This document shows positions 1 to 64,000 of a stretch of DNA of 64,000 nt, piece after piece; positions within the stretch are counted from its first letter, which is position 1; the number at the start of each line of letters is the position of its first letter. The translations under genes and the position numbers were made by a program. The stretch is taken from assembly GCF_056746865.1 (NCBI RefSeq), contig NZ_CM163382.1; one strand, 5' to 3'. The notes under the pieces are model-generated. The model was not told where the DNA came from, searched no databases, and saw only the letters and a program-made list of their open reading frames with translations.

Positions 1-797
1 ATGAGGCGCTTAACCGCGAACTCAATCTTACCTGGCAAAATACGCGGCCCGATCATAATCCGATTGTCGCCGGTAACTGGCCGCCAAAAGCCGATGAAGT
101 GTCAATGGAAGAGGGGCTGGCGAAACGCTTAAACGTTGCCCTCGGCGATACCGTGACTTTTATGGGCGATACCCAGGAGTTCCGCGCTAAAGTGACCAGC
201 CTGCGCAAAGTGGACTGGGAAAGTCTGCGGCCTAATTTCTATTTTATTTTCCCTGAAGGGGCATTAGACGGACAACCGCAGAGTTGGCTTACCAGTTTCC
301 GCTGGGAGAATGGCAACGGCATGTTGACGCAACTCAACCGCCAGTTCCCTACCATTAGCCTGTTAGACATTGGCGCGATTTTAAAACAGGTCGGTCAGGT
401 GCTGGAGCAGGTAAGTCGGGCGCTGGAAGTGATGGTGGTGCTGGTCACCGCCTGCGGTATGTTGCTGTTGCTGGCACAGGTGCAGGTGGGAATGCGTCAG
501 CGTCATCAGGAGCTGGTGGTGTGGCGCACACTCGGTGCGGGCAAAAAACTGCTGCGCACGACATTGTGGTGTGAGTTCGCCATGCTCGGGTTTGTATCCG
601 GCCTGGTGGCCGCAATTGGTGCGGAAACGGCACTGGCGGTACTGCAATCGAAAGTGTTTGATTTCCCGTGGGAGCCAGACTGGCGATTGTGGATTGTTCT
701 GCCGTGCAGCGGTGCGCTGCTGCTGTCGCTTTGCGGCGGCTGGCTGGGTGCGCGACTGGTTAAGGGTAAGGCGCTATTCAGGCAGTTTGTGGGATGA
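1..797 (+). CDS. ybbP: ABC-transporter permease, C-terminal fragment (5' end lies upstream of window)
   Basis: Frame is open from position 3 with no stop; hydrophobic permease-like C-terminus; synteny upstream of selU. Confidence 0.75.
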   Translation, partial: EALNRELNLTWQNTRPDHNPIVAGNWPPKADEVSMEEGLAKRLNVALGDTVTFMGDTQEFRAKVTSLRKVDWESLRPNFYFIFPEGALDGQPQSWLTSFRWENGNGMLTQLNRQFPTISLLDIGAILKQVGQVLEQVSRALEVMVVLVTACGMLLLLAQVQVGMRQRHQELVVWRTLGAGKKLLRTTLWCEFAMLGFVSGLVAAIGAETALAVLQSKVFDFPWEPDWRLWIVLPCSGALLLSLCGGWLGARLVKGKALFRQFVG

Positions 798-804
798 TGA
801 CAGG

Positions 805-915
805 CGTTAGATTGCCTGATGCGCTACGCTTATCAGGCCTACGAGGATCGTGCAATATATTGATTTTGCAAGATTGTGTAGGCCGGATAAGGCGTTTACG
901 CCGCATCTGGCATGA
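805..915. repeat. REP/BIME-like palindromic units
   Basis: gcctgatgcgctacgcttatcaggcctac ... gtaggccggataaggcgtttacgccgcatc, typical REP consensus. Confidence 0.7.
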
Positions 916-1315
916 ACAGTGTGCATTTTGGCAATAAATATGAAACCAACTGTCATGTCGGTTTTTTTAAAGGCCGAAGGTGGTAAACCTTCGGCCTTAG
1001 CTACGTTTCCTCAGTTATTCAATAAACTGACGGATCAGTTCCAGCAGCGCGATTAGCGCCTTAAGAACGATGAGAACTGCCTCTCTCCAAATTAGAGCAC
1101 CAGAATCAGCACCACCTGTATCCTGACCAGGACTTAAAAGTACTTTTCCGCACTGCGGTAATCCCTTGAGGCAGTATCACTACTAGCGTCGGGATTGTAT
1201 CGCCAACATAGCTGTTTGAATATGTAGGCATCCTGACTTATAATTCATTTGCTAGATGAGGACTGTTTCATTTCTGCCCGGAACCACCAAGTCTTGGGCG
1301 GAAAAAATAAAAAAA

Positions 1316-1339
1316 CCGACTGTCATGTCGGTTTTTTTA
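1316..1339. terminator. Bidirectional rho-independent terminator (ccgac-tgtcat-gtcgg hairpin flanked by A- and T-tracts)
   Basis: Perfect stem with A-tract upstream and T-tract downstream; lies just downstream of the selU stop on the minus strand; a near copy occurs at 946-967. Confidence 0.6.
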
Positions 1340-1401
1340 TATCTGTATTCTGGTGCAACCATTCTGTTCTCACGACAATCGCCGTTTCAGAATACCGCCC
1401 A

Positions 1402-2511
<1,110 letters not shown>

Positions 2512-2564
2512 TCAAATCAGCTTGCGCGCTATTTTACGCGCCAACGCGCAAGGAAACTTGATTT

Positions 2565-3491
2565 TTAACTGCGTGGGTTGCCGAAAATTTCTAAAAATCC
2601 GCTGATTTCCGGCCTGCGCTGGGTAAACAAGGTCACAATATCTTCTACCGCTTTGCCGCTGCCAAATTTGCGCCATGCCAGACTCAATGGCGAAGGAGGG
2701 CGCATCGTTGGGATTACCCGGCTGACCAGTTGTTGATTATCGATCATTGACTGGCAAAGTGATTTTGGCAAAAAACCAATGCCAACGCCCGCCAGATGGG
2801 CGGCGATTTTCGTTTCCATATCGGGAACAATAATCTCTTTTTGCCCCGGCAATCGCCAGGCGACGCGTTTGGTTAGTGTTCGGGCGCTGTCTTCAATATT
2901 GACCGCCGGAAAGCGCCGCAACTGTGCTTCTGTTAGCGGCTCTTCAACGTTCGCCAGCGGATGATCCGCCGCCATGACAAAGCGCCATTGCACCGATCCT
3001 AAGGGATCAAGACTAAAGGTATTTGCCAGCGCCTCGGTTCCCGTGACGCCGATAGCCAGTGAAAAACCTTCGTACAATAGCGAGTCCCAGACGCCCATAT
3101 AGATTTGTCGGGAGATGTGAAACTGGGTAAACGGGTAACGTTCATTCAGCCACGCCAGCAGCTGGGCGACGGCCTGGGGGGTGTAGAGCAGGTTGTTGAT
3201 GACAATATTCACCTGGCGTTCCACGCCATCATTCACCTGTTGCAGCTCGCTGGGCATACTTTCCAGCCAGCTCAGCCAGTCTCTGGCCTGGGAAAGTAGA
3301 TGCTCGCCAGCCGCTGTCAACGTCACGCTGCGAGTCGTGCGGAAAAACAGCGCCACTCCGGTATTCTCTTCCAGAAGTTTAATGCGATAACTGATCGTCG
3401 CCGTGGTTTTACACAATCGTTCTGCCGCTTTTGAAAAACTTCCTGTTTCAGCAACCGCAATGAAAGTCCGCAAGGTTTCTGGATCGAACAT
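2565..3491 (-). CDS. allS: LysR-family transcriptional activator of the allantoin regulon
   Basis: 308 aa; N-terminal HTH of LysR type; divergent from allA. Confidence 0.9.
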
Positions 3492-3720
3492 CTTCAGGTA
3501 TCCCCTTTTAAATCCGCAAGTTGCGTGATTTTCTTATCCTCTGATTTATCAGTATTTTTACATGATAACCCTGTTCAATTTGTGGACTAAATCTAGTTTT
3601 GGAAAAATATTCCAACTTTTGTGTTGATGTTGTTCTCTTAAGGTTTTAGATTGCCTGTTATTGAAACCAAGCTGACCGGTCGGCGGTGGTTGAACGGAAT
3701 TATGTTATAAGGACAAAAAG

Positions 3721-4203
3721 ATGAAACTTCAGGTATTACCGTTAAGTCAGGAAGCCTTTAGTGCTTATGGCGACGTAATCGAAACGCAGAAACGGGATTT
3801 TTTCCATATTAACAATGGACTGGTGGAGCGTTACCACGATTTGGCGCTGGTTGAGATTCTTGAGCAAGACCGTACGCTTATCAGCATTAACCGCGCGCAA
3901 CCGGCGAATCTGCCGCTGACCATTCACGAACTCGAACGTCATCCGCTGGGTACTCAGGCCTTTATCCCGATGAAAGGTGAAGTGTTTGTGGTGGTCGTGG
4001 CGTTAGGTGACGACAAACCAGACCTGTCAACGCTGCGGGCGTTTATTACCAACGGCGAACAGGGGGTGAATTACCATCGTAACGTCTGGCATCATCCACT
4101 TTTCGCCTGGCAGCGCGTCACCGATTTTCTGACCATCGATCGCGGCGGCAGTGACAACTGTGATGTTGAAAGTATTCCTGAACAGGAACTCTGTTTTGCG
4201 TGA
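3721..4203 (+). CDS. allA: Ureidoglycolate lyase
   Basis: 160 aa; position and sequence match AllA. Confidence 0.9.
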
Positions 4204-4280
4204 CGCCTGCAACCGACTTGCATAAGATAAACTAATTGTTCATTGTTTATGCTCACTTGTAGGTCGGAGTTAACGTAGGT

Positions 4281-5096
4281 ATGACGGAAGTTAGACGGCG
4301 CGGCAGGCCAGGACAGGCGGAGCCTGTGGCACAGAAGGGCGCACAGGCGTTAGAGCGGGGAATTGCGATTCTGCAATATCTGGAAAAAAGTGGGGGAAGT
4401 TCGTCGGTTAGCGATATCTCTCTCAATCTGGATTTGCCGCTCTCCACGACCTTTCGCTTGCTGAAGGTTTTACAGGCAGCGGATTTTGTCTATCAGGACA
4501 GTCAGTTAGGCTGGTGGCATATAGGATTAGGTGTCTTTAACGTCGGTGCGGCGTACATCCATAACCGCGATGTCCTCTCCGTCGCCGGGCCGTTTATGCG
4601 CCGCCTGATGTTACTTTCCGGCGAAACGGTCAATGTCGCGATCCGTAACGGTAATGAAGCGGTATTAATTGGTCAGTTAGAGTGTAAATCGATGGTCAGG
4701 ATGTGCGCGCCACTGGGCAGTCGTCTGCCGCTGCATGCTTCCGGTGCGGGCAAAGCGCTGCTTTATCCGCTGGCGGAAGAGGAGTTGATGAGCATCATTC
4801 TGCAAACCGGTTTGCAGCAGTTTACGCCAACTACGCTTGTGGATATGCCCACCTTGCTGAAGGACCTGGAACAAGCGCGTGAACTGAGCTATACCGTAGA
4901 TAAAGAAGAGCATGTTGTCGGCCTGAATTGTATAGCTTCAGCAATTTACGATGATGTAGGTAGCGTTGTTGCCGCTATCTCCATCTCCGGGCCTTCATCA
5001 AGACTGACAGAAGATCGTTTTGTCAGTCAGGGTGAGCTGGTCAGAGACACCGCCCGCGATATCAGCACGGCGTTGGGACTGAAAGCACATCCATAG
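4281..5096 (+). CDS. allR: IclR-family repressor of the allantoin regulon
   Basis: 271 aa; IclR-type HTH plus effector domain. Confidence 0.9.
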
Positions 5097-5107
5097 TGTC
5101 TGTCGCA

Positions 5108-5133
5108 TCCCGCTCTGCGGAGCGGGTTTTTTT
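5108..5133 (+). terminator. Rho-independent terminator after allR
   Basis: cccgctctgcggagcggg hairpin followed by T7 tract. Confidence 0.7.
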
Positions 5134-5185
5134 GACAAAATTTGAAAGTTGGAAAATTTTTCCAATTAATAGAGGTAGGAATAAA

Positions 5186-6967
5186 ATGGCAAAAATGAGA
5201 GCCGTTGACGCGGCAATGTATGTGCTGGAGAAAGAAGGTATCACCACCGCCTTCGGCGTTCCGGGAGCTGCAATCAATCCGTTCTACTCAGCGATGCGTA
5301 AGCACGGCGGTATTCGTCACATTCTGGCGCGTCATGTGGAAGGTGCTTCGCACATGGCGGAAGGTTATACCCGCGCAACGGCAGGGAATATCGGCGTATG
5401 TCTGGGAACCTCGGGACCAGCAGGCACTGACATGATCACCGCGCTCTATTCCGCTTCTGCTGATTCCATTCCTATTCTGTGTATTACCGGTCAGGCACCG
5501 CGCGCCCGTCTGCATAAAGAAGATTTTCAGGCCGTAGATATTGAAGCAATTGCTAAACCGGTCAGCAAAATGGCGGTTACAGTTCGTGAAGCGGCGCTGG
5601 TGCCTCGTGTGCTGCAACAGGCATTTCACCTGATGCGTTCTGGTCGTCCGGGGCCGGTACTGGTGGATTTACCGTTTGACGTACAGGTTGCGGAAATCGA
5701 GTTTGATCCTGACATGTACGAACCGCTGCCGGTCTACAAACCTGCAGCCAGCCGTATGCAGATCGAAAAAGCGGTAGAAATGTTAATTCAGGCCGAACGT
5801 CCGGTGATTGTTGCCGGGGGCGGGGTAATCAATGCTGACGCAGCTGCACTGTTACAACAGTTTGCTGAACTGACCAGCGTTCCGGTGATCCCAACGCTGA
5901 TGGGCTGGGGCTGTATCCCGGATGACCACGAACTGATGGCCGGGATGGTGGGTCTGCAAACTGCGCATCGTTACGGTAACGCAACGCTACTGGCGTCCGA
6001 CATGGTGTTTGGTATCGGTAACCGTTTTGCTAACCGTCATACCGGTTCGGTAGAGAAATACACCGAAGGGCGCAAAATCGTTCATATCGATATTGAGCCG
6101 ACGCAAATTGGCCGCGTGCTGTGTCCGGATCTGGGCATTGTCTCTGATGCTAAAGCGGCGCTGACGCTGCTGGTTGAAGTGGCGCAGGAGATGCAAAAAG
6201 CGGGTCGTCTGCCGTGTCGTAAAGAATGGGTCGCCGACTGCCAGCAGCGCAAACGCACTTTGCTGCGCAAAACCCACTTCGACAATGTGCCGGTGAAACC
6301 GCAGCGCGTGTATGAAGAGATGAACAAAGCCTTTGGTCGCGATGTTTGTTATGTCACCACCATTGGTTTGTCACAAATCGCTGCGGCACAAATGCTACAT
6401 GTCTTTAAAGACCGCCACTGGATCAACTGTGGGCAGGCAGGCCCGTTGGGCTGGACCATTCCGGCGGCGCTGGGCGTGTGTGCCGCTGATCCAGAGCGCA
6501 ATGTGGTGGCGATTTCCGGTGACTTCGACTTCCAGTTTCTGATTGAAGAATTAGCCGTTGGCGCACAGTTCAACATTCCGTACATCCATGTACTGGTCAA
6601 TAACGCCTATCTGGGTCTGATTCGCCAGTCGCAGCGCGCGTTTGATATGGATTACTGCGTACAGCTCGCGTTCGAAAATATTAACTCCAGCGAAGTGAAC
6701 GGTTACGGCGTCGACCACGTAAAAGTAGCGGAAGGTTTAGGTTGTAAAGCGATTCGCGTTTTCAAACCGGAAGATATAGCACCAGCCTTTGAACAGGCGA
6801 AAGCCTTAATGGCGCAATATCGGGTACCGGTAGTCGTGGAAGTTATTCTCGAGCGTGTGACCAATATTTCGATGGGCAGCGAACTGGATAATGTCATGGA
6901 ATTTGAAGATATCGCCGATAACGCAGTGGATGCACCGACTGAAACCTGCTTCATGCACTATGAATAA
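5186..6967 (+). CDS. gcl: Glyoxylate carboligase (tartronate-semialdehyde synthase), ThDP enzyme
   Basis: 593 aa from ATG 5186 ([19 protein letters not shown]...) with an RBS upstream; the longer track ORF from 5096 is an N-terminal overcall. Confidence 0.92.
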
Positions 6968-6979
6968 GGGAGATAAATA

Positions 6980-7756
6980 ATGTTACGTTTCTCTGCTAAT
7001 TTATCGATGTTATTTGGTGAATATGATTTTCTCGCCCGTTTTGAGAAAGCTGCGCAGTGTGGTTTTCGCGGCGTTGAATTTATGTTCCCTTATGACTACG
7101 ACATTGAAGAATTAAAACAGGTGCTGGCGAGTAATAAACTCGAACATACGCTGCACAATTTACCGGCAGGTGACTGGGCGGCGGGCGAGCGGGGTATTGC
7201 CTGTATTCCTGGCCGTGAAGAAGAGTTTCGGGATGGCGTAGCAGCAGCGATTCGTTATGCCCGTGCGCTGGGTAATAAAAAAATTAACTGTCTGGTCGGT
7301 AAAACGCCGGCTGGTTTCAGCAGTGAACAGATTCACGCAACGCTTGTAGAAAACCTGCGTTATGCCGCGAATATGCTGATGAAAGAAGATATTTTATTAC
7401 TGATTGAACCTATTAACCATTTTGATATTCCTGGTTTCCATCTCACCGGAACTCGGCAGGCACTGAAACTGATTGATGATGTTGGTTGCTGCAATTTGAA
7501 AATACAGTATGACATTTATCACATGCAGCGGATGGAAGGTGAATTAACCAACACTATGACGCAATGGGCCGATAAAATTGGTCACCTGCAAATTGCTGAT
7601 AATCCGCATCGCGGCGAACCGGGGACCGGAGAAATTAATTATGATTATCTCTTTAAGGTAATCGAAAATTCTGACTACAACGGTTGGGTTGGGTGTGAAT
7701 ATAAACCCCAAACCACCACGGAAGCCGGTTTACGCTGGATGGATCCGTACCGTTAA
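6980..7756 (+). CDS. hyi: Hydroxypyruvate isomerase
   Basis: 258 aa; TIM-barrel sugar-isomerase-like; synteny gcl-hyi-glxR. Confidence 0.9.
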   Translation: MLRFSANLSMLFGEYDFLARFEKAAQCGFRGVEFMFPYDYDIEELKQVLASNKLEHTLHNLPAGDWAAGERGIACIPGREEEFRDGVAAAIRYARALGNKKINCLVGKTPAGFSSEQIHATLVENLRYAANMLMKEDILLLIEPINHFDIPGFHLTGTRQALKLIDDVGCCNLKIQYDIYHMQRMEGELTNTMTQWADKIGHLQIADNPHRGEPGTGEINYDYLFKVIENSDYNGWVGCEYKPQTTTEAGLRWMDPYR

Positions 7757-7855
7757 AACGTAACGCTATTCAGACAATGCTTTTTTAGGCCGCTAAGTTG
7801 GCAGGGGATCGTGTTGTCTGAATTCAGGAAAAGCGAAATTTAAAAGAGGTTAATT

Positions 7856-8734
7856 ATGAAACTGGGATTTATTGGCTTAGGCATTATGGGTACACCGATG
7901 GCCATTAATCTGGCGCGAGCCGGTCATCAACTGCATGTCACAACCATTGGTCCGGTTGCTGATGAATTACTGTCACTGGGTGCCGTCAGTGTTGAAACTG
8001 CGCGCCAGGTAACGGAAGCATCGGACATCATTTTTATTATGGTGCCGGATACGCCACAGGTTGAAGAAGTTCTGTTTGGTGAAAATGGTTGTACCAAAGC
8101 CTCGCTGAAGGGCAAAACCATTGTTGATATGAGCTCCATTTCCCCGATTGAAACTAAGCGTTTCGCTCGTCAGGTGAATGAACTGGGCGGCGATTATCTC
8201 GATGCGCCCGTCTCCGGCGGTGAAATCGGCGCGCGTGAAGGGACGTTGTCGATTATGGTTGGCGGTGACGAAGCGGTATTTGAACGTGTTAAACCGCTGT
8301 TTGAACTGCTCGGTAAAAATATCACCCTCGTGGGCGGTAACGGCGACGGTCAAACCTGCAAAGTGGCAAATCAGATTATCGTGGCGCTCAATATTGAAGC
8401 GGTTTCTGAAGCCCTGCTGTTTGCTTCAAAAGCCGGTGCAGATCCGGTACGTGTGCGCCAGGCGCTGATGGGCGGCTTTGCTTCCTCACGTATTCTGGAA
8501 GTTCACGGTGAGCGCATGATTAAACGCACCTTTAATCCAGGTTTTAAAATTGCGCTGCACCAGAAAGATCTCAACCTGGCACTGCAAAGTGCGAAAGCAC
8601 TTGCGCTGAACCTGCCAAACACTGCGACCTGCCAGGAGTTATTTAATACCTGTGCGGCAAACGGTGGCAGCCAGTTGGATCACTCTGCGTTAGTGCAGGC
8701 GCTGGAATTAATGGCTAACCATAAACTGGCCTGA
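7856..8734 (+). CDS. glxR: Tartronate semialdehyde reductase (2-hydroxy-3-oxopropionate reductase)
   Basis: 292 aa; N-terminal Rossmann motif GFIGLGIMG. Confidence 0.9.
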   Translation: MKLGFIGLGIMGTPMAINLARAGHQLHVTTIGPVADELLSLGAVSVETARQVTEASDIIFIMVPDTPQVEEVLFGENGCTKASLKGKTIVDMSSISPIETKRFARQVNELGGDYLDAPVSGGEIGAREGTLSIMVGGDEAVFERVKPLFELLGKNITLVGGNGDGQTCKVANQIIVALNIEAVSEALLFASKAGADPVRVRQALMGGFASSRILEVHGERMIKRTFNPGFKIALHQKDLNLALQSAKALALNLPNTATCQELFNTCAANGGSQLDHSALVQALELMANHKLA

Positions 8735-8903
8735 TACCCGCAATAAAAATGGCCGATATCAGAAAATGAATCGGCCAGCAATATTAAAAAAAGAAAGCAG
8801 CCAAAGATGTTGCTTCAGTATTAAAAATAATATTTTTATTTTATTTGTTCCTCATAGCTAGATTAAAACAGCGTTATTCGATACGTGAAATTAAGAGGGA
8901 TTT

Positions 8904-10358
8904 ATGGAACATCAGAGAAAACTATTCCAGCAACGCGGCTATAGCGAAGATCTATTGCCGAAAACGCAAAGCCAGCGGACCTGGAAAACATTTAACTATT
9001 TTACCTTATGGATGGGTTCGGTTCATAACGTTCCCAATTATGTGATGGTCGGCGGCTTTTTTATTCTCGGCTTGTCTACCTTTAGTATTATGCTGGCAAT
9101 TATCCTCAGCGCCTTTTTCATTGCCGCGGTAATGGTATTAAACGGTGCTGCGGGCAGTAAATACGGTGTGCCTTTTGCCATGATCCTGCGTGCTTCTTAC
9201 GGCGTACGTGGTGCACTGTTTCCCGGATTATTAAGAGGCGGGATTGCTGCCATTATGTGGTTTGGCCTGCAATGTTACGCTGGATCGCTGGCCTGCTTGA
9301 TTCTGATTGGCAAAATCTGGCCGGGATTTTTAACTCTCGGTGGTGATTTTACCCTGTTAGGGCTTTCTCTACCGGGCTTAATCACTTTCTTACTCTTCTG
9401 GCTGGTGAACGTCGGAATCGGTTTCGGTGGTGGCAAAGTTTTAAATAAATTCACTGCCATTCTTAACCCGTGCATCTATATCGTTTTCGGCGGTATGGCG
9501 ATTTGGGCGATTTCGCTGGTCGGGCTCGGTCCAATCTTTGACTACATTCCGAGCGGTATTCAGAAAGCAGAAAACAGTGGCTTCCTGTTCCTGGTGGTGA
9601 TTAACGCGGTAGTTGCGGTCTGGGCGGCACCGGCGGTGAGCGCATCCGACTTTACGCAAAACGCCCACTCGTTTCGTGAGCAGGCGCTGGGGCAAACGCT
9701 CGGTTTAGTTGTGGCCTATATTCTGTTTGCGGTCGCCGGGGTATGTATTATTGCCGGAGCCAGTATTCACTACGGCGCTGACACCTGGAACGTGCTGGAT
9801 ATTGTTCAGCGTTGGGATAGCCTGTTTGCCTCGTTCTTTGCGGTACTGGTTATTCTGATGACGACTATCTCCACTAACGCCACCGGTAATATTATTCCTG
9901 CTGGTTATCAGATTGCCGCTATTGCACCGACGAAACTGACCTATAAAAACGGCGTACTGATTGCCAGTATTATCAGCCTGCTGATCTGCCCGTGGAAATT
10001 AATGGAAAATCAGGACAGTATTTATCTGTTCCTCGATATTATCGGCGGAATGCTGGGTCCGGTAATTGGTGTCATGATGGCGCATTATTTTGTGGTGATG
10101 CGTGGGCAAATTAATCTTGATGAACTGTACACCGCACCTGGCGATTATAAATATTACGATAACGGTTTTAACCTCACTGCGTTTTCAGTAACTCTGGTGG
10201 CCGTTATTTTATCTCTTGGCGGTAAGTTTATTCCCTTTATGGAACCGTTATCTCGTGTTTCATGGTTTGTCGGCGTCATCGTCGCCTTTGCGGCCTACGC
10301 CTTATTAAAGAAACGTACAACAGCAGAAAAAACAGGAGAGCAAAAAACCATAGGTTAA
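8904..10358 (+). CDS. ybbW: Allantoin permease (NCS1 family)
   Basis: 484 aa; polytopic membrane protein; synteny before allB. Confidence 0.85.
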   Translation: MEHQRKLFQQRGYSEDLLPKTQSQRTWKTFNYFTLWMGSVHNVPNYVMVGGFFILGLSTFSIMLAIILSAFFIAAVMVLNGAAGSKYGVPFAMILRASYGVRGALFPGLLRGGIAAIMWFGLQCYAGSLACLILIGKIWPGFLTLGGDFTLLGLSLPGLITFLLFWLVNVGIGFGGGKVLNKFTAILNPCIYIVFGGMAIWAISLVGLGPIFDYIPSGIQKAENSGFLFLVVINAVVAVWAAPAVSASDFTQNAHSFREQALGQTLGLVVAYILFAVAGVCIIAGASIHYGADTWNVLDIVQRWDSLFASFFAVLVILMTTISTNATGNIIPAGYQIAAIAPTKLTYKNGVLIASIISLLICPWKLMENQDSIYLFLDIIGGMLGPVIGVMMAHYFVVMRGQINLDELYTAPGDYKYYDNGFNLTAFSVTLVAVILSLGGKFIPFMEPLSRVSWFVGVIVAFAAYALLKKRTTAEKTGEQKTIG

Positions 10359-10417
10359 TTAATCCCGATATTGAACATTGAGTTAAAAACCAATCTGTAT
10401 TTTACAAGGAGTTTGTT

Positions 10418-11779
10418 ATGTCTTTTGATTTAATCATTAAAAACGGCACCGTTATTTTAGAAAACGAAGCTCGCGTTGTAGATATCGCCGTTAAAGGCGG
10501 AAAAATTGCTGCTATCGGTCAGGATCTGGGCGATGCAAAAGAAGTTATGGATGCGTCTGGTCTGGTGGTTTCGCCAGGCATGGTTGATGCGCACACCCAT
10601 ATTTCTGAACCGGGTCGTAGCCACTGGGAAGGTTATGAAACTGGTACTCGCGCAGCGGCAAAAGGTGGTATCACCACCATGATCGAAATGCCGCTCAACC
10701 AGCTGCCTGCAACGGTTGACCGCGCTTCAATTGAACTGAAGTTCGATGCCGCTAAAGGCAAGCTGACTATCGATGCGGCACAACTCGGTGGCCTGGTGTC
10801 TTACAACATCGACCGTCTGCATGAGCTGGATGAAGTGGGCGTTGTCGGCTTCAAATGCTTCGTTGCGACCTGTGGCGATCGCGGTATCGACAACGACTTC
10901 CGTGACGTCAATGACTGGCAGTTCTTCAAAGGTGCGCAGAAGCTGGGCGAACTGGGGCAGCCGGTGCTGGTGCACTGCGAAAACGCACTGATCTGTGATG
11001 CACTGGGCGAAGAAGCGAAAAGTGAAGGTCGCGTAACTGCCCATGACTATGTGGCTTCGCGTCCGGTATTTACCGAAGTGGAAGCGATTCGCCGCGTACT
11101 GTACCTGGCGAAAGTTGCCGGTTGCCGTCTGCACATTTGCCATATCAGCAGCCCGGAAGGCGTTGAGGAAGTGACTCGTGCACGTCAGGAAGGTCAGGAT
11201 GTTACCTGTGAATCCTGCCCGCATTACTTTGTACTGGATACCGAACAGTTCGAAGAAATCGGTACTCTGGCGAAGTGTTCACCGCCGATCCGCGATCTGG
11301 AAAACCAGAAAGGCATGTGGGAAAAACTATTTAACGGTGAAATCGACTGCCTGGTTTCCGACCACTCACCATGCCCTCCGGAAATGAAAGCCGGCAACAT
11401 CATGGAAGCATGGGGCGGTATTGCCGGTCTGCAAAACTGTATGGACGTGATGTTCGATGAAGCGGTACAGAAACGCGGAATGTCTCTGCCAATGTTCGGC
11501 AAATTAATGGCGACTAACGCAGCAGATATTTTCGGTCTGCAGCAAAAAGGCCGTATCGCCCCAGGAAAAGATGCCGACTTCGTCTTCATTCAGCCGAATA
11601 GCAGCTATGTTCTTACCAATGACGATCTGGAATATCGCCACAAAGTCAGCCCGTATGTTGGCCGTACCATTGGCGCGCGTATCACGAAAACCATCTTACG
11701 TGGTGATGTGATTTACGACATTGAACAGGGCTTCCCTGTTGCGCCGAAAGGTCAATTTATCCTTAAACATCAGCAGTAA
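10418..11779 (+). CDS. allB: Allantoinase
   Basis: 453 aa; amidohydrolase metal-binding motifs (DAHTH). Confidence 0.9.
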
Positions 11780-11835
11780 TCTGGCCCCTGCAATGCCCGT
11801 CCTTGCGGCGGGCATTCTCCGGTTAAGGTGTGTTT

Positions 11836-13137
11836 ATGTTCAATTTTGCAGTCAGCCGCGAAAGCCTGTTATCAGGATTTCAGTGGTTTTTCTTTATTTT
11901 TTGCAACACTGTTGTGGTTCCTCCTACGCTACTTTCTGCTTTTCAGTTGCCGCAAAGCAGCCTGCTTACGCTCACGCAATATGCTTTTCTTGCTACCGCA
12001 CTGGCCTGCTTCGCTCAGGCGTTCTGCGGTCATCGTCGCGCTATTATGGAAGGGCCGGGTGGCCTGTGGTGGGGAACCATCCTTACTATCACCCTTGGCG
12101 AAGCATCGCGCGGGACACCGATCAACGATATCGCTACCAGTCTGGCGGTGGGGATTGCGCTCTCCGGCGTGCTGACGATGTTGATTGGTTTTAGCGGATT
12201 AGGTCATCGCCTGGCGCGATTATTTACGCCGTCGGTGATGGTCCTGTTTATGTTGATGCTGGGCGCACAGCTGACCACTATCTTTTTCAAAGGTATGCTC
12301 GGGCTGCCGTTTGGCATAGCCGACCCGAATTTTAAAATTCAGTTACCGCCGTTCGCGCTCTCGGTGGCGGTGATGTGCCTGGTACTGGCGATGATTATTT
12401 TCCTGCCGCAACGTTTTGCCCGTTACGGCCTGCTGGTCGGCACGATAACCGGCTGGTTGTTGTGGTACTTTTGCTTTCCTTCTTCGCATTCGCTCTCCGG
12501 TGAGTTGCACTGGCAGTGGTTCCCGCTCGGCAGTGGAGGTGCTTTGTCGCCGGGGATTATTCTGACGGCGGTGATTACAGGTCTGGTTAATATCAGCAAT
12601 ACCTACGGTGCGATTCGGGGCACGGATGTTTTTTATCCGCAGCAGGGCGCGGGGAATACGCGTTATCGTCGTAGCTTTGTGGCGACCGGATTTATGACGC
12701 TGATAACCGTACCGCTGGCGGTAATTCCATTTTCACCGTTTGTTTCATCCATTGGTTTATTAACCCAGACTGGCGATTACACGCGGCGTTCGTTTATTTA
12801 TGGCAGCGTTATTTGCCTGCTGGTTGCACTGGTTCCGGCACTCACTCGACTGTTTTGCAGTATCCCTTTACCCGTGAGTAGCGCGGTTATGCTGGTTTCT
12901 TATCTGCCTTTACTCTTTTCCGCGCTGGTGTTTAGCCAGCAAATCACGTTTACCGCTCGCAATATTTATCGACTCGCATTGCCGTTATTTGTCGGCATAT
13001 TTTTAATGGCATTACCGCCTGTGTATCTGCAAGACCTTCCATTAACGCTTCGTCCTCTGCTCAGTAACGGCTTACTGGTCGGGATTTTACTGGCTGTTCT
13101 TATGGATAATCTTATTCCGTGGGAACGCATCGAATAA
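11836..13137 (+). CDS. ybbY: Putative purine/uracil permease (NCS2 family)
   Basis: 433 aa from ATG 11836; polytopic membrane protein. Confidence 0.8.
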   Translation: MFNFAVSRESLLSGFQWFFFIFCNTVVVPPTLLSAFQLPQSSLLTLTQYAFLATALACFAQAFCGHRRAIMEGPGGLWWGTILTITLGEASRGTPINDIATSLAVGIALSGVLTMLIGFSGLGHRLARLFTPSVMVLFMLMLGAQLTTIFFKGMLGLPFGIADPNFKIQLPPFALSVAVMCLVLAMIIFLPQRFARYGLLVGTITGWLLWYFCFPSSHSLSGELHWQWFPLGSGGALSPGIILTAVITGLVNISNTYGAIRGTDVFYPQQGAGNTRYRRSFVATGFMTLITVPLAVIPFSPFVSSIGLLTQTGDYTRRSFIYGSVICLLVALVPALTRLFCSIPLPVSSAVMLVSYLPLLFSALVFSQQITFTARNIYRLALPLFVGIFLMALPPVYLQDLPLTLRPLLSNGLLVGILLAVLMDNLIPWERIE

Positions 13138-13158
13138 TTTGTTGAAAAAGGATTGATA

Positions 13159-14304
13159 ATGAAGATTGTCATTGCGCCAGACTCGTTTAAAGAGAGCTTA
13201 AGTGCAGAAAAATGTTGTCAGGCAATTAAAGCCGGGTTTTCGACCCTCTTTCCCGATGCGAACTATATCTGTTTGCCGATAGCGGATGGCGGCGAAGGGA
13301 CGGTGGATGCGATGGTCGCCGCGACGGGCGGCAACATCGTGACGCTTGAAGTCTGCGGGCCGATGGGCGAAAAAGTGAATGCTTTTTATGGCCTTACCGG
13401 CGACGGGAAAACAGCGGTGATTGAGATGGCGGCAGCAAGTGGTCTGATGCTGGTCGCGCCTGAAAAGCGTAATCCGTTGCTGGCCTCCAGTTTTGGTACG
13501 GGGGAGTTAATTCGTCATGCGCTGGATAACGGCATTCGCCATATTATTCTCGGCATAGGCGGCAGTGCGACGGTCGACGGTGGTATGGGCATGGCGCAGG
13601 CGCTTGGTGTGCGTTTCCTTGATGCCGACGGTCAGGTGCTGGCGGCTAACGGCGGCAATTTAGCACGCGTGGCAAGTATTGAGATGGATGAATGCGATCC
13701 GCGTCTGGCGAACTGCCATATTGAAGTAGCATGTGATGTTGATAACCCGCTGGTGGGGCCACGCGGTGCGGCGGCGGTGTTTGGTCCGCAAAAAGGGGCA
13801 ACGCCGGAAATGGTCGAAGAGCTGGAGCAGGGACTGCAAAATTACGCCCGTGTTTTACAACAGCAAACTGAAATCAACGTCTGCCAGATGGCGGGCGGCG
13901 GCGCGGCGGGCGGGATGGGCATTGCGGCGGCGGTATTCCTCAATGCGGATATTAAACCGGGTATTGAGATTGTACTGCGGGCGGTCAACCTGGAGCAGGC
14001 GGTGCAGGGCGCAGCGCTGGTGATCACCGGGGAAGGGCGCATCGACTCGCAAACGGCAGGCGGTAAAGCACCGCTGGGCGTGGCGTCGGTGGCGAAGCAG
14101 TTTAATGTCCCGGTGATTGGGATTGCTGGCGTATTGGGTGATGGCGTGGAAGTGGTGCACCAGTACGGCATTGACGCGGTGTTCAGCATTTTGCCACGTC
14201 TGGCACCTTTAGCCGAAGTGCTCGCCAGCGGTGAAACCAATCTCTTCAACAGCGCACGAAATATTGCCTGCGCCATTAAAATAGGTCAGGGAATTAAAAA
14301 CTGA
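13159..14304 (+). CDS. glxK: Glycerate 2-kinase
   Basis: 381 aa from ATG 13159 ([14 protein letters not shown]...); glycerate kinase family. Confidence 0.9.
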
Positions 14305-14316
14305 CTCTTGCCATTA

Positions 14317-14347
14317 GAGCGGATGCATTTTATCCCGCATCCGTTTT
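14317..14347 (+). terminator. Rho-independent terminator after glxK
   Basis: gcggatgc...gcatccg hairpin followed by T-tract. Confidence 0.6.
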
Positions 14348-14433
14348 TTACCTGAATTTACCGCAAAAAAAGCCACGGTATAAACCGTGGCAAAATCCAA
14401 CATAGCTAAAAATAATCAGGCGAGTGGTATGAC

Positions 14434-15219
14434 TTAAATCTCTACGTCGCGGTTGCAATCTTTCGAGTAAATATAACTAAACGCTTCACCACGCCCTACG
14501 CCATAACCGGCCTGTAAGGAATAAGCGCCCATGAAGATGTAATCGCCTTTTTTCACCGGGATCCAGTTATTGTCGAGGTTATAAACCCCCTGACCGGAAA
14601 GAATATAGGCACCGTGTTCCTGGACGTGAGTTTCGATATAACCGTGGCTGGCACCTGGCGCAAAAGAGAGGATATGCATGTTCATATCAAAACCTAACTC
14701 TTTGGGCAGAAAATCTAGCAGAATAACATCGTCCATGCCTTCATAATGAATGCGTTCGAGTTCGCTGGCATTGCCAGAAACCAGCCACGGTGCATGGCCT
14801 TCTACCGGAACATAGCGGCGCTTATATAAAAAGATTTGGCTGTCTTCGGCCTGGGCGTTAACAAACGTCATTAAGGAGCCTGGTGGGCAATAAAGATAGC
14901 CACCTTCGCTTAAGGCAAATGTTTTGCCTTCAGCTTTGGCAGTGATATTTCCAGAGATCACATACAGGAACGTTTCAATGCCTTCGCCACCGAAGCCCTG
15001 TTGGTTGCCACCGTTTTGATGCAGTGTGACCAGATAATCAACAAAAGAGGCACCCAGCTTTGGCGTGGAGAGGATTGTCGCGTCACAATTTTCAAAGCCC
15101 GGAATAATATTTTTTACCAGACCATCCGGGGTTAAAAGTGCGAAATTACCGTGTTTAACAATCGCACGGTTAGCCAGTAAATCATCGCGGTAACCGGTGA
15201 CGTTATTTAAATATCCCAT
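14434..15219 (-). CDS. allE: (S)-ureidoglycine aminohydrolase (cupin)
   Basis: 261 aa; matches YlbA/AllE. Confidence 0.85.
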   Translation of the reverse strand: MGYLNNVTGYRDDLLANRAIVKHGNFALLTPDGLVKNIIPGFENCDATILSTPKLGASFVDYLVTLHQNGGNQQGFGGEGIETFLYVISGNITAKAEGKTFALSEGGYLYCPPGSLMTFVNAQAEDSQIFLYKRRYVPVEGHAPWLVSGNASELERIHYEGMDDVILLDFLPKELGFDMNMHILSFAPGASHGYIETHVQEHGAYILSGQGVYNLDNNWIPVKKGDYIFMGAYSLQAGYGVGRGEAFSYIYSKDCNRDVEI

Positions 15220-15229
15220 TTATGACTCC

Positions 15230-16465
15230 TTATTTCTGCCAGGCAAGTTGATAAAGCATGAGTGCCAACGTTTTGACCCCTTCGGCAAGGTCGGTAATAT
15301 TGGTGCGTTCCGCCGGGTTATGGCTGATCCCGTTGATGCTGGGGATAAAAATCATGCAGGTTGGTACGCGAGGCGCGAAAATTTGCGCGTCGTGCCCGGC
15401 ACCACTGTGCATCACCCGGTAATTCAGTTTTTCACTTTCACACAATTCTATCAGGGTGGCGACCAGTTCCTTGTTCATCGGCACGGGTTCTTCGTCCATC
15501 CATAAATCGATATCAATACCAATGTCCATTTCATCGCAAATCGCCCGCATGTCGTTTTCTAACTGTTGGGTGAAATCGCGCAGCACGGCAGCATCGGTAT
15601 GGCGACAATCAATGGTGAACGTGGTTTTACCCGGCACCACATTCACCGTATTCGGGCGCGGCTCCACCTTACCAAAGGTCAGCACCAGCGGGTCGCCCAT
15701 CTTTTTCGCTTTTTCGACAGACTGATGGCAAATGCGACTGAAAGCGTAAACCGTATCACGACGATAACCCATCGGCGTGGTGCCTGCATGGTTTGATTCG
15801 CCGTTCAGCGTCACCGTATAGCGACGCTGCCCGACAATTGCATTCACCACGCCAATTGATTGACCATTACTTTCCAGCACACAGCCCTGTTCGATATGCA
15901 GTTCGACAAAGGCTTTAATATCCTGACGCGGAGTTAGTGGGGCGTTCGGCAGAGTAAATCCGCAAGCCTTCATCGCATCGACAAAACTATTTCCTTTGGC
16001 ATCACAGATATTCCGCACGTCGTCAGGATTCGCCAGCCCAAAGATATTTTTACTGCCCCAGAAGACATACGGGAAGCGGCTGCCTTCTTCTTCTGCCATC
16101 GCCACCACTTCGACCGTACGTAACGGCGCGCCGTATTGCGTTTTCAGCCAGTCAATTGCCAGCCACGCCGCCAGCGCGCCGAATTGCCCGTCGAGGTTAC
16201 CGCCGTTAACCACGGTATCGATATGCGAACCGCTCAGAACCACTTCTTGTGGATATTCGGTGCCACTCAGGCGACCATATAAATTCCCCACTTCATCGAA
16301 ACGTGTTTCCAGCCCGCTTGCTGCCATTCTTTTTTTAAATTGCTGCTGAGTTTCCAGCCATTCCGGCGAATAAAGTAAACGGGTCATCCCACCCGTTGGG
16401 TCAGCGCCAAAAGAGGAAAGCCAGGGCAGCGTTTCTTCTATGGCTTGACGGAAATGTGTAATCAT
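15230..16465 (-). CDS. allC: Allantoate amidohydrolase (M20 peptidase family)
   Basis: 411 aa from MITHFRQAIEE...; the track ORF is 6 codons longer. Confidence 0.88.
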   Translation of the reverse strand: MITHFRQAIEETLPWLSSFGADPTGGMTRLLYSPEWLETQQQFKKRMAASGLETRFDEVGNLYGRLSGTEYPQEVVLSGSHIDTVVNGGNLDGQFGALAAWLAIDWLKTQYGAPLRTVEVVAMAEEEGSRFPYVFWGSKNIFGLANPDDVRNICDAKGNSFVDAMKACGFTLPNAPLTPRQDIKAFVELHIEQGCVLESNGQSIGVVNAIVGQRRYTVTLNGESNHAGTTPMGYRRDTVYAFSRICHQSVEKAKKMGDPLVLTFGKVEPRPNTVNVVPGKTTFTIDCRHTDAAVLRDFTQQLENDMRAICDEMDIGIDIDLWMDEEPVPMNKELVATLIELCESEKLNYRVMHSGAGHDAQIFAPRVPTCMIFIPSINGISHNPAERTNITDLAEGVKTLALMLYQLAWQK

Positions 16466-16486
16466 AAGAAAGTCCTGTCTCAATAA

Positions 16487-17536
16487 TTATTGCGCAAAGG
16501 GATTTTTCGTTTCGTATGACGTGTTATAAAGCGCGTCAGAAATTAAATACTGGTAAATATCATCAACAATTTCGATGCCTTCGACGGCGGCTTTGCGTTG
16601 TTTAATATCCTGATCCTGTCCGGGATAATAAACCTGGTTAAAACCGGGCGCGGGGGTTATGGCATTTAATTCGCGCATGGTCTGGCTAAGATGTTGACGG
16701 AATAGTTCGCTGGAGGAGAAAAAGTTCGGGTTAATAACGATATGTAATTGCCCCAAATTACGCCCGGCGTGTAAATCGTCATACATCGAACTAACCTGTC
16801 GCCCGAACGGTAAGCCGAGTAAGACGCCTGAGAGGACGTCAATCATCATCATCAGGCCATACCCTTTCGGTCCGGCGGCAGGGAGCAGGGCGTTAACTGC
16901 AAATGGATCGGTTGTTGGTGCTCCGTTTTTATCGACCGCCCAGGTATCCGGGATAGACATATTACGCGAGCGGGCGTCGAGCACTTTTCCCCATGCCTGT
17001 ACGGTAGTCGCCATATCAAAGGTAAGGATCTCGTCGCCTTCTCCCGGCGCGGCAAAGGCCAGTGGGTTAGTACCGTAGTAAATTTCCGCGCCGCCAAACG
17101 GCACCACCATTGGATCGGACTGGCACATCGAAATGCCAATTAATCCTGCGCGGGCTGCCTGCTGCACAAAATAAGAGATTGCGCCGCTGTGACCCATCCG
17201 GCTGATACCGACCACCGCAACGCCATTTTGCTGGGCGGTTTTGATGGCATGTTCCATACCCATTTTCGCCGCGACCTGTCCGGCAGCATTGTCGGCATGT
17301 AAAATTGCCGAACACGGCCCGGTTTCTTCAAGACGAAATTCCGGTTCACGGTTGGTGCCGCCTTTTGAAATGCGTTCCGCGTAGTATTCCACGCGCACCG
17401 CGCCATGAGAGTGGATCCCTCTGGCATCGGCGTAAACCAATACTTCAGCCACGGTTGCAGCGTGCTCACGTTTTAACCCAGCCTGGCAGAGTTTATTCTC
17501 GATTAGCTGGCGGAGTGTTTCCCGACTGATTTTCAT
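16487..17536 (-). CDS. allD: Ureidoglycolate dehydrogenase
   Basis: 349 aa; Ldh_2 (malate/L-lactate dehydrogenase-like) family. Confidence 0.88.
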   Translation of the reverse strand: MKISRETLRQLIENKLCQAGLKREHAATVAEVLVYADARGIHSHGAVRVEYYAERISKGGTNREPEFRLEETGPCSAILHADNAAGQVAAKMGMEHAIKTAQQNGVAVVGISRMGHSGAISYFVQQAARAGLIGISMCQSDPMVVPFGGAEIYYGTNPLAFAAPGEGDEILTFDMATTVQAWGKVLDARSRNMSIPDTWAVDKNGAPTTDPFAVNALLPAAGPKGYGLMMMIDVLSGVLLGLPFGRQVSSMYDDLHAGRNLGQLHIVINPNFFSSSELFRQHLSQTMRELNAITPAPGFNQVYYPGQDQDIKQRKAAVEGIEIVDDIYQYLISDALYNTSYETKNPFAQ

Positions 17537-17852
17537 CTGTCTTCCTTTTTAACGACGGTGTGAAGCATGACTGCAATTAACATACAGGGAAAATATCTGG
17601 ATTATGTGATCCAGACAGGCAAAAAAATATAGTTAGAATTTATTTGATAATCCGCTCGCTTTTAACCTGGTTTTTAAAACAACCACGCTTATTAAAAAAT
17701 AACACGTAATAGCATGGCGGTTATTTGAATTCTTTTGTTAATAATCCCTGTGTGATATTCATCACCTTATTTTCCCGTTCTCATCGATACCGTAATCGCC
17801 ACATTAACACTGCTCGTGCAATTGCCATGGGTGCAATTTTTAAGGAGTTGTT

Positions 17853-19520
17853 ATGATCCACGCCTTTATTAAAAAAGGGTGTTTTCAGGATTCTGTCAGT
17901 TTAATGATTATTTCACGAAAACTCAGCGAATCAGAAAATGTTGATGATGTTTCCGTAATGATGGGTACGCCCGCCAATAAAGCGTTATTAGATACCACAG
18001 GTTTCTGGCATGACGATTTTAATAACGCCACGCCGAACGATATTTGCGTGGCAATTCGTAGCGAAGCGGCGGATGCGGGGATCGCGCAGGCGATTATGCA
18101 ACAGCTTGAAGAGGCGCTAAAACAACTGGCGCAGGGTTCAGGCAGCAGCCAGGCGTTGACGCAGGTGCGTCGCTGGGACAGTGCCTGTCAGAAATTACCC
18201 GATGCCAGTCTGGCGCTGATTTCAGTGGCTGGCGAGTATGCGGCGGAGCTGGCTAATCAGGCGCTGGATCGCAACCTCAACGTGATGATGTTCTCCGATA
18301 ACGTCACGCTGGAAGATGAAATCCAGCTCAAAACCCGCGCACGCGATAAAGGCTTGCTGGTGATGGGGCCGGACTGCGGTACGTCGATGATTGCCGCCAC
18401 GCCGCTGGCTTTTGCTAACGTGATGCCGGAAGGCAATATTGGCGTCATTGGCGCTTCCGGTACCGGGATTCAGGAGCTGTGTTCGCAGATTGCGCTGGCA
18501 GGTGAGGGAATTACCCACGCGATTGGTCTTGGCGGGCGCGACCTCAGCCGTGAAGTGGGCGGCATCAGTGCGCTAACGGCGCTGGAAATGTTAAGCGCCG
18601 ACGCGAAAAGCGAAGTGCTGGCATTTGTTTCAAAACCACCTGCCGAAGCTGTGCGTCTGAAAATTGTTAATGCCATGAAAGCAACCGGCAAACCGACGGT
18701 GGCGCTGTTTTTAGGTTATACCCCGGCGGTGGCCCGCGACGAGAATGTCTGGTTTGCCTCCTCGCTTGATGAGGCCGCACGCCTGGCTTGCCTGCTTTCA
18801 CGCGTCACGGCGCGACGTAACGCAATAGCACCTGTCAGCAGCGGATTTATTTGCGGTTTGTATACCGGCGGTACGCTGGCTGCTGAAGCGGCGGGATTAC
18901 TTGCCGGACACCTTGGCGTGGAAGCCGACGATACCCATCAACATGGCATGATGCTCGACGCCGACGGACATCAGATCCTCGACCTGGGCGATGATTTTTA
19001 CACCGTCGGGCGTCCCCATCCGATGATCGACCCGACCTTACGCAACCTGTTAATTGCCGATCTCGGCGCTAAACCGCAAGTGCGCGTGTTGCTGCTTGAT
19101 GTCGTGATTGGCTTCGGTGCGACTGCCGATCCTGCCGCCTCGCTGGTGAGCGCCTGGCAAAAAGCCTGTGCCGCGCGTCCAGACAATCAACCACTGTATG
19201 CCATTGCCACGGTGACAGGCACCGAACGTGACCCGCAATGCCGCTCGCAACAAATCGCCACGCTGGAAGATGCGGGGATCGCGGTCGTGAGTTCGCTGCC
19301 GGAAGCCACCTTGCTGGCGGCAGCGTTAATTCATCCGCTCTCGCCTGCCACACAGCAACACACACCGTCATTACTGGAAAACGTCGCCGTGATTAACATC
19401 GGATTACGCAGCTTTGCGCTGGCGCTACAAAGCGCCAGCAAACCGGTTGTGCATTACCAATGGTCGCCAGTCGCCGGCGGCAATAAAAAACTGGCTCGTT
19501 TATTAGAACGTTTGCAATAA
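17853..19520 (+). CDS. fdrA: FdrA protein (CoA-ligase/succinyl-CoA-synthetase-like fold)
   Basis: 555 aa; recognised as FdrA. Confidence 0.85.
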   Translation: MIHAFIKKGCFQDSVSLMIISRKLSESENVDDVSVMMGTPANKALLDTTGFWHDDFNNATPNDICVAIRSEAADAGIAQAIMQQLEEALKQLAQGSGSSQALTQVRRWDSACQKLPDASLALISVAGEYAAELANQALDRNLNVMMFSDNVTLEDEIQLKTRARDKGLLVMGPDCGTSMIAATPLAFANVMPEGNIGVIGASGTGIQELCSQIALAGEGITHAIGLGGRDLSREVGGISALTALEMLSADAKSEVLAFVSKPPAEAVRLKIVNAMKATGKPTVALFLGYTPAVARDENVWFASSLDEAARLACLLSRVTARRNAIAPVSSGFICGLYTGGTLAAEAAGLLAGHLGVEADDTHQHGMMLDADGHQILDLGDDFYTVGRPHPMIDPTLRNLLIADLGAKPQVRVLLLDVVIGFGATADPAASLVSAWQKACAARPDNQPLYAIATVTGTERDPQCRSQQIATLEDAGIAVVSSLPEATLLAAALIHPLSPATQQHTPSLLENVAVINIGLRSFALALQSASKPVVHYQWSPVAGGNKKLARLLERLQ

Positions 19521-19529
19521 GGGGTTCCC

Positions 19530-20789
19530 ATGTTTACATCAGTGGCGCAAGCCAATGCTGCGGTTATCGAACAAATTCGTCGTGCTCGTCCACACTGGCT
19601 GGATGTGCAACCGGCTTCTTCACTTATCAGCGAACTAAACGAGGGCAAAACACTGCTTCACGCCGGGCCGCCAATGTGCTGGCAGGAGATGACCGGACCC
19701 ATGAAAGGGGCATGTGTGGGCGCATGTCTGTTTGAAGGCTGGGCGAAAGATGAAGCGCAGGCGCTGGCAATGCTGGATCAGGGGGAAGTGAACTTCATTC
19801 CTTGTCACCATGTGAATGCCGTCGGGCCAATGGGCGGCATTACTTCTGCCAGTATGCCGATGCTGGTGGTCGAGAACGTGACCGACGGCAACCGGGCGTA
19901 CTGCAACCTCAACGAAGGTATCGGCAAAGTGATGCGTTTTGGCGCTTACGGCGAAGATGTCCTGACTCGCCATCGCTGGATGCGCGATGTGTTAATGCCA
20001 GTATTAAGCGCGGCGCTGGGGCGCATGGAGCGCGGTATCGATCTCACCGCGATGATGGCGCAGGGCATTACCATGGGCGATGAGTTCCATCAACGCAATA
20101 TTGCTTCCTCAGCACTGTTAATGCGTACGCTGGCCCCACAAATTGCTCGCCTCGATCATGATAAACAGCACATTGCGGAAGTGATGGATTTCCTCAGCGT
20201 GACCGATCAGTTCTTCCTCAACCTCGCGATGGCCTACTGCAAGGCGGCGATGGATGCTGGCGCGATGATCCGCTCAGGCAGCATCGTCACGGCTATGACC
20301 CGCAACGGCAATATGTTCGGGATTCGGGTCAGCGGGCTGGGCGAACGCTGGTTTACTGCGCCTGTAAACACTCCCCAAGGTCTGTTTTTCACCGGTTTCT
20401 CGCAGGAGCAGGCGAACCCGGATATGGGCGATAGCGCAATTACCGAAACCTTTGGTATTGGCGGAGCGGCGATGATCGCAGCGCCTGGCGTAACGCGCTT
20501 TGTCGGTGCGGGTGGCATGGAAGCGGCCAGAGCGGTATCTGAAGAGATGGCGGAAATCTTCCTTGAACGCAATATGCAGTTGCAGATCCCCGGCTGGGAT
20601 TTTCAGGGCGCGTGCCTGGGGCTGGATATTCGTCGCGTGGTAGAAACCGGCATTACGCCACTCATCAATACCGGTATCGCCCATAAAGAGGCGGGGATCG
20701 GGCAGATTGGCGCAGGCACTGTGCGGGCACCGCTGGCGTGCTTTGAACAGGCGCTGGAAGCACTGGCTGAAAGCATGGGGATTGGTTGA
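19530..20789 (+). CDS. ylbE: DUF1116 protein, apparently intact
   Basis: 419 aa uninterrupted ORF; synteny fdrA-ylbE-ylbF. Confidence 0.8.
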
Positions 20790-20799
20790 GGAACGCACA

Positions 20800-21615
20800 A
20801 TGACGATCATCCATCCTCTGCTTGCCAGCCGTAGTGCACCGAATTATCGCCAGTCCTGGCGGTTAGCGGGCGTGTGGCGGCGGGCGATTAACCTGATGAC
20901 GGAAAGCGGTGAATTGTTAACACTGCATCGTCAGGGTAGTGGTTTCGGCCCCGGAGGATGGGTGCTTCGCCGCGCGCAATTCGATGCGTTATGCGGTGGA
21001 TTATGCGGCAATGAACAACCGCAGGTTGTGGCACAAGGGATTCGCCTCGGACGTTTCACGGTTAAACAGCCACAGCGTTATTGTTTGCTGCGTATTACGC
21101 CGCCTGCGCATCCTCAACCGCTTGCAGCTGCATGGATGCAACGCGCGGAGGAAACCGGGCTTTTCGGGCCACTGGCGTTGGCGGCAGGCGATCCGCTTCC
21201 TGCTGAATTACGCCAGTTTCGCCACTGTTTTCAGGCCGCGCTCAATGGCGTGAAGACCGACTGGCGGCACTGGCTGGGCAAAGGTCCGGGATTAACGCCG
21301 AGTCATGATGACACGCTGAGCGGAATGCTGCTGGCGGCCTGGTATTATGGCGCTTTAGATACGCGCTCCGGTCGCCAGTTTTTTGCCTGTTCCGACAATC
21401 TTCAACTCGTTACCACAGCGGTGAGCGTCAGTTATTTACGTTATGCCGCGCAAGGATATTTCGCCTCGCCACTCCTGCACTTTGTCCATGCTCTGAGTTG
21501 CCCGAAACGTACCGCTGTTGCGATTGATTCGCTGCTGGCGCTGGGGCATACGTCAGGGGCAGATACGCTGCTGGGGTTCTGGCTTGGTCAACAATTATTA
21601 CAAGGAAAACCATGA
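20800..21615 (+). CDS. ylbF: Uncharacterized protein YlbF (DUF2877-like)
   Basis: 271 aa from ATG 20800 ([12 protein letters not shown]...); track ORF from 20707 overlaps ylbE and is likely overextended. Confidence 0.75.
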
Positions 21616-22505
21616 AAACACTGGTTGTGGCTCTTGGGGGCAACGCCTTACTCCAGCGCGGTGAGGCGCTGACGGCGGAAAATCAATATCGCAATATCGC
21701 CAGTGCTGTACCCGCGCTGGCACGCCTGGCCCGTTCTTATCGGCTGGCGATTGTTCACGGCAACGGGCCGCAGGTGGGGCTGCTGGCATTGCAGAATCTG
21801 GCGTGGAAAGAAGTGGAACCGTATCCGCTGGATGTGCTGGTGGCGGAAAGCCAGGGGATGATTGGCTATATGCTGGCGCAGAGCTTGAGCGCACAGCCGC
21901 AGATGCCGCCTGTCACGACGGTGCTGACGCGCATTGAAGTTTCGCCTGATGATCCGGCATTTTTACAGCCAGAGAAGTTTATCGGTCCGGTTTATCAGCC
22001 AGAAGAACAAAAGGCACTGGAAGCGGCTTACGGCTGGCAGATGAAACGTGATGGTAAATACTTGCGCCGGGTGGTGGCGTCTCCGCAACCGCGTAAAATT
22101 CTCGACAGCGAAGCCATCGAGTTGTTGCTCAAAGAGGGGCATGTGGTGATTTGCAGTGGTGGTGGCGGTGTGCCTGTGACGGACGACGGAGCAGGGAGCG
22201 AAGCAGTGATTGATAAAGATCTCGCCGCTGCGTTGCTCGCCGAGCAGATTAACGCCGATGGGCTGGTGATCCTCACCGATGCTGACGCGGTTTATGAAAA
22301 CTGGGGAACGCCGCAGCAACGCGCCATTCGCCGTGCCACACCGGATGAGTTAGCGCCATTTGCCAAAGCCGATGGTTCGATGGGGCCGAAGGTAACGGCG
22401 GTGAGTGGCTATGTCAGAAGCCGTGGCAAACCTGCGTGGATTGGGGCGTTATCGCGGATTGAAGAGACGCTGGCGGGCGAAGCGGGGACCTGTATTTCGC
22501 TGTAG
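21612..22505 (+). CDS. ybcF: Carbamate kinase-like protein
   Basis: 297 aa; amino-acid-kinase fold ([13 protein letters not shown]...); start overlaps ylbF stop. Confidence 0.85.
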
Positions 22506-22509
22506 TCGT

Positions 22510-22620
22510 AGGCATTAGACATTTGTGCCTGATGCGACGCTTGACGCGTCTTATCAGGCCTACAATGGGTACCGGAGCGTTAAGCCGGATAAGGCGTTCA
22601 CGCCGAATCCGGTAAGAATA
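22510..22620. repeat. REP/BIME palindromic units
   Basis: gcctgatgcgacgcttgacgcgtcttatcaggcctac ... gccggataaggcgttcacgccgaatccggtaag. Confidence 0.7.
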
Positions 22621-22631
22621 TGTGCACCAGG

Positions 22632-23699
22632 TTAACTGAACTTACTCTGCGCCCAAATCACGCCGCTGGCATACTCTGGCGGCAGCAGCGGGATTAAGGC
22701 TTCCAGCGTCGCGGTCAGACGCGATGTGTCGCTGTCGGTCAAATTCAGATGCCCCACTTTACGGCCCGGACGGACTTCTTTGTCGTACCAGTGCAGATGC
22801 ACCAGCGGCAATTTCAGCCAGTCATAATTCACATCGCTACCAATCAGGTTGATCATCACCGACGGACTATTCACTACCGGTTGCGGTAACGGCAGATCGG
22901 TAATCGCCCGCAGATGCAGCTCAAACTGGCTGATGCTGGCACCGTTTTGTGTCCAGTGACCGCTGTTATGCACACGCGGAGCCAGTTCGTTGATCAGCAG
23001 ACCTTGCGGGGTGACAAAACACTCCATCGCCATCACGCCCACATAGCCCAGCTCCTGCATAATCGCCGACAGCATCTCTTCGGCTTGCGCTTGCTGCTGC
23101 GCATTGGCCTGCGGGAAAGCGACGCTGGTACGCAAAATACCGTCCTGATGCAGGTTATGCGTCAGCGGATAAAACACGGTGCTACCATCAAAGCCGCGCG
23201 CGCCAACCAGCGACACTTCGCCAGAGAAGTTAATGCCCTGCTCGACAATACATTCGCCGTAACACTCTGCCGGTAACTGTTCGGTTTCATCGGCACGTAA
23301 ACGCCATTGACCGCGACCGTCATAGCCACCAGTGCGACGCTTAACAATCGCCAGCTCACCTAAACGATCAAACACCGCAGGCCACTCGCTGCGATCGGCA
23401 AGTAACTGCCACGGTGCGGTCGGCAGGTGGAGCTTATCGAAAAGCTGTTTCTGAGTCAGACGGTCGGCAATAATCGGGAACACATCGCGGTTCACAAAGG
23501 CCGGATGGCGCGCCAGTTCGCGGGTTAATGCGGTTTCCGGCCAGCGTTCGATCTCAGCGGTAATCACGCTTTGTTGAAAAGGCACCGCCGCCGGTTCAGC
23601 GTCCAGTCCGACCGGCCAGACAGCAATGCCTAACGGTTCGCCTGCCTGACGCAGCATACGGCCTAACTGCCCGTTACCGAGGACGCAAACCTGTTTCAT
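22632..23699 (-). CDS. purK: N5-carboxyaminoimidazole ribonucleotide synthase
   Basis: 355 aa; ATP-grasp; start overlaps purE stop. Confidence 0.92.
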
Positions 23700-24205
23700 G
23701 CCGCACCTCGCGGGTCCGGGTTTTCCAGCACTTCATCAGTTTGTGCTTTGCGCCAGTCATTCAGACGCTGGTGCAGTTCTTTATCATGAGTCGCAAGAAT
23801 TTGTGCTGCCAGTAATGCCGCGTTTGCCGCGCCAGCTTTACCAATCGCCAGCGTACCCACCGGAATGCCGCGTGGCATTTGTACGATGGAGTAGAGGCTA
23901 TCGACACCGCTCAGTGCGGCGCTCTGTACTGGCACGCCCAGCACCGGCACCAGCGTTTTGGCGGCAATCATACCTGGCAGGTGCGCTGCGCCGCCTGCGC
24001 CCGCAATAATCACCTGATAACCGTTCTCTTCGGCGCTTTCGGCGAAGCTGAACAGTTTATCGGGGGTGCGGTGAGCAGAAACCACTTCAACGTGGTGCGG
24101 GACATTCAGGATTTCGAAGATTTCGGCGGCGAACTGCATGGTAGCCCAGTCGCTTTTGGACCCCATCACGATGGCGACACGCGCCGGATTATTGCGGGAA
24201 GACAT
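23696..24205 (-). CDS. purE: N5-CAIR mutase
   Basis: 169 aa from [16 protein letters not shown]... Confidence 0.92.
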
Positions 24206-24322
24206 GCGTCTTAAAACTCCTGTGGTGCACAACTCTCGGCTTTAGAGGGCACAGAGAATAGCACGGAAAGAGAGCAAGGAAAACGGTTGCGTGGCTGTGA
24301 AATCAGCAAAGTTGCGGGTTTT

Positions 24323-25045
24323 TTAAAACGGAAAATGAATCAGCTCAACGTCATCCGCCGTGACTTTCACCATTGAACCTTCAGTATGCCAGGCTCCCAG
24401 CACGACGCGGAAAGCAGGTTGCTGATTGGCGATAAGTTCATGTACTGCCGGGCGATGGGTATGCCCGTGAATCAGCCATTGCACCTGATGTTTTTCCATC
24501 GCACTGACTACCGCGTTTTGGTTAACGTCCATGATCGCCAGCGATTTACTGCTGTTGGCTTCTTTGCTGTTCGCTCGCATTCGCGCGGCAATGCGTTTGC
24601 GCACAAACAACGGCAGGGCGAGGAATAGCGTTTGCAGCCAGGGTTTGTGGACTTTGGCGCGAAAAGCCTGATAACCGGCGTCATCGGTGCACAGCGTGTC
24701 GCCATGCATAATCAATACCCGGCGACCATACAGTTCGAGCACCTTTTCTTCCGGCAATAACGTCATGCCGCTTTCACGGGCAAAGCGTTTGCCGAGCAGA
24801 AAATCACGGTTGCCATGAATGAAATAACAGGGAACACCGGAATCGGACACCGCTTTGATCGCTGCCGCCATCTGGCGATGGAGTGGGTTGGGATCGTCGT
24901 CGCCAATCCACGCTTCAAACAGATCGCCAAGAATATACAGCGCGTCGGCCTTGCGGGCTTCCCCCGCTAAAAAACGCAGAAAACCGGCGGTGATCGCCGG
25001 TTCTTCCGCGCAGAGATGAAGATCTGCAATAAAGAGTGTCGCCAC
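24323..25045 (-). CDS. lpxH: UDP-2,3-diacylglucosamine hydrolase
   Basis: 240 aa; calcineurin-like phosphoesterase motifs (DLHL, GNRD, GHTH). Confidence 0.92.
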
Positions 25046-25047
25046 GA

Positions 25048-25542
25048 TTACTCGCTAACGGTCACGCTTTCAATGATAACGTCTTCTTTTGGCACGTCCT
25101 GGTGCATACCGCTACGACCGGTTGCAACACCTTTGATTTTGTCTACCACGTCCATGCCTTCAACCACTTCAGCAAACACGCAGTAGCCCCAACCTTGCAG
25201 GCTTTCGCCAGAGAAGTTCAGGAAGTCGTTATCAACCACGTTGATGAAGAACTGTGCAGTTGCAGAGTGCGGTGCCTGAGTACGGGCCATTGCCAGCGTA
25301 CCACGGGTATTTTTCAGACCGTTGTTGGCTTCGTTTTTGATCGGTTCTTTGGTGGCTTTTTGTTTCATACCCGGTTCAAAACCGCCGCCCTGAATCATAA
25401 AGCCGTTGATAACACGGTGGAAAATGGTGTTGTTGTAAAAACCTTCGCGGCAGTAGTCCAGGAAGTTTTTAACTGTTTCAGGTGCTTTATCGTCAAAAGT
25501 TTTGATGACAATATCGCCGTGATTGGTGTGGAAAGTAACCAT
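25048..25542 (-). CDS. ppiB: Peptidyl-prolyl cis-trans isomerase B (cyclophilin)
   Basis: 164 aa cyclophilin. Confidence 0.92.
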
Positions 25543-25715
25543 TTTTGCATCCTGTTCCGTTTGATTGGTGCTTCAACCCGGTTCGGGTCATATATAGGGT
25601 GGTGTTATAGCATAACCGCACGATCGGATCATCACGCAATGTATGCTGATTCGCGCGGGAAATATGGGTATTATACGCAACTCAATTACCCACACATGTC
25701 TAAACGGAATCTTCG

Positions 25716-27101
25716 ATGCTAAAAATCTTCAATACTCTGACACGCCAAAAAGAGGAATTTAAGCCTATTCACGCCGGGGAAGTCGGCATGTACGTGTGTG
25801 GAATCACCGTTTACGATCTCTGTCATATCGGTCACGGGCGTACCTTTGTTGCCTTTGACGTGGTTGCGCGCTATCTGCGTTTCCTCGGCTATAAGCTGAA
25901 GTATGTGCGCAACATTACTGATATCGACGACAAAATCATCAAACGCGCCAATGAAAATGGCGAAAGCTTTGTGGCGCTGGTGGATCGCATGATCGCCGAA
26001 ATGCACAAAGATTTTGATGCTTTGAACATTCTGCGCCCGGATATGGAGCCGCGCGCGACGCACCATATCGCAGAAATTATTGAACTCACTGAACAACTGA
26101 TCGCCAAAGGTCACGCTTATGTGGCGGACAACGGCGACGTGATGTTTGACGTACCGACCGATCCGACATATGGCGTGCTGTCGCGTCAGGATCTCGACCA
26201 GCTGCAGGCAGGCGCGCGCGTTGACGTGGTCGACGACAAACGCAACCCGATGGATTTCGTTCTGTGGAAGATGTCGAAAGAGGGCGAACCGAGCTGGCCG
26301 TCGCCGTGGGGCCCGGGCCGTCCAGGCTGGCACATTGAATGTTCGGCAATGAACTGCAAGCAGCTGGGGAACCACTTTGATATCCACGGCGGCGGTTCTG
26401 ACCTGATGTTCCCACACCACGAAAACGAAATCGCTCAGTCCACCTGTGCGCATGATGGTCAGTATGTGAACTACTGGATGCACTCCGGGATGGTAATGGT
26501 TGACCGCGAGAAGATGTCCAAATCGCTGGGTAACTTCTTCACCGTGCGCGATGTGCTGAAATACTACGATGCCGAAACCGTGCGTTACTTCCTGATGTCG
26601 GGCCACTATCGCAGCCAGCTGAACTACAGCGAAGAGAACCTGAAGCAGGCGCGTGCGGCGCTGGAGCGTCTCTACACTGCGCTGCGCGGCACCGATAAAA
26701 CCGTTGCGCCTGCGGGTGGCGAAGCGTTTGAAGCGCGCTTTATTGAAGCGATGGACGACGATTTCAACACCCCGGAAGCCTATTCCGTGCTGTTTGATAT
26801 GGCGCGTGAAGTAAACCGTCTGAAAGCAGAAGATATGGCAGCGGCAAACGCGATGGCGTCTCATCTGCGTAAACTTTCCTCCGTATTGGGCCTGCTGGAG
26901 CAAGAACCGGAAGCGTTCCTGCAAAGCGGCGCGCAGGCAGACGACAGCGAAGTGGCTGAGATTGAAGCGTTAATTCAACAGCGTCTGGATGCCCGTAAAG
27001 CGAAAGACTGGGCGGCGGCAGATGCGGCGCGTGACCGTCTTAACGAGATGGGGATCGTGCTGGAAGATGGCCCGCAAGGGACCACCTGGCGTCGTAAGTA
27101 A
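25716..27101 (+). CDS. cysS: Cysteine--tRNA ligase
   Basis: 461 aa; class I motifs HIGH (CHIGHGR) and KMSKS. Confidence 0.95.
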
Positions 27102-27136
27102 TTGCGCTATTGCCGGATGCGAGTTTTCGCATCCGG

Positions 27137-27658
27137 TTATCGTCTGCGCCACCACAACATTCCCATCAGTAGCATCCCCGGCAACCACACCCACATCAAT
27201 TCAGAAATAATCACCTGATGCCCGTACGGTGTGCTGTAACGAGACAATGCAAACGGCGCGACTTTAATCACCTGCCAGGGAGCGAAAAAGCGTTCATCTG
27301 ACCACGGCCACAGCCAGCCAACCCCTTTACCGCCAGTGGTTACCGAATCCAGCAAGCTGTGCGATAGCAACGAGACGGTTAAAAACAGCCAGCAGCGAAT
27401 CAGCCCAGCCCTGAACCATCGGCGTCCAATCAGCACACATAACAGCGGGACAACAAACGCAAACACCAGCGAATGGGTAAACCCGCGATGACCAAAAACA
27501 TTGCCGTAAGCAACGCCAAATTTAAACGACAAGACGTCGGCATCGGGCAGCATCGCCAGGATGATTCCGGCAAATAACAGGCGCGGAGGGATGACTTTCG
27601 AACCCAACCCTAAACCAATGCAAAGGGGAACGGCGGCGTGCGTAATAACGGTTGGCAT
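27137..27658 (-). CDS. ybcI: Inner-membrane metal-dependent hydrolase-like protein
   Basis: 173 aa; hydrophobic, His-rich. Confidence 0.8.
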   Translation of the reverse strand: MPTVITHAAVPLCIGLGLGSKVIPPRLLFAGIILAMLPDADVLSFKFGVAYGNVFGHRGFTHSLVFAFVVPLLCVLIGRRWFRAGLIRCWLFLTVSLLSHSLLDSVTTGGKGVGWLWPWSDERFFAPWQVIKVAPFALSRYSTPYGHQVIISELMWVWLPGMLLMGMLWWRRR

Positions 27659-27765
27659 GATGGTCCCTTCGGCAAAATGTCGATGCTATCAGCATGGATG
27701 AACGGGGCGTAGAGGGCAAAAGTCTGAAAAGAGAACCGGCCTGTTGATACAGGCCGGGGAAGGGA

Positions 27766-27978
27766 TCAGGCAACAACCTGTACGCTGTGACCGGCAAAAC
27801 TCACTGTCTGACCGGCGACGATTTTGCAGCGTTTGCGCGTTTCAACCGCACCGTCGACTTTTACCTGGCCTTCGGCAATCGCGATTTTCGCCTGCGCGCC
27901 GCTTTCGCTCCAGCCTTCCAGTTTCAGCAAGTCGCACAGCTCAACGTGCGGATGTTTACCTAAAGAAAATGTCGCCAT
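27766..27978 (-). CDS. ybcJ: S4-like RNA-binding protein
   Basis: 70 aa from MATFSLGKHPHVEL...; upstream of folD. Confidence 0.8.
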   Translation of the reverse strand: MATFSLGKHPHVELCDLLKLEGWSESGAQAKIAIAEGQVKVDGAVETRKRCKIVAGQTVSFAGHSVQVVA

Positions 27979-27979
27979 G

Positions 27980-28846
27980 TTACTCACCCTGTGGATCATG
28001 ATATTCAACGCACGCCTGTAGCGTGTTTTCAATCAGCGTGGCAACCGTCATCGGGCCAACGCCGCCGGGAACAGGCGTAATGTATGAGGCGCGTTTAGCC
28101 GCGTCTTCAAACACGACGTCGCCCACAACTTTGCCATTTTCCAGACGGTTGATGCCGACATCAATCACAATTGCGCCTTCTTTGATCCAGTCACCGGGAA
28201 TAAAGCCTGGCTTACCGACGGCAACGATCAATAGATCGGCATTTTCTACGTGGTGACGCAGATTTTTAGTGAAACGGTGAGTCACGGTGGTGGTGCAACC
28301 TGCCAGTAGCAGTTCCATGCTCATCGGGCGGCCAACGATATTCGATGCGCCAATCACCACGGCGTTGAGGCCGAAGGTATCAATGTTGTAACGCTCAAGC
28401 AGCGTGACAATACCGCGCGGGGTGCAGGGACGCAGACGCGGCGCGCGCTGGCACAGGCGACCGACGTTATAAGGATGGAAACCGTCTACGTCTTTGTCCG
28501 GGTGAATTCGTTCCAGCACTTTGACGTTATCAATACCCGCCGGTAACGGCAGTTGAACCAGAATGCCATCGATGGTGTTGTCGGCATTCAGCGTATCGAT
28601 AAGCTCCAGCAGCTCCGCTTCGCTGGTGGTTTCCGGGAGGTCGTAAGAGCGGGAGACGAACCCGACTTCTTCACAAGCCTTGCGTTTGCTTGCGACATAA
28701 ATTTGCGATGCAGGGTTACTACCCACCAGCACAACGGCCAGTCCTGGTGCCCGCAGTCCGGCTGCAATACGCGCCTGAACTTTTTGAGCAACTTCAGAGC
28801 GCACCTGCTGCGCAATCGTTTTACCGTCAATAATCTTTGCTGCCAT
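27980..28846 (-). CDS. folD: Bifunctional methylenetetrahydrofolate dehydrogenase/cyclohydrolase
   Basis: 288 aa; recognised as FolD. Confidence 0.95.
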
Positions 28847-29316
28847 CAGAGAGAGGATTCCATCTGTTACGTAGGTCGAAGGGGATGCGCCTATTTTGTC
28901 AGAAGCGGGGCGCGCTGTCAGGTTTCGTTTCAGATTTATCGCGTGAAGCGACCTCGTGCGAAGGTGAGGCGCACTGTCGCTGAGATTGAAAGCTTCATTT
29001 TTCGTCCATGATGGCGTTGTAAATCTGGAACTGACTTATTTCCTTGTCAAAGGATTAAGATAATTTAAGAAATACCTGACAATATAAAAAGAATTTTCGG
29101 CCTGGTAATTTACCGCTTCAGGTCTATATTTGTGTTGAATATATTTTGCGCGGAAGTATTCATCTAACGGGGCTCTCTATTTTTTAGAATAGAGTGCATA
29201 TTTTCAATTAAGACATTCTTAGAGGATAAAAAGGAATTTACTACTATCAGTGTCTTAAATAAAGTAATCGGTTATATACGGATGTGGAGTCGATAAATGA
29301 GATTGAAGGAATATAT

Positions 29317-29859
29317 ATGAAATTAAGATTTATTTCGTCTGCGCTGGCCGCCGCACTATTCGCCGCTACGGGTAGTTATGCTGCCGTTGTAGATGGCGGT
29401 ACAATTCACTTTGAAGGCGAACTGGTGAATGCTGCCTGTTCAGTGAATACTGACTCGGCAGACCAGGTTGTCACACTCGGTCAATATCGTACCGATATTT
29501 TCAATGCTGTTGGTAATACCTCTGCATTAATTCCATTCACTATACAGTTGAACGACTGCGATCCTGTCGTTGCCGCTAATGCTGCCGTTGCATTTTCTGG
29601 TCAGGCGGATGCAATCAATGATAATTTATTGGCCATTGCATCCAGTACTAATACAACAACAGCAACGGGTGTCGGTATTGAAATACTTGATAATACATCC
29701 GCAATTCTCAAACCTGATGGGAATAGCTTCTCAACCAACCAGAACTTGATCCCCGGGACCAACGTTCTTCATTTTTCTGCACGTTATAAAGGCACCGGTA
29801 CAAGTGCATCAGCAGGGCAAGCAAATGCTGACGCGACTTTTATTATGAGATACGAATAA
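29317..29859 (+). CDS. sfmA: Type 1-like fimbrial major subunit
   Basis: 180 aa from ATG 29317 with signal peptide; fimbrial-subunit C-terminus. Confidence 0.85.
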
Positions 29860-30078
29860 TCAAAACCACGTTGTTTTGAATTATATATCACGTCTTATAA
29901 CAAAGTAATGTACCGGTTGTCTGAAGCGGTATGGTGGCAATGTAAATCGAAATCATATTCACTTTGTATCATGCCGCTTTATTAAATGAAAAGGGAATGA
30001 TGTGTTGTAAGAAACCAAAGCAATCATTTCTTTATATTTCTTATTTTTGCCGTCAGGAATACACAAGGCGTATTAACT

Positions 30079-30771
30079 ATGATGACTAAAATAAAGTTAT
30101 TGATGCTCATTATATTTTATTTAATCATTTCGGCCAGCGCTCATGCTGCCGGAGGGATCGCATTAGGTGCCACGCGTATTATTTATCCCGCTGATGCTAA
30201 ACAGACTGCGGTATGGATTAGAAATAGCCATACCAATGAGCGCTTTCTGGTCAATTCATGGATTGAAAACAGCAGCGGTGTAAAAGAAAAGTCATTCATC
30301 ATTACACCGCCACTGTTTGTTAGTGAACCCAAAAGCGAAAATACTTTGCGTATTATTTACACCGGTCCACCGCTGGCGGCAGATCGTGAGTCTCTGTTCT
30401 GGATGAATGTTAAGACGATCCCTTCGGTAGATAAAAATGCATTGAACGGCAGGAATGTTTTGCAACTGGCGATTTTATCGCGCATGAAATTATTTCTCCG
30501 TCCAATTCAATTACAAGAATTACCCGCAGAAGCGCCGTACACACTCAAGTTTTCGCGATCCGGTAACTATATCAATGTTCATAATCCATCACCTTTTTAT
30601 GTCACCCTGGTTAACTTGCAAGTGGGCAGCCAAAAACTGGGGAATGCTATGGCTGCACCCAGAGTTAATTCACAAATTCCCTTACCCTCAGGAGTGCAGG
30701 GAAAGCTGAAATTTCAGACCGTTAATGATTATGGTTCAGTAACCCCGGTCAGAGAAGTGAACTTAAACTAA
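30079..30771 (+). CDS. sfmC: Periplasmic fimbrial chaperone (PapD-like)
   Basis: 230 aa; signal peptide; chaperone fold. Confidence 0.88.
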
Positions 30772-30801
30772 CCGAATCATCTGACAATATCAGAGCTAAT
30801 T

Positions 30802-33411
30802 ATGAAAATACCCACTACTACGGATATTCCGCAGAGGTATACCTGGTGTCTGGCCGGAATTTGTTATTCATCTCTTGCCATTTTACCCTCCTTTTTAAGC
30901 TATGCGGAAAGTTATTTCAACCCGGCATTTTTATTAGAGAATGGCACATCCGTTGCTGATTTATCGCGCTTTGAGAGAGGTAATCATCAACCTGCGGGCG
31001 TGTATCGGGTGGATCTCTGGCGTAATGATGAGTTCATTGGTTCACAGGATATCGTATTTGAATCGACGACAGTAAATACAGGTGATAAATCAGGTGGGTT
31101 AATGCCTTGTTTTAATCAGGCACTCCTTGAACGAATTGGCCTTAATAGCAGTGCATTCCCCGAGTTAGCCCAGCAGCAAAATAATAAATGCATTAATTTA
31201 CTGAAAGCTGTACCTGATGCCACAATTAACTTTGATTTTGCAGCGATGCGCCTGAACATCACTATTCCTCAGATAGCGTTGTTGAGTAGCGCTCACGGTT
31301 ACATTCCGCCTGAAGAGTGGGATGAAGGTATTCCTGCTTTACTCCTGAATTATAATTTCACCGGTAACAGAGGTAATGGTAACGATAGCTATTTTTTTAG
31401 TGAGCTCAGCGGGATTAATATTGGCCCGTGGCGTTTACGCAACAATGGTTCCTGGAACTATTTTCGCGGAAATGGATATCATTCAGAACAGTGGAATAAT
31501 ATTGGCACCTGGGTACAGCGCGCCATTATTCCGCTGAAAAGTGAACTGGTAATGGGAGACGGCAATACAGGAAGTGATATTTTCGATGGCGTTGGATTTC
31601 GTGGTGTACGGCTTTATTCTTCCGATAATATGTATCCTGATAGCCAGCAAGGGTTTGCCCCAACGGTACGTGGGATTGCCCGTACGGCGGCCCAGCTAAC
31701 GATTCGGCAAAATGGTTTTATTATCTATCAAAGCTATGTTTCCCCCGGCGCTTTTGAAATTACAGATTTGCACCCGACATCTTCAAATGGCGATCTGGAT
31801 GTCACCATCGACGAGCGCGATGGCAATCAGCAGAATTATACAATTCCGTATTCAACAGTGCCGATTTTACAACGCGAAGGGCGTTTCAAATTTGACCTGA
31901 CGGCGGGCGATTTTCGTAGCGGTAATAGTCAGCAATCATCGCCTTTCTTTTTTCAGGGTACGGCACTCGGCGGTTTACCACAGGAATTTACTGCCTACGG
32001 CGGGACGCAATTATCTGCAAATTACACCGCCTTTTTGTTAGGGTTGGGGCGCAACCTCGGGAACTGGGGCGCAGTGTCGCTGGATGTAACGCATGCGCGC
32101 AGTCAGTTAGCCGACGACAGTCGTCATGAGGGGGATTCCATTCGCTTCCTCTATGCGAAATCAATGAACACTTTCGGCACCAATTTTCAGTTAATGGGTT
32201 ACCGCTATTCGACACAAGGTTTTTATACCCTTGATGATGTTGCGTATCGTCGAATGGAGGGGTACGAATATGATTACGATTATGACGGTGAGCATCGCGA
32301 TGAACCGATAATCGTGAATTACCACAATTTACGCTTTAGCCGTAAAGACCGTTTGCAGTTAAATATTTCACAATCACTTAATGACTTTGGCTCGCTTTAT
32401 ATTTCTGGTACCCATCAAAAATACTGGAATACTTCGGATTCAGATACGTGGTATCAGGTGGGGTATACCAGCAGCTGGGTTGGCATCAGTTATTCGCTCT
32501 CATTTTCGTGGAATGAATCTGTAGGGATTCCCGATAACGAACGTATTGTCGGACTTAATGTTTCAGTGCCTTTCAATGTTTTGACCAAACGTCGCTACAC
32601 CCGGGAAAATGCGCTCGACCGCGCTTATGCCTCCTTTAACGCCAACCGTAACAGCAACGGGCAAAATAGCTGGCTGGCAGGTGTAGGTGGGACCTTACTG
32701 GAAGGCCACAACCTGAGTTATCACGTAAGCCAGGGCGATACCTCGAATAATGGGTATACGGGTAGCGCTACGGCAAACTGGCAGGCCACTTACGGTACGC
32801 TGGGGGTCGGGTATAACTACGACCGCGATCAACATGACGTTAACTGGCAGCTGTCTGGCGGTGTGGTCGGGCATGAAAATGGTATAACGCTGAGCCAGCC
32901 TTTAGGGGATACCAATGTTTTGATTAAAGCGCCTGGCGCAGGCGGTGTACGCATTGAAAATCAAACTGGCATTTTAACCGACTGGCGCGGCTATGCGGTG
33001 ATGCCGTATGCCACGGTTTATCGGTATAACCGTATCGCGCTTGATACCAATACGATGGGGAATTCCATCGATGTTGAAAAAAATATTAGCAGCGTTGTGC
33101 CGACGCAAGGCGCGTTGGTTCGTGCCAATTTTGATACCCGCATAGGCGTGCGGGCGCTCATTACCGTTACCCAGGGCGGAAAACCGGTGCCGTTTGGATC
33201 ACTGGTACGGGAAAACAGTACCGGAATAACCAGTATGGTGGGTGATGACGGGCAAGTTTATTTAAGCGGTGCGCCATTGTCTGGTGAATTACTGGTTCAG
33301 TGGGGAGACGGTGCAAACTCACGCTGCATTGCGCACTATGTATTGCCGAAGCAAAGCTTACAGCAAGCCGTCACTGTTATTTCGGCAGTTTGCACACATC
33401 CTGGCTCATAA
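30802..33411 (+). CDS. sfmD: Outer-membrane fimbrial usher
   Basis: 869 aa usher. Confidence 0.9.
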
Positions 33412-33423
33412 AGGAAATTATCA

Positions 33424-34431
33424 ATGAAGATAATCTGCAGATTATTATTGGCAATGGCATGTTTGTGTCTGGCAAACATATCCTGGGCTACTGTTTGTGC
33501 AAATAGTACTGGCGTAGCAGAAGATGAACACTATGATCTCTCAAATGTCTTTAATAGCACCAATAACCAGCCAGGCCAGATTGTTGTTTTACCGGAAAAA
33601 TCCGGCTGGGTAGGTGTGTCAGCAATTTGTCCACCCGGCACGCTGGTGAATTATACATACCGTAGTTATGTCACTAACTTTATTGTTCAGGAAACTATCG
33701 ATAATTATAAATATATGCAATTAAATGATTATCTATTAGGTGCGATGAGTCTGGTTGATAGCGTGATGGATATTCAATTCCCTCCGCAAAATTATATTCG
33801 TATGGGAACAGATCCTAACGTTTCGCAAAACCTTCCGTTCGGGGTGATGGATTCTCGTTTGATATTTCGTTTAAAGGTTATTCGTCCCTTTATTAACATG
33901 GTGGAGATCCCCAGACAGGTGATGTTTACCGTGTATGTGACATCAACGCCTAACGATCCGTTGGTTACACCTGTTTATACCATTAGTTTTGGTGGCCGGG
34001 TTGAAGTACCGCAAAACTGCGAATTAAATGCCGGGCAAATTGTTGAATTTGATTTTGGTGATATCGGCGCATCGTTATTTAGTGCGGCAGGGCCGGGGAA
34101 TCGACCAGCTGGTGTCATGCCGCAAACCAAGAGCATTGCGATCAAATGTACGAATGTTGCTGCGCAGGCTTATTTAACAATGCGTCTGGAAGCCAGTGCC
34201 GTTTCTGGTCAGGCGATGGTGTCGGACAATCAGGATTTAGGTTTTATTGTGGCCGATCAGAACGATACGCCGATCACGCCTAACGATCTCAATAGCGTTA
34301 TTCCTTTCCGTCTGGATGCAGCTGCGGCAGCCAATGTCACACTTCGCGCCTGGCCTATCAGTATTACCGGTCAAAAACCGACCGAAGGGCCGTTTAGCGC
34401 GCTGGGGTATTTACGCGTCGATTATCAATGA
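33424..34431 (+). CDS. sfmH: Fimbrial adhesin-like tip protein
   Basis: 335 aa; signal peptide; FimH-like position. Confidence 0.8.
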   Translation: MKIICRLLLAMACLCLANISWATVCANSTGVAEDEHYDLSNVFNSTNNQPGQIVVLPEKSGWVGVSAICPPGTLVNYTYRSYVTNFIVQETIDNYKYMQLNDYLLGAMSLVDSVMDIQFPPQNYIRMGTDPNVSQNLPFGVMDSRLIFRLKVIRPFINMVEIPRQVMFTVYVTSTPNDPLVTPVYTISFGGRVEVPQNCELNAGQIVEFDFGDIGASLFSAAGPGNRPAGVMPQTKSIAIKCTNVAAQAYLTMRLEASAVSGQAMVSDNQDLGFIVADQNDTPITPNDLNSVIPFRLDAAAAANVTLRAWPISITGQKPTEGPFSALGYLRVDYQ

Positions 34432-34441
34432 GGTACGGAGA

Positions 34442-34957
34442 ATGAGAAGAGTGCTCTTTAGCTGTTTCTGCGGGCTACTGTGGAGTTCCAGTGGATGGGC
34501 AGTTGACCCTTTAGGAACGATTAATATCAATTTGCACGGTAACGTTGTTGATTTCTCCTGTACCGTAAACACAGCGGATATTGATAAGACGGTAGATTTA
34601 GGCAGATGGCCTACGACACAACTACTGACCGCTGGCGATACCACGGCACTCGTCCCTTTTAGCCTGCGGCTGGAGGGATGTCCTCCGGGTTCAGTCGCGA
34701 TTTTATTTACGGGAACGCCGGCATCCGATACCAATCTGCTGGCTCTGGATGATCCCGCAATGGCACAAACCGTCGCCATCGAATTACGTAATAGCGATCG
34801 CTCCCGGCTCGCACTGGGGGAGGCGAGCCCGACTGAGGAAGTAGATGCAAATGGCAATGTCACACTAAACTTTTTTGCCAATTATCGAGCGTTAGCCAGC
34901 GGTGTTCAGCCAGGTGTGGCGAAAGCGGATGCGATATTTATGATCAATTATAATTAA
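34442..34957 (+). CDS. sfmF: Minor fimbrial subunit
   Basis: 171 aa from ATG 34442 (MRRVLFSCF...); track ORF from 34247 overlaps sfmH and is overextended. Confidence 0.8.
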   Translation: MRRVLFSCFCGLLWSSSGWAVDPLGTININLHGNVVDFSCTVNTADIDKTVDLGRWPTTQLLTAGDTTALVPFSLRLEGCPPGSVAILFTGTPASDTNLLALDDPAMAQTVAIELRNSDRSRLALGEASPTEEVDANGNVTLNFFANYRALASGVQPGVAKADAIFMINYN

Positions 34958-34959
34958 TA

Positions 34960-35592
34960 TTATATTAATTCATATAATTTGGCGTAGTCGATAAGCTCTA
35001 CAATTGAATGCAATCCTAGCTTGCCATAAATATTAGATTTATGCGCACTAACTGTTTTATTGCTAAGTAATAACTTATCGGCAATTTCTTTATTAGATAA
35101 TCCGCTGACCAGATAACGTAATATCGTCACTTCACGATTAGATAGCACAGTGATCGTTGAACTATTCGTGCTACATTTATTGCTTTTTATATAGTTGAGC
35201 GTTTCGCTGGGAAAAAAAGTGTATCCGGAGAGGATCATCTGAACGGCATGAAAAATATCATTCTGATCATTGCATTTACTGACAAAACCGTTAGCACCAG
35301 CTTGTATCGCTCTGCCAGCATAAAAGCATTCTGATTTCGATGATAAAAATAATACTTTCACTGTGCTCTGGATTTGTTTGATCCTTTTCAGGAAGGTAAA
35401 ACCGTCTGTTCCGGGCAAGTCTATATCCATAATGATTAAATCAACAGGACGGGTTCGGAGATAATCGATGGTTATGCGATAATCATCCGTTTTCAGGACA
35501 ATTTGCAATTCACTGTTTTTTTGCAACAGAACTTCAATAGACATTCTGATGATAGGATGAGTATCCATAATGATCACCGACGTTGGTTTCAT
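34960..35592 (-). CDS. fimZ: LuxR/NarL-family response regulator
   Basis: 210 aa from MKPTSVIIMDTHPII...; receiver domain plus LuxR HTH. Confidence 0.88.
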   Translation of the reverse strand: MKPTSVIIMDTHPIIRMSIEVLLQKNSELQIVLKTDDYRITIDYLRTRPVDLIIMDIDLPGTDGFTFLKRIKQIQSTVKVLFLSSKSECFYAGRAIQAGANGFVSKCNDQNDIFHAVQMILSGYTFFPSETLNYIKSNKCSTNSSTITVLSNREVTILRYLVSGLSNKEIADKLLLSNKTVSAHKSNIYGKLGLHSIVELIDYAKLYELI

Positions 35593-35776
35593 AGTTACCA
35601 GTCTCATAGGATCGGACAATTTTCCGTTAGGGCGGGAAATTGTACTTTGATACATGAAAATACGGGTTTTCTTGATTCAGACGCGCAGCGGTGTACGTTT
35701 GTTTGCCGCTATAGCGAAATAAATCAGAAAATCAGACGCGGTCGTTCACTTGTTCAGCAACCAGATCAAAAGCCAT

Positions 35777-35812
35777 TGACTCAGCAAGGGTTGACCGTAT
35801 AATTCACGCGAT
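35777..35812 (+). promoter_or_regulatory. argU promoter (ttgacc-17 bp-tataat)
   Basis: ggttgaccgtataattcacgcgattacac immediately upstream of the tRNA. Confidence 0.55.
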
Positions 35813-35834
35813 TACACCGCATTGCGGTATCAAC

Positions 35835-35911
35835 GCGCCCTTAGCTCAGTTGGATAGAGCAACGACCTTCTAAGTCGTGGGCCGCAGGTTCGAATCCTGC
35901 AGGGCGCGCCA
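35835..35911 (+). tRNA. argU: tRNA-Arg (anticodon TCT, reads AGA/AGG)
   Basis: 77-nt cloverleaf GCGCCCTTAGCTCAGTTGGATAGAGC...TCTAA...GGTTCGAATCCTGCAGGGCGCGCCA. Confidence 0.95.
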
Positions 35912-35926
35912 TTACAATTCAATCAG

Positions 35927-37090
35927 TTACGCCTTCTTTATATCCTCCATAATTCCAGAGTGGGACATATTTGGGACATTATCACCAAAAATGTCGTCTA
36001 TTTTCCTCGCATGCTCTGTCAAATGATTAGGCGCAAGGTGAGCATACCTACGAACCATTTCTATGGACTCCCATCCGCCCATTTCCTGAAGCACTGATAA
36101 TGGGACGCCTGACTGAATCAGCCAGCTTGCCCAGGTGTGTCTGAGGTCATGGAAACGGAAATCTTCAATTCCTGCACGACGACAAGCTGATAGCCATGAT
36201 GTCTTGCTGTCGATGCGCATCTTCCTGACCGCAGGCGTTGATGTTCCATCTGCTCGCTTAGCCGCCTTGGTATGTACAAACACCCATTTGTGATGCTTGC
36301 CTATTTGATCACGCAACACTTTACAGGCGGTATCGTTCAGCGCCACACCAATGGCGCGGTTTGATTTGCTCTCTTCTGGATTCACCCAGGCAACTCGTCG
36401 CTGCATGTCGATTTGTTGCCATTCCAGATTTATGATGTTCGACTTTCTCAGACCAGTTGCCAGCGCAAACTTGACGACAGATTTCAGTGGTTCGGGGCAC
36501 TCATCAATAAGGCGTTTTGCTTCCTCCTTTTCCAGCCATCTGACTCGCTTGTTTCTGACCGCTGGTATCTTGATGACAGGCGCTTTTTCCAGCCACTTCC
36601 AGTCGCGTTCTGCAGCACGGAGAATGGCCTTTATCATGGCAAGATGCTTTGCCTTTGTCTGAGTTGATACTGGCTTTGGTTCATAAACAGGCAGTTCTTT
36701 ACCTTTCCTGATGGCGGCCTGAACTTTCTGTTTCCATATTTCTTTCGTCTTTCTGTTATGCATTCTGCTTACAGCAGAGTAAATCTTTGCCTCCGAGATA
36801 TCTTTAAGCCTTATACCCTCAAAATGTTCAAGCCAGAACTCAATCCGGCTTTTATCTGAATCGAGAGATTTTTTATCAGCTTTTTCCTCAAGCCATCTTA
36901 GGCAGGCCTCTTCAAAAGTGACATCAGGTAAATCCCCTAGCTTTTCTACTCGCCAGAGTTCTGCTTTTCGCTTGTCGTGCAACTCCTGAGCTTGCCGCTT
37001 GTCCTTTGTGCCAAGAGATTCCTTAATTCGTTTCCCGCCCGGGAGCGAATACGAGGCATACCATATTTCATTTCTGCGGAAGAGTGACAT
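35927..37090 (-). CDS. intD: Tyrosine integrase (DLP12 IntD type)
   Basis: 387 aa; C-terminal catalytic R..HxxR..Y region; adjacent to tRNA. Confidence 0.9.
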
Positions 37091-37317
37091 TTTCTTTCCT
37101 CTGTTATGCCATCACCCGCGCTCACCTGGACAGTATGCAGCGGAGACTGAAGCGCCGCAATGCAGGCTTGCCGTGTTGTGAGGTAAGGAGATTTTGGCTT
37201 GGTTGGATCTTTACGTGTTGCCTGTAGGCGGCCTGTTCGTATCCAGTTGGTGGCGGTTGGTCTGGATATCTTAAGAAACTGACAGGCCTCATCGAGTGTG
37301 AGGCTGTATGATTCCAT
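36946..37317 (-). CDS. Excisionase-like HTH protein (AlpA/Xis family), overlapping int start
   Basis: Track ORF 36946-37347; likely start [31 protein letters not shown]; exact 3' boundary uncertain. Confidence 0.55.
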
Positions 37318-37567
37318 GGTTACCTCTGCTTTTTGAACGCATGTCACGTAACTTCTTAATGTGTTCTGCCGTTTCGATCTCTTCTGCTATCCGATCTGCA
37401 TCAGCTTTATTCACAGGTTCAAAGTCATGATTAAAGCGGAACATGCTGGCGATACATGTTCTGCCTTTTCGGATGTAGTGAACTTTGTTGTGGGTAGAAC
37501 GCAGGATTTTGCAGGGAGTGCCGTGGTGGTCGACGTACCAGGTGTTAGGAAAAATGATTCTGAACAT
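37289..37567 (-). CDS. Hypothetical phage protein
   Basis: 92-aa ORF in early-left operon; no recognisable motif. Confidence 0.35.
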   Translation of the reverse strand: MFRIIFPNTWYVDHHGTPCKILRSTHNKVHYIRKGRTCIASMFRFNHDFEPVNKADADRIAEEIETAEHIKKLRDMRSKSRGNHGIIQPHTR

Positions 37568-37614
37568 TTTTACACCTCAGTTGGACGATGTTGAAATTTG
37601 CTGCTTTGAGGCCA

Positions 37615-37833
37615 TCATAGTCCCCATTGTTTGTTCTTAAGTTCGATCTCCTCCTGGCAACTTGCACAAGTCCGACAACCCTGAACAGCCAGGCGTCTTC
37701 GCTCATCTATCGGATCGCCACACTCACAACAATGAGTTGCGGATACAGTCTGGTAGTTCAGACGACGCATTTTTATTGCTGTATTGCGCTGTAATTCTTC
37801 GATTTCTGATGCTGAATCAATGATGTCTGCCAT
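37615..37833 (-). CDS. TraR/DksA-family C4 zinc-finger protein
   Basis: 72 aa; CxxC-x17-CxxC (CCECGDPIDERRRLAVQGCRTCASC). Confidence 0.7.
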   Translation of the reverse strand: MADIIDSASEIEELQRNTAIKMRRLNYQTVSATHCCECGDPIDERRRLAVQGCRTCASCQEEIELKNKQWGL

Positions 37834-37925
37834 CTTCCATTAATCCCTGAATTGTTGGTTAATACGCTTGAGGATGAATGCGAACAATAAAAAAGGAGCC
37901 TGTAGCTCCCTGATGATTTTGCTTT

Positions 37926-38243
37926 TCATGTTAACCGTTCCTTAAAGACGCCGTTTAACATGCCGATCGCCAGGCTTAAATGAGTCGGTGTGAATCCCAT
38001 CAGCGTTACCGTTTCACGGTGCTTCTTCAGTACGCTACGGCAAATGTCATCGACGTTTTTATCCGGAAACTGCTGTCTGGCTTTTTTGATTTCAGAATTA
38101 GCCTGACGGGCAATGCTGCGAAGGGCGTTTTCCTGCTGAGGTGTCATTGAACAAGTCCCATGTCGGCAAGCATAAGCACACAGAATATGAAGCCCGCTGC
38201 CAGAAAAATGCATTCCGTGGCTGTCATACCGGGTCTCTCTCAT
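37926..38243 (-). CDS. Hypothetical phage protein
   Basis: 105-aa ORF (possibly starting internally at MTPQQENAL). Confidence 0.35.
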   Translation of the reverse strand: MRETRYDSHGMHFSGSGLHILCAYACRHGTCSMTPQQENALRSIARQANSEIKKARQQFPDKNVDDICRSVLKKHRETVTLMGFTPTHLSLAIGMLNGVFKERLT

Positions 38244-38415
38244 CTGCTTCTGCTTTCGCCACCATCATTTCCAGCTTTTGTGAAAGGGATGCGGCTAACG
38301 TATGAAATTCTTCGTCTGTTTCTACTGGTATTGGCACAAACCTGACTCCAATTTGAGCAAGGCTATGTGCCATCTCAATACTCGTTCTTAACTCAACAGG
38401 AGATGCTTTGTGCAT
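38224..38415 (-). CDS. Hypothetical small phage protein
   Basis: 63-aa ORF upstream of exo in same orientation. Confidence 0.35.
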   Translation of the reverse strand: MHKASPVELRTSIEMAHSLAQIGVRFVPIPVETDEEFHTLAASLSQKLEMMVAKAEADERDPV

Positions 38416-38566
38416 ACCGCCTCCCGTTTATTATTTATCTTCTCAGCCAGCCGCTGTGCTTTCAGGGGATTTCTGATAACAGAAAGGCCGGGAAATACCC
38501 AGCCTCGCTTTGTAATGGAGTAGACGAAAGTGATCGCGCCTACCCGGATATTATCGTGAGGATGCG

Positions 38567-39247
38567 TCATCGCCATTGCTCCCCAAATACAAAACCAATT
38601 TCAGCCAGTGCCTCGTCCATTTTTTCGATGAACTCCGGCACCATCTCGTCAAAACTCGCCATGTAATTTTCATCCCGCTCAACCACGACATAATGCAGGC
38701 CTTCACGCTTCATTCGTGGGTCATAGTTGGCAAAGTACCAGGCATCTTTTCGCGTCACCCACATGCTGTACTGCACCTGGGCCATGTAAGCCGACTTTAT
38801 GGCCTCGAAACCACCGAGCCGGAATTTCATGAAATCCCGGGAGGTAAACGGGCATTTCAGTTCAAGGCCGTTGCCGTCACTGCATAAACCATCGGGAGAG
38901 CAGGCGGTGCGCATACTTTCGTCGCGATAGATGATCGGGGATTCAGTAACATTCACGCCGGAAGTAAACTCAAACAGGGCTCTGGCGTCGTTCTCGTACT
39001 GTTTTCCCCAGGCCAGCGCCTTAGCATTAACTTCCGGAGCCACACCGGTGCAAACCTCAGCCAGCAGGGTGTGGAAGTAGGACATTTTCATGTCAGGCCA
39101 CTTCTTTCCTGAGCGGGGCTTTGCTATCACGTTGTGAACTTCTGAAGCGGTGATGACGCCGAGCCGTAATTTGTGCCATGCATCATCCCCCTGTTCGACA
39201 GCTCTCACGTCGATCCCGGTACGCTGCAGGATAATGTCCGGTGTCAT
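38567..39247 (-). CDS. exo: Lambda-type 5'-3' exonuclease (Red alpha)
   Basis: 226 aa, near-identical to lambda Exo as I recall it ([40 protein letters not shown]...). Confidence 0.95.
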
Positions 39248-40029
39248 GCTGCCACCTTCTGCTCAGTGGCTTTCTGTTTCAGGAATCCAAGAGCTTTCAC
39301 TGCTTCGGCCTGTGTCAGTTCTGACGATGCGCGAATGTCGCGGCGAAATATCTGGGAACAGAGCGGCAATAAGTCGTCATCCCATGTTTTATCCAGGGCG
39401 ATCAGCAGAGTGTTAATCTCCTGCATGGTTTCATCGTTAACCGGAGTGATGTCGCGTTCCGGCTGACGTTCTGCAGTGTATGCGGTATTTTCGACAATGC
39501 GCTCGGCTTCATCCTTGTCATAGATACCAGCAAATCCGAAGGCCAGACGGGCACACTGAATCATGGCTTTATGACGTAACATCCGTTTGGGATGCGACTG
39601 CCACGGTCCGGTGATTTCTCTGCCTTCGCGGGTTTTGAATGGTTCGCGGCGGCATTCATCCATCCACTCGGTAACGCAGATCGGATGATTGCGGTCCTTG
39701 CGGTAAATCCGGCATGTGCAGGATTCATTGTCCTGCTCAAAGTCCATACCATCAAACTGCTGGTTTTCATTGATGATGCGGGACCAGCCATCAACGCCCA
39801 CCACCGGAACGATGCCATTCTGCTTATCAGGAAAGGCGTAAATTTCTTTCGTCCATGGATTAAGGCCGTACTGGTTGGCAACGATCAGTAATGCGATGAA
39901 CTGCGCATCGCTGGCATCACCTTTAAATGCCGTCTGGCGAAGAGTGGTGATCAGTTCCTGTGGGTCGACAGAATCCATGCCGACACGTTCAGCCAGCTTC
40001 CCTGCCAGCGTTGCGAGTGCTGTACTCAT
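39244..40029 (-). CDS. bet: Lambda-type single-strand annealing protein (Red beta)
   Basis: 261 aa, near-identical to lambda Bet ([59 protein letters not shown]...). Confidence 0.95.
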
Positions 40030-40034
40030 CCGTT

Positions 40035-40331
40035 TTATACCTCTGAATCAATATCAACCTGGTGGTGAGCAATGGTTTCAACCATGTACCGGATGTGTTC
40101 TGCCATGCGCTCCTGAAACTCAACATCGTCATCAAACGCACGGGTAATGGCTTTTTTGCTGGCCCCGTGGCGTTGCAAATGATCGATGCATAGCGATTCA
40201 AACAGGTGCTGGGGCAGGCCTTTTTCCATGTCGTCTGCCAGTTCTGCCTCTTTCTCTTCACGGGCGATCTGCTGGTAGTGACGCGCCCAGCTCTGAGCCT
40301 CAAGACGATCCTGAATGTAATAAGCGTTCAT
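40035..40331 (-). CDS. gam: Lambda-type Gam (RecBCD inhibitor), 98-aa form
   Basis: [60 protein letters not shown]... matches lambda GamS. Confidence 0.93.
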
Positions 40332-40406
40332 GGCTGAACTCCTGAAAATGGCTGTGAAAAAATCGCCCGCGGAATGCCAGGCTGATTCGGAAAACAGGAA
40401 AGGGGA

Positions 40407-40697
40407 TTAGTGATTCAGACCGTTGCCGCGTCCGTCGAGAAAAACTTCCACGAGCAAGTCACGGGTATAAGTGCGCTCAATGCCGCGATGCAGATAAAGT
40501 CGTCCGCGTAAATTAGCTGATGCAGTCCAGGTACCATCTTTGCGTTTGACCAGCATTCCTGGCATGACCGCACCGCGATTAACGGTCTGCGTTCCGTAAT
40601 GTTGATGAACCATAAAAACTCCTGCCCGTAAGCTGGGCTGCTGAACATATAAAGACTTCTGCGCGTATTCAGGCGGTGGATGGCCGCCGGTTGTCAT
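40407..40697 (-). CDS. Hypothetical protein, first ORF downstream of the putative pL
   Basis: 96-aa ORF with GAGG RBS; no recognisable N/kil/cIII motif. Confidence 0.4.
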   Translation of the reverse strand: MTTGGHPPPEYAQKSLYVQQPSLRAGVFMVHQHYGTQTVNRGAVMPGMLVKRKDGTWTASANLRGRLYLHRGIERTYTRDLLVEVFLDGRGNGLNH

Positions 40698-40879
40698 AAC
40701 TAAGCCGCCTCGTTGAAGCGACTAAGGTATGAAATGTTGAGTTGATTTCAGCTGGTCACACCGACGTTCACGCGTCCGTTTCATCCCTCGCACTCCCCGA
40801 AGCCTGCTGAAATTCAAGCTGCGGATCTAAGCGGTCATCGCAACGGTGAATCAGGTAGTTGCCGTATCGTTGTGTTGTT

Positions 40880-40970
40880 GCGATGAACTTATTTAAAACT
40901 ATAGTTGTTTTATCGTCAACAACAAAAGTTGTTTTATTGGTTGTTTTAGATATAACTGGTTGTATTTAGG
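40880..40970. promoter_or_regulatory. Putative OL/pL operator-promoter region
   Basis: Repeated TGGTTGT/ACAACAA half-sites (caacaacaaaagttgtt, ttattggttgtttt, taactggttgtat) shared with the cI-cro intergenic region. Confidence 0.55.
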
Positions 40971-41057
40971 ATGGATTTATTTTGTGACTTGAATCGCATA
41001 GCGATAACTGAAGCGAGGTTATGGTGGTTTTTTTAACGGTGTGTGTGATGAGGGGAG

Positions 41058-41087
41058 GGCAAAAGAAAACCCGGCACGGTGGCCGGG
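41058..41087 (-). terminator. Rho-independent terminator ending the cI-distal operon (tImm analogue)
   Basis: cccggcacggtggccggg hairpin followed on the minus strand by a U-rich tract, directly after the 310-aa gene stop. Confidence 0.7.
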
Positions 41088-41095
41088 TAGCATCA

Positions 41096-42028
41096 CTATT
41101 CGATTTTTTTAACCATGTAGTTACGTCGTGATGTTCCTAATCTTTCATTGTGAATCTCAGAAACGCTTACTACGAGCGATATTCGTTCACCAACTTTATA
41201 TTTACTTTGAATTTCTCCTAACATATCAATCGGATAAGAAGCCTTTATTTTTCCAAGCTCGCTTGCAATCTCCAATTTCCCGTACATGGATAAAATAGCA
41301 AGTTCGCCTGATATATGCTCATCCGGTAGCTGAATGACCTTCGTTAAAGCTAAGCGAGCATTCAGTTTTTTTATATCTTCTGAAGAAATTGACACTTGTC
41401 TGGTACCATCACTTAAAGGTCCAATCCAAGTAAGATCAAAGTTAAGACTATATTTTTCGCACTCATTTATGATGTTTTTTAGGTTAGCTGTTGATTGCGA
41501 ACCAATTTCGGCAATTTTAGCCGTGAATGTTTCTTCATCAATGGATGAGAGTAGTGCAAAAATCTCCTTAACAGCATGACTGGATACTGTTTCGATGAGC
41601 TCGCAAGAACCAGTAGAAAAAGTAACACCTAACTTCGTCGAACCTGGACGCAAGTCTGCCAATCTCATGTCTAATGATTTTTTAACATCAATCGGCACAC
41701 GACTAGAATCTTTCCCAGATCCAAGTCGGTAAACTGCTTTCTGTACAAGGGATGCGAGATTACCTGAAATTACAGATAGAATATCTAACGGAATAGACCC
41801 GAAATCGACCAAAACACCTTTTAATCTCAACTCCATGAAATCACGTAAAGGATGTTGGTTATCGATTGCACGTTGTCTCTCTCGGAGATCGCTCAGATGG
41901 GAGTCAAGTGATCTAAATATAATGTCATCAGCAAATGATCTCCCCTTATTTTGAGCAAGCAGATCCACATCGCGTTGAATGAACGCAATTCGCTCCTTGA
42001 GGGAGTTGAATGTTTTTTCTTCGCTCAT
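41096..42028 (-). CDS. Hypothetical protein, distal gene of the rexAB-position operon
   Basis: 310 aa; AT-rich; start overlaps stop of upstream 157-aa gene (ATGA); no recognisable family. Confidence 0.6.
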   Translation of the reverse strand: MSEEKTFNSLKERIAFIQRDVDLLAQNKGRSFADDIIFRSLDSHLSDLRERQRAIDNQHPLRDFMELRLKGVLVDFGSIPLDILSVISGNLASLVQKAVYRLGSGKDSSRVPIDVKKSLDMRLADLRPGSTKLGVTFSTGSCELIETVSSHAVKEIFALLSSIDEETFTAKIAEIGSQSTANLKNIINECEKYSLNFDLTWIGPLSDGTRQVSISSEDIKKLNARLALTKVIQLPDEHISGELAILSMYGKLEIASELGKIKASYPIDMLGEIQSKYKVGERISLVVSVSEIHNERLGTSRRNYMVKKIE

Positions 42029-42498
42029 AACATTACCCTCACGAGGCCTTTAGGATTCTCCTTCCGATCAAAACCAAACCACCCTCTCCAGTAACTTCGC
42101 CTTTCACTATAATCGATTTCTGGATGATTTTCAGGCAGCAAAAGAACGTCAATGCTGTAGTTTTCTTTAATAAAATCTCTATTTAACAATGAGCTGACCA
42201 ATGGCATCAGCGTGTTTGGCAAAGAGTTTAGGGCCAAATAATCGACGACCACGAGTATATCTATGTCATCAGGTTCAGGTTTCTCTGTAGTGAATGAACC
42301 ATCGATCCACACTTCAGAGAAACATAGACACTGCTGATTAACAAGTTTAAATTGCTCAATAAGCTGTATAAAATTACAGTATAGCATACTTCTTCTAACG
42401 GATTTTGGGAAGGTGTCGACACAAAGAGACTTGATGCCATCACTATCCATATCATGAAATCCTGCTGTAAGAAGAGGTGGGAAGCTAGGCTTTTCCAT
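42025..42498 (-). CDS. Putative minimal nucleotidyltransferase-fold protein, proximal gene of the rexAB-position operon
   Basis: 157 aa; GS-x9-DxD motif (WIDGSFTTEKPEPDDIDILVVVD) typical of the Pol-beta NTase superfamily; AT-rich. Confidence 0.55.
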   Translation of the reverse strand: MEKPSFPPLLTAGFHDMDSDGIKSLCVDTFPKSVRRSMLYCNFIQLIEQFKLVNQQCLCFSEVWIDGSFTTEKPEPDDIDILVVVDYLALNSLPNTLMPLVSSLLNRDFIKENYSIDVLLLPENHPEIDYSERRSYWRGWFGFDRKENPKGLVRVML

Positions 42499-42579
42499 CC
42501 TAAGTCCTTGTTTATGCCATATAGTGTTCTATTTAATATTCTTGAAAAGAGTGTGCCTTAAAAAGCTACAGGCTAATTA

Positions 42580-43269
42580 TTAACCATGCTTCCTGTACGT
42601 CTGCGGCATGCTCCCAATAACCTTACCGAAGATGAACACCCGGTTCATCTCGTCTTTCTCGATCGGGTCCCACGGTGAGTAGCTTTTGTTATCAGAGATG
42701 ACCAGCAGCTTATCCTTCATCATTTGCAGGCGCTTTACATGGGCTGTGTCGTCGTACAGAAACGCATAGATACCATCACCGTCGAAAGATTTAACTGTGA
42801 TATCAACGAACAGCAGATCACCTGGTTCGATCGTTCCTGACATGCTGTCACCACGCACGTTAATGATGCGGATATTTTCCGCCTTCCTACCATCGAACAT
42901 GTGACGAGCATCGTCAAACGAGTACTCAACCGAGCGTAGAACTTCTACAAACTCACGGTTGATGACTCCCGGCCCAGCACTGACTTCTATATCAAGAACG
43001 TCAATCTTGAAGTATTTGGAATGGCTGACAGTTGATTGTATTGGTTGCACTGTACTGTCTGACATATTTCCAACGCCAGAAGATAACCATTCTGCGCGCA
43101 CACCCAAAGCGTTCGCGATCTCCACGATTTTAGTTGTTTGATTAGCTTTCCCTGTTTCGATTTTCTGAATAGCAGCCTGGCTAACCCCGACCAAATCCCC
43201 AAGCGCCTTTTGTGTAAGGCCTCGCGCTAATCTGGCTTCTTTAAGTCTTTCTGAGAGTGTTGTTTTCAT
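42580..43269 (-). CDS. cI: CI-like prophage repressor (HTH plus S24 LexA-like autopeptidase)
   Basis: 229 aa from MKTTLSERLKEARLARGLTQKALGDLVGVSQAAIQKIE; C-terminal S24 region (GDSMSGT ... K); divergent from cro. Confidence 0.85.
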   Translation of the reverse strand: MKTTLSERLKEARLARGLTQKALGDLVGVSQAAIQKIETGKANQTTKIVEIANALGVRAEWLSSGVGNMSDSTVQPIQSTVSHSKYFKIDVLDIEVSAGPGVINREFVEVLRSVEYSFDDARHMFDGRKAENIRIINVRGDSMSGTIEPGDLLFVDITVKSFDGDGIYAFLYDDTAHVKRLQMMKDKLLVISDNKSYSPWDPIEKDEMNRVFIFGKVIGSMPQTYRKHG

Positions 43270-43274
43270 AGTCC

Positions 43275-43373
43275 AAATGTACAACCAAGGTTTTATTCCA
43301 TCAAACGAAAATGGTTGTTGACTAAAAACAACCATAGTTTTAATCTTGATTCAAATTAACCACGGAGGTTGTT
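43275..43373. promoter_or_regulatory. Putative OR/pR/pRM operator region
   Basis: Inverted repeat ATGGTTGT-n9-ACAACCAT (43311-43335) plus further ACAACCA/GGTTGTT half-sites between divergent cI and cro. Confidence 0.6.
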
Positions 43374-43604
43374 ATGAACCCAGCTATCAAAACAGCGATC
43401 AATATCGTTGGTTCACAAAAGAAACTGGGCGCTGCTTGCGAAGTTTCACAGCAGGCCGTCTATAAGTGGCTTCACAACAAAGCAAAGGTATCCCCTGAAC
43501 ATGTCGGCAGCATTGTTACGGCTACTGGTGGAGTAGTGAAGGCATACCAGATTCGCCCGGATCTTCCGAAGTTGTTTCCACACACCGAAAAGAACGCAGC
43601 TTAA
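43374..43604 (+). CDS. Cro-like HTH regulator (YdaS-like)
   Basis: 76 aa; HTH KKLGAACEVSQQAVYKWL; first gene rightward of the operators. Confidence 0.7.
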   Translation: MNPAIKTAINIVGSQKKLGAACEVSQQAVYKWLHNKAKVSPEHVGSIVTATGGVVKAYQIRPDLPKLFPHTEKNAA

Positions 43605-43673
43605 ATTTCCATTTCACGCTCTTTAACAATAAGCAATCAACTTAACAGTCAATTCAAACTAAAGGAGTCAATT

Positions 43674-44213
43674 ATGCAACCACTTCCATACCAACAGACT
43701 AGCGGATTTAGCCCGACTGCGGTGATAAATCGTTCTCAAACAAAACAGGTGCCAGGCCACGAAAAAATCCGTGATGCCGTCCGCGCCTGGTCGGCTGTAG
43801 ATAATCAGGATGTCGTTGCCACACTCATTGTGAATGAGTATCGGGAGCAGGGCGGCGGCACCATCGATTTCCCTGATGATGTCAGCCGTGCACGCCAGAA
43901 GCTGTTCCGCTTCCTCGATAACAAATTCGATTCTGAAAAATACCGAAATAACGTGCGTGAACTGACCCCGGCAATTCTGGCGGTACTACCGCTGGAATAT
44001 CGCGGTTACCTGGTTGAGCAGGATAGCTTCATGGCTAGGTTGGCTGAAATGGAAAAGGAACTCAGTGAGGCAAAACAGGCTGTCATTCTCAACGCACCAC
44101 GCCACCAGAAACTGAAGGAAATTAGTGAAGGTATTGTATCGATGTTTCGTGTGGACCCAGATCTGGCTGGTCCATTGATGGCGATGGTTACTACCATGCT
44201 GGGGGCGATATGA
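43674..44213 (+). CDS. CII-position regulatory protein (YdaT/CII-like family suspected)
   Basis: 179 aa; position between cro and O; family assignment from memory, not verified. Confidence 0.45.
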   Translation: MQPLPYQQTSGFSPTAVINRSQTKQVPGHEKIRDAVRAWSAVDNQDVVATLIVNEYREQGGGTIDFPDDVSRARQKLFRFLDNKFDSEKYRNNVRELTPAILAVLPLEYRGYLVEQDSFMARLAEMEKELSEAKQAVILNAPRHQKLKEISEGIVSMFRVDPDLAGPLMAMVTTMLGAI

Positions 44214-44299
44214 CAGGTTCAGAAATGGCGAAAGCCGGTCTGCTGGAACAGAACCGACTTTCAGGTGCAAATCGTAACACACTCATTGCGGGAGGAATT

Positions 44300-45229
44300 A
44301 TGGCAAACACTGCTGAGATATTCAATTTTCCAGTGCCGGATGCGGCACAAAAGGAGCCGCGCGTGGCAGATCTCGATGATGGTTATACGCGCATTGCAAA
44401 TGAGTTGCTGGAAGCTGTGATGCTGGCCGGATTAACACAGCACCAGCTTCTGGTCTTCCTGGCTGTCATGCGCAAAACATATGGCTTTAATAAAAAACTG
44501 GATTGGGTGAGCAACGAGCAACTTTCCGAATTGACCGGGATATTGCCGCACAAGTGTTCTGCTGCAAAAAGCGTTCTGGTAAAGCGTGGGATTCTTATTC
44601 AGAGCGGGCGGAATATCGGCATTAATAATGTGGTCAGTGAATGGTCAACATTACCCGAATCAGGTAAGAAAAATAAAGTTTACCTGAAAGAGGTAAATTT
44701 ACCTGAATCAGGTAAGAAAAGTTTACCCAAATCAGGTAAAGGCGTTTACCCGAATCAGGTAAACACAAAAGACAAACTAACAAAAGACAATATAAAACCT
44801 TTTTCGTCCGAGAATTCTGGCGAATCCTCTGACCAGCCAGAAAACGATCTTCCTGTGGTGAAACCGGATGCTGCAATTCAGAGCGGCAGCAAGTGGGGGA
44901 CAGCAGAAGACCTGACCGCCGCAGAGTGGATGTTTGACATGGTGAAGACTATCGCACCATCAGCCAGAAAACCGAATTTTGCTGGGTGGGCTAACGATAT
45001 CCGCCTGATGCGTGAACGTGACGGACGTAACCACCGCGACATGTGCGTGCTGTTCCGCTGGGCCTGCCAGGACAACTTCTGGTCCGGTAACGTGCTGAGT
45101 CCGGCCAAACTCCGCGACAAGTGGACCCAGCTCGAAATCAACCGGAACAAGCAACAGGCTGGCGTGACAGTCGGCAAACCAAAACTCGACCTGACAAACA
45201 CTGACTGGATTTACGGGGTGGATCTATGA
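44300..45229 (+). CDS. O: Replication initiator O (lambda-like C-terminus, divergent iteron-binding N-terminus)
   Basis: Start at ATG 44300 (MANTAEIFNFPVP) with GGAGG RBS; C-terminal ~110 aa match lambda O (PENDLPVVKPDAAIQSGSKWGTAEDLTAAEWMFDMVK...). Confidence 0.85.
   Translation: MANTAEIFNFPVPDAAQKEPRVADLDDGYTRIANELLEAVMLAGLTQHQLLVFLAVMRKTYGFNKKLDWVSNEQLSELTGILPHKCSAAKSVLVKRGILIQSGRNIGINNVVSEWSTLPESGKKNKVYLKEVNLPESGKKSLPKSGKGVYPNQVNTKDKLTKDNIKPFSSENSGESSDQPENDLPVVKPDAAIQSGSKWGTAEDLTAAEWMFDMVKTIAPSARKPNFAGWANDIRLMRERDGRNHRDMCVLFRWACQDNFWSGNVLSPAKLRDKWTQLEINRNKQQAGVTVGKPKLDLTNTDWIYGVDL
44640..44770 (+). repeat. Origin iterons (ori) inside the O gene
   Basis: Four or more direct repeats of tacc(c/t)gaatcaggtaa(g/a), giving the repeated LPESGK peptide; followed by an AT-rich stretch. 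Confidence 0.75.
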
Positions 45230-45927
45230 AAAACATCGCCGCACAGATGGTTAACTTTGACCGTGAGCAGATGCGTCGGATCGCCAACAACATGCCGGAA
45301 CAGTATGACGAAAAGCCACAGGTACAGCAGGTAGCGCAGATCATCAACGGTGTGTTCAGCCAGTTACTGGCAACTTTCCCGGCGAGCCTGGCTAATCGTG
45401 AGCAGAACGAACTGAACGAAATCCGCCGCCAGTGGGTTCTGGCTTTCCGGGAAAACGGGATCACCACGATGGAACAGGTTAACGCAGGAATGCGCGTAGC
45501 CCGTCGGCAGAATCGACCATTCCTGCCATCCCCCGGACAGTTTGTAGCCTGGTGCCGGGAAGAAGCATCCGTTATTGCCGGACTACCAAACACCAGCGAG
45601 CTGGTTGATATGGTTTACGAGTATTGCCGGAAGCGTGGCCTGTATCCGGATGCAGAGTCTTATCCGTGGAAATCAAACGCGCACTACTGGCTGGTTACCA
45701 ACCTGTATCAGAACATGCGGGCCAATGCGCTTACTGATGCGGAATTACGGCGCAAGGCTGCCGATGAACTGACTTGTATGACCGCGCGAATTAACCGTGG
45801 TGAGGCGATACCTGAACCAGTAAAACAACTTCCTGTCATGGGCGGTAGACCTCTAAATCGTGCACAGGCTCTGGCGAAGATCGCAGAAATCAAAGCGAAG
45901 TTCGGACTGAAAGGAGCAACTGTATGA
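45226..45927 (+). CDS. P: Replication protein P (DnaB helicase loader)
   Basis: 233 aa, near-identical to lambda P. Confidence 0.92.
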   Translation: MKNIAAQMVNFDREQMRRIANNMPEQYDEKPQVQQVAQIINGVFSQLLATFPASLANREQNELNEIRRQWVLAFRENGITTMEQVNAGMRVARRQNRPFLPSPGQFVAWCREEASVIAGLPNTSELVDMVYEYCRKRGLYPDAESYPWKSNAHYWLVTNLYQNMRANALTDAELRRKAADELTCMTARINRGEAIPEPVKQLPVMGGRPLNRAQALAKIAEIKAKFGLKGATV

Positions 45928-46226
45928 CGGGCAAAGAGGCAATTATTCATTACCTGGGGACGCATAAGAGCTTCTGTGCGCAGGACGTTGCTGCGGTAAC
46001 AGGCGCAACAGTAACCAGTATAAATCAGGCTGCGGCTAAAATGGCACGGGCAGGAATCTTGGTCGTTGATGGTAAGGTCTGGCGAACGGTGTATTACCGG
46101 TTCGCTACCAGGGAAGAACGGGAAGGAAAGGTGAGCACGAATCTGATTTTCAAGGAGTGTCGCCAGAGTGCCGCGATGAAACGAGTGTTGGCAGTGTATG
46201 GAGATATGAACTTAAACTTGCTGTGA
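45924..46226 (+). CDS. ren: Ren (Rex-exclusion resistance) protein
   Basis: 100 aa, matches lambda Ren (MTGKEAIIHYLGTH...). Confidence 0.88.
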   Translation: MTGKEAIIHYLGTHKSFCAQDVAAVTGATVTSINQAAAKMARAGILVVDGKVWRTVYYRFATREEREGKVSTNLIFKECRQSAAMKRVLAVYGDMNLNLL

Positions 46227-46474
46227 CGGTTTTCATCGGTAACACACCATGTAATCTAGCAGTCAGCTTAGAAATAGGAGCGGCAGTTAAAGATTTTTCA
46301 GTTAGTAGAAAATTACTGTTATTGCAGGGATCTAATCACCGGAGAGTCGTTCCATTTGTCTTATGATTACCTGAAGTCCGTTAGTTCGTTGGTAATCACC
46401 GTTTTTGTTAGAGAAGTAAGCATCGCTGACAAAATATTCTCAACGATGCCTGCTTTATTGCTACTACAAATTAA

Positions 46475-47977
46475 TTAAATTGCATCTGCAAACTCTGGGG
46501 TTTTTCGCTCAGGTATAATTGATGAGTTGCTGTTGTCACTTTTTTTATTTTCATGATTACGAATAGCCAATGACTCATTAAAGTCTTTTGCGACTGCTGT
46601 CTCAATAAATTCAATTTCTGAATCAGAGTGTTTTTTAACAGCTTCTTTGATCTCATCCAGAGTAACATAGAAAAACTCTTTTCTACGATTTACAAGATTG
46701 ACTCTCTTTTTATCGAAGACATCATGTAGTTTTTTTTCTAATGATGGAGCGTCCTCCGAATAAATCATGGCATGTACATCAAAAATAAAAGGAACAGATG
46801 CATCACCGAGCTCATTTACACGGTCTTGCGGATCAAGACGTCGTGTCATGCCTATTTTATAAACATTCTCCCCAAAAGAACCTATGTTCGAAATAATATA
46901 AACATGACCTTGTTTGGTTTGTTGTGCCATGGATAATGCTCTTTGATGCTTTGATTCAGCCTGCGACAAACTCTGTTCTAGTTCGGCAATGCGATTTTCG
47001 AGGCGCTGCTTCATGTCACCAGTAACTTTTTCCATTTCCTTTCTTGCAGCTTCAATTGCTTTTTTATAACGGCGCTCTTCTGCCTCTGCGTCTTGCATGG
47101 CCTTTTCTATTTCTCGTTGTGCACGCTCCTCCTCTCTCATTTGTGCCCTTATTTCTGCCTGTTCTTCTTTTTCTTTCTGTTTTTGCTCACGATATTCATG
47201 GGTAAGCCACAATTCCTCAAGTTTTTTATTGAGGTATTTAGTGTTTATATATATGTGATTTTGCTCGTTTAGTTTATTTATGGCCTCAAATGCCTTTGTG
47301 ATGCGTTCTTCCATTTTAGTGATGTTTTTCCACGTGCAATTGCTAATTGCAGCATCACATTCATTATTAAATGCTCTAGTAGTTAGCCTGATATTTCTGT
47401 CTGTCATTTTTTTACCCTCTGCTCGAGAGCCTTCAACAGTCCATTGGGTTGTACAATATACTGCGCCAGAGTGGGTTTTATCCCGCAGCATTAATTTCTG
47501 TTCATCCCTGATGGATTTTATTTTGTTTTTAAATTGCTCTGAATCTTCAAAATTAAAATGAGGTTCGTAAAATCCTAGTTCGGCTAGCTCAACATCTTCT
47601 GAATAAATAGAAATTTGCCTTACTAGTTTATCATATATTTCTTTCTTCTCTTTATAAGTTCTTCTTAGCTCTTGGATTTGTTTATTGATACCATCCATTT
47701 TTTCAATGGTGTTTGTTAGTTCATTATTGGCATTTTCTTTTACTTTTAGGGATTCTTCTTTTATTATGGAGCATTCTTGCTCTGTTTTCTCAATAAGCTT
47801 CTTACATTCTTCTTCTACATTAAAATAATCTGCAAAGCGAGATTTGTATTCTTCATTTTTTTGATTGCTATCACTTAATTCTAATTGTATTTTTTTGATG
47901 CGTTTGATTGCAGCTATATAAAGAACAAGAACAACCAATAAAAATATGATTGCAAGTAATAGAGGAGTTTGAGTCAT
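46475..47977 (-). CDS. Membrane-anchored coiled-coil protein with C-terminal T5orf172/GIY-YIG-like domain (DUF4041-like middle region)
   Basis: 500 aa; N-terminal TM helix (LLLAIIFLLVVLVLYIAAI); long E/K/R-rich coiled coils; C-terminal GHVYIISNIGSFGENVYKIGMTRRLDPQDRVNELGDASVPFIFDVHAMIY; antisense to flanking phage genes; strongly AT-rich. Confidence 0.7.
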   Translation of the reverse strand: MTQTPLLLAIIFLLVVLVLYIAAIKRIKKIQLELSDSNQKNEEYKSRFADYFNVEEECKKLIEKTEQECSIIKEESLKVKENANNELTNTIEKMDGINKQIQELRRTYKEKKEIYDKLVRQISIYSEDVELAELGFYEPHFNFEDSEQFKNKIKSIRDEQKLMLRDKTHSGAVYCTTQWTVEGSRAEGKKMTDRNIRLTTRAFNNECDAAISNCTWKNITKMEERITKAFEAINKLNEQNHIYINTKYLNKKLEELWLTHEYREQKQKEKEEQAEIRAQMREEERAQREIEKAMQDAEAEERRYKKAIEAARKEMEKVTGDMKQRLENRIAELEQSLSQAESKHQRALSMAQQTKQGHVYIISNIGSFGENVYKIGMTRRLDPQDRVNELGDASVPFIFDVHAMIYSEDAPSLEKKLHDVFDKKRVNLVNRRKEFFYVTLDEIKEAVKKHSDSEIEFIETAVAKDFNESLAIRNHENKKSDNSNSSIIPERKTPEFADAI

Positions 47978-48276
47978 TCGTGCTATTCCTTACGGACAAT
48001 TTAAGACGTTTTGTATTAAATCCTGTTCAATGTGTATGCGGGTGATTGCTACCGCTTACAATCTTCATAATTATCAGTTAGATAGACTCGCTAGTAAATA
48101 ATTTCATTTTTTGCAATATTCTTATTGAATATTTCAATTTATGAAATGAACTCTTTATCCTTTCAAGGTGAAAGGTTTCTTCTTCGGAAATATTTGCTCT
48201 CGTGTGACGTATAAAGACCTTTGATTTTCAAAAATCAGTAGGGAATAATATAGTTACTGTCGGCCTGAACACCCGG

Positions 48277-48375
48277 TGGTGGGGTTGCGCTAAACGGGGA
48301 CGTTTATGCGCACACACAATCCAAACTCTCATCTCCATTCACAGATGCAGAAATGCACCTACGATTTTTTACATT
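48277..48375 (+). repeat. Direct repeat copy 1 (~90% identical to 50221-50315)
   Basis: gcgctaaacggggacgtttatgcgcaca...cacagatgcagaaatgcacctacgatttttt. Confidence 0.85.
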
Positions 48376-48467
48376 CGGTGTTTTACTTCGACAGCCAGAA
48401 TTGGGAGTCTCTATTCGTCTGGCGGCTAAAGGTGATATGGAAATCGTTATGTTTTGGCCTGAGGTAG
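48306..48467 (+). CDS. YlcH-like small ORF, divergent paralogue (within direct-repeat copy 1)
   Basis: 53-aa ORF MRTHNPNSHLHSQMQKCTYDFLH... homologous to the 33-aa ORF at 50240; possibly non-functional. Confidence 0.3.
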   Translation: MRTHNPNSHLHSQMQKCTYDFLHSVFYFDSQNWESLFVWRLKVIWKSLCFGLR

Positions 48468-48789
48468 TTGTAACTGTTGTAGCAGCTATGGATGTGATCA
48501 TCATGGTGTCCATTTACTGGGGTTGACGACATGATTTATCCGGCGCTATATTCTGTGCGTTGCCGCAAAATCGGCACACGGGATTGGCGTCCCGGGATAC
48601 TACTCAACGCATACCGCGTTAAGCGGTTTTTTTGTGCGCTAAGCACGGCTATGCCCAAATTATGGTGGGCTGTGTGAGGGCTTCTTCGGAAGCGCCGGGT
48701 TTGAGTAGCCGGTTACGCCAACCTTACACAGTTCACCACCAGTCGATTGGCGTCGTTGGTGGTGATGGTTAACCTGATGAGGTGATACT

Positions 48790-49398
48790 ATGACTACTCA
48801 ATTAGCATTCCACAAAACGACGTTTACCCCGATTTGCCACAATAACAGAATTTGGCTTACTGCCACTGAAGTTGGTTTAGCACTGGAATATGCGGACGAT
48901 AAAGCAGTTCAGCGCATTTACTCTCGGCACTCAGATGAATTCACAGATATGATGACAAGGGTGGTCAAAGTGACCACCCCTCGTGGAATGCAGGAGTCTC
49001 GAGTATTTAGCCTTCGCGGAGCCCATTTGATCGCCATGTTTGCTCGTACTCCTGTGGCCAAAGAATTCCGCCGCTGGGTTCTGGATATTCTCGATCGAGA
49101 AGTTCAACAATCCCCAATCACAAAACAATTCACTGATAACGAACTTTGCACACTCGCCTGGTTATGGCGAGCAAGTGATACGATGTTAACCGCCTGCCAG
49201 AACGTTACGCCCCTTCTTCAGGTCGCAGAGCATCGCGAAGCAGGTAGATTCACTTCAATCGAACAAGAATATCCTCGGATACTCAACAGGGCGCGAGAAA
49301 TCCTTGCCAGAGAAACGGCGCATGTAAAATTCCAACCGTGGCAGGATGATAAGTGGAGTCGTGTGTTACCATATTTCCGTCAGAATCTGTTGCAATAA
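48790..49398 (+). CDS. Bro-N/antirepressor-like protein
   Basis: 202 aa; N-terminal Bro-N-like region (LAFHKTTFTPICHNNRIWLTATEVGLALEY...SRVFSLRGAHLIAMFARTPVAKEFRRWVLDIL). Confidence 0.6.
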   Translation: MTTQLAFHKTTFTPICHNNRIWLTATEVGLALEYADDKAVQRIYSRHSDEFTDMMTRVVKVTTPRGMQESRVFSLRGAHLIAMFARTPVAKEFRRWVLDILDREVQQSPITKQFTDNELCTLAWLWRASDTMLTACQNVTPLLQVAEHREAGRFTSIEQEYPRILNRAREILARETAHVKFQPWQDDKWSRVLPYFRQNLLQ

Positions 49399-49416
49399 AG
49401 TCACTAGTTAGAAATA

Positions 49417-49458
49417 CTGCCAGCATTCTGCGATGACGGAAGTGCTGGCATTTTTTTT
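49417..49458 (+). terminator. Rho-independent terminator after the Bro-N gene
   Basis: ctgccagcattc...gtgctggca hairpin followed by T8. Confidence 0.7.
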
Positions 49459-49633
49459 GGTAATGTGCGAGTCCATTTCATAAAATACGGGTACTGGAAC
49501 TGGACGATATAATCTAAAAGATACCATTATCAGTAGCATTAAAATCGCTATGTGCCGATACGGATATAAATTATATTGATTGTTCACATACCTTATTGGA
49601 TATTACTGAGGGGTGTTTATATAAGGTGTAACG

Positions 49634-50143
49634 ATGATGTGGAACTTTGACAGTGCCGACTTAAGTGCAATAGCAGCAGGCATTTCTGCGTTTGGCACAT
49701 TAGCCGCAGCGGGGTCGGCGCTTGCAAGTTGGTGCACGTCAAAAAAAGCGCTGCAGCTACAAAATAGAGTTTACCTTTATGAGTCTTTAAAGGCTTGCGC
49801 TGAGAGAGCCAATTCATCAGCTAAAGATAAGCGCGGATCTGAATGGAGCGTTAATGATGCAGCGGATATCATCAGGTGCCTAGTACGGGCGATGGAGCTC
49901 ATCAAGCAGGATAGCCAGCAGAAAGAAGGTAATCAGGCATTAATGTTGAAACAGTACTTTGTTAATCTGCTAATAATGGAACTGTACGAGGAAGTTCATA
50001 ACGGTGATGCGGCTGATTCTGTTTTTAAAAGTACGGAACCTACACAAGTACTTGATAACTTATGGAGCAAATGGCAGGAGGCTATAGCTTTTTTTGATAT
50101 TTGGAATTACCCAGTTGCGACTGAGGAAGACTTGGCAGACTAA
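49634..50143 (+). CDS. Hypothetical protein with N-terminal hydrophobic helix
   Basis: 169 aa; AT-rich upstream region; no recognised family. Confidence 0.5.
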   Translation: MMWNFDSADLSAIAAGISAFGTLAAAGSALASWCTSKKALQLQNRVYLYESLKACAERANSSAKDKRGSEWSVNDAADIIRCLVRAMELIKQDSQQKEGNQALMLKQYFVNLLIMELYEEVHNGDAADSVFKSTEPTQVLDNLWSKWQEAIAFFDIWNYPVATEEDLAD

Positions 50144-50220
50144 TTTTCAGCACATTTGATTTCCAATAATCAACCAGCCATAATCATGCCATTGGAGCTT
50201 GAACAACTCCGGTGACTTCT

Positions 50221-50315
50221 GCGCTAAACGGGGACGTTTATGCGCACATACAATCCAAACTCTCTTCTCCCTTCACAGATGCAGAGATGCACCTGCGATT
50301 TTTTGCATCCAGCGT
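50221..50315 (+). repeat. Direct repeat copy 2
   Basis: See copy 1. Confidence 0.85.
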
Positions 50316-50341
50316 TTGACCTCTGCGGAGGTGAAGCGTGA
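50240..50341 (+). CDS. ylcH: Small protein YlcH-like (33 aa)
   Basis: [33 protein letters not shown]; stop overlaps the ybcN GTG start. Confidence 0.5.
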
Positions 50342-50793
50342 ACCTCCCACAAGACGGCATCAAATTGCATCGTGGTAACTTCACCGCTATCGGCCAGCAG
50401 ATCCAGCCTTATCTGGAGGAAGGCAAATGCTTTCGCATGGTGCTTAAACCGTGGCGTGAGAAACGCAGTCTTTCCCAGAATGCACTCAGCCACATGTGGT
50501 ACAGCGAAATCAGTGAATACCTCATCAGCAGGGGTAAAACGTTCGCCACTCCAGCTTGGGTAAAAGATGCTCTCAAACACACATATCTCGGTTATGAAAC
50601 CAAAGACCTGGTTGATGTCGTAACCGGTGAGATCACCACTATCCAGTCGTTACGCCATACCTCCGATCTTGATACCGGAGAGATGTATATCTTCCTGTGT
50701 AAGGTTGAAGCCTGGGCGGTGAATATTGGCTGCCACCTGACTATTCCGCAGAGCTGCGAGTTCCAGCTGCTGCGCGACAAGCAGGAGGCGTAA
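50338..50793 (+). CDS. ybcN: DLP12-type YbcN (putative DNA base-flipping protein)
   Basis: 151 aa; position upstream of ninE-ybcO-rusA. Confidence 0.75.
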
Positions 50794-50963
50794 TGGCTAC
50801 ACCGCTTATTCGTGTCATGAACGGACACATCTACAGAGTACCAAATCGTCGTAAGCGTAAACCTGAGCTGAAGCCATCCGAAATACCAACACTGCTCGGA
50901 TATACCGCCAGCTTGGTTGATAAAAAATGGTTGCGACTGGCAGCAAGGAGGAATCATGGCTGA
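50793..50963 (+). CDS. ninE: NinE-like protein
   Basis: 56-aa [59 protein letters not shown]; start overlaps ybcN stop. Confidence 0.65.
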   Translation: MATPLIRVMNGHIYRVPNRRKRKPELKPSEIPTLLGYTASLVDKKWLRLAARRNHG

Positions 50964-51246
50964 TTTGAGAAAAGCAGCGCGTGGTCGGGAATGCCAGGTA
51001 AGAATCCCTGGCGTATGTAATGGCAATTCTGAGACGTCTGTACTGGCACATATCCGGCTGGCTGGATTGTGCGGTACCGGTATCAAACCGCCAGACCTGA
51101 TTGCCACCATTGCATGTTCTGCCTGCCACGACGAAATCGACCGCCGCACGCATTTTGTTGACGCTGGATATGCAAAAGAATGCGCGCTGGAAGGTATGGC
51201 GAGAACGCAGGTTATCTGGCTGAAAGAGAGGGTAATTAAGGCGTGA
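50956..51246 (+). CDS. ybcO: YbcO-like (DUF1364) Cys-rich protein
   Basis: 96 aa from [23 protein letters not shown]...; multiple Cys. Confidence 0.7.
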
Positions 51247-51605
51247 ATACTTACCACATCACACTACCCTGGCCTCCGAGCAATAATCGCTATTACCGCC
51301 ATAATCGCGGGCGCACGCACGTCAGCGCAGAGGGGCAGGCATACCGCGATAACGTCGCCCGAATCATTAAAAACGCAATGCTGGATATCGGCCTGGCTAT
51401 GCCTGTGAAAATCCGCATTGAGTGCCACATGCCGGATCGCCGTCGCCGTGACCTGGATAATCTGCAAAAAGCCGCTTTTGACGCACTCACTAAAGCAGGT
51501 TTCTGGCTGGATGATGCTCAGGTCGTTGATTACCGCGTTGTGAAGATGCCTGTTACCAAAGGTGGGAGGCTGGAACTGACCATCACCGAAATGGGGAATG
51601 AATGA
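51243..51605 (+). CDS. rusA: Holliday-junction resolvase RusA
   Basis: 120 aa [18 protein letters not shown]... Confidence 0.9.
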
Positions 51606-51742
51606 TGTTTGAGTTTAATATGGCAGAACTTCTTCGCCACCGCTGGGGGCGTCTGCGCTTATATCGTTTCCCCGGCTCTGTTTTGACCGATTACCGAATA
51701 CTGAAGAATTACGCCAAAACACTGACAGGAGCAGGAGTATGA
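51602..51742 (+). CDS. ylcG: YlcG-like small protein
   Basis: 46-aa [29 protein letters not shown]... overlapping rusA stop. Confidence 0.55.
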
Positions 51743-51827
51743 AGTCAGAGATAACAATCAACTAATACTGTTTTGTTGATTTTTGCTTGTAATTGGCGTT
51801 CTGGTCTGAGTTTTGTGGAGTAAGTTG

Positions 51828-52211
51828 ATGCGTGATATTCAGATGGTTCTTGAGCGTTGGGGAGCGTGGGCGGCTAATAATCATGAAGATGTGACCTGGT
51901 CGTCCATTGCCGCCGGTTTTAAGGGATTAATTCCTTCAAAAGTAAAATCTCGCCCGCAATGTTGTGACGATGACGCGATGATCATTTGCGGGTGCATGGC
52001 CCGTCTGAAAAAGAACAACAGCGATTTGCACGATTTATTAGTAGATTATTATGTAGTCGGTATGACATTCATGTCACTGGCAGGTAAGCATTGCTGCTCT
52101 GATGGTTATATCGGGAAAAGGTTACAAAAGGCTGAGGGCATAATTGAAGGGATGTTAATGGCATTAGATATCCGGTTAGAGATGGATATCGTTGTTAATA
52201 ACTCTAATTAA
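51828..52211 (+). CDS. quuD: Late-gene antiterminator Q (QuuD type)
   Basis: Cys-rich ([12 protein letters not shown] ... CC); last gene before the late-promoter region; start could be 51813. Confidence 0.7.
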
Positions 52212-52400
52212 TATGCCAATTGTTTACTAAAAATTATTAAAAATGGGGCGTTGAGACGCCCCCAAAAATAAAGGGTAATATATAACAGAAGGTTTATATA
52301 GTTAGAAGCAAGGTTGTGCTTCTAAAGGAAGTGGCTTGAGGGAGCCACTTATATGTTGGGGAGGCAACGCCTCCCGCAACATATCTTTTTCGTAATCAGA
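52212..52400. promoter_or_regulatory. Late promoter/qut/terminator region with clustered hairpins
   Basis: Hairpins ggggcgttgagacgcccc, gaagcaaggttgtgcttc, gtggcttgagggagccac, ggaggcaacgcctcc. Confidence 0.55.
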
Positions 52401-53483
52401 TTAGAACTGGTAAACCAGACCTACAGCAACGATGTCATCAGTATCAATACCAGCTGTTTTGGTAAACTTACTATCGTCAATTAAGTTGATTTTGTAATCA
52501 ACAAAAGTGGACATGTTTTTATTAAAGTAGTAAGTAGCACCGACATCGACATACTTGACTAAGTCTCGGTCACCATGAACACCAAGGTCTTTACCTTTTG
52601 ACTGAAGGTAAGCAACAGATGGGCGCAGACCGAAGTCAAACTGATATTGTGCTACTGCTTCAAAGTTTTGTGCTTTGTTTGCAATATGGTTATTACCAAA
52701 AACGGTCATATTCTGAGTTTCAGAATATGTGGTAGCCAGATAGATATTGTTCGCATCATATTTCAGGCCTGCAGCCCATACTTCCGCATTTTTGCCGGAG
52801 GCATTGAATTTGCTCTTACCATAGGCGACCTGACCGTCAGTGCGATCTGATTTAGCATAGGTTGCACCCACGCCGAATCCTTCATACTCATAAGTAGTGG
52901 AGAAACCGAAACCATCACCATTGGCTTCAGTTACGTCAGTGCGGTCATTTTTACCCTGATACTGAGCAGCAAAGTTCAGGCCATCGACCAGACCAAAGAA
53001 GTCGTTGTTACGATAAGTTGCAACACCAGTAGTGCGACCAGTCATGAACACATCTGTTTGGGTCCAGGTATCACCACCGAATTCTGGCAGGACGTCAGTC
53101 CACGCACCGATGTCGTATGCTACACCGTAGTTACGGCCGTAATCGATTGAGCCGTAATCACCAAATTTCAGGCCTGCAAATGCAAGACGGGTTTTGTCTT
53201 TGGAAGAACCTTGAGATTCAGCGCGGTTGCCTTTGAATTCATATTCCCACTGACCGAAACCAGTCAGTTGATCGTTGATTTGGGTTTCACCTTTGAAGCC
53301 AAGACGGGCATAAGTAGTATCACCATCATCTGCATCATTAGAGGAGAAGTAGTGCTTAGCATTAACTTTCCCGTACAGATCCAGCTTGTTACTGTCTTTA
53401 TTATAAATTTCAGCTGCCTGAGCAGACATCGCCATCAGTACTGATGCAGCTACAGCAGAAATTGCCACTGTTAATTTTTTCAT
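52401..53483 (-). CDS. nmpC: General porin (OmpC/OmpF/NmpC family), uninterrupted
   Basis: 360 aa; signal peptide [23 protein letters not shown]; C-terminal ...GLVYQF. Confidence 0.88.
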
Positions 53484-54056
53484 CGTGAGCCCTTTTTTTT
53501 GAACTATTATTAAAAAATGATGTCACTGCGCGATAAATATTCATCTAATCAATGTGATTATTTCAAGATGTAAGTTTTGGTTTCTCGTTTAATTTGTGAA
53601 GTAGATCTCTATTTTTATCTGAACTTTTTTCTATCGAATCCTATTCATGGCTCTTGGCTGAATAAAAATAAATCTATTAGCCAATTTATATTAATGGCTG
53701 TTATTTATAAGTGCTCTATAATTTGAAGGTTCAATTTAAATTGGCTAAAAATAACGCTGGAAATTATTTGTTGGTTATTTGTTGAGATTTGCTTATGTAT
53801 TTGTAGTGGTGTTTTCAATACTCGGTAGCATTCTCGCAAATATCATTTAGTGGTTTACGTACGTAAAAAATTGGTTATGCTGTTAAGAGTGGTTACTTCG
53901 TCACACAGCTTAAACCCGCCGTCGAGCGGGTTTTTCCATTTTTTGAGTCTCGATATTAGCTGATAACCCAATACCTGAGTTATTCACTGACTCCGAGTCT
54001 GTTACGTTTCGTAGTATTCCCTCAATTTACACCCGCTTTGTCTGCGAGGTGGGGTT

Positions 54057-54272
54057 ATGAAATCCATGGATAAGTTAACAACGGGTGTCGCCTATGGCAC
54101 CTCAGCAGGTAGTGCCGGGTACTGGTTTTTACAGCTGCTCGATAAAGTCACGCCCTCACAGTGGGCAGCAATAGGTGTGCTGGGTAGCCTGGTATTTGGC
54201 CTGCTGACGTACCTGACAAACCTTTATTTCAAGATTAAAGAAGATAAGCGCAAGGCTGCGAGAGGTGAATAA
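54057..54272 (+). CDS. essD: Holin (phage 21 S-like)
   Basis: 71 aa; hydrophobic; first gene of lysis cassette. Confidence 0.85.
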
Positions 54273-54769
54273 TGCCTCCATCATTACGAAAAGCTGTTGC
54301 TGCTGCTATTGGTGGCGGGGCTATTGCTATAGCATCTGTGTTAATCACTGGCCCAAGTGGTAACGATGGTCTGGAAGGTGTGAGACATAATCCTTACAAA
54401 GACATAGTTGGTGTATGGACTGTATGTTACGGGCATACAGGAAAAGACATCATTCCCGGTAAAACGTATACCGAAGCAGAGTGCAAAGCCCTCCTGAATA
54501 AAGACCTTGCCACTGTCGCCAGACAAATTAACCGGTACATCAAAGTCGATATACCGGAAACAACGCGCGGCGCTCTTTACTCGTTCGTCTACAACGTGGG
54601 TGCTGGCAATTTCAGAACATCGACGCTTCTTCGCAAAATAAACCAGGGTGATATTAAAGGCGCATGTGATCAGCTACGGCGCTGGACATACGCTGGCGGT
54701 AATCAATGGAAAGGACTGATGACTCGCCGTGAGATTGAGCGTGAAGTCTGTTTGTGGGGGAAACAATGA
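54272..54769 (+). CDS. rrrD: Endolysin (T4 lysozyme-like)
   Basis: 165 aa; N-terminal SAR-like hydrophobic segment; GH24 lysozyme-like sequence. Confidence 0.88.
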
Positions 54770-55233
54770 GCAGAGTAACCGCGATTATCTCCGCTCTGGT
54801 TATCTGCATCATCGTCTGCCTGTCATGGGCTGTTAATCATTACCGTGATAATGCAATCGCCTACAAAGAACAGCGCGATAACAAGGCCAGTGAACTGGAG
54901 AAGGCGAACGCCACCATTACTGACATGCAGCAGCGCCAGCGTGATGCTGATGCACTCGATGATAAATACACGAAGGAGTTAGCTGATGCGAAAGCTGAAA
55001 ATGATGCTCTTCGGCGCAAGCTTGATAATGGTGGTCGGGTGCTCGTCAAAGGAAAATGCCCTGTGCCATCCTCAGCCGAAACCTCCAGCGCCTCCGGCAT
55101 GGGCAATGATGCCACCGTCGAACTCTCTCCAGTTGCTGGACGAAACGTTCTCGGTATCCGGGACGGAATTATCCGCGACCAAACAGCATTGAGAACGCTT
55201 CAGGAATACATCAGGACGCAATGCCTTCGATGA
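54754..55233 (+). CDS. rzpD: Spanin Rz (i-spanin)
   Basis: 159 aa; N-terminal TM, coiled coil; overlaps endolysin stop. Confidence 0.85.
54986..55192 (+). CDS. rzoD: Spanin Rz1 (o-spanin lipoprotein), embedded in +1 frame of Rz
   Basis: [21 protein letters not shown] lipobox; Pro-rich. Confidence 0.8.
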
Positions 55234-55724
55234 TAGCGATAATTTTACTCATCATCCTTCACATCTGGCTCTGTAGACAGGGTGGTGCTCACTTCTGGAG
55301 TGAATCCAGATTAAACATCTCATTGCTGATGCTTGATATTGAGCATTTTGCGCGCGGTAAGGGGCTGCGTTGAGATAAGAGCCAGTCATTACAAATACCA
55401 GGATTTAGCCTCGCATTCGCGGGGCTTTTTATTGCCATTACAAAAGCCACTTCCTACAGAGTGGCTTTGATAATGGCTTATACCCTACACGGGATAACTT
55501 AACTGATATCCCTTTTAAAGGATAAAGGTATTCAAGCCTGACACATCATGCGCTGTATCGTCGCCGTATTCCCGTATTAACAGAGACCGTAGCCCGACGG
55601 GGAACTCCTTCTGCGCGAGTGTGCGGGAATAATCAATAACGATGCACACCGGGGTTACCGGGTACACATATTTCATCATGCCAGCGAGTCCGGTTCTGGC
55701 ACGGAAGAAACCGGACGTTATGAT

Positions 55725-56135
55725 TTAGTGCGGAAATATTTGTGTAGTGTTCTGAATGTTCTCAGTAAAGAGTAATGAATTATCAAAGGTATAGTAATAC
55801 CTTTTGTTTTCGTGGATATTTGTAATCCATCTGAAAACCCCTGCTGTAGCAAGATTTTTCCTGTATTCGTAAAATGATAACTCTCCTGATTTGAATCCTT
55901 TTAAGGTGGCTTCTATAAGGCATTTATTTTTTGAAAATCTTACATTTACAACCTTACTCTGTCCTTTTATTAAAACCGTATTATCGTTTTCAAGAACAAG
56001 ATGAATATTCTCTGTGGCTAAATAGTAAATGTAATGTGAGACATTGTGACGTTTTAGTTCAGAATAAAACCAGTGATAGTTTAAATTATTTCGCACTTTA
56101 TCGAATATTTGTTTAAAAATGGCAACCTGAGCCAT
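55725..56135 (-). CDS. ybcV: YbcV-like (DUF1398) protein
   Basis: 136 aa from [14 protein letters not shown]...; AT-rich; antisense to lysis and head genes. Confidence 0.6.
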
Positions 56136-56192
56136 TGTAGTACCTTCCATGTGATATGAAGGTACCTAGTCTGCACGATTATCTAAATTGCT

Positions 56193-56426
56193 TCAATCTG
56201 GTCTGACCTGCTTTCTGAGCAATTCAGTAATGTCACTCTTTTCTTTGTTTGCTTCAGGCGAAACTCTTTTTTCTGAGCACAGTCTTCGGCGGCAGGCTTC
56301 AATGACCCAGGCTGAGAAATTCCCGGACCCTTTTTGATCAAGAGCAATGTTAATTTGTTCAATCATTTGGTTAGGAAAGCGGATGTTGCGGGTTGTTGTT
56401 CTGCGGGTTCTGTTCTTCGTTGACAT
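56193..56426 (-). CDS. Small ribbon-helix-helix-like DNA-binding protein (YlcI-like)
   Basis: 77 aa; basic N-terminus; C-terminal ...VIEACRRRL. Confidence 0.45.
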   Translation of the reverse strand: MSTKNRTRRTTTRNIRFPNQMIEQINIALDQKGSGNFSAWVIEACRRRLCSEKRVSPEANKEKSDITELLRKQVRPD

Positions 56427-56623
56427 GAGGTTGTCCCGTATTCAGTGTCGCTGATTTGTATTGTCTGAAGTTGTTTTTACGTTAAGTTGATGCAGATCAA
56501 TTAATATGATACCTGCGTCATAATTGATTATTTGACGTGGTTTGATGGCGTAGATGCACGTTGTGACATGCAGATGATAATTATTATCATTTTGCGGGTC
56601 CTTTCCGGCGATCCGACAGGTTA

Positions 56624-56635
56624 CGGGGCGGCGAC
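56624..56635 (+). other. cosN: lambda cohesive end GGGCGGCGACCT
   Basis: Sequence acg-GGGCGGCGACCT-cgcgggttttcgctatttatgaaaattttccgg matches the lambda genome termini as I recall them; cosB repeats follow toward Nu1. Confidence 0.85.
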
Positions 56636-56814
56636 CTCGCGGGTTTTCGCTATTTATGAAAATTTTCCGGTTTAAGGCGTTTCCGTTCTTCTTCGTCGTA
56701 ACTTAATGTTTTTATTTAAAATACCCCCTGAAAAGAAAGGAAACGACAGGTGCTGAAAACGAACTTTTGGGCCTCTGTCGTTTCCTTTCTCTGTTTTTGG
56801 CCGTGGAATGAACA

Positions 56815-57334
56815 ATGGAAGTCAACAAAAAGCAGCTGGCTGACATTTTCGGTGCGAGTATCCGTACCATTCAGAACTGGCAGGAACAGGGAATGCCCGT
56901 TCTGCGAGGCGGTGGCAAGGGTAATGAGGTGCTTTATGACTCTGCCGCCGTTATAAGATGGTATGCCGAAAGGGATGCTGAAATTGAGAACGAAAAGCTG
57001 CGCCGGGAAGTTGAAGAACTGCGGCAGGCCAGCGAGACAGATCTCCAGCCAGGGACTATTGAGTACGAACGCCATCGACTTACGCGTGCGCAGGCCGACG
57101 CACAGGAGCTGAAAAATGCCAGAGACTCCGCTGAAGTGGTGGAAACCGCATTCTGTACTTTCGTGCTGTCGCGGATCGCAGGTGAAATTGCCAGTATTCT
57201 CGACGGGATCCCCCTGTCGGTGCAGCGGCGTTTTCCGGAACTGGAAAACCGACATGTTGATTTCCTGAAACGGGATATCATCAAAGCCATGAACAAAGCA
57301 GCCGCGCTGGATGAACTGATACCGGGGTTGCTGA

Positions 57335-57360
<26 letters not shown>
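56815..57360 (+). CDS. nu1: Terminase small subunit Nu1
   Basis: 181 aa, near-identical to lambda Nu1. Confidence 0.95.
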
Positions 57361-61041
<3,681 letters not shown>

Positions 61042-61061
<20 letters not shown>

Positions 61062-62373
61062 TCTCCCGCATATTGCCAGCATGGCCTTTAATGAGCCGCT
61101 GATGCTTGAACCCGCCTATGCGCGGGTTTTCTTTTGTGCGCTTGCAGGCCAGCTTGGGATCAGCCGCCTGACGGATGCAGTATCCGGCGACAGCCTGACT
61201 GCCGGAGAGGCACCCGCGGCGCTGGCGTTATCCGGTGATGATGACGGACCACGACAGGCCCGCAGTTATCAGGTCATGAACGGCATCGCCGTGCTGCCGG
61301 TGTCCGGTACGCTGGTCAGCCGGACGCGGGCGCTGCAGCCGTATTCGGGAATGACCGGTTACAATGGCATTATCGCCCGTCTGCAACAGGCTGCCAGCGA
61401 TCCGATGGTGGACGGCATTCTGCTCGATATGGACACACCGGGCGGGATGGTGGCGGGAGCATTTGACTGTGCTGACATCATCGCCCGTGTGCGAGACATA
61501 AAACCGGTATGGGCGCTGGCCAACGACATGAACTGCAGTGCAGGTCAGCTGCTTGCCAGCGCCGCCTCCCGGCGTCTGGTCACGCAGACTGCCCGGACAG
61601 GCTCCATCGGCGTCATGATGGCTCACAGTAATTACGGTGCTGCCCTGGAGAAACAGGGCGTGGAAATCACGCTGATTTACAGCGGCAGCCATAAGGTGGA
61701 TGGCAATCCCTACAGCCATCTTCCGGATGACGTCCGGGAGACACTGCAGTCCCGGATGGACGCAACCCGCCAGATGTTTGCGCAGAAGGTGTCGGCATAT
61801 ACCGGCCTGTCTGTGCAGGCTGTGCTGGATACCGAGGCTGCAGTGTACAGCGGTCAGGAGGCCATTGATGCCGGACTGGCTGATGAACTTGTTAACAGCA
61901 CCGATGCGATCACCGTCATGCGTGATGCACTGGATGCACGTAAATCCCGTCTCTCAGGAGGGCGAATGACCAAAGAGACTCAATCAACAACTGTTTCAGC
62001 CACTGCTTCGCAGGCTGACATCACCACCGTGGAGCCTGCGAAGGAGGGCGAAAACGCCAGCGCGGCGCAGCCGGATGTGAACGCACAGATCACCGCAGCG
62101 GTTGCGGCAGAAAACAGCCGCATTATGGGGATCCTCAACTGTGAGGAGGCTCACGGACGCGAAGAACAGGCGCGCGTTCTGGCAGAAACCCCCGGAATGA
62201 CCGTGGAAACGGCCCGCCGCATTCTGGCCGCAGCACCACAGAGTGCACAGGCGCGCAGTGACACTGCGCTGGATCGTCTGATGCAGGGTGCACCGGCACC
62301 GCTGGCTGCAGGTAACCTGGCATCTGATACCAATAAAGAATTACTTAATACACCTGAAGCTTTACCGGTATAA
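61042..62373 (+). CDS. C: Head maturation protease / minor capsid protein C
   Basis: GTG start at 61042 (V/MTAELRNLPHIASMAFNEPLMLEPAYARVFF) as in lambda C. Confidence 0.85.
61966..62373 (+). CDS. nu3: Scaffolding protein Nu3 (in-frame internal start within C)
   Basis: Internal ATG at 61966 (MTKETQSTTVSATASQ...) in the C frame, as in lambda. Confidence 0.7.
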   Translation: MTKETQSTTVSATASQADITTVEPAKEGENASAAQPDVNAQITAAVAAENSRIMGILNCEEAHGREEQARVLAETPGMTVETARRILAAAPQSAQARSDTALDRLMQGAPAPLAAGNLASDTNKELLNTPEALPV

Positions 62374-62382
62374 GAGGCAGTT

Positions 62383-62715
62383 ATGGCGACAAAAGAAGAG
62401 TTTAACCATTACCAGCCGCTGGGTAACAGTGATCCGGCTCATACAGCAATTGCGCCTGGCGGATTGAGTGCGAAAACGCCTGCAATGACCCCACTGATGC
62501 TGGATGGCACTACCCGTAAGCTGGTTGTGTGGGATGGCACCACCGACGGTGCAGCCGTTGGCATTCTGGCGGTTGCTGCTGACCAGACCAGCACCACACT
62601 GACGTTCTACAAGTCCGGCTCGTTCCGTTATGAGGATGTGCTCTGGCCGGAGGCTGCCAGCGACGAGACGAAAAAACGGACCGCGTTTGCCGGAACGGCA
62701 ATCAGCATCGTTTAA
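62383..62715 (+). CDS. D: Head decoration protein D
   Basis: 110 aa; lambda gpD-like (...[36 protein letters not shown]). Confidence 0.93.
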
Positions 62716-62770
62716 TCTTCCCCTTCATCAACAAAGGCCGCCTGTGCGGCTTTTTTTATGGAAATAATTT

Positions 62771-63796
62771 ATGTCTGTATATACAACTGCAGAATTACTG
62801 GCATCGACCCAGCATCACTTTAAGTTCGATCCGCTGTTTCTGCGCCTGTTTTTCCGTGAAACCTATCCTTTCACCACGGAGAAAGTCTATCTCTCACAAA
62901 TTCCGGGACTGGTAAACATGGCGCTGTACGTTTCGCCGATTGTTTCCGGTGAGGTTATCCGATCCCGTGGCGGCTCCACCTCTGAATTTACGCCGGGTTA
63001 TGTCAAACCCAAGCATGAGGTGAATCCGCAGATGACCCTGCGTCGCCTGCCGGATGAAGAACCGCAGAACCTGGCTGACCCGGCTTACCGTCGTCGCCGT
63101 ATTATTCGGCAGAATATGCTGGATGAAAATCTGGCGATTGCCCAGGTCGAAGAGATGCAGGCAGTTTCTGCCGTGCTTAAGGGCAAATACACCATGACCG
63201 GTGAAGCCTTCGATCCGGTTGAGGTGGATATGGGCCGCAGTGAGGCGAATAACATCACGCAGTCCGGCGGCACGGAGTGGAGCAAGCGTGACAAGTCCAC
63301 GTATGATCCGACCGACGATATCGAAGCCTACGCGCTGAACGCCAGCGGAGTGGTGAATATCATCGTGTTTGATCCGAAAGGCTGGGCGCTGTTCCGTTCC
63401 TTCAAAGCCGTCAGGGAGAAGCTGGATACTCGTCGCGGCTCTCATTCCGAGCTGGAGACAGCGGTGAAAGACCTGGGCAAAGCGGTGTCCTACAAGGGGA
63501 TGTATGGCGATGTGGCCATCGTCGTGTATTCCGGACAGTACGTGGAAAACGGCGTCAAAAAGAACTTCCTGCCGGACAACACGATGGTGCTGGGGAACAC
63601 TCAGGCACGCGGTCTGCGCACCTATGGCTGCATTCAGGATGCGGACGCACAGCGCGAAGGCATTAACTCCTCTGCCCGTTACCCGAAAAACTGGGTGACC
63701 ACCGGCGATCCGGCGCGTGAGTTCACCATGATTCAGTCAGCACCGCTGATGCTGCTGGCTGACCCTGATGAGTTCGTGTCCGTACAACTGGCGTAA
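62771..63796 (+). CDS. E: Major capsid protein E
   Basis: 341 aa; lambda gpE-like. Confidence 0.95.
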   Translation: MSVYTTAELLASTQHHFKFDPLFLRLFFRETYPFTTEKVYLSQIPGLVNMALYVSPIVSGEVIRSRGGSTSEFTPGYVKPKHEVNPQMTLRRLPDEEPQNLADPAYRRRRIIRQNMLDENLAIAQVEEMQAVSAVLKGKYTMTGEAFDPVEVDMGRSEANNITQSGGTEWSKRDKSTYDPTDDIEAYALNASGVVNIIVFDPKGWALFRSFKAVREKLDTRRGSHSELETAVKDLGKAVSYKGMYGDVAIVVYSGQYVENGVKKNFLPDNTMVLGNTQARGLRTYGCIQDADAQREGINSSARYPKNWVTTGDPAREFTMIQSAPLMLLADPDEFVSVQLA

Positions 63797-63800
63797 TCGT

Positions 63801-63814
63801 GGCCCTTCGGGGCC
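63801..63814 (+). other. Hairpin ggcccttcggggcc between E and FI
   Basis: Perfect GC stem with short loop; function (attenuator or RNA stability) not determinable here. Confidence 0.4.
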
Positions 63815-63837
63815 ATTTTCTCTATGTGGAGGAGTCC

Positions 63838-64000
63838 ATGACGAAAGGTGAACTGATTGTCCGTCTCCGGTCGCTGGGTGAGCAACTGAACCGTGATGTC
63901 AGCCTGACGGGGACGAAAGAAGAACTGGCGCTCCGTGTGGCAGAGCTGGAAGAGGAGCTTGATGACACGGATGACGCTGCCGGTCAGGATACCCCTCTCA
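63838..64000 (+). CDS. FI: DNA-packaging protein FI, N-terminal fragment (continues beyond window)
   Basis: MTKGELIVRLRSLGEQLNRDVSLTGTKEELALRVAELEEELDDTDDAAGQDTPL matches the lambda FI N-terminus. Confidence 0.85.
   Translation, partial: MTKGELIVRLRSLGEQLNRDVSLTGTKEELALRVAELEEELDDTDDAAGQDTPL

Follow-up and report, generated by a model that had tools for sequence, protein, structure and literature searches.

Gene organization of the region

Two ATG-initiated open reading frames (ORFs) were found on the plus strand of the window, i.e. the whole 64-kb stretch of DNA analysed: 43374-43604 (76 aa) and 43674-44213 (179 aa). Shine-Dalgarno-like motifs precede both of them (GGAGG 6 nt before 43374, AGGAG 7 nt before 43674), and the spacer between the two genes, here cro and cII, is 69 nt. 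The gene order is cI on the minus strand and cro, cII, O, P and ren on the plus strand, the 179-aa gene lying between the cro-like and the replication genes. The cI/cro-cII-oop-O-P-ren layout is that of phi80. The initial annotation had described a Cro-like gene followed by a 179-aa protein in the CII position at 43374-44213; the ORFs proved exact, divergent from the CI repressor gene and upstream of the O/P/Ren genes. The features of the region are the following:

40891-40908, minus strand: OL-like operator copy ACAACTATAGTTTTAAAT, found with the pattern of the two OR repeats; putative function
42580-43335, minus strand: cI-type repressor, HTH_3 + Peptidase_S24 (Pfam PF01381 + PF00717, PHROG 4)
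43281-43346, no strand assigned: OR region from repeat search and sequence reading; presumed operator and promoter roles
TTGACT (43318)-17 nt-TAATCT (43346): putative PR-like promoter, overlapping OR
43374-43604, plus strand: cro-like gene, 76 aa, YdaS-family HTH (PF15943, PHROG 35)
43674-44213, plus strand: cII gene, 179 aa, phi80-CII/YdaT family (PF06254, PHROG 163, identity to phi80 CII, AF2 model)
44220-44325, minus strand: oop-like small antisense RNA unit (promoter scan and alignment with phi80 M3 RNA)
44300-45229, plus strand: O-like replication initiator (corrected start, alignment with phi80 gene 15)
45226-45927 and 45924-46226, plus strand: P-like and Ren-like genes, after the O-like gene

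The true start of the CI repressor is likely Met23 at 43269, since the PHROG match begins at residue 23. The OR region contains two direct operator repeats, 43281-43298 and 43328-43345, and a 25-bp palindrome at 43311-43335. The pattern of the repeats had three matches in 64 kb (0.31 expected), 40891-40908 being the only third site. This OL-like copy probably marks the pL region, left of two morons that come after cI. Kil was detected among the leftward small ORFs by PHROG scans, which found neither an N nor a cIII homologue there.

The start of the downstream O gene was set to 44300 and not to the ATG at 44210, which overlaps the cII stop; the PHROG O match runs from residue 31. The families found in the O/P/ren region were Pfam PF04492 and PF06992 and PHROGs 277, 109 and 142. 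The oop-like unit has a promoter, TTGAAT-17-CATAAT (44325 to 44297), a predicted start near 44290 and a terminator hairpin (44263 to 44229) with a T-rich tract behind it. Its counterpart by alignment is M3 RNA, annotated in phi80 as 'homolog of lambda oop', and 7 of the 15 hairpin pairs show compensatory changes. No Rfam family matched the oop-like RNA.

Family and fold of the two proteins

The 76-aa protein matched PF15943 (YdaS_toxin) with 62.2 bits (cut-off 30, E=4e-17) and PHROG 35, with secondary sub-threshold matches to P22_Cro and HTH_3. Its best PDB sequence matches were the Cro proteins 3bd1 and 5w8y. The identity to Rac YdaS was 30%, and by its score above the PF15943 cut-off the protein resembles the YdaS/P22-type Cro family, to which Rac YdaS and the Cro of a Xylella prophage (3bd1) belong. 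The gene encodes a small single-domain HTH protein, is the first of the rightward early operon, diverges from cI and lies beside the operator repeats.

The 179-aa protein matched PF06254 (YdaT_toxin) with 103.5 bits (cut-off 21, E=8.5e-30) and, across residues 17-179, PHROG 163, 'CII-like transcriptional activator' (E=3.9e-67). PF06254 was the only family in the Pfam scan, the lambda CII family (Phage_CII) giving no match, and NCBIfam had no match for cII. The YdaS/YdaT family assignment of the initial annotation was borne out by this Pfam check, both scores being far above the cut-offs. Likewise, the view that the pair is Rac-like rather than a lambda cro/cII agrees with Pfam, with structure, with the 35% identity to Rac YdaT and with the missing match to the lambda CII family; no clear homology to canonical CII was found, and judged by its own refutation condition that reading stands. 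It had overlooked the nearest relative with a name, the CII of phi80, which was defined genetically and has 66% full-length identity.

The AF2 model of the 179-aa protein (pLDDT 84) retrieved only the YdaT crystal structures 3c4r and 8bt1 in Foldseek, both with a probability of 1.00, and the next matches had E>1. The predicted structure is all-alpha: a disordered N-terminal tail (residues 1-25), a POU-like HTH domain (29-113), a long C-terminal helix (119-138) and two more C-terminal helices (143-178). Helices were predicted at 29-43, 45-58, 70-82, 88-104, 107-113 and 119-138, with a long, 11-residue loop (59-69) between the HTH helices. No enzymatic domain was detected by Pfam, AF2 or Foldseek. 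In the recognition helix, R79 is invariant in a 10-sequence alignment, among Rac YdaT and nine close relatives of the phi80 type, and at least 90% conserved in a 37-sequence alignment. R79 aligns with R57 of Rac. The corresponding arginine (R60 in CP-933P, R57 in Rac) is required for DNA binding by YdaT. As judged from the model, the 179-aa protein is only a functional analogue of lambda CII, its predicted fold being that of YdaT and not that of CII.

Distribution of the module and cro-cII shuffling

The module of the window was present in 2,222 of 5,426 complete E. coli genomes. The isolated temperate phages PhiR34_1, PhiR5_1, IdasGreatGrand and Turner carry modules 97-100% identical to it. 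The module is thus carried by plaque-forming temperate phages.

At least 15 cro clusters were found joined to the phi80-type cII; YdaS, HTH_3 and true lambda-Cro (PF09048) types are among them. The cII allele of the window was found with two different cro types, and the cro type of the window with cII alleles only about 50% identical. cro and cII assort independently and are not a co-evolved pair. For footprinting, the first IMG/VR locus search was useless, as it returned only loci at least 96% identical, and it was re-seeded with diverged CII variants.

A candidate CII box and PRE inside cII

Two candidate elements were recognised at the 5' end of cII:

43722-43739, no strand assigned: candidate CII-binding box GTGATAAATCGTTCTCAA with a TGAT...TCA core (cII codons 17-22, +49..+66)
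43696-43701, minus strand: candidate PRE -10, TAGTCT, with G at -14; putative promoter activity

In 204 unique sequences of 6 lineages, TGAT (+50..+53), TC (+63..+64) and TAnnnT were invariant. The invariant third-codon positions +27 and +63 belong to codons that encode four different amino acids each, and TAnnnT was kept although the overlapping codons encode T-S, N-T, N-S, G-N and S-S in the 204 sequences. The conserved box and -10 DNA underlies the predicted disordered tail, residues 1-25. The offset from the box to TAnnnT was 20 nt in 12 of 14 diverged lineages and 21 nt in the other two; five of the 14 were examined blind. At the other offsets from 0 to 26 only one TAnnnT was encountered in these lineages, whose box-to-TAnnnT spacers are about 30% identical.

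The footprinted box of Rac and CP-933P YdaT is WTGATT-N6-AATCAA (PMC11879457, PMC9986795). The window box has 4 mismatches to this published sequence and keeps the TGAT...TCA core alone. The footprinted Rac box (PMC11879457), which is included in the 14 lineages, is followed by TATGAT at the same spacing as here. From the box at 43722-43739 and the -10 TAGTCT we predict a PRE that CII would activate from a box centre at about -41.5. In the published models, PracR4 of Rac lies about 190 bp from the box, and in CP-933P the start site is covered by the box; the -41.5 geometry is a reinterpretation, not a confirmation, of these promoter placements.

The promoter scan of the minus strand between 43400 and 43760 gave no consensus sigma70 promoter, as expected if PRE is activator-dependent. 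A window-wide search for a box and a -10 in the PRE geometry returned the cII-internal site and one chance-level match in host DNA (1.5 expected). A box paired with a -10 in this geometry was found neither ahead of int nor around Q, and counterparts of pI and paQ were thus not detected. The palindrome TGAKA-N6-TMTCA with at most 1 mismatch occurred at chance level (6 matches, 5.4 expected). A weak box-like sequence is located at 37427 near xis. The TTGAnT/AGTCAA repeats of the cro-cII spacer were also considered as CII sites and rejected, because the same cII allele with another cro has a different, 30-nt spacer. The literature searched contained no tests of the 179-aa protein or of phi80 CII.

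Boxes at 48221 and 50156

Two further sequences of the window resemble the published YdaT box and overlap promoters:

48221-48249, plus strand: second box-promoter module TTGATTTTCAAAAATCAG, 1 mismatch (AATCAG), -10 AATAAT, overlapping the -35
50156-50184, plus strand: perfect match TTGATTTCCAATAATCAA to the published YdaT box, overlapping the -35 and spacer of TTGATT-17-CATAAT

The 50156 box is the sole exact YdaT-box match in 64 kb (0.017 expected). When up to 3 mismatches to WTGATT-N6-AATCAA were allowed, the window had 127 matches against 130.5 expected, and the search was uninformative save for this single exact match. Downstream of the sigma70-like promoter at 50156, which heads the ninB-to-Q unit, come a conserved hairpin, a stem resembling a terminator and ninB/ybcN; no Rfam family was found for the hairpin-terminator element after the box. 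The half-sites of the 50156 type were invariant in 100 of 120 loci, in which the spacer had 13 variants and the left flank 15. At the homologous site phi80 and HK225 have TTGATA-N6-TATCAA, and a TTGATW-N6-WATCAA palindrome is also present there in phage 82 and PhiR34_1, the flanking genes being annotated YbcK-YbcN. Of 48 loci with an identifiable cII, 47 had the phi80 type, whether the nin-region box was intact or not, and the comparison of box and cII type was therefore not discriminating. The 48221 module heads a cassette of isrK, C4 antisense RNA and an antirepressor-like gene (48546-49398; Rfam RF01394, RF01695 and RF03163).

The palindromes at 48221 and 50156 are possible candidates for extra CII targets. 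The more general proposal, that YdaT-family CIIs have a second target class of perfect TTGATW-N6-WATCAA palindromes overlapping the -35 and spacer of small conserved promoter modules, is tentative and rather doubtful at present.

Discussion

We consider the pair to be the cro and cII genes of a phi80-type lambdoid prophage with a CII-activated PRE inside cII, with a probability of about 80%. This reading builds on the ORFs, the family, the predicted fold, the gene order, the free assortment of cro and cII and the nucleotide conservation of the box and the -10 that were determined here. DNA binding, tetramer formation and reverse-promoter activation are taken from the literature on the relatives (PMC8630535, PMC9986795, PMC11879457), and from these we infer that the 179-aa protein binds the box at 43722-43739 and activates its promoter.

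In the proposed mechanism, the 76-aa YdaS-family HTH protein is the Cro analogue that leads the PR operon and presumably acts on the cI-cro operators. The 179-aa protein is an orthologue of phi80 CII and belongs to the YdaT family, its POU-like HTH domain at the N-terminal side being succeeded by an oligomerisation helix. Like YdaT of Rac and CP-933P, it would form a tetramer on the inverted repeat and turn on a leftward, otherwise silent PRE, of which the -10 would be at 43701-43696 and the start near 43689. The predicted transcript, antisense through cro into cI, would establish repression after infection. The oop-like antisense RNA between cII and O completes the lambda-like layout.

The names given by Pfam ('toxin YdaS/YdaT') and RefSeq (product 'toxin YdaT domain-containing protein') and the toxicity of over-expressed Rac YdaS or YdaT (PMC5700377, PMC5700373, PMC11879457) speak for a toxin-antitoxin or toxin-repressor pair, in which CI or the adjacent HTH protein would restrain a 179-aa toxin. 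However, the toxin name goes back to a 2007 prediction unsupported by later experiments (PMC5917428, PMC8630535), YdaT of CP-933P is non-toxic (PMC8630535), and activation of rcsA transcription accounts for the toxicity of Rac YdaT (PMC11879457). The predicted fold is a DNA-binding HTH domain with an oligomerisation helix and contains no enzymatic domain, PADLOC had no match for either gene, viable temperate phages carry the module in the cII position, and the at least 15 partner cro types are contrary to a co-inherited, mutually dependent pair. Such a pair is extremely improbable. The toxin-like role suggested in the initial annotation was not upheld: published work identifies YdaS and YdaT as functional counterparts of Cro and CII rather than a toxin-antitoxin system (PMC5917428, PMC8630535, PMC9986795, PMC11879457), the module occurs in plaque-forming temperate phages, and its two genes assort independently. 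A different possibility is that CII is mainly a repressor and that the boxes in cII, at 48221 and at 50156 block rightward transcription, with no activation of a leftward PRE; CII would then regulate its own gene and curb the expression of O/P, nin and the antirepressor. YdaT is called a repressor in the structural paper on CP-933P, where the main site covers the transcription start (PMC9986795), the PydaST promoter is also protected by Rac YdaT (PMC11879457), and the 48221 and 50156 boxes are in a repressor-type position over the promoter -35 and spacer. A roadblock, however, leaves the invariant opposite-strand TAnnnT, 20-21 nt from the box in 14/14 lineages, unexplained, and reverse-promoter activation has been measured for both characterised relatives, being 29-fold and box-dependent in Rac (PMC11879457, PMC8630535). 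The repressor and activator roles of CII are not exclusive, and a mainly repressive CII is unlikely.

The conserved nucleotides of cII codons 1-22 could instead act at the RNA level, be it through structure in the translation-initiation region, as a site for an RNase or as the target of a small RNA; the true CII site would in that case be elsewhere. The conserved stretch adjoins the start codon, mRNA structure near start codons commonly constrains synonymous sites, and several TTGAnT-like repeats are present in the cro-cII spacer of the window. The conserved palindromic core, however, is the core of the footprinted YdaT box, and TAnnnT accompanies it at a constant distance. Both elements recur in Rac-type genes, where they are located at -6..+11 and further upstream and lie in part outside the ORF, so that their placement does not depend on the codons. 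The repeats of the spacer come with one particular cro module and are missing when this cII allele has a different cro beside it. Taken together, an RNA-level signal is a very unlikely explanation, and the CII-activated PRE is preferred.

Comparison with related regulators

The CII proteins of phi80, mEp237, HK225, CobraSix and HK639 are among the closest known. Phi80 CII, encoded between gene 30 and gene 15, is 66% identical over all 179 residues, and those of mEp237, HK225 and CobraSix are 52-73% identical. The phi80-type CIIs share the length, the N-terminal tail and the C-terminal two-helix extension with the 179-aa protein. Their genes share the context, with a cro analogue on one side and an oop-like RNA and O/P-like genes on the other, and have the embedded box and -10 at the same codons. 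In contrast to phi80, the window has another cII allele and another cI/cro immunity module (YdaS-type cro, 69-nt spacer), joined to lambda-type O/P/ren and defence morons.

YdaT of CP-933P (8bt1) and its O6 homologue (3c4r) are of the same Pfam family and occupy the same cII position. Their HTH and long helix superpose with the AF2 model (TM about 0.68 (target), 27% identity), and the recognition-helix arginine and the long inter-helix HTH loop are common to all. The 179-aa protein is about 40 residues longer, with an extra disordered N-terminal extension of 18-25 residues, which overprints the box and the -10, and two added conserved C-terminal helices (143-178). The CP-933P YdaT site is TTGATT-N6-AATCAA, whereas the candidate box here is degenerate (GTGATA...TCTCAA).

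YdaT of the Rac prophage of E. coli K-12, 35% identical over the HTH domain, is a CII analogue that activates racR via the YdaT-box (PMC11879457). The Rac box is also at the gene start with a -10-like hexamer 20 nt on, on the opposite strand, but it overlaps the start codon, whereas the window box is at +49..+66 of cII. Rac YdaT is toxic via the host rcsA, and nothing suggests such toxicity for the 179-aa protein; the Rac prophage is defective, whereas the module type of the window is found in live phages.

Lambda CII occupies the same position and has the same proposed job, the activation of a leftward establishment promoter; in lambda, as is proposed here, the site of the activator spans the -35 region and falls inside the 5' part of cII, and an oop antisense RNA is present in both. 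The two proteins have no sequence or Pfam relationship. Lambda CII recognises the direct repeat TTGC-N6-TTGC with another oligomer geometry; the repeat bound by the YdaT family is inverted (PMC9986795). Counterparts of lambda pI, paQ and cIII were looked for in the window and none was found. The initial annotation had suggested a switch that may work differently from lambda's; the regulatory logic is lambda-like, and the parts that differ are the protein fold and the DNA site (inverted repeat instead of TTGC direct repeat).

Implications

The description of the locus as the cro/cII pair of a type of lambdoid prophage that is very common in E. coli is correct and already known, the family having been characterised before genetically (phi80), structurally (8bt1) and functionally (Rac, CP-933P). 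The 'toxin' label on a lysogeny regulator in thousands of RefSeq genomes invites misreading. If CII binds the boxes at 48221 and 50156, the antirepressor and the late-gene-directed transcription would be shut off directly while cI is switched on, which would be a repressive counterpart of lambda paQ. Cross-talk between co-resident prophages would then also be expected, because Rac and CP-933P YdaT share the box specificity.

For the whole family, the geometry predicts a class-II-type activator-dependent PRE with the box at about -41.5 and the -10 20-21 nt on, a position that differs from the promoters proposed in the Rac and CP-933P papers. In the phi80 branch, the predicted PRE is embedded in the first 22 codons of the activator's own gene. 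With PRE inside cII, the activator gene and its target would travel as one cassette that can be combined with any cI/cro module, which would explain the shuffling of cII among immunity modules.

Layout of the prophage and family of the two proteins

Host chromosome extends up to about 35.9 kb of the window and is followed by a lambdoid prophage with these features:

35927-37090: int, first of the prophage genes, followed by the excisionase gene
38567-40331: exo/bet/gam, followed by kil and then the immunity region
40407-40697, minus strand: kil
42580-43335, minus strand: CI-type repressor with HTH and S24 domains, divergent from the next two ORFs
43374-43604, plus strand: cro-position ORF, 76 aa, with a Shine-Dalgarno-like sequence
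43674-44213, plus strand: cII-position ORF, 179 aa, with a Shine-Dalgarno-like sequence
Right of the immunity region, in order: O/P/ren, the moron-rich nin region, Q at 51813, lysis and head genes

The cro and cII ORFs were found exactly where the initial annotation had placed them, with O-like, P-like and Ren-like genes downstream. A 360-aa ORF (52401-53483, minus strand), with a signal-peptide-like N-terminus and a C-terminal aromatic residue, adjoins the Q-like antiterminator (51813-52211) downstream. Its sequence suggests an OmpC/NmpC-type porin, in which case the right arm would resemble that of DLP12 or phage 82.

The YdaS/YdaT family call was borne out by Pfam: the 76-aa protein is YdaS_toxin (PF15943, 62.2 bits vs the cut-off of 30; P22_Cro and HTH_3 were sub-threshold) and the 179-aa protein is YdaT_toxin (PF06254, 103.5 bits vs 21). 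The corresponding PHROGs names are 'transcriptional repressor' and 'CII-like transcriptional activator' (E=4e-67). The identity with K-12 Rac was 30% for YdaS and 35% for YdaT, the latter in the HTH domain only. Much closer matches were obtained by tblastn against phage records, with 66% identity over the full length to phi80 CII and 52-73% to the CII of mEp237, HK225, HK639 and CobraSix. The closest known relative is phi80 CII, and the phi80 layout of gene 30 (cro analogue), cII, oop-like 'M3' RNA and gene 15 (O-like) is that of the window. The CII family is small, with 110 representatives at 50% clustering and E<=1e-3, many of which are fragments.

The AlphaFold2 model of CII (37-sequence alignment, mean pLDDT 84) predicts disordered residues 1-25, an HTH domain of five helices (29-113), a long helix (119-138) and two more helices (143-178). 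With this model, Foldseek retrieved from the PDB only the YdaT structures 3c4r and 8bt1 (probability 1.00, TM about 0.68 on the target), every other match having E>1; 8bt1 is titled 'YdaT transcription regulator, CII functional analog'. R79 is the counterpart of the essential recognition-helix arginine, R57 in Rac and R60 in CP-933P. It is invariant in close relatives, and in the wide alignment its conservation is at least 90%.

The 'toxin' names of YdaS and YdaT go back to a prediction made in 2007. On the basis of genetic context, Jobling made the case that YdaS is Cro and YdaT is CII (PMC5917428). The work of Jurenas et al. on CP-933P established YdaS and YdaT as transcription factors rather than a toxin-antitoxin pair and showed that YdaT turns on a PRE-like reverse promoter; the homology to phi80 CII was also remarked on (PMC8630535). 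The YdaT structure is a tetramer with a POU-like HTH and its footprint is TTGATT-N6-AATCAA (Prolic-Kalinsek et al., PMC9986795). Wons et al. located the footprint ATGATT-N6-AATCAA across the Rac ydaT start codon, measured a 29-fold, box-dependent activation of the racR reverse promoter, found that the Rac and CP-933P proteins cross-recognise, and explained the toxicity of Rac YdaT by its activation of host rcsA (PMC11879457). Because of this work, the toxin-like reading of the 179-aa protein mentioned along with the family call is superseded. The RefSeq/PGAP product name among the complete E. coli genomes listed, 'toxin YdaT domain-containing protein', conflicts with the experimental literature.

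Distribution and mosaicism of the module

Cro/cII pairs of this kind are common and have already been characterised. Over the 1.8 kb of cI-cro-cII, identity with the temperate isolates PhiR34_1, PhiR5_1, IdasGreatGrand, PhiR47_2 and PhiR26_1 is 97-99.7%; the CII of phage Turner is 100% identical, and 4A7, D2 and Perceval carry related alleles. Of 5,426 complete E. coli genomes, 2,222 matched the cro-cII DNA, 1,507 of these with a coverage of 80% or more, and more than 586 relatives were found in IMG/VR.

The gene upstream of cII was extracted from 327 loci of four CII sub-lineages. The phi80-type cII was joined to at least 15 cro clusters with mutual identity below 60%, including YdaS-type, plain HTH_3 and even true lambda-Cro (PF09048) proteins. 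The cII allele of the window came with either of two unrelated cro types, in 45 and in 37 loci, and the window's cro type was also found beside cII alleles only about 50% identical. Cro and cII are adjoining mosaic modules, not a co-evolving couple.

A predicted PRE within cII

Searching the window with the published box consensus, mismatches allowed, was uninformative for the CII site. The alignment of the cro-cII junction of nine diverged phages revealed conservation within the first 22 cII codons. In 204 unique sequences from 6 lineages, the starting ATGC, positions +11, +14, +20, +22, +23, +27 and +28, TGAT at +50..+53 and TC at +63..+64 were invariant. Positions +27 and +63 are third-codon positions whose codons encode four amino acids each (T/N/G/S and S/A/N/C, respectively), therefore the constraint acts on DNA, not on protein. 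The conserved DNA underlies the N-terminal tail predicted to be disordered.

Read on the minus strand, the conserved positions form an nTGA-N9-ATCAn box followed after 20 nt by TAnnnT (TAGTCT in the window; TATTGT, TATTTT, TACCTT or TACTCT elsewhere), with G at -14. Setting the hexamer at -12..-7 puts the box centre at about -41.5, the classical position of a -35-overlapping activator, like lambda CII at pRE. In K-12 Rac (L002, 3652-3696), the footprinted YdaT box is likewise followed 20 nt on by TATGAT on the racR strand, which suggests a box-proximal promoter there. TATGAT stands at the same spacing in a CP-933P-type phage, and TAGCAT in a 61%-identical Klebsiella relative.

The offset was tested blind on five distant family members. 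TAnnnT was present at +20 in Chris1 (TATTAT), Aeromonas pAEv1818 (TAACAT) and Kp4865-4 (TATGAT), and at +21 in Actinobacillus pPE4 (TATGCT) and Kp4882-1 (TATCAT). Altogether the offset was 20 in 12 of 14 lineages and 21 in the other two, with a single occurrence at any other offset from 0 to 26, and the intervening 20 nt were about 30% identical, the random level. The box spans -6..+11 in Rac-type genes; Chris1, Aeromonas and the phi80 branch have it at about +49..+66, so that in the phi80 branch the promoter is overprinted by the 18-codon N-terminal extension.

From these patterns we infer a PRE with a candidate box at 43722-43739, a -10 at 43701-43696 and a start near 43689, the transcript of which would run antisense through cro into cI. 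This placement differs from the published ones: activation in Rac is assigned to PracR4, about 190 bp from the box, without discussion of the box-proximal TATGAT, and the CP-933P start is covered by the box. As activator and target would form a single cassette, their free reassortment among cro/cI modules is readily understood. No pI or paQ counterpart was found in the window.

Palindromic boxes in the nin region

Across the 64 kb, the published box is matched exactly at one place only, 50156-50173 (TTGATTTCCAATAATCAA); TTGATW-N6-WATCAA is expected 0.017 times per window. The match falls on the -35 (TTGATT) and spacer of a TTGATT-17-CATAAT promoter, which is followed by a conserved hairpin, a short ORF, then a terminator-like stem and ninB/ybcN. 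The phage 82 record annotates this promoter and describes the hairpin as a 'possible regulator-binding site'. Among 120 IMG/VR loci fetched by the sequence downstream of the box, the palindrome was perfect in 100, and among these the spacer took 13 forms and the left flank 15. The homologous site of phi80 and HK225 is TTGATA-N6-TATCAA, a symmetric change in both half-sites; neither form was found in lambda (27-46 kb). A second copy with one mismatch, at 48221, heads an isrK/C4/antirepressor-like cassette.

The 50156-type palindrome resembles an operator for a dimeric regulator, which by binding at -35..-18 would act as a repressor. Its sequence is that of the YdaT box, which would make CII a candidate; the 2025 Rac paper makes no mention of the site. 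Among loci with an identifiable cII, 47 of 48 were phi80-type irrespective of the box state, so the association of box and cII may only reflect lineage. CII is less likely than not to be the regulator at 50156 and 48221.

The boxes begin a duplicated module of about 150 nt (48221-48375 and 50156-50312, plus strand) consisting of palindromic box/promoter, 5' hairpin, short ORF (phage 82 'orf33') and terminator-like stem with a T-run. The module, conserved in phi80, HK225, 4A7 and phage 82, flanks inserted morons and has no Rfam family; possible interpretations are a small RNA or leader and a recombination joint. The cassette at 48546-49398 (plus strand) comprises isrK (Rfam, 58.7 bits), C4 antisense RNA (74.8 bits), the a1b1 target of C4 (39.6 bits, below gathering) and, directly 3' of these, a 202-aa antirepressor-like ORF. 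By these matches it is classed as a P1/Gifsy-style antisense-controlled antirepressor cassette within the nin region.

Other elements of the immunity region

The cI-cro spacer contains two 18-nt direct repeats and a 25-bp palindrome with ACAACC half-sites in common, overlapping a TTGACT-17-TAATCT promoter; an operator-like third copy at 40891-40908 probably marks pL. The cI ORF has 22 codons (43269-43335, minus strand) ahead of the first residue matched by repressor families. A TACATT hexamer lies 6 nt before the Met23 ATG (43269), so the PRM transcript may be leaderless, as it is in lambda and CP-933P. The longest O ORF begins at 44210, overlapping the cII stop. Judged by homology and by alignment with phi80 gene 15, O really begins at 44300, and the interval can accommodate an oop-like RNA. 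The 86-nt cII-O spacer aligns with phi80 M3/oop RNA and carries on the minus strand a TTGAAT-17-CATAAT promoter and a terminator hairpin with compensatory changes in 7 of 15 pairs.

The stretch between kil and the pL-like operator (40300-41100, minus strand) gave no homologue of the N antiterminator or of cIII, its sole candidate being an arginine-rich ORF of 31 aa that starts with TTG (40722-40817); the equivalent gap of PhiR34_1 is also without an annotated gene. Downstream of cI, where lambda has rexA/rexB, lie two genes (41096-42498, minus strand) that match a candidate defence pair of PADLOC, PDC-M63B (E=4e-42) and PDC-M63A (E=4e-42; Pfam DUF6932); this pair is absent from the otherwise near-identical PhiR34_1. 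Just after ren, a 500-aa protein (46475-47977, minus strand) matches PD-Lambda-1 (PADLOC E=6e-198; PHROG 1847), its gene being oriented against the early right operon in which it lies.

Proposed mechanism

With a probability of about 0.8, CII, a YdaT-fold oligomeric HTH activator, would bind the candidate box in its own 5' coding region and switch on PRE for cI, with Cro as an interchangeable YdaS-type HTH repressor and the oop-like RNA as an antisense modulator. The finding offers a testable PRE architecture for the whole family and points to possible repressive targets.

Follow-up and report, generated by a model that had tools for sequence, protein, structure and literature searches.

A probable lambdoid prophage replication origin with the architecture of ori-lambda and its own iteron class

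We analysed a 64-kb stretch of DNA (hereafter, the window) and found that the replication gene O of a prophage within it carries five direct repeats followed by an AT-rich tract. Judging from the sequence comparisons described below, we are highly confident that this region is a lambdoid-prophage replication origin, which shares the build of ori-lambda and differs from it in the specificity of its initiator and iterons. The element is an ordinary origin of a known kind, since it is abundant, is annotated in phages and belongs to a family in which the division of O was established by earlier phage hybrids.

Iterons, AT-rich tract and the genes O and P

An earlier note on this DNA had described at least four direct repeats of tacc(c/t)gaatcaggtaa, followed by an AT-rich tract, in the middle of O. 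We find five repeats, three of them exact to this consensus, on the plus strand at 44651-44762. The array occupies nt 352-463 of the 930-nt gene, with iterons starting at nt 352, 381, 400, 424 and 447 (start-to-start spacing of 29, 19, 24 and 23 bp), and the AT-rich tract is where the note had placed it (Table 1). The repeat unit is 17 bp long and has the form TTACC-N7-GGTAA. Its 5-bp inverted arms are perfect in all five copies; the differences are confined to the central bases, which read TGAAAGA in copy 2 and CAAATCA in copy 4. Successive sites are about two helical turns apart and lie where O encodes its linker, directly upstream of an A-skewed tract. With up to three mismatches allowed, the motif occurs at only five sites in the 64 kb (10 matches when both strands are counted, because the unit is palindromic), compared to a chance expectation of 0.15 matches and a maximum of 2 in 100 dinucleotide shuffles.

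Table 1. Features of the origin region in window coordinates; the last three lines are relatives with the same O N-terminal domain, with positions in the respective locus.
Feature	Position	Strand	Description
Gene O	44300..45229	+	replication initiator, 309 aa from ATG 44300; Pfam Phage_rep_O, by homology
O N-terminal domain	44300..44644	+	aa 1-115; type-specific origin-binding domain, predicted winged helix; 49% identical to lambda, 83% to Klebsiella
Iteron 1	44651..44667	+	TTACCCGAATCAGGTAA; extra distal copy, without lambda counterpart
Iteron 2	44680..44696	+	TTACCTGAAAGAGGTAA; positional counterpart of lambda iteron 1
Iteron 3	44699..44715	+	TTACCTGAATCAGGTAA; positional counterpart of lambda iteron 2
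Iteron 4	44723..44739	+	TTACCCAAATCAGGTAA; positional counterpart of lambda iteron 3
Iteron 5	44746..44762	+	TTACCCGAATCAGGTAA; positional counterpart of lambda iteron 4; adjoins the AT-rich tract
AT-rich tract	44763..44806	+	presumed DNA-unwinding element; 44 bp, 27% GC, 55% A on the + strand
O C-terminal domain	44807..45229	+	lambda-like; last 140 aa 98% identical to lambda O
Gene P	45226..45927	+	helicase loader; 226/233 (97%) identical to lambda P; Pfam Phage_lambda_P, E=2e-61
L091	2001-3712		E. coli; 284-aa O, then IstB/DnaC-like ATPase
L004	1201-2893		Klebsiella phage ST11-VIM1phi8.2; O, then IstB/DnaC-like AAA ATPase
L090	2001-3529		Salmonella; 278-aa O, then distant P relative, 34% identical to the window P

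The region has the features of an O/P-type phage origin. The initiator gene contains five dyad-symmetric iterons; the AT-rich tract, immediately to the right of iteron 5, aligns with that of lambda. It contains two ACAAAAGACAA repeats that are present in lambda too, and ACACAAAAGACA, which is common to all the ori types aligned. The O protein carries the Phage_rep_O domain (PF04492; E=1.4e-34, 118.9 bits versus a cut-off of 28.7, aa 21-115), and its lambda-like C-terminal domain is followed directly by P, the start of which overlaps the O stop. An Rfam search of 42000-47000 gave no match. An 80-aa minus-strand ORF that runs across the array (44634-44876) was rejected as a by-product of the A-rich strand, which holds few stop codons.

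The reading frames of O and P are both intact. Full-length O is 67% identical to lambda O and has a 10-residue insertion in the repeat-coded linker. This insertion corresponds to the additional repeat, iteron 1, the alignment columns of which are absent from lambda. From about nt 541-554 onwards (query starting at 44210) the O DNA matches 434, SfI and lambda hybrids at 94-96% identity, and the identities in Table 1 agree with the earlier note's description of the O C-terminus and P as lambda-like. In lambda, the O C-terminal domain interacts with P.

In RefSeq/PGAP and in several phage records O begins at ATG 44210, which makes it 339 aa long and lets it overlap the stop of the preceding gene. 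Homology with the O proteins of lambda, Klebsiella and Salmonella sets in at MANTAE, i.e. at ATG 44300, and GGAGG is located just upstream of it (44290-44294). Proteins of 309 and of 339 aa both exist in the databases; the 30 extra codons (44210-44299) are probably an annotation artefact. The O ATG is also overlapped by the sole sigma-70-like promoter match in 43300-46300 (44297-44325, minus strand, TTGAAT-17-CATAAT with extended TG), which points leftward and corresponds in place and direction to lambda pO, from which the oop antisense RNA is transcribed. Near this match there is no Rfam match, and no clear terminator was seen.

Comparison with other origins and exchange of modules

The window origin resembles that of lambda in that it lies inside gene O, has dyad-symmetric iterons 19-24 bp apart at the same gene positions and a homologous AT-rich tract (ACAAAAGACA included), and is nearly identical to lambda rightward of the tract. 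The annotated lambda iterons start at nt 349, 369, 393 and 416 of O (spacing of 20, 24 and 23 bp), with the TCCCTC arm at 350, 370, 394 and 417. After a shift of 30 nt, the arms of lambda iterons 2-4 start exactly where those of window iterons 3-5 do (400, 424 and 447), and the arm of lambda iteron 1 falls at 380, one nucleotide from window iteron 2 (381). The two origins differ in iteron number (four in lambda, five in the window), in the N-terminal DNA-binding domain of O, and in the iteron sequence itself: lambda, 434 and 21 iterons have arms TCCCTC/GAGGGA and are ATCCCTCAAAACGAGGGA-like, whereas no TCCCTC-type site was found in the origin region of the window, which sets it apart from the ori-lambda specificity class. 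The earlier note had called the origin specificity non-lambda and held that iterons identical to those of ori-lambda would overturn this; since the arms are TTACC/GGTAA and not TCCCTC/GAGGGA, they are not identical, and in alignments against lambda, 434, 21, phi80 and HK97 the window arms differ from all.

Additional distal iterons are known from Stx phages: the origins of 933W and P27 have six, the extra distal copies upstream of the core four lengthening O (PMC7466680). The window likewise has one extra distal iteron, but the Stx-phage iterons are of the lambda type and accompany an O N-domain 98% identical to that of lambda, while the window iterons belong to another class. The phi80 gene 15/ori and the HK97/P22-type gp18 (O) follow the same plan as the window, with iterons in an O-like gene and then an ACAAAAGA-type AT-rich tract; they have four iterons, and arm sequence and N-domain are particular to each. 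The phi80 arms are of the TTCCCG type; HK97 and Salmonella phage SEN34 have TTAGC-N7-GCTAA arms, which differ from the window's by one base per half-site. In HK97, O is paired with a DnaB-like helicase gene and not with P. On the strength of the comparisons with lambda, phi80, HK97 and SEN34, we describe the window origin as the lambda architecture with its own iteron sequence. Iteron-type plasmid replicons (RepA, RepE, pi) also place a winged-helix initiator on phased direct repeats beside an AT-rich unwinding element. What the comparison shows is a likeness in working principle rather than in sequence or family; in the window the initiator gene itself holds the iterons, and a phage loader brings the helicase.

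The two halves of the origin have separate affinities. Relative to lambda, the N-domain of O is 49% identical and the iterons are different, while the C-terminal 140 aa are 98% identical; relative to the Klebsiella phage, the N-domain is 83% identical and the five iterons are alike at the same O positions, while the C-terminal part (16% identical) is unrelated. The same combination of N-domain (82-89% identical) and five iterons at 352/381/400/424/447 recurs in L091, L004 and L090, all with O C-terminal domains unrelated to that of the window. Since lambda shares the C-domain and P with the window, and these three loci the N-domain and iterons, N-domain plus iterons form one unit and C-domain plus loader another. 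The comparisons support the view that the former is an exchangeable specificity module and the latter a second module, the shared AT-rich tract being the likely junction. This is in good agreement with two further proposals of the earlier note, namely that the N-terminal domain and the iterons co-vary (the same pair is kept with differing C-domains and loaders) and that the origin arose by a modular swap (lambda shares the C-domain and P, but neither the N-domain nor the iterons). The co-variation panel is small, comprising four iteron classes and about ten independent lineages, because near-identical copies made up most of what the IMG/VR locus search yielded. C-domain and loader are not paired one-to-one, given that an IstB/DnaC-like ATPase is used in E. 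coli and Klebsiella but a P-family protein in Salmonella. The region thus offers a clean textbook case of module exchange at the ori AT-rich tract, with one N-domain/iteron module joined to at least three C-domain/loader modules.

Among 45 distinct alleles of the window O type (loci L010-L066), 218 of 427 sites are polymorphic in the C-terminal part versus 43 of 345 N-domain sites. The C-terminal half has therefore diverged in at least some alleles, and this suggests additional mosaicism rightward of the AT-rich tract. Separately, Escherichia phage D2 (OM475427.1, about 37209-38140) matches the window O at 99.2% over nt 1-246 only, after which there is a break, and two O CDSs are annotated at that place in the record. 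The N-domain coding region of D2 thus seems to contain a mosaic junction or to be disrupted.

Selection on the iteron DNA and recognition by O

Comparison of the window with the Klebsiella phage separates the constraint on DNA from that on protein. The iteron arms are identical at 49 of 50 positions (98%), compared to 16 of 27 (59%) in the inter-iteron spacers, 28 of 35 in the iteron central bases, and 271 of 345 in the N-domain coding DNA, with 67 of 115 (58%) at third codon positions (Fisher tests: arms versus spacers, p=1.8e-5; arms versus third positions, p=1.9e-8). The 45 alleles are polymorphic at only 3 of 50 arm positions. Iterons 1, 3 and 4 begin at codon position 1 and encode LPESGK-like peptides, while iterons 2 and 5 begin at position 3 and encode YLKEV and VYPNQV; because these two are read in another frame, selection acts on the DNA and not on the peptide. 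The alternative, that the repeats arise only because O has a repetitive, flexible (LPESGKK-like) linker and do not serve as DNA sites, draws on the shared LPESGK/LPKSGK reading of copies 1, 3 and 4 and on the location of the repeats between two folded domains of O. We rejected it in its pure form on the grounds of reading frame and arm-versus-spacer conservation: copies 2 and 5 encode unrelated peptides, yet their TTACC/GGTAA arms are perfect, and the arms exceed the spacers in conservation within one and the same linker-coding stretch. Moreover, each unit is an inverted repeat, for which a peptide repeat has no need, and the homologous lambda sites are experimentally defined O-binding sites (PMC7466680, PMC8022706). 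A peptide origin of the repeats is accordingly very improbable. In Stx phage P27, synonymous mutations in the iteron arms abolish origin function (PMC7466680).

Two other readings concern the function of the array as DNA. Palindromic 17-mers are typical of many dimeric regulators, and the cro and cII positions of this prophage are occupied by unusual YdaS/YdaT-like proteins, so a protein other than O (a host factor, the prophage repressor or a CII-like regulator) might be the one that binds. However, the motif is found nowhere else in the 64-kb window, the immunity region included, and in Klebsiella, Salmonella and E. coli the iterons lie beside differing immunity genes (PF05269 CII-type instead of YdaT-type) while the O N-domain stays constant; we give this reading hardly any credence. 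It is also improbable, if a little less so, that the array is an inactive relic, a former origin that no longer fires in a defective prophage. Defective prophages are common at the argU/DLP12 site of E. coli, and this one is only partly within the window, but the O and P frames are intact, the arms are perfect in all five iterons and polymorphism avoids them. Furthermore, ori regions 98.6-99.2% identical to this one are found in 4A7, Perceval, PhiR30_1 and other separately named phage genomes, several with a laboratory E. coli strain as the stated host.

A working lambdoid origin hence remains our preferred reading, and its mechanism may be sketched by analogy with lambda. In lambda, O binds the iterons and forms the O-some, and the AT-rich tract is needed for unwinding (PMC7466680, PMC8022706); the iterons nearest this tract are sufficient in vitro (PMC7466680). 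In the window, dimers of the prophage's own O would sit on each site via the N-terminal winged-helix domain, one monomer per half-site, with aa 83-95 as the probable recognition helix and aa 99-108 as the wing in the structural model. The bound dimers would assemble into an O-some, bend the DNA and open the neighbouring AT-rich tract; the lambda-type C-terminal domain would then recruit the P-DnaB complex, from which host chaperones would release the DnaB helicase. We infer from the divergent arms and N-domain that the firing specificity of the window O is separate from that of ori-lambda in both directions.

An AlphaFold2 model of aa 1-117 (mean pLDDT 78, from a shallow 15-sequence alignment) has helices at 28-43, 47-59, 72-79 and 83-95 and a hairpin at 99-108, a layout predicted to be that of a winged helix-turn-helix. 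Foldseek matches against the PDB are weak, with none at E<=0.001, and the top ones are all winged-helix proteins of the CRP/FNR/MarR kind; a PDB sequence search with O found no O-family relative. SEN34 O is 85% identical to the window O over aa 1-41 and 40% over aa 76-115, and since SEN34 diverges in this latter part and its iteron class changes to TTAGC, the specificity determinants probably lie in the predicted recognition helix and wing. At the start of this helix the TTACC class has LPHK where SEN34 and HK97, both of the TTAGC class, have HHTH.

The individual iterons need not be equal. The right arm of iteron 1 is imperfect in Klebsiella and Salmonella, and across genera iterons 3-5 are the best conserved while the centres of iterons 1 and 2 vary, which would be compatible with differences in O binding among the five. 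In Stx phages the extra iterons appear to be regulatory rather than needed for firing. A fuller proposal, that the TTACC class is biochemically uncharacterised, that LPHK/HHTH gives a residue-to-base code and that the distal iteron is regulatory rather than firing, is one we consider possible but doubtful. If true, it would provide a simple residue-to-base recognition code for O-family initiators, with SEN34 as the natural chimera pointing to it.

Occurrence, phage 82 and prophage context

Among 5,426 complete E. coli genomes, 2,452 (about 45%) contain the 501-bp segment that covers the N-domain and iterons; in 2,296 of these at least 80% of the segment is present, nearly always at >=95% identity. 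At least 999 contigs encode exactly this O protein, which belongs to a 90% cluster of 7,825 members, named 'replication protein' only. At least 15 sequenced, separately named phage genomes carry the module; in fifteen phage records the whole O gene is present, with 97.5-98.1% identity and the annotation replication protein O. Searching a protein database with aa 1-165 of O recovered 1,511 clusters of N-domain relatives, from Escherichia, Salmonella, Klebsiella, Scandinavium and Pluralibacter. The finding locates the origin in a prophage type that is very common in E. coli. Its value is mainly that of an annotation, although it bears on whether co-resident lambdoid prophages would cross-replicate or interfere with each other and on the construction of compatible lambda-dv-like vectors.

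Phage 82 represents the classical third lambdoid ori type. It has its own iteron type, possibly in five copies, and an O C-terminus compatible with lambda. No relative named phage 82 was among the 1,511 found, and full-text literature searches for the iteron sequence, for ori82 and for phage 82 with iterons returned nothing usable. As PMC6022878 states with reference to Furth & Yates 1978, the division of O into an N-terminal/ori and a C-terminal/P part was established with lambda-phi80 and lambda-82 hybrids.

The prophage adjoins tRNA-Arg(tct) (35835-35911), at the argU/intD (DLP12) attachment site. Strain 118UI is 100% identical over the 501-bp N-terminal/iteron query, and its prophage carries an intD-annotated integrase gene, a late region of DLP12 type (rusA-quuD-essD-rrrD) and an ompC/nmpC-like porin gene; the rusA-quuD-essD-rrrD set resembles the late region of phage 82. 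PhiR30_1 covers 78% of the window prophage at 96% identity.

Upstream of O, the cro position (43374-43604) encodes a 76-aa YdaS-like HTH protein and not a lambda-type Cro, and the cII position (43674-44213) a 179-aa protein with a YdaT_toxin domain and not a lambda-type CII; at the corresponding position phi80 has a ~180-aa protein annotated cII. Downstream, between ren and the nin region, a 500-aa minus-strand ORF (46475-47977) has a coiled-coil-like, Lys/Glu-rich middle; in a related genome it carries the annotation of a DUF4041 domain protein. It resembles an inserted moron, with a possible function in defence.

Follow-up and report, generated by a model that had tools for sequence, protein, structure and literature searches.

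An antisense gene between ren and the nin region of a lambda-like prophage very likely encodes the known anti-phage nuclease SNIPE (PD-λ-1)

The window analysed here, 64,000 nucleotides of contig NZ_CM163382.1 (RefSeq assembly GCF_056746865.1), carries a lambda-like prophage at the argU/DLP12 site. The genes O, P and ren lie to the left of the interval of interest and the nin-type genes ybcN, ninE, ybcO, rusA and quuD to its right, all on the plus strand. A preliminary description made from the letters had placed a single antisense, low-GC open reading frame of 500 amino acids with AT-rich flanks between these two groups, and both the coordinates and the GC content confirm it. RefSeq gives WP_000195116.1 as the protein at identical coordinates. 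The features of the interval are:

~46190..48285, no strand: AT-rich cargo insert (moron) in the ren–nin slot, drawn from the end of ren homology, a 104-nt repeat and the GC profile
46418..46451, minus strand: stable hairpin 24-57 nt past the stop codon of the gene (ΔG -22.9 kcal/mol, z = -4.2, 0 of 200 shuffles as stable)
46475..47977, minus strand: coding sequence assigned to snipe (PD-λ-1), 500 amino acids plus stop, from the open reading frame list
46628..46921, minus strand: C-terminal GIY-YIG-type nuclease (T5orf172/MUG113), residues 353-450
46736..46738, minus strand: codon of the catalytic residue E414
46922..47221, minus strand: long helical linker rich in Glu, Lys and Arg, residues 253-352 (AF2 helices 246-317 and 321-352)
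47222..47386, minus strand: Pfam DUF4041 (PF13250), residues 198-252 (i-E = 1.2e-19; model positions 2-56 of 56)
47222..47542, minus strand: globular middle domain, residues 146-252 (AF2 pLDDT 94-98)
47579..47905, minus strand: membrane-proximal helical stalk, a poorly conserved 'adapter' region, residues 25-133 (one AF2 helix, 4-133)
47906..47962, minus strand: N-terminal transmembrane (TM) helix, residues 6-24 (LLLAIIFLLVVLVLYIAAI; top Kyte-Doolittle 19-residue window, mean 3.37)
48070..48098, minus strand: candidate σ70 promoter TTTACT-17-GATAAT (9/12 in a consensus scan), about 90 nt upstream of the ATG

The reading frame has a GC content of 35.1% (28% at third codon positions) against 49.6% for the window, and its flanks reach 38% on the left (46227-46474) and 34% on the right (47978-48276). 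Glutamate (13.6%), lysine (11%) and isoleucine (8.2%) are abundant in the protein, as first described. The start is the earliest that the frame allows and is preceded, at about 10 nt, by an AAGGA Shine-Dalgarno sequence. At such a composition, the chance of a 500-codon open frame is about 3e-18 per start and about 4e-13 for the whole window.

Comparison with other lambdoid phages and prophages bears out the proposal that this DNA is a moron. Homology to ren breaks off some 20-35 nt short of its stop codon; in other prophages it ends at query positions 214-230 of 250, corresponding to about 46190-46206 of the window. On the right, the AT-rich DNA ends where the 104-nt direct repeat starts (48286), and other, unrelated cargo is found at the slot in PhiR12_1, PhiR30_1, PA28 and strain 95-3322. 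When the empty site was sought as the 3' end of ren fused to the DNA right of 48285, that exact junction was found in no genome or phage, the closest being strain 95-3322 with about 600 bp of different DNA there; the insert boundaries are approximate for this reason. The position between ren and the nin genes was given correctly as an interval and can be refined, since a separate cassette (48546-50143) stands between snipe and the nin genes. This cassette comprises an isrK/C4 RNA, an Ant-like (antirepressor) gene and a gene of 169 amino acids. At its rexAB position the same prophage has a candidate pair, PDC-M63A/B (41096..42498).

The AlphaFold model of the protein (AF2, pLDDT 89.4) resolves a TM/stalk helix, a globular domain, a helical linker and an α/β domain. 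Residues 6-24, the predicted TM helix of the preliminary description, are helical in this model, and a hydrophobic N-terminal segment scoring at least 1.6 recurs in 79 of 89 homologues. The long coiled coils that had been read from the sequence stand as long helices in the model (4-133, 246-317 and 321-352), and only in that form. Residues 1-120 share a mean identity of just 14% with the homologues, among which conservation is lowest at the N-terminus and highest in the nuclease. Profile searches against Pfam, which had been proposed as a check, recovered DUF4041 as listed above, MUG113 at residues 373-449 (7e-19) and T5orf172 at 357-449 (6.9e-17); at E <= 0.001 Pfam reported no domains beyond DUF4041 and the nuclease. 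The peptide strings cited for the earlier domain calls are found in the protein. A full-length Foldseek search returned nothing significant, and sequence and profile searches of the PDB gave no structurally solved relative. NCBIfam gave nothing but coiled-coil noise below threshold (18.6 bits; cutoff 300), and the weak PADLOC matches to LmuB, ZorA and JetC (E 0.03-0.3) are coiled-coil noise too.

The C-terminal domain has the α/β core of the GIY-YIG superfamily, a three-stranded sheet flanked by helices, together with the motif residues of that fold (Tyr…Tyr/Lys-Ile-Gly, Arg, a metal-binding Glu and Asn). These residues, HVY360IIS … VYK374IG376MTR379R380 … LE414 … N427/N430, are all invariant in the homologue alignment; E414 and the rest of the GIY-YIG-type set show no exception in the 89 homologues (38-51% identity). 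Roles of the individual residues in catalysis follow the established GIY-YIG scheme. For E414 the catalytic role rests on a published E414A mutant (PMC13190303).

Taken together with the profile matches that follow, this architecture makes us highly confident that the gene is SNIPE (PD-λ-1), a single-gene direct anti-phage defence system carried as a moron by the lambda-like prophage at argU/DLP12. The PADLOC profile PDLC03976 (PD-Lambda-1) aligns over its positions 1-485 of 491 with residues 1-485 of the protein (E = 1.9e-198), and PDLC03977 (E = 7e-195) and PHROG 1847 (E = 7e-196) match comparably. The marks of the SNIPE family, namely the full-length profile, an N-terminal membrane-targeting region, DUF4041 and a GIY-YIG nuclease with E414, are all present. 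The proposal of a single-gene defence moron is upheld, as are its parts: the membrane anchor, the long helices, DUF4041 and the T5orf172/GIY-YIG nuclease at the C-terminus. The accompanying statement that no characterised system has such an architecture does not hold, as PD-λ-1 (PMC9519451), later named SNIPE (PMC13190303), is characterised. The gene is real, but it is not new: the discovery of PD-λ-1 and its validation against λvir date from 2022 (Vassallo et al., Nat Microbiol; PMC9519451), Saxton et al. (2026, Nature 653:861; PMC13190303) described its mechanism under the name SNIPE, the PADLOC model has been in place since 2023, and newer RefSeq records read 'SNIPE associated domain-containing protein'.

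The agreement with the tested allele is close. The experimentally tested gene of ECOR26 (RCP76574.1; contig QOXL01000020, 49060..50562) has a coding sequence of 1,503 nt, equal in length to the window frame (PMC9519451). HHpred domains published for tested PD-λ-1 (197-252, 357-448 and 373-449; PMC9519451) are practically those found by Pfam in the window protein. All nine residues named by Saxton et al. are present at their positions: E223, N250, L253 and W257 in the middle-domain/DUF4041 part, E264, K305, I308 and T319 in the linker, and E414. The protein shares 500 amino acids, TM helix, DUF4041 and GIY-YIG domain with SNIPE/PD-λ-1 of ECOR26, and no difference was detected in what was compared. 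Across the 2,050-nt region, phage PhiR26_1 differs by one mismatch, at 48169 outside the coding sequence, and its identical coding sequence is annotated 'PD-lambda-1' by the depositors. The naming pattern PhiR12/PhiR26/PhiR30 suggests that PhiR26_1 originates from ECOR26; a literature search on its origin returned only an unrelated Pseudomonas phage with the same name. From the length, the domain coordinates, the nine residues and the PhiR26_1 record, we infer that the window protein would be 100% identical to RCP76574.1. An exact-sequence look-up found the protein to be common, with RCP76574.1 not among the entries.

The gene seems to have regulatory signals of its own. Vassallo et al. cloned the gene with 282 nt of upstream DNA, including its native promoter, and 62 nt of downstream DNA in a promoterless vector (PMC9519451). 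The candidate σ70 promoter sits inside this upstream segment and the hairpin at 46418..46451 within the downstream segment, where it is the probable terminator of the snipe transcript. A terminator-like hairpin on the plus strand (48159-48175) was rejected, being no more stable than its shuffles (z = -0.2). Given a probable promoter and terminator of its own and an orientation opposite to the pR early operon, the gene is probably expressed in the uninduced lysogen, where pR is repressed.

Could this copy nevertheless be silent, or have a narrower or different target range, so that it contributes little immunity? The promoter is only a 9/12 consensus match, and small differences can matter: near-identical PD-Lambda-1 homologues can be inactive, as in a pair from S. 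thermophilus that is 98.5% identical and completely different in activity. IS5 splits the gene in two E. coli genomes, which implies that its loss is tolerated. Against this, the coding sequence is intact and identical in at least 1,000 contigs and 109 complete genomes (>=99% identity), which argues for maintenance, and the 282 nt that drove defence are present, with only the base at 48169 differing from PhiR26_1. Identical DNA occurs in 131 of 5,426 complete E. coli genomes (~2.4%). We consider a silent or diverted copy highly improbable.

The published mechanism very probably applies to exactly the window protein. The reported phenotypes, membrane localisation, protection against λ and other siphoviruses and nuclease-dependent cleavage of injected DNA, come from the plasmid-borne ECOR26 gene (PMC13190303). 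By topology assay the N-terminus is periplasmic and the remainder of the protein cytoplasmic, and the N-terminal region is proposed to set specificity and to associate with ManYZ (PMC13190303). Defence is lost when DUF4041 is deleted, a domain that favours DNA binding and makes contact with the tape-measure protein; E264, K305, I308 and T319 are sites of specificity-enhancing mutations (PMC13190303). In the window protein, the N-terminal region would likewise associate with the mannose permease ManYZ, the route of λ DNA entry, and DUF4041 would bind DNA and touch the tape-measure protein of an infecting siphovirus. The C-terminal nuclease, with E414 as its catalytic residue, would then cut the phage genome during injection. 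Such direct defence should leave the infected cell able to keep growing.

The earlier description had left abortive infection as one option, in which infection would release or activate the nuclease, leading to degradation of host DNA and death of the cell before phage maturation. The chromosome is in principle a possible substrate of a GIY-YIG nuclease, and protein lacking the TM segment is in fact highly toxic, locates to the nucleoid and causes double-strand breaks (PMC13190303). The membrane-anchored protein, however, shows no intrinsic toxicity, even if host DNA is tethered to the membrane. Labelled phage DNA is broken down as it enters, the few genomes that escape go on to replicate normally, and prophage induction proceeds undisturbed; PD-λ-1/SNIPE is classed as direct defence in the published work (PMC13190303). 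Growth and survival of infected SNIPE cells at high MOI and degradation of phage DNA only are reported for the plasmid-borne gene. We give an abortive mechanism scarcely any credence and retain direct defence by SNIPE.

The nuclease domain has other relatives among phage and defence proteins. PDC-S57, a PADLOC candidate (E = 1.7e-18), and phrog_16524 (E = 3.9e-17) match residues ~354-468, PHROG 36333 shares the C-terminal T5orf172/GIY-YIG domain, and PHROG 8430 also spans the helical linker (residues 262-477, E = 3e-48). In PDC-S57, phrog_16524 and phrog_36333 only the nuclease part matches, leaving TM helix, stalk and DUF4041 unmatched. All four are shorter (profiles of 199-439 positions) and are candidates or families without assigned function. 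Homing endonucleases (the I-TevI class and T5orf172 HEGs) are soluble and find their target by DNA sequence, whereas SNIPE, anchored in the membrane, recognises its target by its location at the injection site (PMC13190303). That the gene is a selfish, free-standing T5orf172 homing endonuclease, spreading by cutting alleles that lack it, can be virtually dismissed: phage homing endonucleases sitting at boundaries of genetic exchange often have T5orf172 domains (PMC10448857), the gene does lie at a recombination breakpoint, and in PA28 the ren–nin slot is taken by a gene with the annotation 'homing endonuclease', but the protein has a TM anchor, a stalk of ~130 residues and DUF4041 in place of the soluble make-up and sequence-specific DNA-binding module of that class, the gene is antisense to the operon with promoter-like and terminator-like signals and an AT-rich composition foreign to the phage, its family is chromosomal and widespread in bacteria, and a defence phenotype has been demonstrated (PMC9519451, PMC13190303).

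Zorya, Kiwa and superinfection exclusion proteins such as HK97 gp15 likewise act at the inner membrane around genome injection, and HK97 gp15 resembles SNIPE in being prophage-encoded and tape-measure-dependent (PMC13190303). They have no sequence relationship to the window protein (best PADLOC ZorA match, E = 0.12). SNIPE differs from these membrane defences as a single protein with its own nuclease, which admits the DNA but cuts it (PMC13190303).

In the lysogen, snipe would protect against heteroimmune or virulent λ-like phages and other siphoviruses. The tape-measure protein of the carrier prophage type is 97.4% identical to λ gpH. It is tempting to speculate that convergent pR transcription could silence snipe on induction, that the gene mainly serves kin-directed exclusion of heteroimmune λ-like phages, and that the ren–nin slot is a general lambdoid defence hotspot alongside the PDC-M63 pair at the rexAB position; as a joint proposal this is doubtful. 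The native arrangement may add something to what is known, since the published work used a plasmid-borne gene.

The correct label for the gene is SNIPE/PD-λ-1, not 'DUF4041 domain-containing protein'. That a membrane-anchored defence nuclease could be deduced from raw sequence alone shows that reading of this kind works, but is not a discovery. The lysogen is predicted to be resistant to λ-like phages and to some other siphoviruses. SNIPE separates self from non-self by location, not by sequence or modification, and cuts DNA only while it enters via the phage injection apparatus; this discrimination is already published for the family, and almost certainly for the allele in the window.

By its sequence, the antisense ORF between ren and the nin-region genes is the already characterised SNIPE, first described as PD-λ-1, and hence is not new. 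The feature is real, and the preliminary description correctly sensed a defence nuclease. The window protein matches PD-Lambda-1 in PADLOC-DB over its full length (E = 1.9e-198 and 7e-195) and is assigned to PHROGs family 1847 (7e-196). PD-λ-1 was one of 21 systems recovered by functional selection across 71 E. coli strains (Vassallo et al. 2022, PMC9519451). The tested gene came from ECOR26 (protein RCP76574.1), in a clone of the 1,503-nt CDS plus 282 nt of upstream and 62 nt of downstream sequence, and its HHpred domains lie at residues 197-252, 357-448 and 373-449 (PMC9519451, supplementary tables). The window protein agrees with it in CDS length and in domain coordinates, determined here with Pfam. 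Saxton et al., who renamed the system SNIPE (bioRxiv 2025; Nature 2026;653:861; PMC13190303), name residues E414, N250, L253, W257, E223, E264, K305, I308 and T319, and all nine (9/9) are present at the same positions in the window protein. It is very likely, on these sequence comparisons, that the window protein is identical throughout to the tested ECOR26 allele.

The ORF (46475..47977, minus strand, 500 aa) begins at the first available start codon, with an AAGGA Shine-Dalgarno sequence ~10 nt upstream; at the local base composition a 500-codon open frame would arise by chance at ~3e-18 per start. Its GC content is 35.1% (GC3 28%) against 49.6% for the window, and its non-coding flanks are 248 nt at 38% GC and ~300 nt at 34% GC. 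The neighbours are all on the plus strand, with O, P and ren on the left and nin-type genes on the right, so that the proposed AT-rich, antisense single ORF in this interval is borne out. A σ70-like promoter (48098→48070) matches the consensus at 9 of 12 positions, and a significantly stable hairpin (46418-46451, z = -4.2) lies 3' of the stop codon; both are inside the fragment that gave defence from a promoterless vector (PMC9519451).

The protein architecture was also described correctly on each point that could be checked, save for one caveat. The supposed N-terminal transmembrane helix coincides with residues 6-24, where the protein is most hydrophobic, and Pfam matches were obtained for all three proposed domains. 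The coiled coils find their sole support in long helices predicted by a confident AlphaFold2 model (mean pLDDT 89.4), in which residues 4-133 form a helix, 146-245 a globular domain, 246-352 further helices and 357-450 an α/β domain.

Pfam domains of the SNIPE protein
Residues 198-252, DUF4041, 1.2e-19
Residues 357-449, T5orf172, 6.9e-17
Residues 373-449, MUG113, 7e-19

Among 1.84 billion representative proteins searched, 3,971 score as relatives at E ≤ 1e-3, 1,520 of them at E ≤ 1e-30, and the matches mostly begin at query residues 40-120. In the alignment from which the model was built (89 sequences, 38-51% identical to the window protein), the invariant positions are concentrated in the C-terminal domain: G357, Y360, S363, N364, G366, G369, K374, G376, R379, R380, P383, R386, E389, D400, H402, E414, N427, N430 and E434. 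Mean identity is 14% over residues 1-120, 48% in DUF4041, 46% in the helical linker and 68% in the nuclease, and a hydrophobic N-terminal segment is present in 79 of the 89 homologues. These values agree with the published account, in which the nuclease is conserved, DUF4041 has diversified moderately and the membrane-targeting N-terminus varies.

The 2,050-nt SNIPE region is 100% identical in more than 100 complete E. coli genomes; it occurs in 131 of 5,426, without exception on the chromosome, and the exact protein sequence is found in at least 1,000 contigs. Newer RefSeq annotation calls the gene 'SNIPE associated domain-containing protein'. It is unlikely that the window prophage carries a silent copy, because the gene is perfectly conserved across many genomes and the functional upstream fragment is present. 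In two E. coli records (NZ_CM144251.1 and NZ_OZ392478.1), IS5 splits the gene into two fragments annotated under the RefSeq name, so SNIPE can be lost by insertion. Among phage records, this DNA occurs only in Escherichia phage PhiR26_1, where the gene is labelled 'PD-lambda-1'. Across 46227-48276 the phage differs from the window at one position outside the CDS, 48169 (T in the window, C in PhiR26_1); this base is 5' of the candidate promoter and falls in a hairpin loop, the hairpin being statistically non-significant. The names of related records (PhiR11, PhiR12, PhiR30, PhiR42, PhiR46 and PhiR70, some propagated on ECOR13) suggest ECOR-derived phages, and PhiR26_1 therefore probably derives from ECOR26, the published source strain.

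Work on the plasmid-borne ECOR26 gene locates SNIPE to the inner membrane, with its N-terminus on the outer side and the remainder cytoplasmic; defence is abolished by E414A and by ΔDUF4041, and without its transmembrane helix the protein is toxic, nucleoid-associated and breaks DNA, indicating that membrane anchoring prevents autoimmunity (PMC13190303). Adsorption is unaffected, 32P-labelled λ DNA enters and then undergoes E414-dependent degradation, and λ genomes already inside the cell, as in prophage induction, are spared (PMC13190303). By proximity labelling, SNIPE is associated with ManYZ and with the λ tape-measure protein, in which escape mutations also lie. Restriction extends to most BASEL siphoviruses, without dependence on ManYZ, and to no myovirus or podovirus; DUF4041 mutations increase defence against Bas14-18 (PMC13190303). 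Streptococcus thermophilus is also protected by PD-Lambda-1 homologues, in an allele-specific manner. SNIPE is thus a direct defence; single-cell and labelling results in the literature contradict the abortive-infection mode first offered as an alternative. The membrane anchor, the DUF4041 domain, the apparently autonomous antisense transcription unit and the published demonstration of defence likewise argue against a selfish T5orf172 homing endonuclease and contradict that reading.

On the E. coli chromosome the window maps to the allS–argU–DLP12 region, and its identity to strain 2017C-4173W12 is 99.6-100%. The window lacks that strain's IS5 in the allantoin gene cluster (junction 10430-10433) and its IS21 in the prophage YqaJ/exo gene (junction 38874-38877), so the recombination module is intact. 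The prophage is complete and of lambda type: intD, bet/gam/kil, cI/cro/cII-like genes, O, P, ren and the nin region are followed by quuD, a porin gene, the lysis genes, and head and tail genes of λ type. The porin gene (OmpC/OmpD-type, ~52401..53483, minus strand), flanked by quuD and the lysis genes, is another antisense moron and corresponds to nmpC of DLP12. At the rexAB position, immediately 3' of the cI-type repressor gene (42580..43269), two co-oriented genes form a candidate defence pair by PADLOC match; PhiR26_1 carries different cargo there.

Candidate PDC-M63 pair
Within 41096..42498, minus strand, 157-aa DUF6932 protein, PDC-M63A (PADLOC E = 7e-43; PHROG 9194)
Within 41096..42498, minus strand, 310-aa protein, PDC-M63B (PADLOC E = 4e-42; PHROG 6603), no Pfam domain found

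The stretch from ren to nin serves as a slot for variable cargo. The window ren gene, which encodes a 100-aa Ren, resembles its homologues in ~3,600 E. coli genomes and 150 phages only as far as 20-35 nt before the stop codon (window ~46190-46226), so its last codons belong to the inserted segment.

Content of the ren–nin interval in other elements
PhiR12_1, NinA directly
PhiR30_1, acyltransferase and lipoprotein
PA28, homing endonuclease
Strain 95-3322, small hypothetical gene

A 104-nt direct repeat, 89% identical (48286-48389 and 50220-50323), begins at the right edge of the SNIPE AT-rich DNA. Its two copies bracket a cassette that is distinct from SNIPE and stands between it and the nin genes, and the repeat has the appearance of a recombination linker through which cassettes are exchanged in this slot. 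The first copy overlaps a 53-aa ORF (48306..48467), hypothetical in PhiR26_1, and the second a 34-aa ORF preceding ybcN. Within the cassette, the isrK and C4 RNAs sit directly upstream of the Ant gene, an arrangement (48546..49398) resembling the C4/IsrK–antirepressor modules of P1 and Gifsy-1.

Features of the repeat-bracketed cassette
48546-48598, plus strand, c4-a1b1 targets (Rfam, below gathering score)
48561-48633, plus strand, isrK (Rfam, 58.7 bits)
48658-48743, plus strand, C4 antisense RNA (Rfam, 74.8 bits)
48790..49398, plus strand, Ant/P22AR-type anti-repressor gene, 202 aa (PHROG 245, 2.8e-56)
49634..50143, plus strand, 169-aa hypothetical protein of unknown function (PHROG 1779, full-length, 1.7e-102), no PADLOC match

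The tape-measure protein of the carrier prophage type (same prophage in NZ_CP030768.1, excerpt 20949..23504, outside the window) is 97.4% identical to λ gpH, and that of PhiR26_1 is 97.8% identical to it; the SNIPE carrier itself belongs to the phage class that SNIPE targets. We assign low probability to regulation of SNIPE by antisense pR transcription, to kin-directed exclusion, and to the ren–nin slot being a lambdoid defence hotspot beside the PDC-M63 pair. In the lysogen, SNIPE would be transcribed as its own unit, antisense to the repressed pR operon, and would protect its host from heteroimmune or virulent siphoviruses.

Follow-up and report, generated by a model that had tools for sequence, protein, structure and literature searches.

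The locus described here lies between ren and ybcN in a 64-kb stretch of DNA (the window). It comprises, from left to right, the PD-Lambda-1 defence gene, a copy of a ~170-bp repeated element (copy A, 48221-48389), a candidate hydrophobic open reading frame (ORF), a complete isrK/C4 antisense RNA/Bro-N antirepressor operon, a gene coding for a 169-aa protein, a second copy of the element (copy B, 50156-50341), and ybcN. All of these are on the + strand except for the PD-Lambda-1 gene (46475-47977, - strand), which is the cargo of the left flank, codes for a 500-aa protein of the DUF4041 type (PADLOC E 1.9e-198), and is annotated as PD-lambda-1 also in phage PhiR26_1. ybcN (50338-50793) codes for an Orf/NinB-family protein (NCBIfam PRK09741, E 1e-83; phrog_72) and heads the conserved ybcN-ninE-ybcO-rusA-ylcG-Q block; its start codon, the GTG at 50338, overlaps the stop codon of ylcH, a small ORF located in copy B.

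A repeat search of the window yields one family with two copies, direct repeats of 104 nt at 48286-48389 and 50220-50323, which are 89% identical without gaps and spaced by 1934 bp from start to start; pairwise alignment agrees. An earlier note on this DNA reported direct repeats of ~90% identity at 48277-48375 and 50221-50315, the start of a small ORF in each, and, between them, a Bro-N gene, its terminator and a 169-aa ORF. The identity is confirmed, the two ORFs are in the ORF list (48306-48467, 53 aa, and ylcH, 50240-50341, 33 aa), and all three intervening features are present (Bro-N gene at 48790-49398, 169-aa ORF at 49634-50143). The coordinates are roughly right, but 48277-48285 falls outside the high-identity block, whose 3' end lies 8-14 nt beyond that reported. 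Features additional to that description are the RNAs isrK and C4, the hairpins and promoter-like hexamers of the repeat unit, and the small hydrophobic ORF.

Weaker homology of the two copies continues upstream of the repeats (48221-48285 versus 50156-50219, 65 bp, 59% identity; alignment score 42 versus 5.6 +/- 6.5, maximum 34, in 1000 shuffles), giving a full repeat unit of ~168-169 bp with 78% identity between copies A and B. A covariance model built from related copies recognizes exactly two sites in the window, 48252-48377 (136 bits, E ~1e-26) and 50186-50311 (154 bits, E ~1e-30). Chance similarity is ruled out by the repeat search, the covariance model, and the shuffled-alignment scores. 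The 104-nt repeats seem to belong to a regulatory module of ~170 bp that is present twice, and to make up the two-thirds of it that are best conserved.

Copy A, delimited by the repeat search, alignment, and the covariance model, begins with a palindrome (48221-48238) comprising a promoter-like -35 hexamer (48221-48226), with the -10 hexamer at 48244-48249. Next come hairpin 1 (48254-48282), hairpin 2 (48287-48311) with the ylcH-like ATG at 48306, a C-rich, G-poor linker, hairpin 3 (48342-48361), and a T-tract (48365-48370), and homology to copy B stops at 48389. In copy B, delimited by the repeat search, alignments, and folding, the corresponding features are the palindrome (50156-50173), the -35 (50156-50161) and -10 (50179-50184) hexamers, hairpin 1 (50188-50216), hairpin 2 (50221-50245), the ylcH upstream ORF, hairpin 3 (50276-50295), and the T-tract (50299-50304), followed by hairpin 4 (50312-50339), which buries the ybcN ribosome-binding site; features of this copy also figure as putative in the phage 82 record X92588.

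The left end of the element carries the promoter-like sequence TTGATT-17-(C/A)ATAAT within a TTGAT-N8-ATCAA palindrome, and in an alignment of 81 unique copies homology between loci starts exactly at this palindrome. Among 69 unique upstream regions, 41 have the hexamers TTGATT-17-CATAAT and 59 have close variants of them. Two loci lacking the palindrome carry TGTTATAAT in its place. This conservation suggests a sigma-70-like promoter with a putative start site. As a constitutive promoter upstream of Q would harm the lysogen, some control of it must exist. The palindrome was considered as an immunity operator and rejected, since there are no copies of it at OR and the search returned only the two element sites and chance-level matches. 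The hairpin 1 loop was rejected as an N-utilisation boxB, its motif being confined to the two elements. A boxA-like sequence, CGCTCTTTAACAA, is found after cro, with no similar hairpin adjoining it.

Downstream of copy A, a candidate ORF (48437-48526) codes for a hydrophobic peptide of 29 aa, MEIVMFWPEVVVTVVAAMDVIIMVSIYWG, and is preceded by AAAGGTGAT; its stop codon overlaps the -35 hexamer of isrK. Three sequence variants retain the frame, their 6-nt indel being in frame; in the O157-type copy, codon 7 is a stop. For the annotated 57-aa ORF of this region (phrog_4612), the 5' half was rejected as part of a gene, since a 4-nt indel breaks the frame there; conservation of the frame is confined to the 3' 29-31 codons. 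The isrK region (48523-48637; Rfam isrK 58.7 bits, gathering score 50) comprises, as predicted from the sequence, its own promoter (TTGACG-18-TATATT, 48523-48552, scoring 10/12), the sRNA (48561-48633), and a rho-independent terminator (48613-48627 plus a T-run). Copy A was therefore rejected as the isrK promoter, which is found only 135 bp past the end of the repeat. A putative c4 a1/b1 target region (48546-48598) overlaps isrK and scores 39.6 bits with the c4-a1b1 model, below the gathering score of 46.7. The C4 antisense RNA itself (48658-48743) scores 74.8 bits (gathering score 45), and its CGCCAA (48716) is complementary to TTGGCG at 48584 (b1) and at 48747 (b2, which closely precedes the ribosome-binding site of ant). 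An orf45-like short ORF (48632 or 48662 to 48772; 46 or 36 aa) overlaps C4 and ends 18 nt before the ATG of ant. The antirepressor gene with its intrinsic terminator (48790-49458) lies directly downstream of the C4 RNA and codes for a 202-aa member of the PHROG Ant families with the Pfam domains Bro-N (7.6e-10) and P22_AR_C (6.2e-17). The terminator consists of a hairpin (49419-49449) and a T8 run (49451-49458), with a fold of -23.2 kcal/mol and z -3.3. The remaining segment is the cargo gene (49457-50143), with a promoter-like site at 49457-49486 and the 169-aa ORF at 49634-50143 (orf169; phrog_1779, function unknown).

The interior of the cassette resembles the isrK-orf45-anrP-isrJ locus of Gifsy-1, in which the isrK sRNA, transcribed from a promoter of its own and ending at a leaky terminator, is followed by a short ORF and a Bro-N antirepressor (PMC4825925); the isrK-like sRNA, the short ORF, and the antirepressor are shared, and the regulation, including translational coupling of the short ORF to the antirepressor gene, may be alike. 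The Gifsy-1 locus lies downstream of antQ, whereas the window cassette occupies the interval from ren to ybcN and is preceded by an element copy and the hydrophobic ORF. Its flanks thus differ from the Gifsy-1 type, with copy A and PD-Lambda-1 instead of antQ upstream, and with no match to isrJ at E up to 1 in an Rfam scan of 16 kb. With the immI operon of P1/P7 (c4 - icd - ant; Rfam RF01695, RF03163), the cassette has in common a C4 RNA placed between putative complementary target sites and followed by an antirepressor gene, but here the host phage is lambdoid, Ant is of the short Bro-N/P22_AR_C kind, and the a1b1 match is under the gathering score. An obligate link of isrK-C4-ant to the element was rejected: isrK-C4 is present in ~200 phage records, mostly of Stx phages, and the element in 27, none of which is a Stx phage.

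Of 5426 complete E. coli genomes, 2937 have the element upstream of ybcN, and prophages of five other enterobacterial genera carry it as well (Enterobacter, Citrobacter, Lelliottia, Trabulsiella, and Huaxiibacter). It is absent from lambda and HK022 and so is neither a universal lambdoid feature nor, by homology, the tR2 region of lambda. The same element is present upstream of orf33 in a phage 82 record whose authors are reportedly Mahdi, Sharples, Mandal and Lloyd (1996). It scores 160.7 bits with the covariance model, and the record (GenBank X92588) annotates a putative -35, -10, an inverted repeat ("possible regulator-binding site"), a ribosome-binding site, and orf33 at homologous positions. 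The copy there is a single one, and covariation, the second hairpin, upstream-ORF behaviour, duplication, and the hotspot role are not covered. Rfam contains no family for the element, which more than half of the complete E. coli genomes thus carry upstream of ybcN, and a literature search found no functional study of it. A comparison with the Rfam 15 covariance models gave no match (the best hit had 16.9 bits against a gathering score of 105, E 1.1), and a scan of 16 kb likewise placed no family at the element.

Hairpins 1 and 2 covary across six genera. In 67 distinct copies, 96.9% of cells in the hairpins are paired, compared with 84.8% after shuffling and only 24-41% in slid controls. Changes on both sides are found in 18 of the 27 pairs of the two hairpins, a count reached by none of 500 shuffles; it rests on a model-fitted alignment, and compensatory stems are also readable directly in unfitted sequences. 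An attempt with MAFFT and RNAalifold on 37 copies misaligned the variable stems and gave a weak consensus, hence the covariance-model alignment was used instead. G-U cells outnumber A-C cells (89 versus 29), which favours the + strand; a role as single-stranded DNA hairpins is less likely. Hairpin 1 lies near the predicted transcript start and has a conserved 9-nt loop, CYUGAACAM, and hairpin 2 has a GGGA loop and contains the ylcH AUG in its 3' arm. Hairpin 3 is invariant across copies and is therefore neither backed nor contradicted by covariation. The fold of copy B, in which hairpin 4 covers the ybcN ribosome-binding site, has z = -3.6. A consensus scan picks a terminator-like site in copy B only, and the U-run varies between copies. 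Given this variability, and pairing of the U-tract with a purine run upstream of it in the minimum-energy fold of copy B, a terminator function of the element is doubtful.

The small ORF was analysed in 41 alleles retained from 53 unique ATG-started sequences. All 41 are open for exactly 33 codons, and in all B-type copies inspected by eye the stop codon overlaps the next start codon, whichever gene is downstream. Polymorphic sites are distributed 14/12/13 among the codon positions, with no excess at the third, and distinct changes comprise 12 synonymous and 32 nonsynonymous ones (73% nonsynonymous; 21% synonymous expected by chance), so that the amino-acid sequence gives no sign of constraint. 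At the sequence level, the conserved start, the open frame, the stop/start overlap, and the downstream ribosome-binding site in a hairpin point to ylcH as a regulatory upstream ORF translationally coupled to ybcN. The literature search found nothing specific on ylcH or on an sRNA near ybcN; a transcriptome table for K-12 lists a 2-fold change of ylcH RNA, without ybcN.

Pairs of loci with nearly identical flanks display different states of the unit between the copies. The window and locus L001 are 97.5% and 95.7% identical in the flanks, and L001 is without the 1.9-kb unit, with the junction within an 89-bp overlap. The unit is also absent from one member of the pair L030/L113 (junction in a 169-bp overlap within the element), and L047 carries two tandem 2.3-kb units, 88% identical, while L060 carries one. 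In total, absence is found in two pairs and tandem duplication in one, all with junctions inside the element; these are states of extant alleles, compatible with insertion as well as with deletion. Chimeric copies combine one and the same left half of the element with right halves of three kinds, and four-gamete tests are positive for several site pairs, to which recurrent mutation could also contribute. Junctions inside the repeat together with crossovers at variable positions are the features of repeats serving homologous recombination. The A-type junction is a single fixed fusion common to all A copies. Recombination between element copies would add, remove, or duplicate the isrK-C4-antirepressor module by a presumed pathway, and it could act only on the whole unit, not swap the cargo. 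The locus is in this respect a concrete case in which a regulatory module duplicated as a direct repeat would cause an antirepressor module, and with it the circuitry of prophage induction, to be gained, lost, or tandemly amplified.

The cargo next to the element is diverse, falling into 23 sequence clusters among 96 non-identical loci and 22 clusters among 97 loci of an unbiased sample, with at least 23 cargo types directly upstream of an element copy. Defence systems alternating at this site comprise PD-Lambda-1, BstA (3.6e-121), AbiLi/AbiLii, KwaA (Kiwa; 5e-88), and the PDLC03008 hydrolase, and weak TIR and HEPN matches are also found. The PD-Lambda-1 cargo adjoins a single element copy followed by ybcN in four loci (L001, L104, L112, and L122). 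The variable slot extends from the 3' end of ant or its terminator (~49400-49450) to the start of the copy B element (~50150). It is not delimited by the two repeats: cargo varies likewise in DLP12-type loci, where only a single copy is present and ant is truncated. No repeat marks the left borders of the cargo.

The earlier note had taken the repeats for ylcH gene starts and proposed a cargo-exchange hotspot between them. The hotspot stands, as do gain/loss junctions of the unit within the repeat, but the slot is bordered by ant and the element rather than by two repeats, and the latter are conserved elements with promoter-like hexamers and covarying hairpins rather than gene starts. Comparison of related prophages, proposed in the same note, reveals differing cargo between the repeats, the two-copy loci forming at least seven spacing classes (1482 to 2463 bp between copies) with different genes. 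The arrangement is similar to the defence hotspots of P2/P4 prophages (Rousset et al. 2022, PMC9122126; Vassallo et al. 2022, PMC9519451) in the fixed position in a temperate phage, the many alternative defence genes, and the conserved flanks. It differs in its location in the ren-to-nin region of DLP12/phage-82-type lambdoids and in having a repeated regulatory element as the right border; the literature search found no paper describing a ren-nin hotspot.

Taken together, the locus probably contains two copies of a ~170-bp promoter-leader module, between which recombination moves the antirepressor unit and which forms the right border of a cargo hotspot. Copy B is in the standard place and would act as a translation-coupled, possibly attenuating leader of the ybcN-rusA-Q block, with the GGGA loop of hairpin 2 placed as the ribosome-binding site of the ylcH upstream ORF. 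Should ybcN, rusA, or Q be under its control, the leader would matter for when late genes are expressed in a large prophage family. Copy A is the same module fused at 48389/48390 to another downstream unit, composed of the hydrophobic ORF, the isrK/C4/short ORF/Bro-N operon, and one cargo gene. The direct orientation of the copies would allow general homologous recombination to delete, re-insert, or duplicate the 1.9-kb unit. Each alternative cargo, in many cases an anti-phage defence system, ends exactly at the start of an element copy, which makes the element the fixed right border of the hotspot between ren and the nin genes.

A further-reaching proposal, which we put forward tentatively and regard as rather doubtful, is that the ~170-bp unit represents an undescribed class of cis-acting phage regulatory RNAs, a promoter-proximal two-hairpin leader situated directly downstream of every inserted cargo gene and re-starting or insulating transcription and translation into nin-Q. 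It could then be a put-like modifier making RNA polymerase resistant to terminators, or a leader doubling as an sRNA, and in either case a portable docking module owing to which the site tolerates inserted cargo. Put sites are, we presume, similar to it in layout only.

An sRNA gene is an unlikely alternative to the promoter-leader module, with which it is compatible. The element would then code for a ~115-nt trans-acting RNA, made up of hairpins 1 and 2, a C-rich seed region, and hairpin 3 with the U-tract, and present in paralogous copies. Its layout, in which a promoter and a 5' hairpin precede an unstructured C-rich stretch and a second hairpin with a U-rich tail, resembles that of Hfq-type sRNAs, and the K-12 dataset mentioned above lists ylcH RNA as changing on its own. 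However, the U-tract is variable and set apart from the hairpin, an sRNA has no need of a conserved ORF start, frame, and stop overlap, and neither an Rfam family nor a published sRNA was found to correspond to it.

It is still less likely that the repeats are an inert linker, i.e. duplicated starts of small genes devoid of function and serving merely as patches of homology for cassette insertion. They do act as recombination substrates, and the unconstrained YlcH sequence fits this account. Against it, conservation begins 84 bp upstream of the ATG, at the promoter-like hexamers; the two hairpins covary across the six genera; the ORF frame and the stop/start overlap are kept before different downstream genes; and the slot borders are ant and the element. 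Mosaic boundary or linker sequences of lambdoid phages were reportedly described by Juhala et al. in 2000 and Clark et al. in 2001. The element is like them in being a short conserved module border at which homologous recombination shuffles the neighbours, but it is structured, has promoter-like hexamers, and occurs twice in direct orientation, permitting products of unequal crossover.

It is very improbable that ylcH and its paralogue are duplicated genes for a functional small protein. Both copies have an ORF with a plausible ribosome-binding site, and the motif SQMQKCTCDFLH recurs, but this motif coincides with the invariant nucleotides of hairpin 3, the codon-position and substitution counts given above do not favour a protein, and in copy A the frame differs between variants (4-nt indel), one of which has an internal stop. 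Least probable of all is an attC-like site for a dedicated recombinase, e.g. the serine recombinase YbcK encoded nearby in DLP12-type loci, for which the cassette-like arrays of cargo and element and the hairpin structure, more conserved than the hairpin sequence, might speak. The window, PhiR26_1, and most two-copy loci lack a recombinase gene at this position, crossover points vary among alleles over several intervals, the cargo has no repeat at its left borders, and the A-type junction is the same in all A copies.

With the element as its right border, the cargo/defence slot of DLP12/phage-82-type prophages has a simple sequence landmark, and its cargo types, many of them unannotated, constitute a ready list of candidate defence genes. 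For orf169 in the window, only 14 protein clusters are found, and there is no match in Pfam, PADLOC, or PDB. Its AF2 model (pLDDT 70.7) has a long N-terminal helix (residues 11-63, the start at low confidence) followed by a helical domain, and it matches in AFDB50 DUF4760-annotated proteins (TM-score 0.78-0.81), which the predicted fold appears to resemble.

The direct repeats of the prophage, which the earlier note had described as about 90% identical, are real: 48286-48389 and 50220-50323 share 89% identity over 104 nt and lie 1934 bp apart. A weaker homology (59% identity) reaches 65 bp further upstream of both, with an alignment score of 42 against 5.6 ± 6.5 in shuffles, which is significant, and the repeated unit is therefore of ca. 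168 bp, at 48221-48389 (copy A) and 50156-50323 (copy B). Judged from its sequence, this unit is a conserved but uncharacterised element, in which promoter-like hexamers precede covarying hairpins.

The anatomy of the element was read from 81 aligned unique copies (E. coli genomes, phages, and IMG/VR contigs) and from 20 further ones of other genera, located with a 24-nt pattern. Homology between loci begins exactly at a TTGAT-N8-ATCAA palindrome, replaced by TGTTATAAT in two loci, which overlaps the promoter-like hexamers (of 69 unique upstream regions, 41 have TTGATT-17-CATAAT and 59 have close variants). The hexamers are followed by hairpin 1, with the loop CYTGAACAM, hairpin 2, whose loop is GGGA and whose 3' arm contains the start codon of ylcH, and then by a C-rich linker and the invariant hairpin 3 with a T-rich tract. 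Hairpins 1 and 2 have stems that are wholly different between lineages, with complementarity kept (CACCGGAG/CTCCGGTG, TGCCAG/CTGGCA, and CGACAGA/TCTGTTG in the former; TAAACG/CGTTTA, TTTAAG/CTTAAA, and TTTGAG/CTCAAA in the latter). From 19 of the copies we built a covariance model, which retrieved 92 copies in the loci searched, and in the resulting alignment, on which covariation was scored, 96.9% of cells are pairing, versus 84.8% in shuffled alignments, and 18 of 27 pairs have changes on both sides. The observed covariation values were reached by none of 500 shuffles, and slid controls gave a pairing of only 24-41%. The excess of G-U over A-C cells in the hairpin alignment (89 vs 29) favours an RNA of the plus strand. 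The element has no match in Rfam and is absent from lambda and HK022. It is carried by phage 82, whose GenBank record of 1996 marks a putative -35, -10, ribosome-binding site, and orf33 at the corresponding positions, and labels an inverted repeat there as a 'possible regulator-binding site'. Transcription from the element and its regulatory mechanism are what we infer. A CRISPR array of Enterobacter sp. BIGb0383 (locus L173, 2035-2950; NZ_RJKQ01000002.1), with a 61-bp period and the repeat GGTTTATCCCCGCTGGCGCGGGGAACAC, includes a spacer of 32 nt, TTGTCACAGATGCAGAAATGCACCTGCGATTT, that matches the element in its invariant hairpin 3; the conserved hairpin-3 sequence was therefore acquired as a CRISPR spacer.

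Among 41 distinct 33-codon alleles of ylcH, polymorphic sites at codon positions 1, 2, and 3 number 14, 12, and 13, and the distinct substitutions comprise 12 synonymous and 32 nonsynonymous ones (chance expectation, 21% synonymous), so there is no sign of constraint on the YlcH peptide sequence. ylcH nevertheless retains its start codon, an open frame, and a stop overlapping the start of the next gene, also at loci with a gene other than ybcN downstream. A fourth hairpin encloses the downstream ribosome-binding site, and compensatory changes re-form this hairpin in other genera. ylcH is probably a regulatory upstream ORF coupling translation into the first nin gene.

The earlier note had taken the repeats to bracket a cassette inserted or exchanged by recombination, and the locus to be a cargo-exchange hotspot. 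The second part stands, as the element is a marker of a defence and cargo hotspot, but the slot is placed elsewhere. DLP12-type loci have, in this order, ybcK, an ant gene cut short (from window position 49088), and a single variable gene ahead of one element copy and ybcN. It follows that the variable slot is bounded by the 3' end of ant and by the element, rather than by the two repeats. The 700 bp 5' of copy B form 23 clusters among 96 loci, and 22 among 97 loci of an unbiased sample; 5' of copy A there are nine clusters. Three cargo types are shared, being upstream of A at certain loci and of B elsewhere. Among the cargoes are PD-Lambda-1, BstA, AbiLi/AbiLii, KwaA (Kiwa), a member of the PADLOC 'Hydrolase' family, proteins with weak TIR, HEPN, and PRTase matches, YbcL/YbcM, EmrE, an alpha/beta hydrolase, and several unknowns. 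Where a locus has both copies, the spacing between them varies from 1482 to 2463 bp, in at least seven classes.

The junction of the copy B type (ylcH-ybcN) is present in 2937 of the 5426 complete E. coli genomes and that of the copy A type in 307; an unbiased IMG/VR sample contained 106 copies of type B and 16 of type A, with the element in no third setting. All A copies have a common fusion point, which points to a putative single old event, spread since. In three independent locus comparisons the unit between the copies was gained, lost, or duplicated. L001, a related locus with a single, chimeric element, matches the window at 97.5% in the PD-Lambda-1 flank and 95.7% in the ybcN flank, and the loci L113 and L030 show the same pattern with an overlap of 169 bp. 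The IMG/VR locus L047 (UViG_2917891409_000001, 1237-6020) carries two tandem 2.3-kb units of 88% identity, each comprising isrK, C4, ant, a 226-aa minus-strand gene, and then the element, where locus L060 has one; an unequal crossover between copies of the element would be expected to yield just such a duplication. One left half of the element is joined to three distinct right halves, and four-gamete tests within it are positive for several site pairs. Such recombination fits a general homologous rather than a site-specific mechanism, this being the pathway we infer. Duplication of the element renders the antirepressor module both gainable and losable.

The interior of the cassette is an antirepressor module of a known kind. 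Three Rfam matches, all on the plus strand, lie directly 5' of the Bro-N ORF: isrK (48561-48633; 58.7 bits, gathering score 50), the C4 antisense RNA (48658-48743; 74.8 bits, gathering score 45), and a below-threshold match to the c4-a1b1 target (48546-48598). isrK is preceded by a strong promoter-like site, TTGACG-18-TATATT (48523-48552), and has a terminator-like hairpin at its end (48613-48627). CGCCAA in C4 is complementary to TTGGCG upstream, at 48584, and at 48747, just 5' of the ant ribosome-binding site; a 36/46-aa ORF overlaps C4 and ends 18 nt 5' of ant. Ant comprises Bro-N and P22_AR_C domains, and its gene has a clear intrinsic terminator (49419-49458). This architecture is shared with the P1 immI operon and with the Gifsy-1 isrK-orf45-anrP locus, the regulation of the latter having been described (PMC4825925). 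About 200 phage records, mostly of Stx-converting phages, contain an isrK-C4-like sequence of about 70-77% identity (e.g., VT2-Sakai 17141-17384), and none of the 27 phage records holding the ylcH-type element is of an Stx phage. In E. coli A2 (locus L005, 2036-2888; NZ_CP028772.1) isrK-C4-ant is replaced by Arc-family DNA-binding genes and then a 234-aa Ant, whose C-terminal part is homologous to that of the window, an arrangement looking like P22 immI; with the swap at the same position, the control module of the antirepressor is itself exchangeable.

Two further reading frames lie between the copies. A 29-aa hydrophobic ORF (48437-48526, plus strand), which follows copy A, ahead of the isrK promoter, and has a good ribosome-binding site, keeps its frame in three sequence variants, including one in-frame 6-nt indel, at a length of 29-31 aa, and is broken by a stop codon in O157-type prophages (locus L002); it has the look of a small membrane peptide or toxin. 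The 169-aa gene downstream of ant has its own promoter-like site, no match in Pfam or PADLOC, and is contained in just 14 protein clusters; its product has a predicted helical fold resembling DUF4760 proteins.

According to the ORF list, the window holds a DLP12-like lambdoid prophage adjoining sfm-type fimbrial genes, with an integrase gene (35927-37090, minus strand), the repressor and cro region (near 42580-43600), O (44210-45229), P (45226-45927), a ren-like gene (45924-46226), and, to the right of the repeats, ybcN (50338-50793), ninE, ybcO, rusA (51243-51605), Q (51813-52211), and an nmpC-like porin gene (52401-53483, minus strand). A boxA-like CGCTCTTTAACAA (43612-43625, plus strand) lies 3' of cro, in the place expected for a nutR site, with no obvious boxB hairpin after it. 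The two minus-strand genes at 41096-42498 (157 and 310 aa), just past the repressor gene's 3' end, have PADLOC matches to A and B of the candidate defence system PDC-M63 (E 7e-43 and 4e-42) and would be a second defence locus of the same prophage, in the position of rexAB in lambda. The PD-Lambda-1 defence gene (46475-47977, minus strand) lies directly left of copy A, and in other genomes it adjoins a single element copy, followed by ybcN. E. coli strain 118UI is 100% identical to the window in the arrangement around the repeats, and the isolated phage PhiR26_1 is 100% identical to its first repeat and isrK-C4 stretch, with the same gene order across the region; the arrangement is therefore compatible with a viable phage.

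What the first reader, a model, noticed from the sequence alone, without database searches (positions are those of the whole stretch)
49459..50143. 169-aa unknown protein with hydrophobic N-terminus and its own AT-rich upstream region
Follows a strong terminator and ~175 bp of AT-rich DNA, so it is likely independently transcribed. The protein (MMWNFDSADLSAIAAGISAFGTLAAAGSALASW...) has an N-terminal hydrophobic helix and no motifs I recognise. Its placement inside the repeat-bracketed cargo cassette next to an antirepressor suggests a moron function such as superinfection exclusion or a membrane-associated Abi, but this is pure inference.
Basis: inference. Interest (0 to 1): 0.5.

Follow-up and report, generated by a model that had tools for sequence, protein, structure and literature searches.

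The report
Orphan membrane-anchored prophage cargo gene
This is a real, conserved 169-residue gene with no known function, carried as optional cargo by lambda-like prophages of E. coli and its relatives. It appears to have its own promoter and a membrane anchor, so it is a reasonable candidate for a phage-versus-phage conflict gene, but nothing here shows what it does.

Summary
ORF 49634-50143 (+) is a genuine gene under purifying selection (dN/dS about 0.1). It follows a strong terminator hairpin (49418-49450 plus T8) and 175 bp of 35% GC DNA. It lies in a cassette bracketed by a duplicated 'pre-ninB' unit.

The window matches Escherichia phage PhiR26_1. The protein belongs to PHROG 1779 (unknown function), a small Enterobacterales-only family. 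It has no Pfam, NCBIfam, PADLOC or PDB match and no informative fold match.

Relatives always sit in early regions of temperate phages or satellites, co-oriented with the early genes and with no conserved partner gene. In E. coli the gene occupies the last slot before ylcH-ninB. A 46%-identical allele fills the same slot in similar backbones.

Six divergent loci share a conserved TTGnnn-17-GATATT block just upstream of the gene.

The N-terminal Ala/Ser/Gly-rich helix has an acidic N-flank and a basic C-flank. This predicts an N-out/C-in anchor with an acidic all-helical cytoplasmic domain ending in an invariant (D/E)EDLxD tail.

Independent transcription and moron status are supported. The antirepressor link is local to E. 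coli. A superinfection-exclusion or Abi role remains a guess (about 0.3). The cassette neighbours are more remarkable: SNIPE (PD-lambda-1) and an IsrK/C4-controlled antirepressor.

The parts
49418..49458 (+). Intrinsic terminator that ends the antirepressor operon: hairpin 49418-49450 followed by T8 at 49451-49458. It insulates the target gene from upstream transcription.
   Evidence: -21 kcal/mol, z = -2.9, 0 of 200 shuffles fold as well. Sequence read.
49459..49575 (+). AT-rich spacer. It is conserved only among E. coli-type loci and contains further weak promoter-like matches (TTGGTA-18-TAAAAT at 49457-49486; TATAAT at 49506-49511).
   Evidence: 34.9% GC for 49459-49633.
49576..49604 (+). 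Conserved promoter-like block: -35 TTGATT at 49576-49581, a 17-nt spacer, and -10 GATATT at 49599-49604. The predicted transcription start is near 49611. The -10 lies in the loop of an inverted repeat (ATACCYT ... AGGGGT/AGGGTAT) that is followed by a U-rich stretch.
   Evidence: TTG and GATATTA are invariant in six loci whose proteins are 63-83% identical and whose further-upstream DNA is unrelated; the hairpins. The site matches 8 of 12 consensus positions, below the scan threshold.
49623..49628 (+). Shine-Dalgarno-like AAGGTG, 5 nt before ATG1 and 8 nt before ATG2.
   Evidence: Sequence. In the window copy it can pair with 49590-49595 in transcripts that come from upstream.
49634..50143 (+). 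CDS of 169 aa, PHROG 1779, RefSeq WP_000990010.1 'hypothetical protein'.
49661..49732 (+). Residues about 10-33: Ala/Ser/Gly-rich hydrophobic helix with a conserved small-residue face (S18, A24, A26, A29, S32). The N-flank is acidic (D6, D9) and the C-flank basic (K37, K38, R45). Predicted N-out/C-in membrane anchor.
   Evidence: hydropathy and flank charges in 23 family members; conserved columns; continuous helix 7-63, pLDDT 50-63 over the first 30 residues.
49742..50116 (+). Residues about 37-161: acidic all-alpha domain (pI 4.75 for residues 37-169), predicted to be a helical bundle and to face the cytoplasm.
   Evidence: pLDDT 76-94 over residues 31-120; only family members or generic helical bundles as structural neighbours; pI.
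50117..50140 (+). C-terminal tail ATEEDLAD. The motif T-(D/E)-E-D-L-x-D at the very C-terminus is invariant among the closer relatives.
   Evidence: T163, E165, D166, L167 and D169 are invariant in alignment A1 and mostly kept in A2.
50156..50323 (+). Downstream 'pre-ninB' unit, copy 2: promoter-like TTGATT-17-CATAAT (50156-50184), a hairpin with loop CTTGAACAA (CCTGAACA(A/C) in copy 1 and relatives), a hairpin with loop GGGGAC, and a terminator-like hairpin 50280-50297 plus T-run. It also holds the annotated 33-aa ylcH-like ORF 50240-50341. It provides the 3' boundary and the terminator of the target gene.
   Evidence: Its 3' part is present in 2885 of 5426 E. coli genomes.
48221..48389 (+). 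Copy 1 of the same 'pre-ninB' unit: the 5' boundary of the cassette.
48546..49398 (+). Rest of the cassette: c4-a1b1-like targets (48546-48598), IsrK (48561-48633), C4 antisense RNA (48658-48743), a 46-codon ORF (48632-48772) and the antirepressor (48790-49398). The promoter-like TTGACG-18-TATATT lies just 5' at 48523-48552.
   Evidence: C4 74.8 bits against a gathering score of 45; IsrK 58.7 against 50. PMC4825925 describes the Gifsy-1 isrK-orf45-anrP layout.

Best explanation
The gene is a stand-alone 'moron'-type cargo gene of temperate lambdoid phages. It is a member of PHROG 1779.

**Shown**
- It is a real gene under purifying selection.
- It occurs only in early regions of Enterobacterales prophages and satellites.
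- It has no conserved partner gene.
- In E. coli it occupies the last slot before ylcH-ninB, a cargo hotspot. Divergent alleles (46% identical) replace each other at that slot.
- Terminator-like hairpins flank it, and a conserved -35/-10-like block precedes it.

**Inferred**
- It is transcribed from its own weak sigma-70 promoter (start near 49611), so it can be made in the lysogen. N-antiterminated pR transcription reads through it during lytic growth.
- The short acidic N-tail is translocated and the Ala/Ser/Gly-rich helix spans the inner membrane, as in the Pf3 coat protein (N-out/C-in).
- The helix self-associates through its small-residue face.
- The acidic helical domain and its invariant (D/E)EDLxD tail face the cytoplasm, where they dock onto a partner.

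**Most likely role (a guess)**
Interference with an incoming or competing phage at the cytoplasmic face of the inner membrane. This would be superinfection exclusion or abortive infection that benefits the prophage, working alongside the neighbouring SNIPE nuclease but independently of it.
For: - Real gene and family.
- Cargo status: present in 177 of 5426 complete E. coli genomes, while the flanking pre-ninB DNA is in 2885. A second allele occupies the same slot in 26 genomes. In K-12 DLP12 I recall this ren|ylcH slot holding other cargo; that is from my own knowledge of the K-12 map and was not tested here.
- Insulation and own promoter: upstream terminator; invariant TTG-17-GATATTA block in six divergent loci; hairpin plus U-tract directly before the SD in several subfamilies, including a strong terminator 9 nt before the ATG preceded by TATAAT in L061; terminators right after the gene in L006, L009 and L064 and in the pre-ninB unit.
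- GC 44.5% against 49.6% for the window.
- Membrane anchor and topology. The hydrophobic segment is present in all 23 members, with the N-flank net acidic and the C-flank carrying +2 to +5.
- Defence-rich surroundings: SNIPE/PD-lambda-1 lies 1.6 kb away (bioRxiv 10.1101/2025.11.03.685801). An RT+SLATT_5 pair lies 2 kb from the L009 homologue.
Against: - There is no experimental or homology evidence for any function.
- No PADLOC hit for the target or for nine relatives.
- I saw no mention of this gene in the passages I searched of the E. coli pangenome selection that recovered its neighbour PD-lambda-1 (PMC9519451). I did not check whether the gene was on any selected fragment, so this carries little weight.
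- In every one of about 12 distinct contexts the gene is co-oriented with the early operon. In L009 it overlaps the upstream gene by 4 nt, which means operonic expression without its own promoter.
- The promoter match is weak (8 of 12 positions), and more distant subfamilies (L006, L009, L010) lack the block.
- The window copy's hydrophobic helix is marginal for membrane insertion (KD 1.59; summed Hessa scale +2.7 kcal/mol).
- As far as I recall, several characterised superinfection-exclusion proteins expose their functional domain to the periplasm (own knowledge, not checked here). This protein's domain is predicted to be cytoplasmic.
Confidence: 0.33

Rival explanations
1. Early lytic-cycle accessory factor. 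The protein is made mainly from N-antiterminated pR/pL transcripts after infection or induction. It acts on a host inner-membrane or membrane-proximal target, for example host take-over, anti-defence against a membrane-bound system, or modulation of replication or lysis timing. It would not protect the lysogen.
For: - The gene is always co-oriented with, and embedded in, early operons: the nin region, the pL-side ea region between recombination genes and xis/int, and after Ead/Ea22.
- In L009 the start overlaps the upstream theta-like gene by 4 nt.
- Its neighbours are typical early accessory genes: Ead/Ea22, DUF551, theta/Hot-like proteins and DNA methyltransferases.
Against: - The conserved -35/-10-like block and the terminator-like hairpins directly upstream argue for autonomous, insulated expression.
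- The gene is dispensable and patchy, present in 3.3% of E. coli genomes.
Confidence: 0.3
2. Functional partner of the adjacent IsrK/C4-controlled antirepressor. For example, a membrane tether or modulator of the P22AR_C domain that tunes induction.
For: In every E. coli-type locus that carries this allele and holds enough upstream DNA (about 40), the gene directly follows an antirepressor. The antirepressor's C-terminal ~104 residues are conserved (84-100%) even where its N-terminal domain differs.
Against: - A strong terminator separates the two genes.
- Homologues in other genera have unrelated upstream genes and no P22AR_C neighbour.
- The 46%-identical allele in the same phage backbone follows a different 268-aa gene.
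- The linkage is explained by a shared recombination module.
Confidence: 0.06
3. The protein is not membrane-inserted. The Ala-rich N-terminal helix is an oligomerisation (alacoil-type) helix of a soluble cytoplasmic protein. This concerns localisation only, so it can combine with either functional reading above.
For: - The window copy is marginal for insertion (KD 1.59; summed Hessa scale +2.7 kcal/mol).
- AlphaFold draws one continuous helix over residues 7-63.
- There is no signal peptide or lipobox. C34 is not conserved (C34Y in most alleles).
Against: - Relatives reach KD 2.0-2.5, with summed Hessa values near or below 0.
- The charge asymmetry (acidic N-flank, basic C-flank) is conserved in nearly all 23 members.
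Confidence: 0.15
4. A decaying or non-functional ORF.
For: - Within E. coli, polymorphic sites are 14 non-synonymous to 4 synonymous, close to neutral.
- One frameshifted copy was found (L046).
Against: - dN/dS is about 0.1 against homologues at 74-83% identity.
- Length, N-terminal helix and C-terminal motif are kept down to 28% identity.
Confidence: 0.02

Closest known systems
PHROG 1779 (phage protein family, function unknown)
   Same: Full-length match (residues 1-169 on profile positions 1-169 of 169, E = 1.7e-102). All distant relatives that were tested map to this same family and to no other.
   Different: Nothing differs. This is the family, and it carries no functional annotation.
Morons of lambdoid phages (promoter-gene-terminator cargo units such as lambda bor/lom or HK97 gene 15; concept recalled from the literature)
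   Same: - An optional gene inserted between conserved genes.
- Terminators on both sides.
- A conserved promoter-like block.
- GC lower than the backbone.
- Patchy distribution.
   Different: Expression from the repressed prophage has not been shown. Some distant relatives sit in operons with no promoter of their own.
Single-pass membrane superinfection-exclusion proteins (HK97 gp15, P22 SieA, T4 Imm; recalled from my own knowledge)
   Same: A small prophage- or phage-encoded inner-membrane protein encoded outside the structural and replication core.
   Different: There is no sequence or fold similarity. The predicted topology puts the globular domain in the cytoplasm rather than the periplasm. 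No phenotype is known.
SNIPE / PD-lambda-1 (neighbouring gene 46475-47977, minus strand)
   Same: It lies in the same ren-ninB cargo hotspot. It also has an N-terminal membrane anchor with the rest of the protein inside the cell (bioRxiv 10.1101/2025.11.03.685801).
   Different: - The target has no nuclease or DUF4041 domain.
- The two genes are not linked: in the IMG/VR set, SNIPE accompanies the target in only 13 of about 40 E. coli-type loci.
- They are transcribed in opposite directions.
Pfam DUF4760 (PF15956)
   Same: UniProt/UniRef label three relatives 'DUF4760 domain-containing': A0A6N6K568 and A0A3N4P9D7 and A0A0K3T8Z2, which is P0093. Those relatives are of similar size (166-171 aa).
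   Different: hmmscan against the current Pfam-A finds no DUF4760 match, even at E <= 10, for the target or for P0093, and none among the matches listed (E <= 0.1) for the 23 aligned relatives. DUF4760 has no known function in any case.
Pf3 coat protein type of N-out/C-in membrane insertion (recalled from my own knowledge)
   Same: A short acidic N-tail, one hydrophobic helix, and basic residues right after it.
   Different: This is only an analogy for the insertion mode. The sequences are unrelated, and the target carries a domain of about 130 residues.

Membership tests
PHROG 1779 | Full-length significant match to the family profile | tested here: met
   E = 1.7e-102, residues 1-169 on profile 1-169 of 169; nine relatives at 26-46% identity all hit the same PHROG.
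Pfam DUF4760 (PF15956) | Match to the Pfam HMM | tested here: not met
   no Pfam hit even at E <= 10 for the target or for P0093, which UniRef labels DUF4760; no DUF4760 hit among the matches listed (E <= 0.1) for any of the 23 family members.
Known or candidate anti-phage defence proteins (PADLOC-DB 2.0) | Match to any PADLOC model | tested here: not met
   no families at E <= 0.1 for the target; only noise-level hits (E >= 0.002) for nine relatives.
Moron (autonomous cargo transcription unit in a lambdoid prophage) | Present in some but not all otherwise syntenic phages, between conserved genes | tested here: met
   177 genomes carry the gene against 2885 carrying the flanking pre-ninB DNA; the content between ren and ylcH-ninB varies.
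Moron (autonomous cargo transcription unit in a lambdoid prophage) | Own promoter directly upstream | tested here: inconclusive
   invariant TTG-17-GATATTA in six divergent loci. It is a consensus match only (8 of 12 positions), there are no transcript data, and it is absent in L006, L009 and L010.
Moron (autonomous cargo transcription unit in a lambdoid prophage) | Terminator downstream (and insulation upstream) | tested here: met
   (upstream terminator). (50280-50297 plus T-run); hairpin plus T-run within about 20-50 nt after the stop codon in L006, L009 and L064.
Moron (autonomous cargo transcription unit in a lambdoid prophage) | Expressed from the repressed prophage | not testable with these tools
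   This needs RNA-seq or 5' RACE on a lysogen. No paper was found that mentions the gene.
Superinfection exclusion / abortive infection protein | Inner-membrane localisation | tested here: inconclusive
   a conserved hydrophobic helix and charge bias, but the window copy is marginal (KD 1.59).
Superinfection exclusion / abortive infection protein | Reduces plating of a superinfecting phage | not testable with these tools
   No experimental data were found in the literature library.
Antirepressor operon (P1 immI / Gifsy-1 isrK-orf45-anrP type) | Co-transcription and conserved linkage with the antirepressor | tested here: not met
   a terminator lies between the two genes; there is no antirepressor next to the homologues outside the E. 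coli module.

The most novel reading that the evidence does not exclude
PHROG 1779 could be a previously unrecognised single-gene conflict factor that sits at a fixed slot of lambdoid genomes (the last gene before ylcH-ninB) and diversifies there. It would be an N-out/C-in membrane-tethered acidic helical domain that uses its invariant (D/E)EDLxD C-terminal tail to capture a phage or host protein at the inner face of the membrane. It would be expressed from a promoter whose -10 element lies inside the loop of a terminator-like hairpin. Upstream transcripts would then stop at the hairpin, while the gene's own transcripts would start past its left arm and read through.
Probability: 0.25. Interest if true: 0.55.

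Novelty: new member of a known kind. Interest (0 to 1): 0.33.

Why it matters
If the gene does exclude or abort other phages, it would add a very small single-gene system to the prophage defence repertoire of E. coli. It lies 1.6 kb from SNIPE, in a hotspot (ren to ylcH-ninB) that could then be mined systematically.

The host phage, PhiR26_1, has been isolated and its record gives E. coli K-12 MG1655 as host, so the tests should be simple.

If the gene instead acts in the lytic cycle, it is one more of the many unassigned early accessory genes. In either case the present evidence makes it a sensible but ordinary candidate, not a surprise.

Tried and rejected
**Sequence and profile searches that gave nothing**
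- Pfam, on the target, on 23 relatives and on P0093.
- NCBIfam.
- PADLOC.
- A PDB profile search, best E = 0.13.

**Structure route**
- The AlphaFold2 model built from a 23-sequence alignment has mean pLDDT 77.6.
- Foldseek against AFDB50 returned only nine Enterobacterales family members.
- Foldseek against BFVD returned nothing at E <= 0.001.

**DUF4760 lead**
- The label appears on database names but could not be reproduced with HMMER.

**Conserved partner gene**
- Upstream and downstream neighbours from eight contexts are unrelated to one another. The exception is a theta-like protein, adjacent in two contexts but on opposite sides of the gene. Rejected.

**Signals looked for and not found**
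- Lipoprotein or signal peptide: no lipobox, and C34 is not conserved. Rejected.
- A CII-type TTGC-N6-TTGC repeat or a LexA box in the promoter region, by eye. Not present.
- An IsrJ-like or other Rfam RNA in the AT-rich spacer: none at E <= 1.

**Literature**
- Searches by accession, phage name and PHROG id found no paper that mentions the gene.

**Technical failure**
- The search for related loci with the wide alignment A2 failed because it has no conserved peptide stretch. It was rerun with alignment A1.
Full report
**1. The observation**

- An SD-like AAGGTG sits at 49623-49628.
- There are two tandem ATGs. Several natural alleles carry ATA at codon 1, so the second ATG (49637) may be the true start.

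The 'strong terminator' is real. It is a bulged hairpin at 49418-49450 followed by T8 at 49451-49458. The 71-nt stretch folds at -21 kcal/mol, z = -2.9, and none of 200 shuffles folds as well. The pattern scan missed it because of the bulge.

The spacer 49459-49633 is 34.9% GC. The CDS is 44.5% and the whole window 49.6%.

The cassette is bracketed by a direct repeat at 48286-48389 and 50220-50323, 89% identical. By alignment the repeat extends to about 48221 and 50156.

**2. A real gene**

- The protein matches PHROG 1779 (unknown function) over its full length, E = 1.7e-102.
- Homologues exist down to 28% identity.
- Against homologues at 74-83% identity, dN/dS is 0.09-0.10. For more distant ones, synonymous sites are saturated while pN stays at 0.2-0.47.
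- Among near-identical E. coli alleles, polymorphic sites are 14 non-synonymous to 4 synonymous. That is about neutral, as expected for very recent divergence.

**3. Where the window comes from, and the neighbourhood**

The region is 100% identical to Escherichia phage PhiR26_1 (PV340555.1) and 98% identical to PhiR5_1. The gene order is:

| Window coordinates | Strand | Feature |
|---|---|---|
| 44210-46226 | + | O, P, ren |
| 46475-47977 | - | PD-lambda-1, recently renamed SNIPE, a membrane-bound nuclease that cuts phage DNA during injection (PADLOC E = 1.9e-198; bioRxiv 10.1101/2025.11.03.685801) |
| about 48221-48389 | + | First copy of the 'pre-ninB' unit |
| 48561-48633 | + | IsrK RNA |
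| 48658-48743 | + | C4 antisense RNA |
| 48632-48772 | + | 46-codon ORF |
| 48790-49398 | + | Antirepressor ('P22AR C-terminal domain-containing protein') |
| 49418-49458 | + | Terminator |
| 49634-50143 | + | The target gene |
| about 50156-50323 | + | Second copy of the pre-ninB unit, with the 33-aa ylcH-like ORF at 50240-50341 |
| from 50338 | + | ninB/ybcN, ninE, ybcO, rusA, ylcG, Q |
| 52401-53483 | - | Porin |
| from 54057 | + | Lysis genes |

The RNA-plus-antirepressor part matches the Gifsy-1 isrK-orf45-anrP layout (PMC4825925).

**4. Family and distribution**

The family is small.
- 22 representatives among 1.84 billion sequences at the 50% clustering level.
- 41 clusters at 90% identity when searched with a profile.
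- Named members come from Escherichia, Citrobacter, Enterobacter, Klebsiella, Raoultella, Hafnia, Pantoea, Scandinavium and Dryocola.

Prevalence is low.
- The full locus is in 177 of 5426 complete E. coli genomes. The DNA just upstream of ninB is in 2885.
- Only two isolated phages in the phage collection carry the gene.
- A 46%-identical allele (P0093) occupies exactly the same slot in similar O/P backbones. It occurs in 26 genomes.

**5. Genomic context of relatives**

In about 12 distinct contexts the gene lies in an early region of a temperate element and points the same way as its neighbours.
- Directly before ninB or ylcH-ninB: L003-L005, L058-L060, L066-L070.
- Elsewhere in the nin region: L010, L061, L062.
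- On the pL side, between recombination genes and xis/int: L006-L008.
- After an Ead/Ea22-like gene: L064.
- In an integrase-bearing island next to an RT+SLATT_5 pair: L009.

No partner gene is conserved. The neighbours are mutually unrelated, apart from a theta-like protein that is adjacent in two contexts but on opposite sides.

In E. coli-type loci the gene always follows an antirepressor. Only the antirepressor's C-terminal ~104 residues are constant (84-100%). In the IMG/VR set, SNIPE is present in only 13 of about 40 such loci. So the antirepressor linkage reflects a local recombination module and not a functional rule.

**6. Signals around the gene**

*A conserved promoter-like block.* Six divergent loci (window, L003, L004, L046, L048, L052) share a block that starts about 60 nt before the ATG. 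Their DNA further upstream is unrelated.
- Within the block, TTG (-35) and GATATTA (-10) are invariant and exactly 17 nt apart.
- In the window these are TTGATT at 49576-49581 and GATATT at 49599-49604.

*A hairpin around the -10.* The -10 lies in the loop of an inverted repeat that is followed by a U-rich stretch.
- The repeat is ATACCCT...AGGGTAT in most loci.
- It is a perfect 9-bp repeat in L048.
- It is wobble-paired in the window copy.

*Other subfamilies.* L058 and L061 carry TATAAT directly 5' of a terminator-like hairpin that ends 0-9 nt before the SD or ATG.

*My reading (inferred).* The hairpins stop transcripts arriving from upstream. Transcripts from the gene's own promoter begin past the left arm and so escape termination.

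*Limits and other signals.*
- This is a consensus argument. The site matches only 8 of 12 consensus positions, and the distant members L006, L009 and L010 lack it. L009 overlaps its upstream gene by 4 nt.
- Terminators follow the gene in L006, L009 and L064, and in the pre-ninB unit of the window.

**7. The protein**

*N-terminal helix.* Residues about 10-33 form an Ala/Ser/Gly-rich hydrophobic helix.
- Its Kyte-Doolittle mean is 1.59 in the window copy and 1.5-2.5 across the family.
- A small-residue face is conserved (S18, A24, A26, A29, S32).
- The N-flank is acidic and the C-flank carries +2 to +5.
- By the positive-inside rule (established knowledge) this predicts an N-out/C-in anchor.
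- There is no signal peptide and no lipobox. C34 is not conserved.

*Rest of the protein.*
- It is acidic: pI 4.75 for residues 37-169.
- AlphaFold2 predicts a long stalk helix (residues 7-63) followed by a helical bundle, with mean pLDDT 77.6 and pTM 0.67.
- The extreme C-terminus T-(D/E)-E-D-L-x-D is invariant among the closer relatives.

*No homology to anything characterised.*
- No Pfam hit, no NCBIfam hit and no PADLOC hit.
- The PDB profile search gave a best E of 0.13.
- Foldseek against AFDB50 returned only nine family members, and against BFVD nothing.
- Three relatives are labelled 'DUF4760' in UniProt/UniRef, but HMMER does not reproduce that assignment.

**8. Interpretation**

Shown:
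- a genuine, stand-alone cargo gene of temperate-phage early regions;
- insulated by terminators;
- preceded by a conserved promoter-like block;
- carrying a conserved hydrophobic N-terminal helix and an acidic helical domain.

Inferred: autonomous transcription, and N-out/C-in membrane anchoring with a cytoplasmic domain.

Guessed: a role in phage-phage conflict, meaning superinfection exclusion or Abi, at about 0.3.

The main rival has nearly equal weight. It is an early lytic-cycle accessory protein read from antiterminated pR/pL transcripts, and the invariable co-orientation with early operons favours it.

A functional tie to the antirepressor is unlikely (about 0.06). A junk ORF is excluded.

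**9. Novelty and score**

The family is already catalogued (PHROG 1779; RefSeq WP_000990010.1) but has no assigned function, and I found no paper on it.
- It is best described as a new, untested member of a known kind: a prophage moron or accessory membrane protein.
- A specialist would not be surprised by it.
- Its value lies in being easy to test. PhiR26_1 has been isolated, and its record gives E. coli K-12 MG1655 as host.
- Interest: 0.33.

The neighbouring features (SNIPE, the IsrK/C4-antirepressor module, and the duplicated structured pre-ninB unit) are at least as noteworthy as the target itself.

Noticed in passing
window 48546-49398 (+): An antirepressor module controlled by an antisense or small RNA. 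It contains Rfam C4 antisense RNA (48658-48743, 74.8 bits against a gathering score of 45), IsrK (48561-48633, 58.7 against 50) and c4-a1b1-like targets (48546-48598, below gathering). These are preceded by a good promoter match (TTGACG-18-TATATT at 48523-48552) and followed by a 46-codon ORF and the antirepressor gene. The layout is the same as Gifsy-1 isrK-orf45-anrP (PMC4825925) and P1 immI. Here it lies in the nin region of an E. coli lambdoid phage.
   Followed up: partly
window 46475-47977 (-): The 500-aa gene is PD-lambda-1 (PADLOC E = 1.9e-198; DUF4041 plus a T5orf172-type nuclease). It has recently been characterised as SNIPE, a membrane-bound nuclease that cleaves phage DNA during injection (bioRxiv 10.1101/2025.11.03.685801). 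Its region is very AT-rich (27-40% GC) and sits between ren and the first pre-ninB unit.
   Followed up: yes
window 48221-48389 and 50156-50323 (+); also L003, L004, L052, L058: A duplicated and widely conserved 'pre-ninB' unit. It has a near-palindromic promoter-like site (TTGATT-N6-AATCA then ATAAT). Next comes a hairpin with a near-invariant 9-nt loop CCTGAACA(A/C) whose stem sequence differs between genera, then a hairpin with loop GGGGAC, then a terminator-like hairpin plus T-run. It overlaps the annotated 33-aa ORF ylcH (50240-50341). Its 3' part is in 2885 of 5426 E. coli genomes. There is no Rfam match. RNAalifold found some compensatory pairs in hairpins 2 and 3, but hairpin 1 was misaligned. 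It could be an unannotated small RNA or leader, or a protein-binding RNA element.
   Followed up: partly
window 45924-50337; K-12 DLP12 (recalled, not fetched): The interval between ren and ylcH-ninB behaves as a cargo hotspot. It holds SNIPE plus the antirepressor/target cassette here, three small minus-strand ORFs plus a longer antirepressor in PhiR5_1, and Ead/Ea22-like genes plus the 46%-identical allele in other prophages. From my own knowledge of the K-12 map, DLP12 carries emrE-ybcK-ybcL-ybcM at this position.
   Followed up: partly
window 48790-49398; loci L002, L022-L044: The antirepressors at this locus are modular. The C-terminal ~104 residues (P22AR_C) are 84-100% conserved while the N-terminal DNA-binding-type domain is swapped (68% identity or none detectable). 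This implies a recombination breakpoint inside the gene.
   Followed up: partly
window 52401-53483 (-): An OmpC/NmpC-like porin gene (360 aa) lies between the Q antiterminator and the holin, as in DLP12 (nmpC). It is annotated OmpD/OmpC in the matching records. It is a lysogenic-conversion-type cargo gene.
   Followed up: no
L009 2031-3931 (-), Dryocola sp. chromosome: A reverse transcriptase (RVT_1) plus SLATT_5 gene pair, the signature of a retron/DRT-like defence system, lies about 2 kb from a distant homologue of the target. Both are in a small integrase-bearing island that also encodes Ogr/Delta and a theta-like protein.
   Followed up: no
L058-L060 1-363 (-): A DUF7946/DUF7947 protein is encoded next to, and on the same strand as, the CI-like repressor in the prophages that carry the 46%-identical allele. 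This position, next to the repressor, is often used by prophage defence genes.
   Followed up: no
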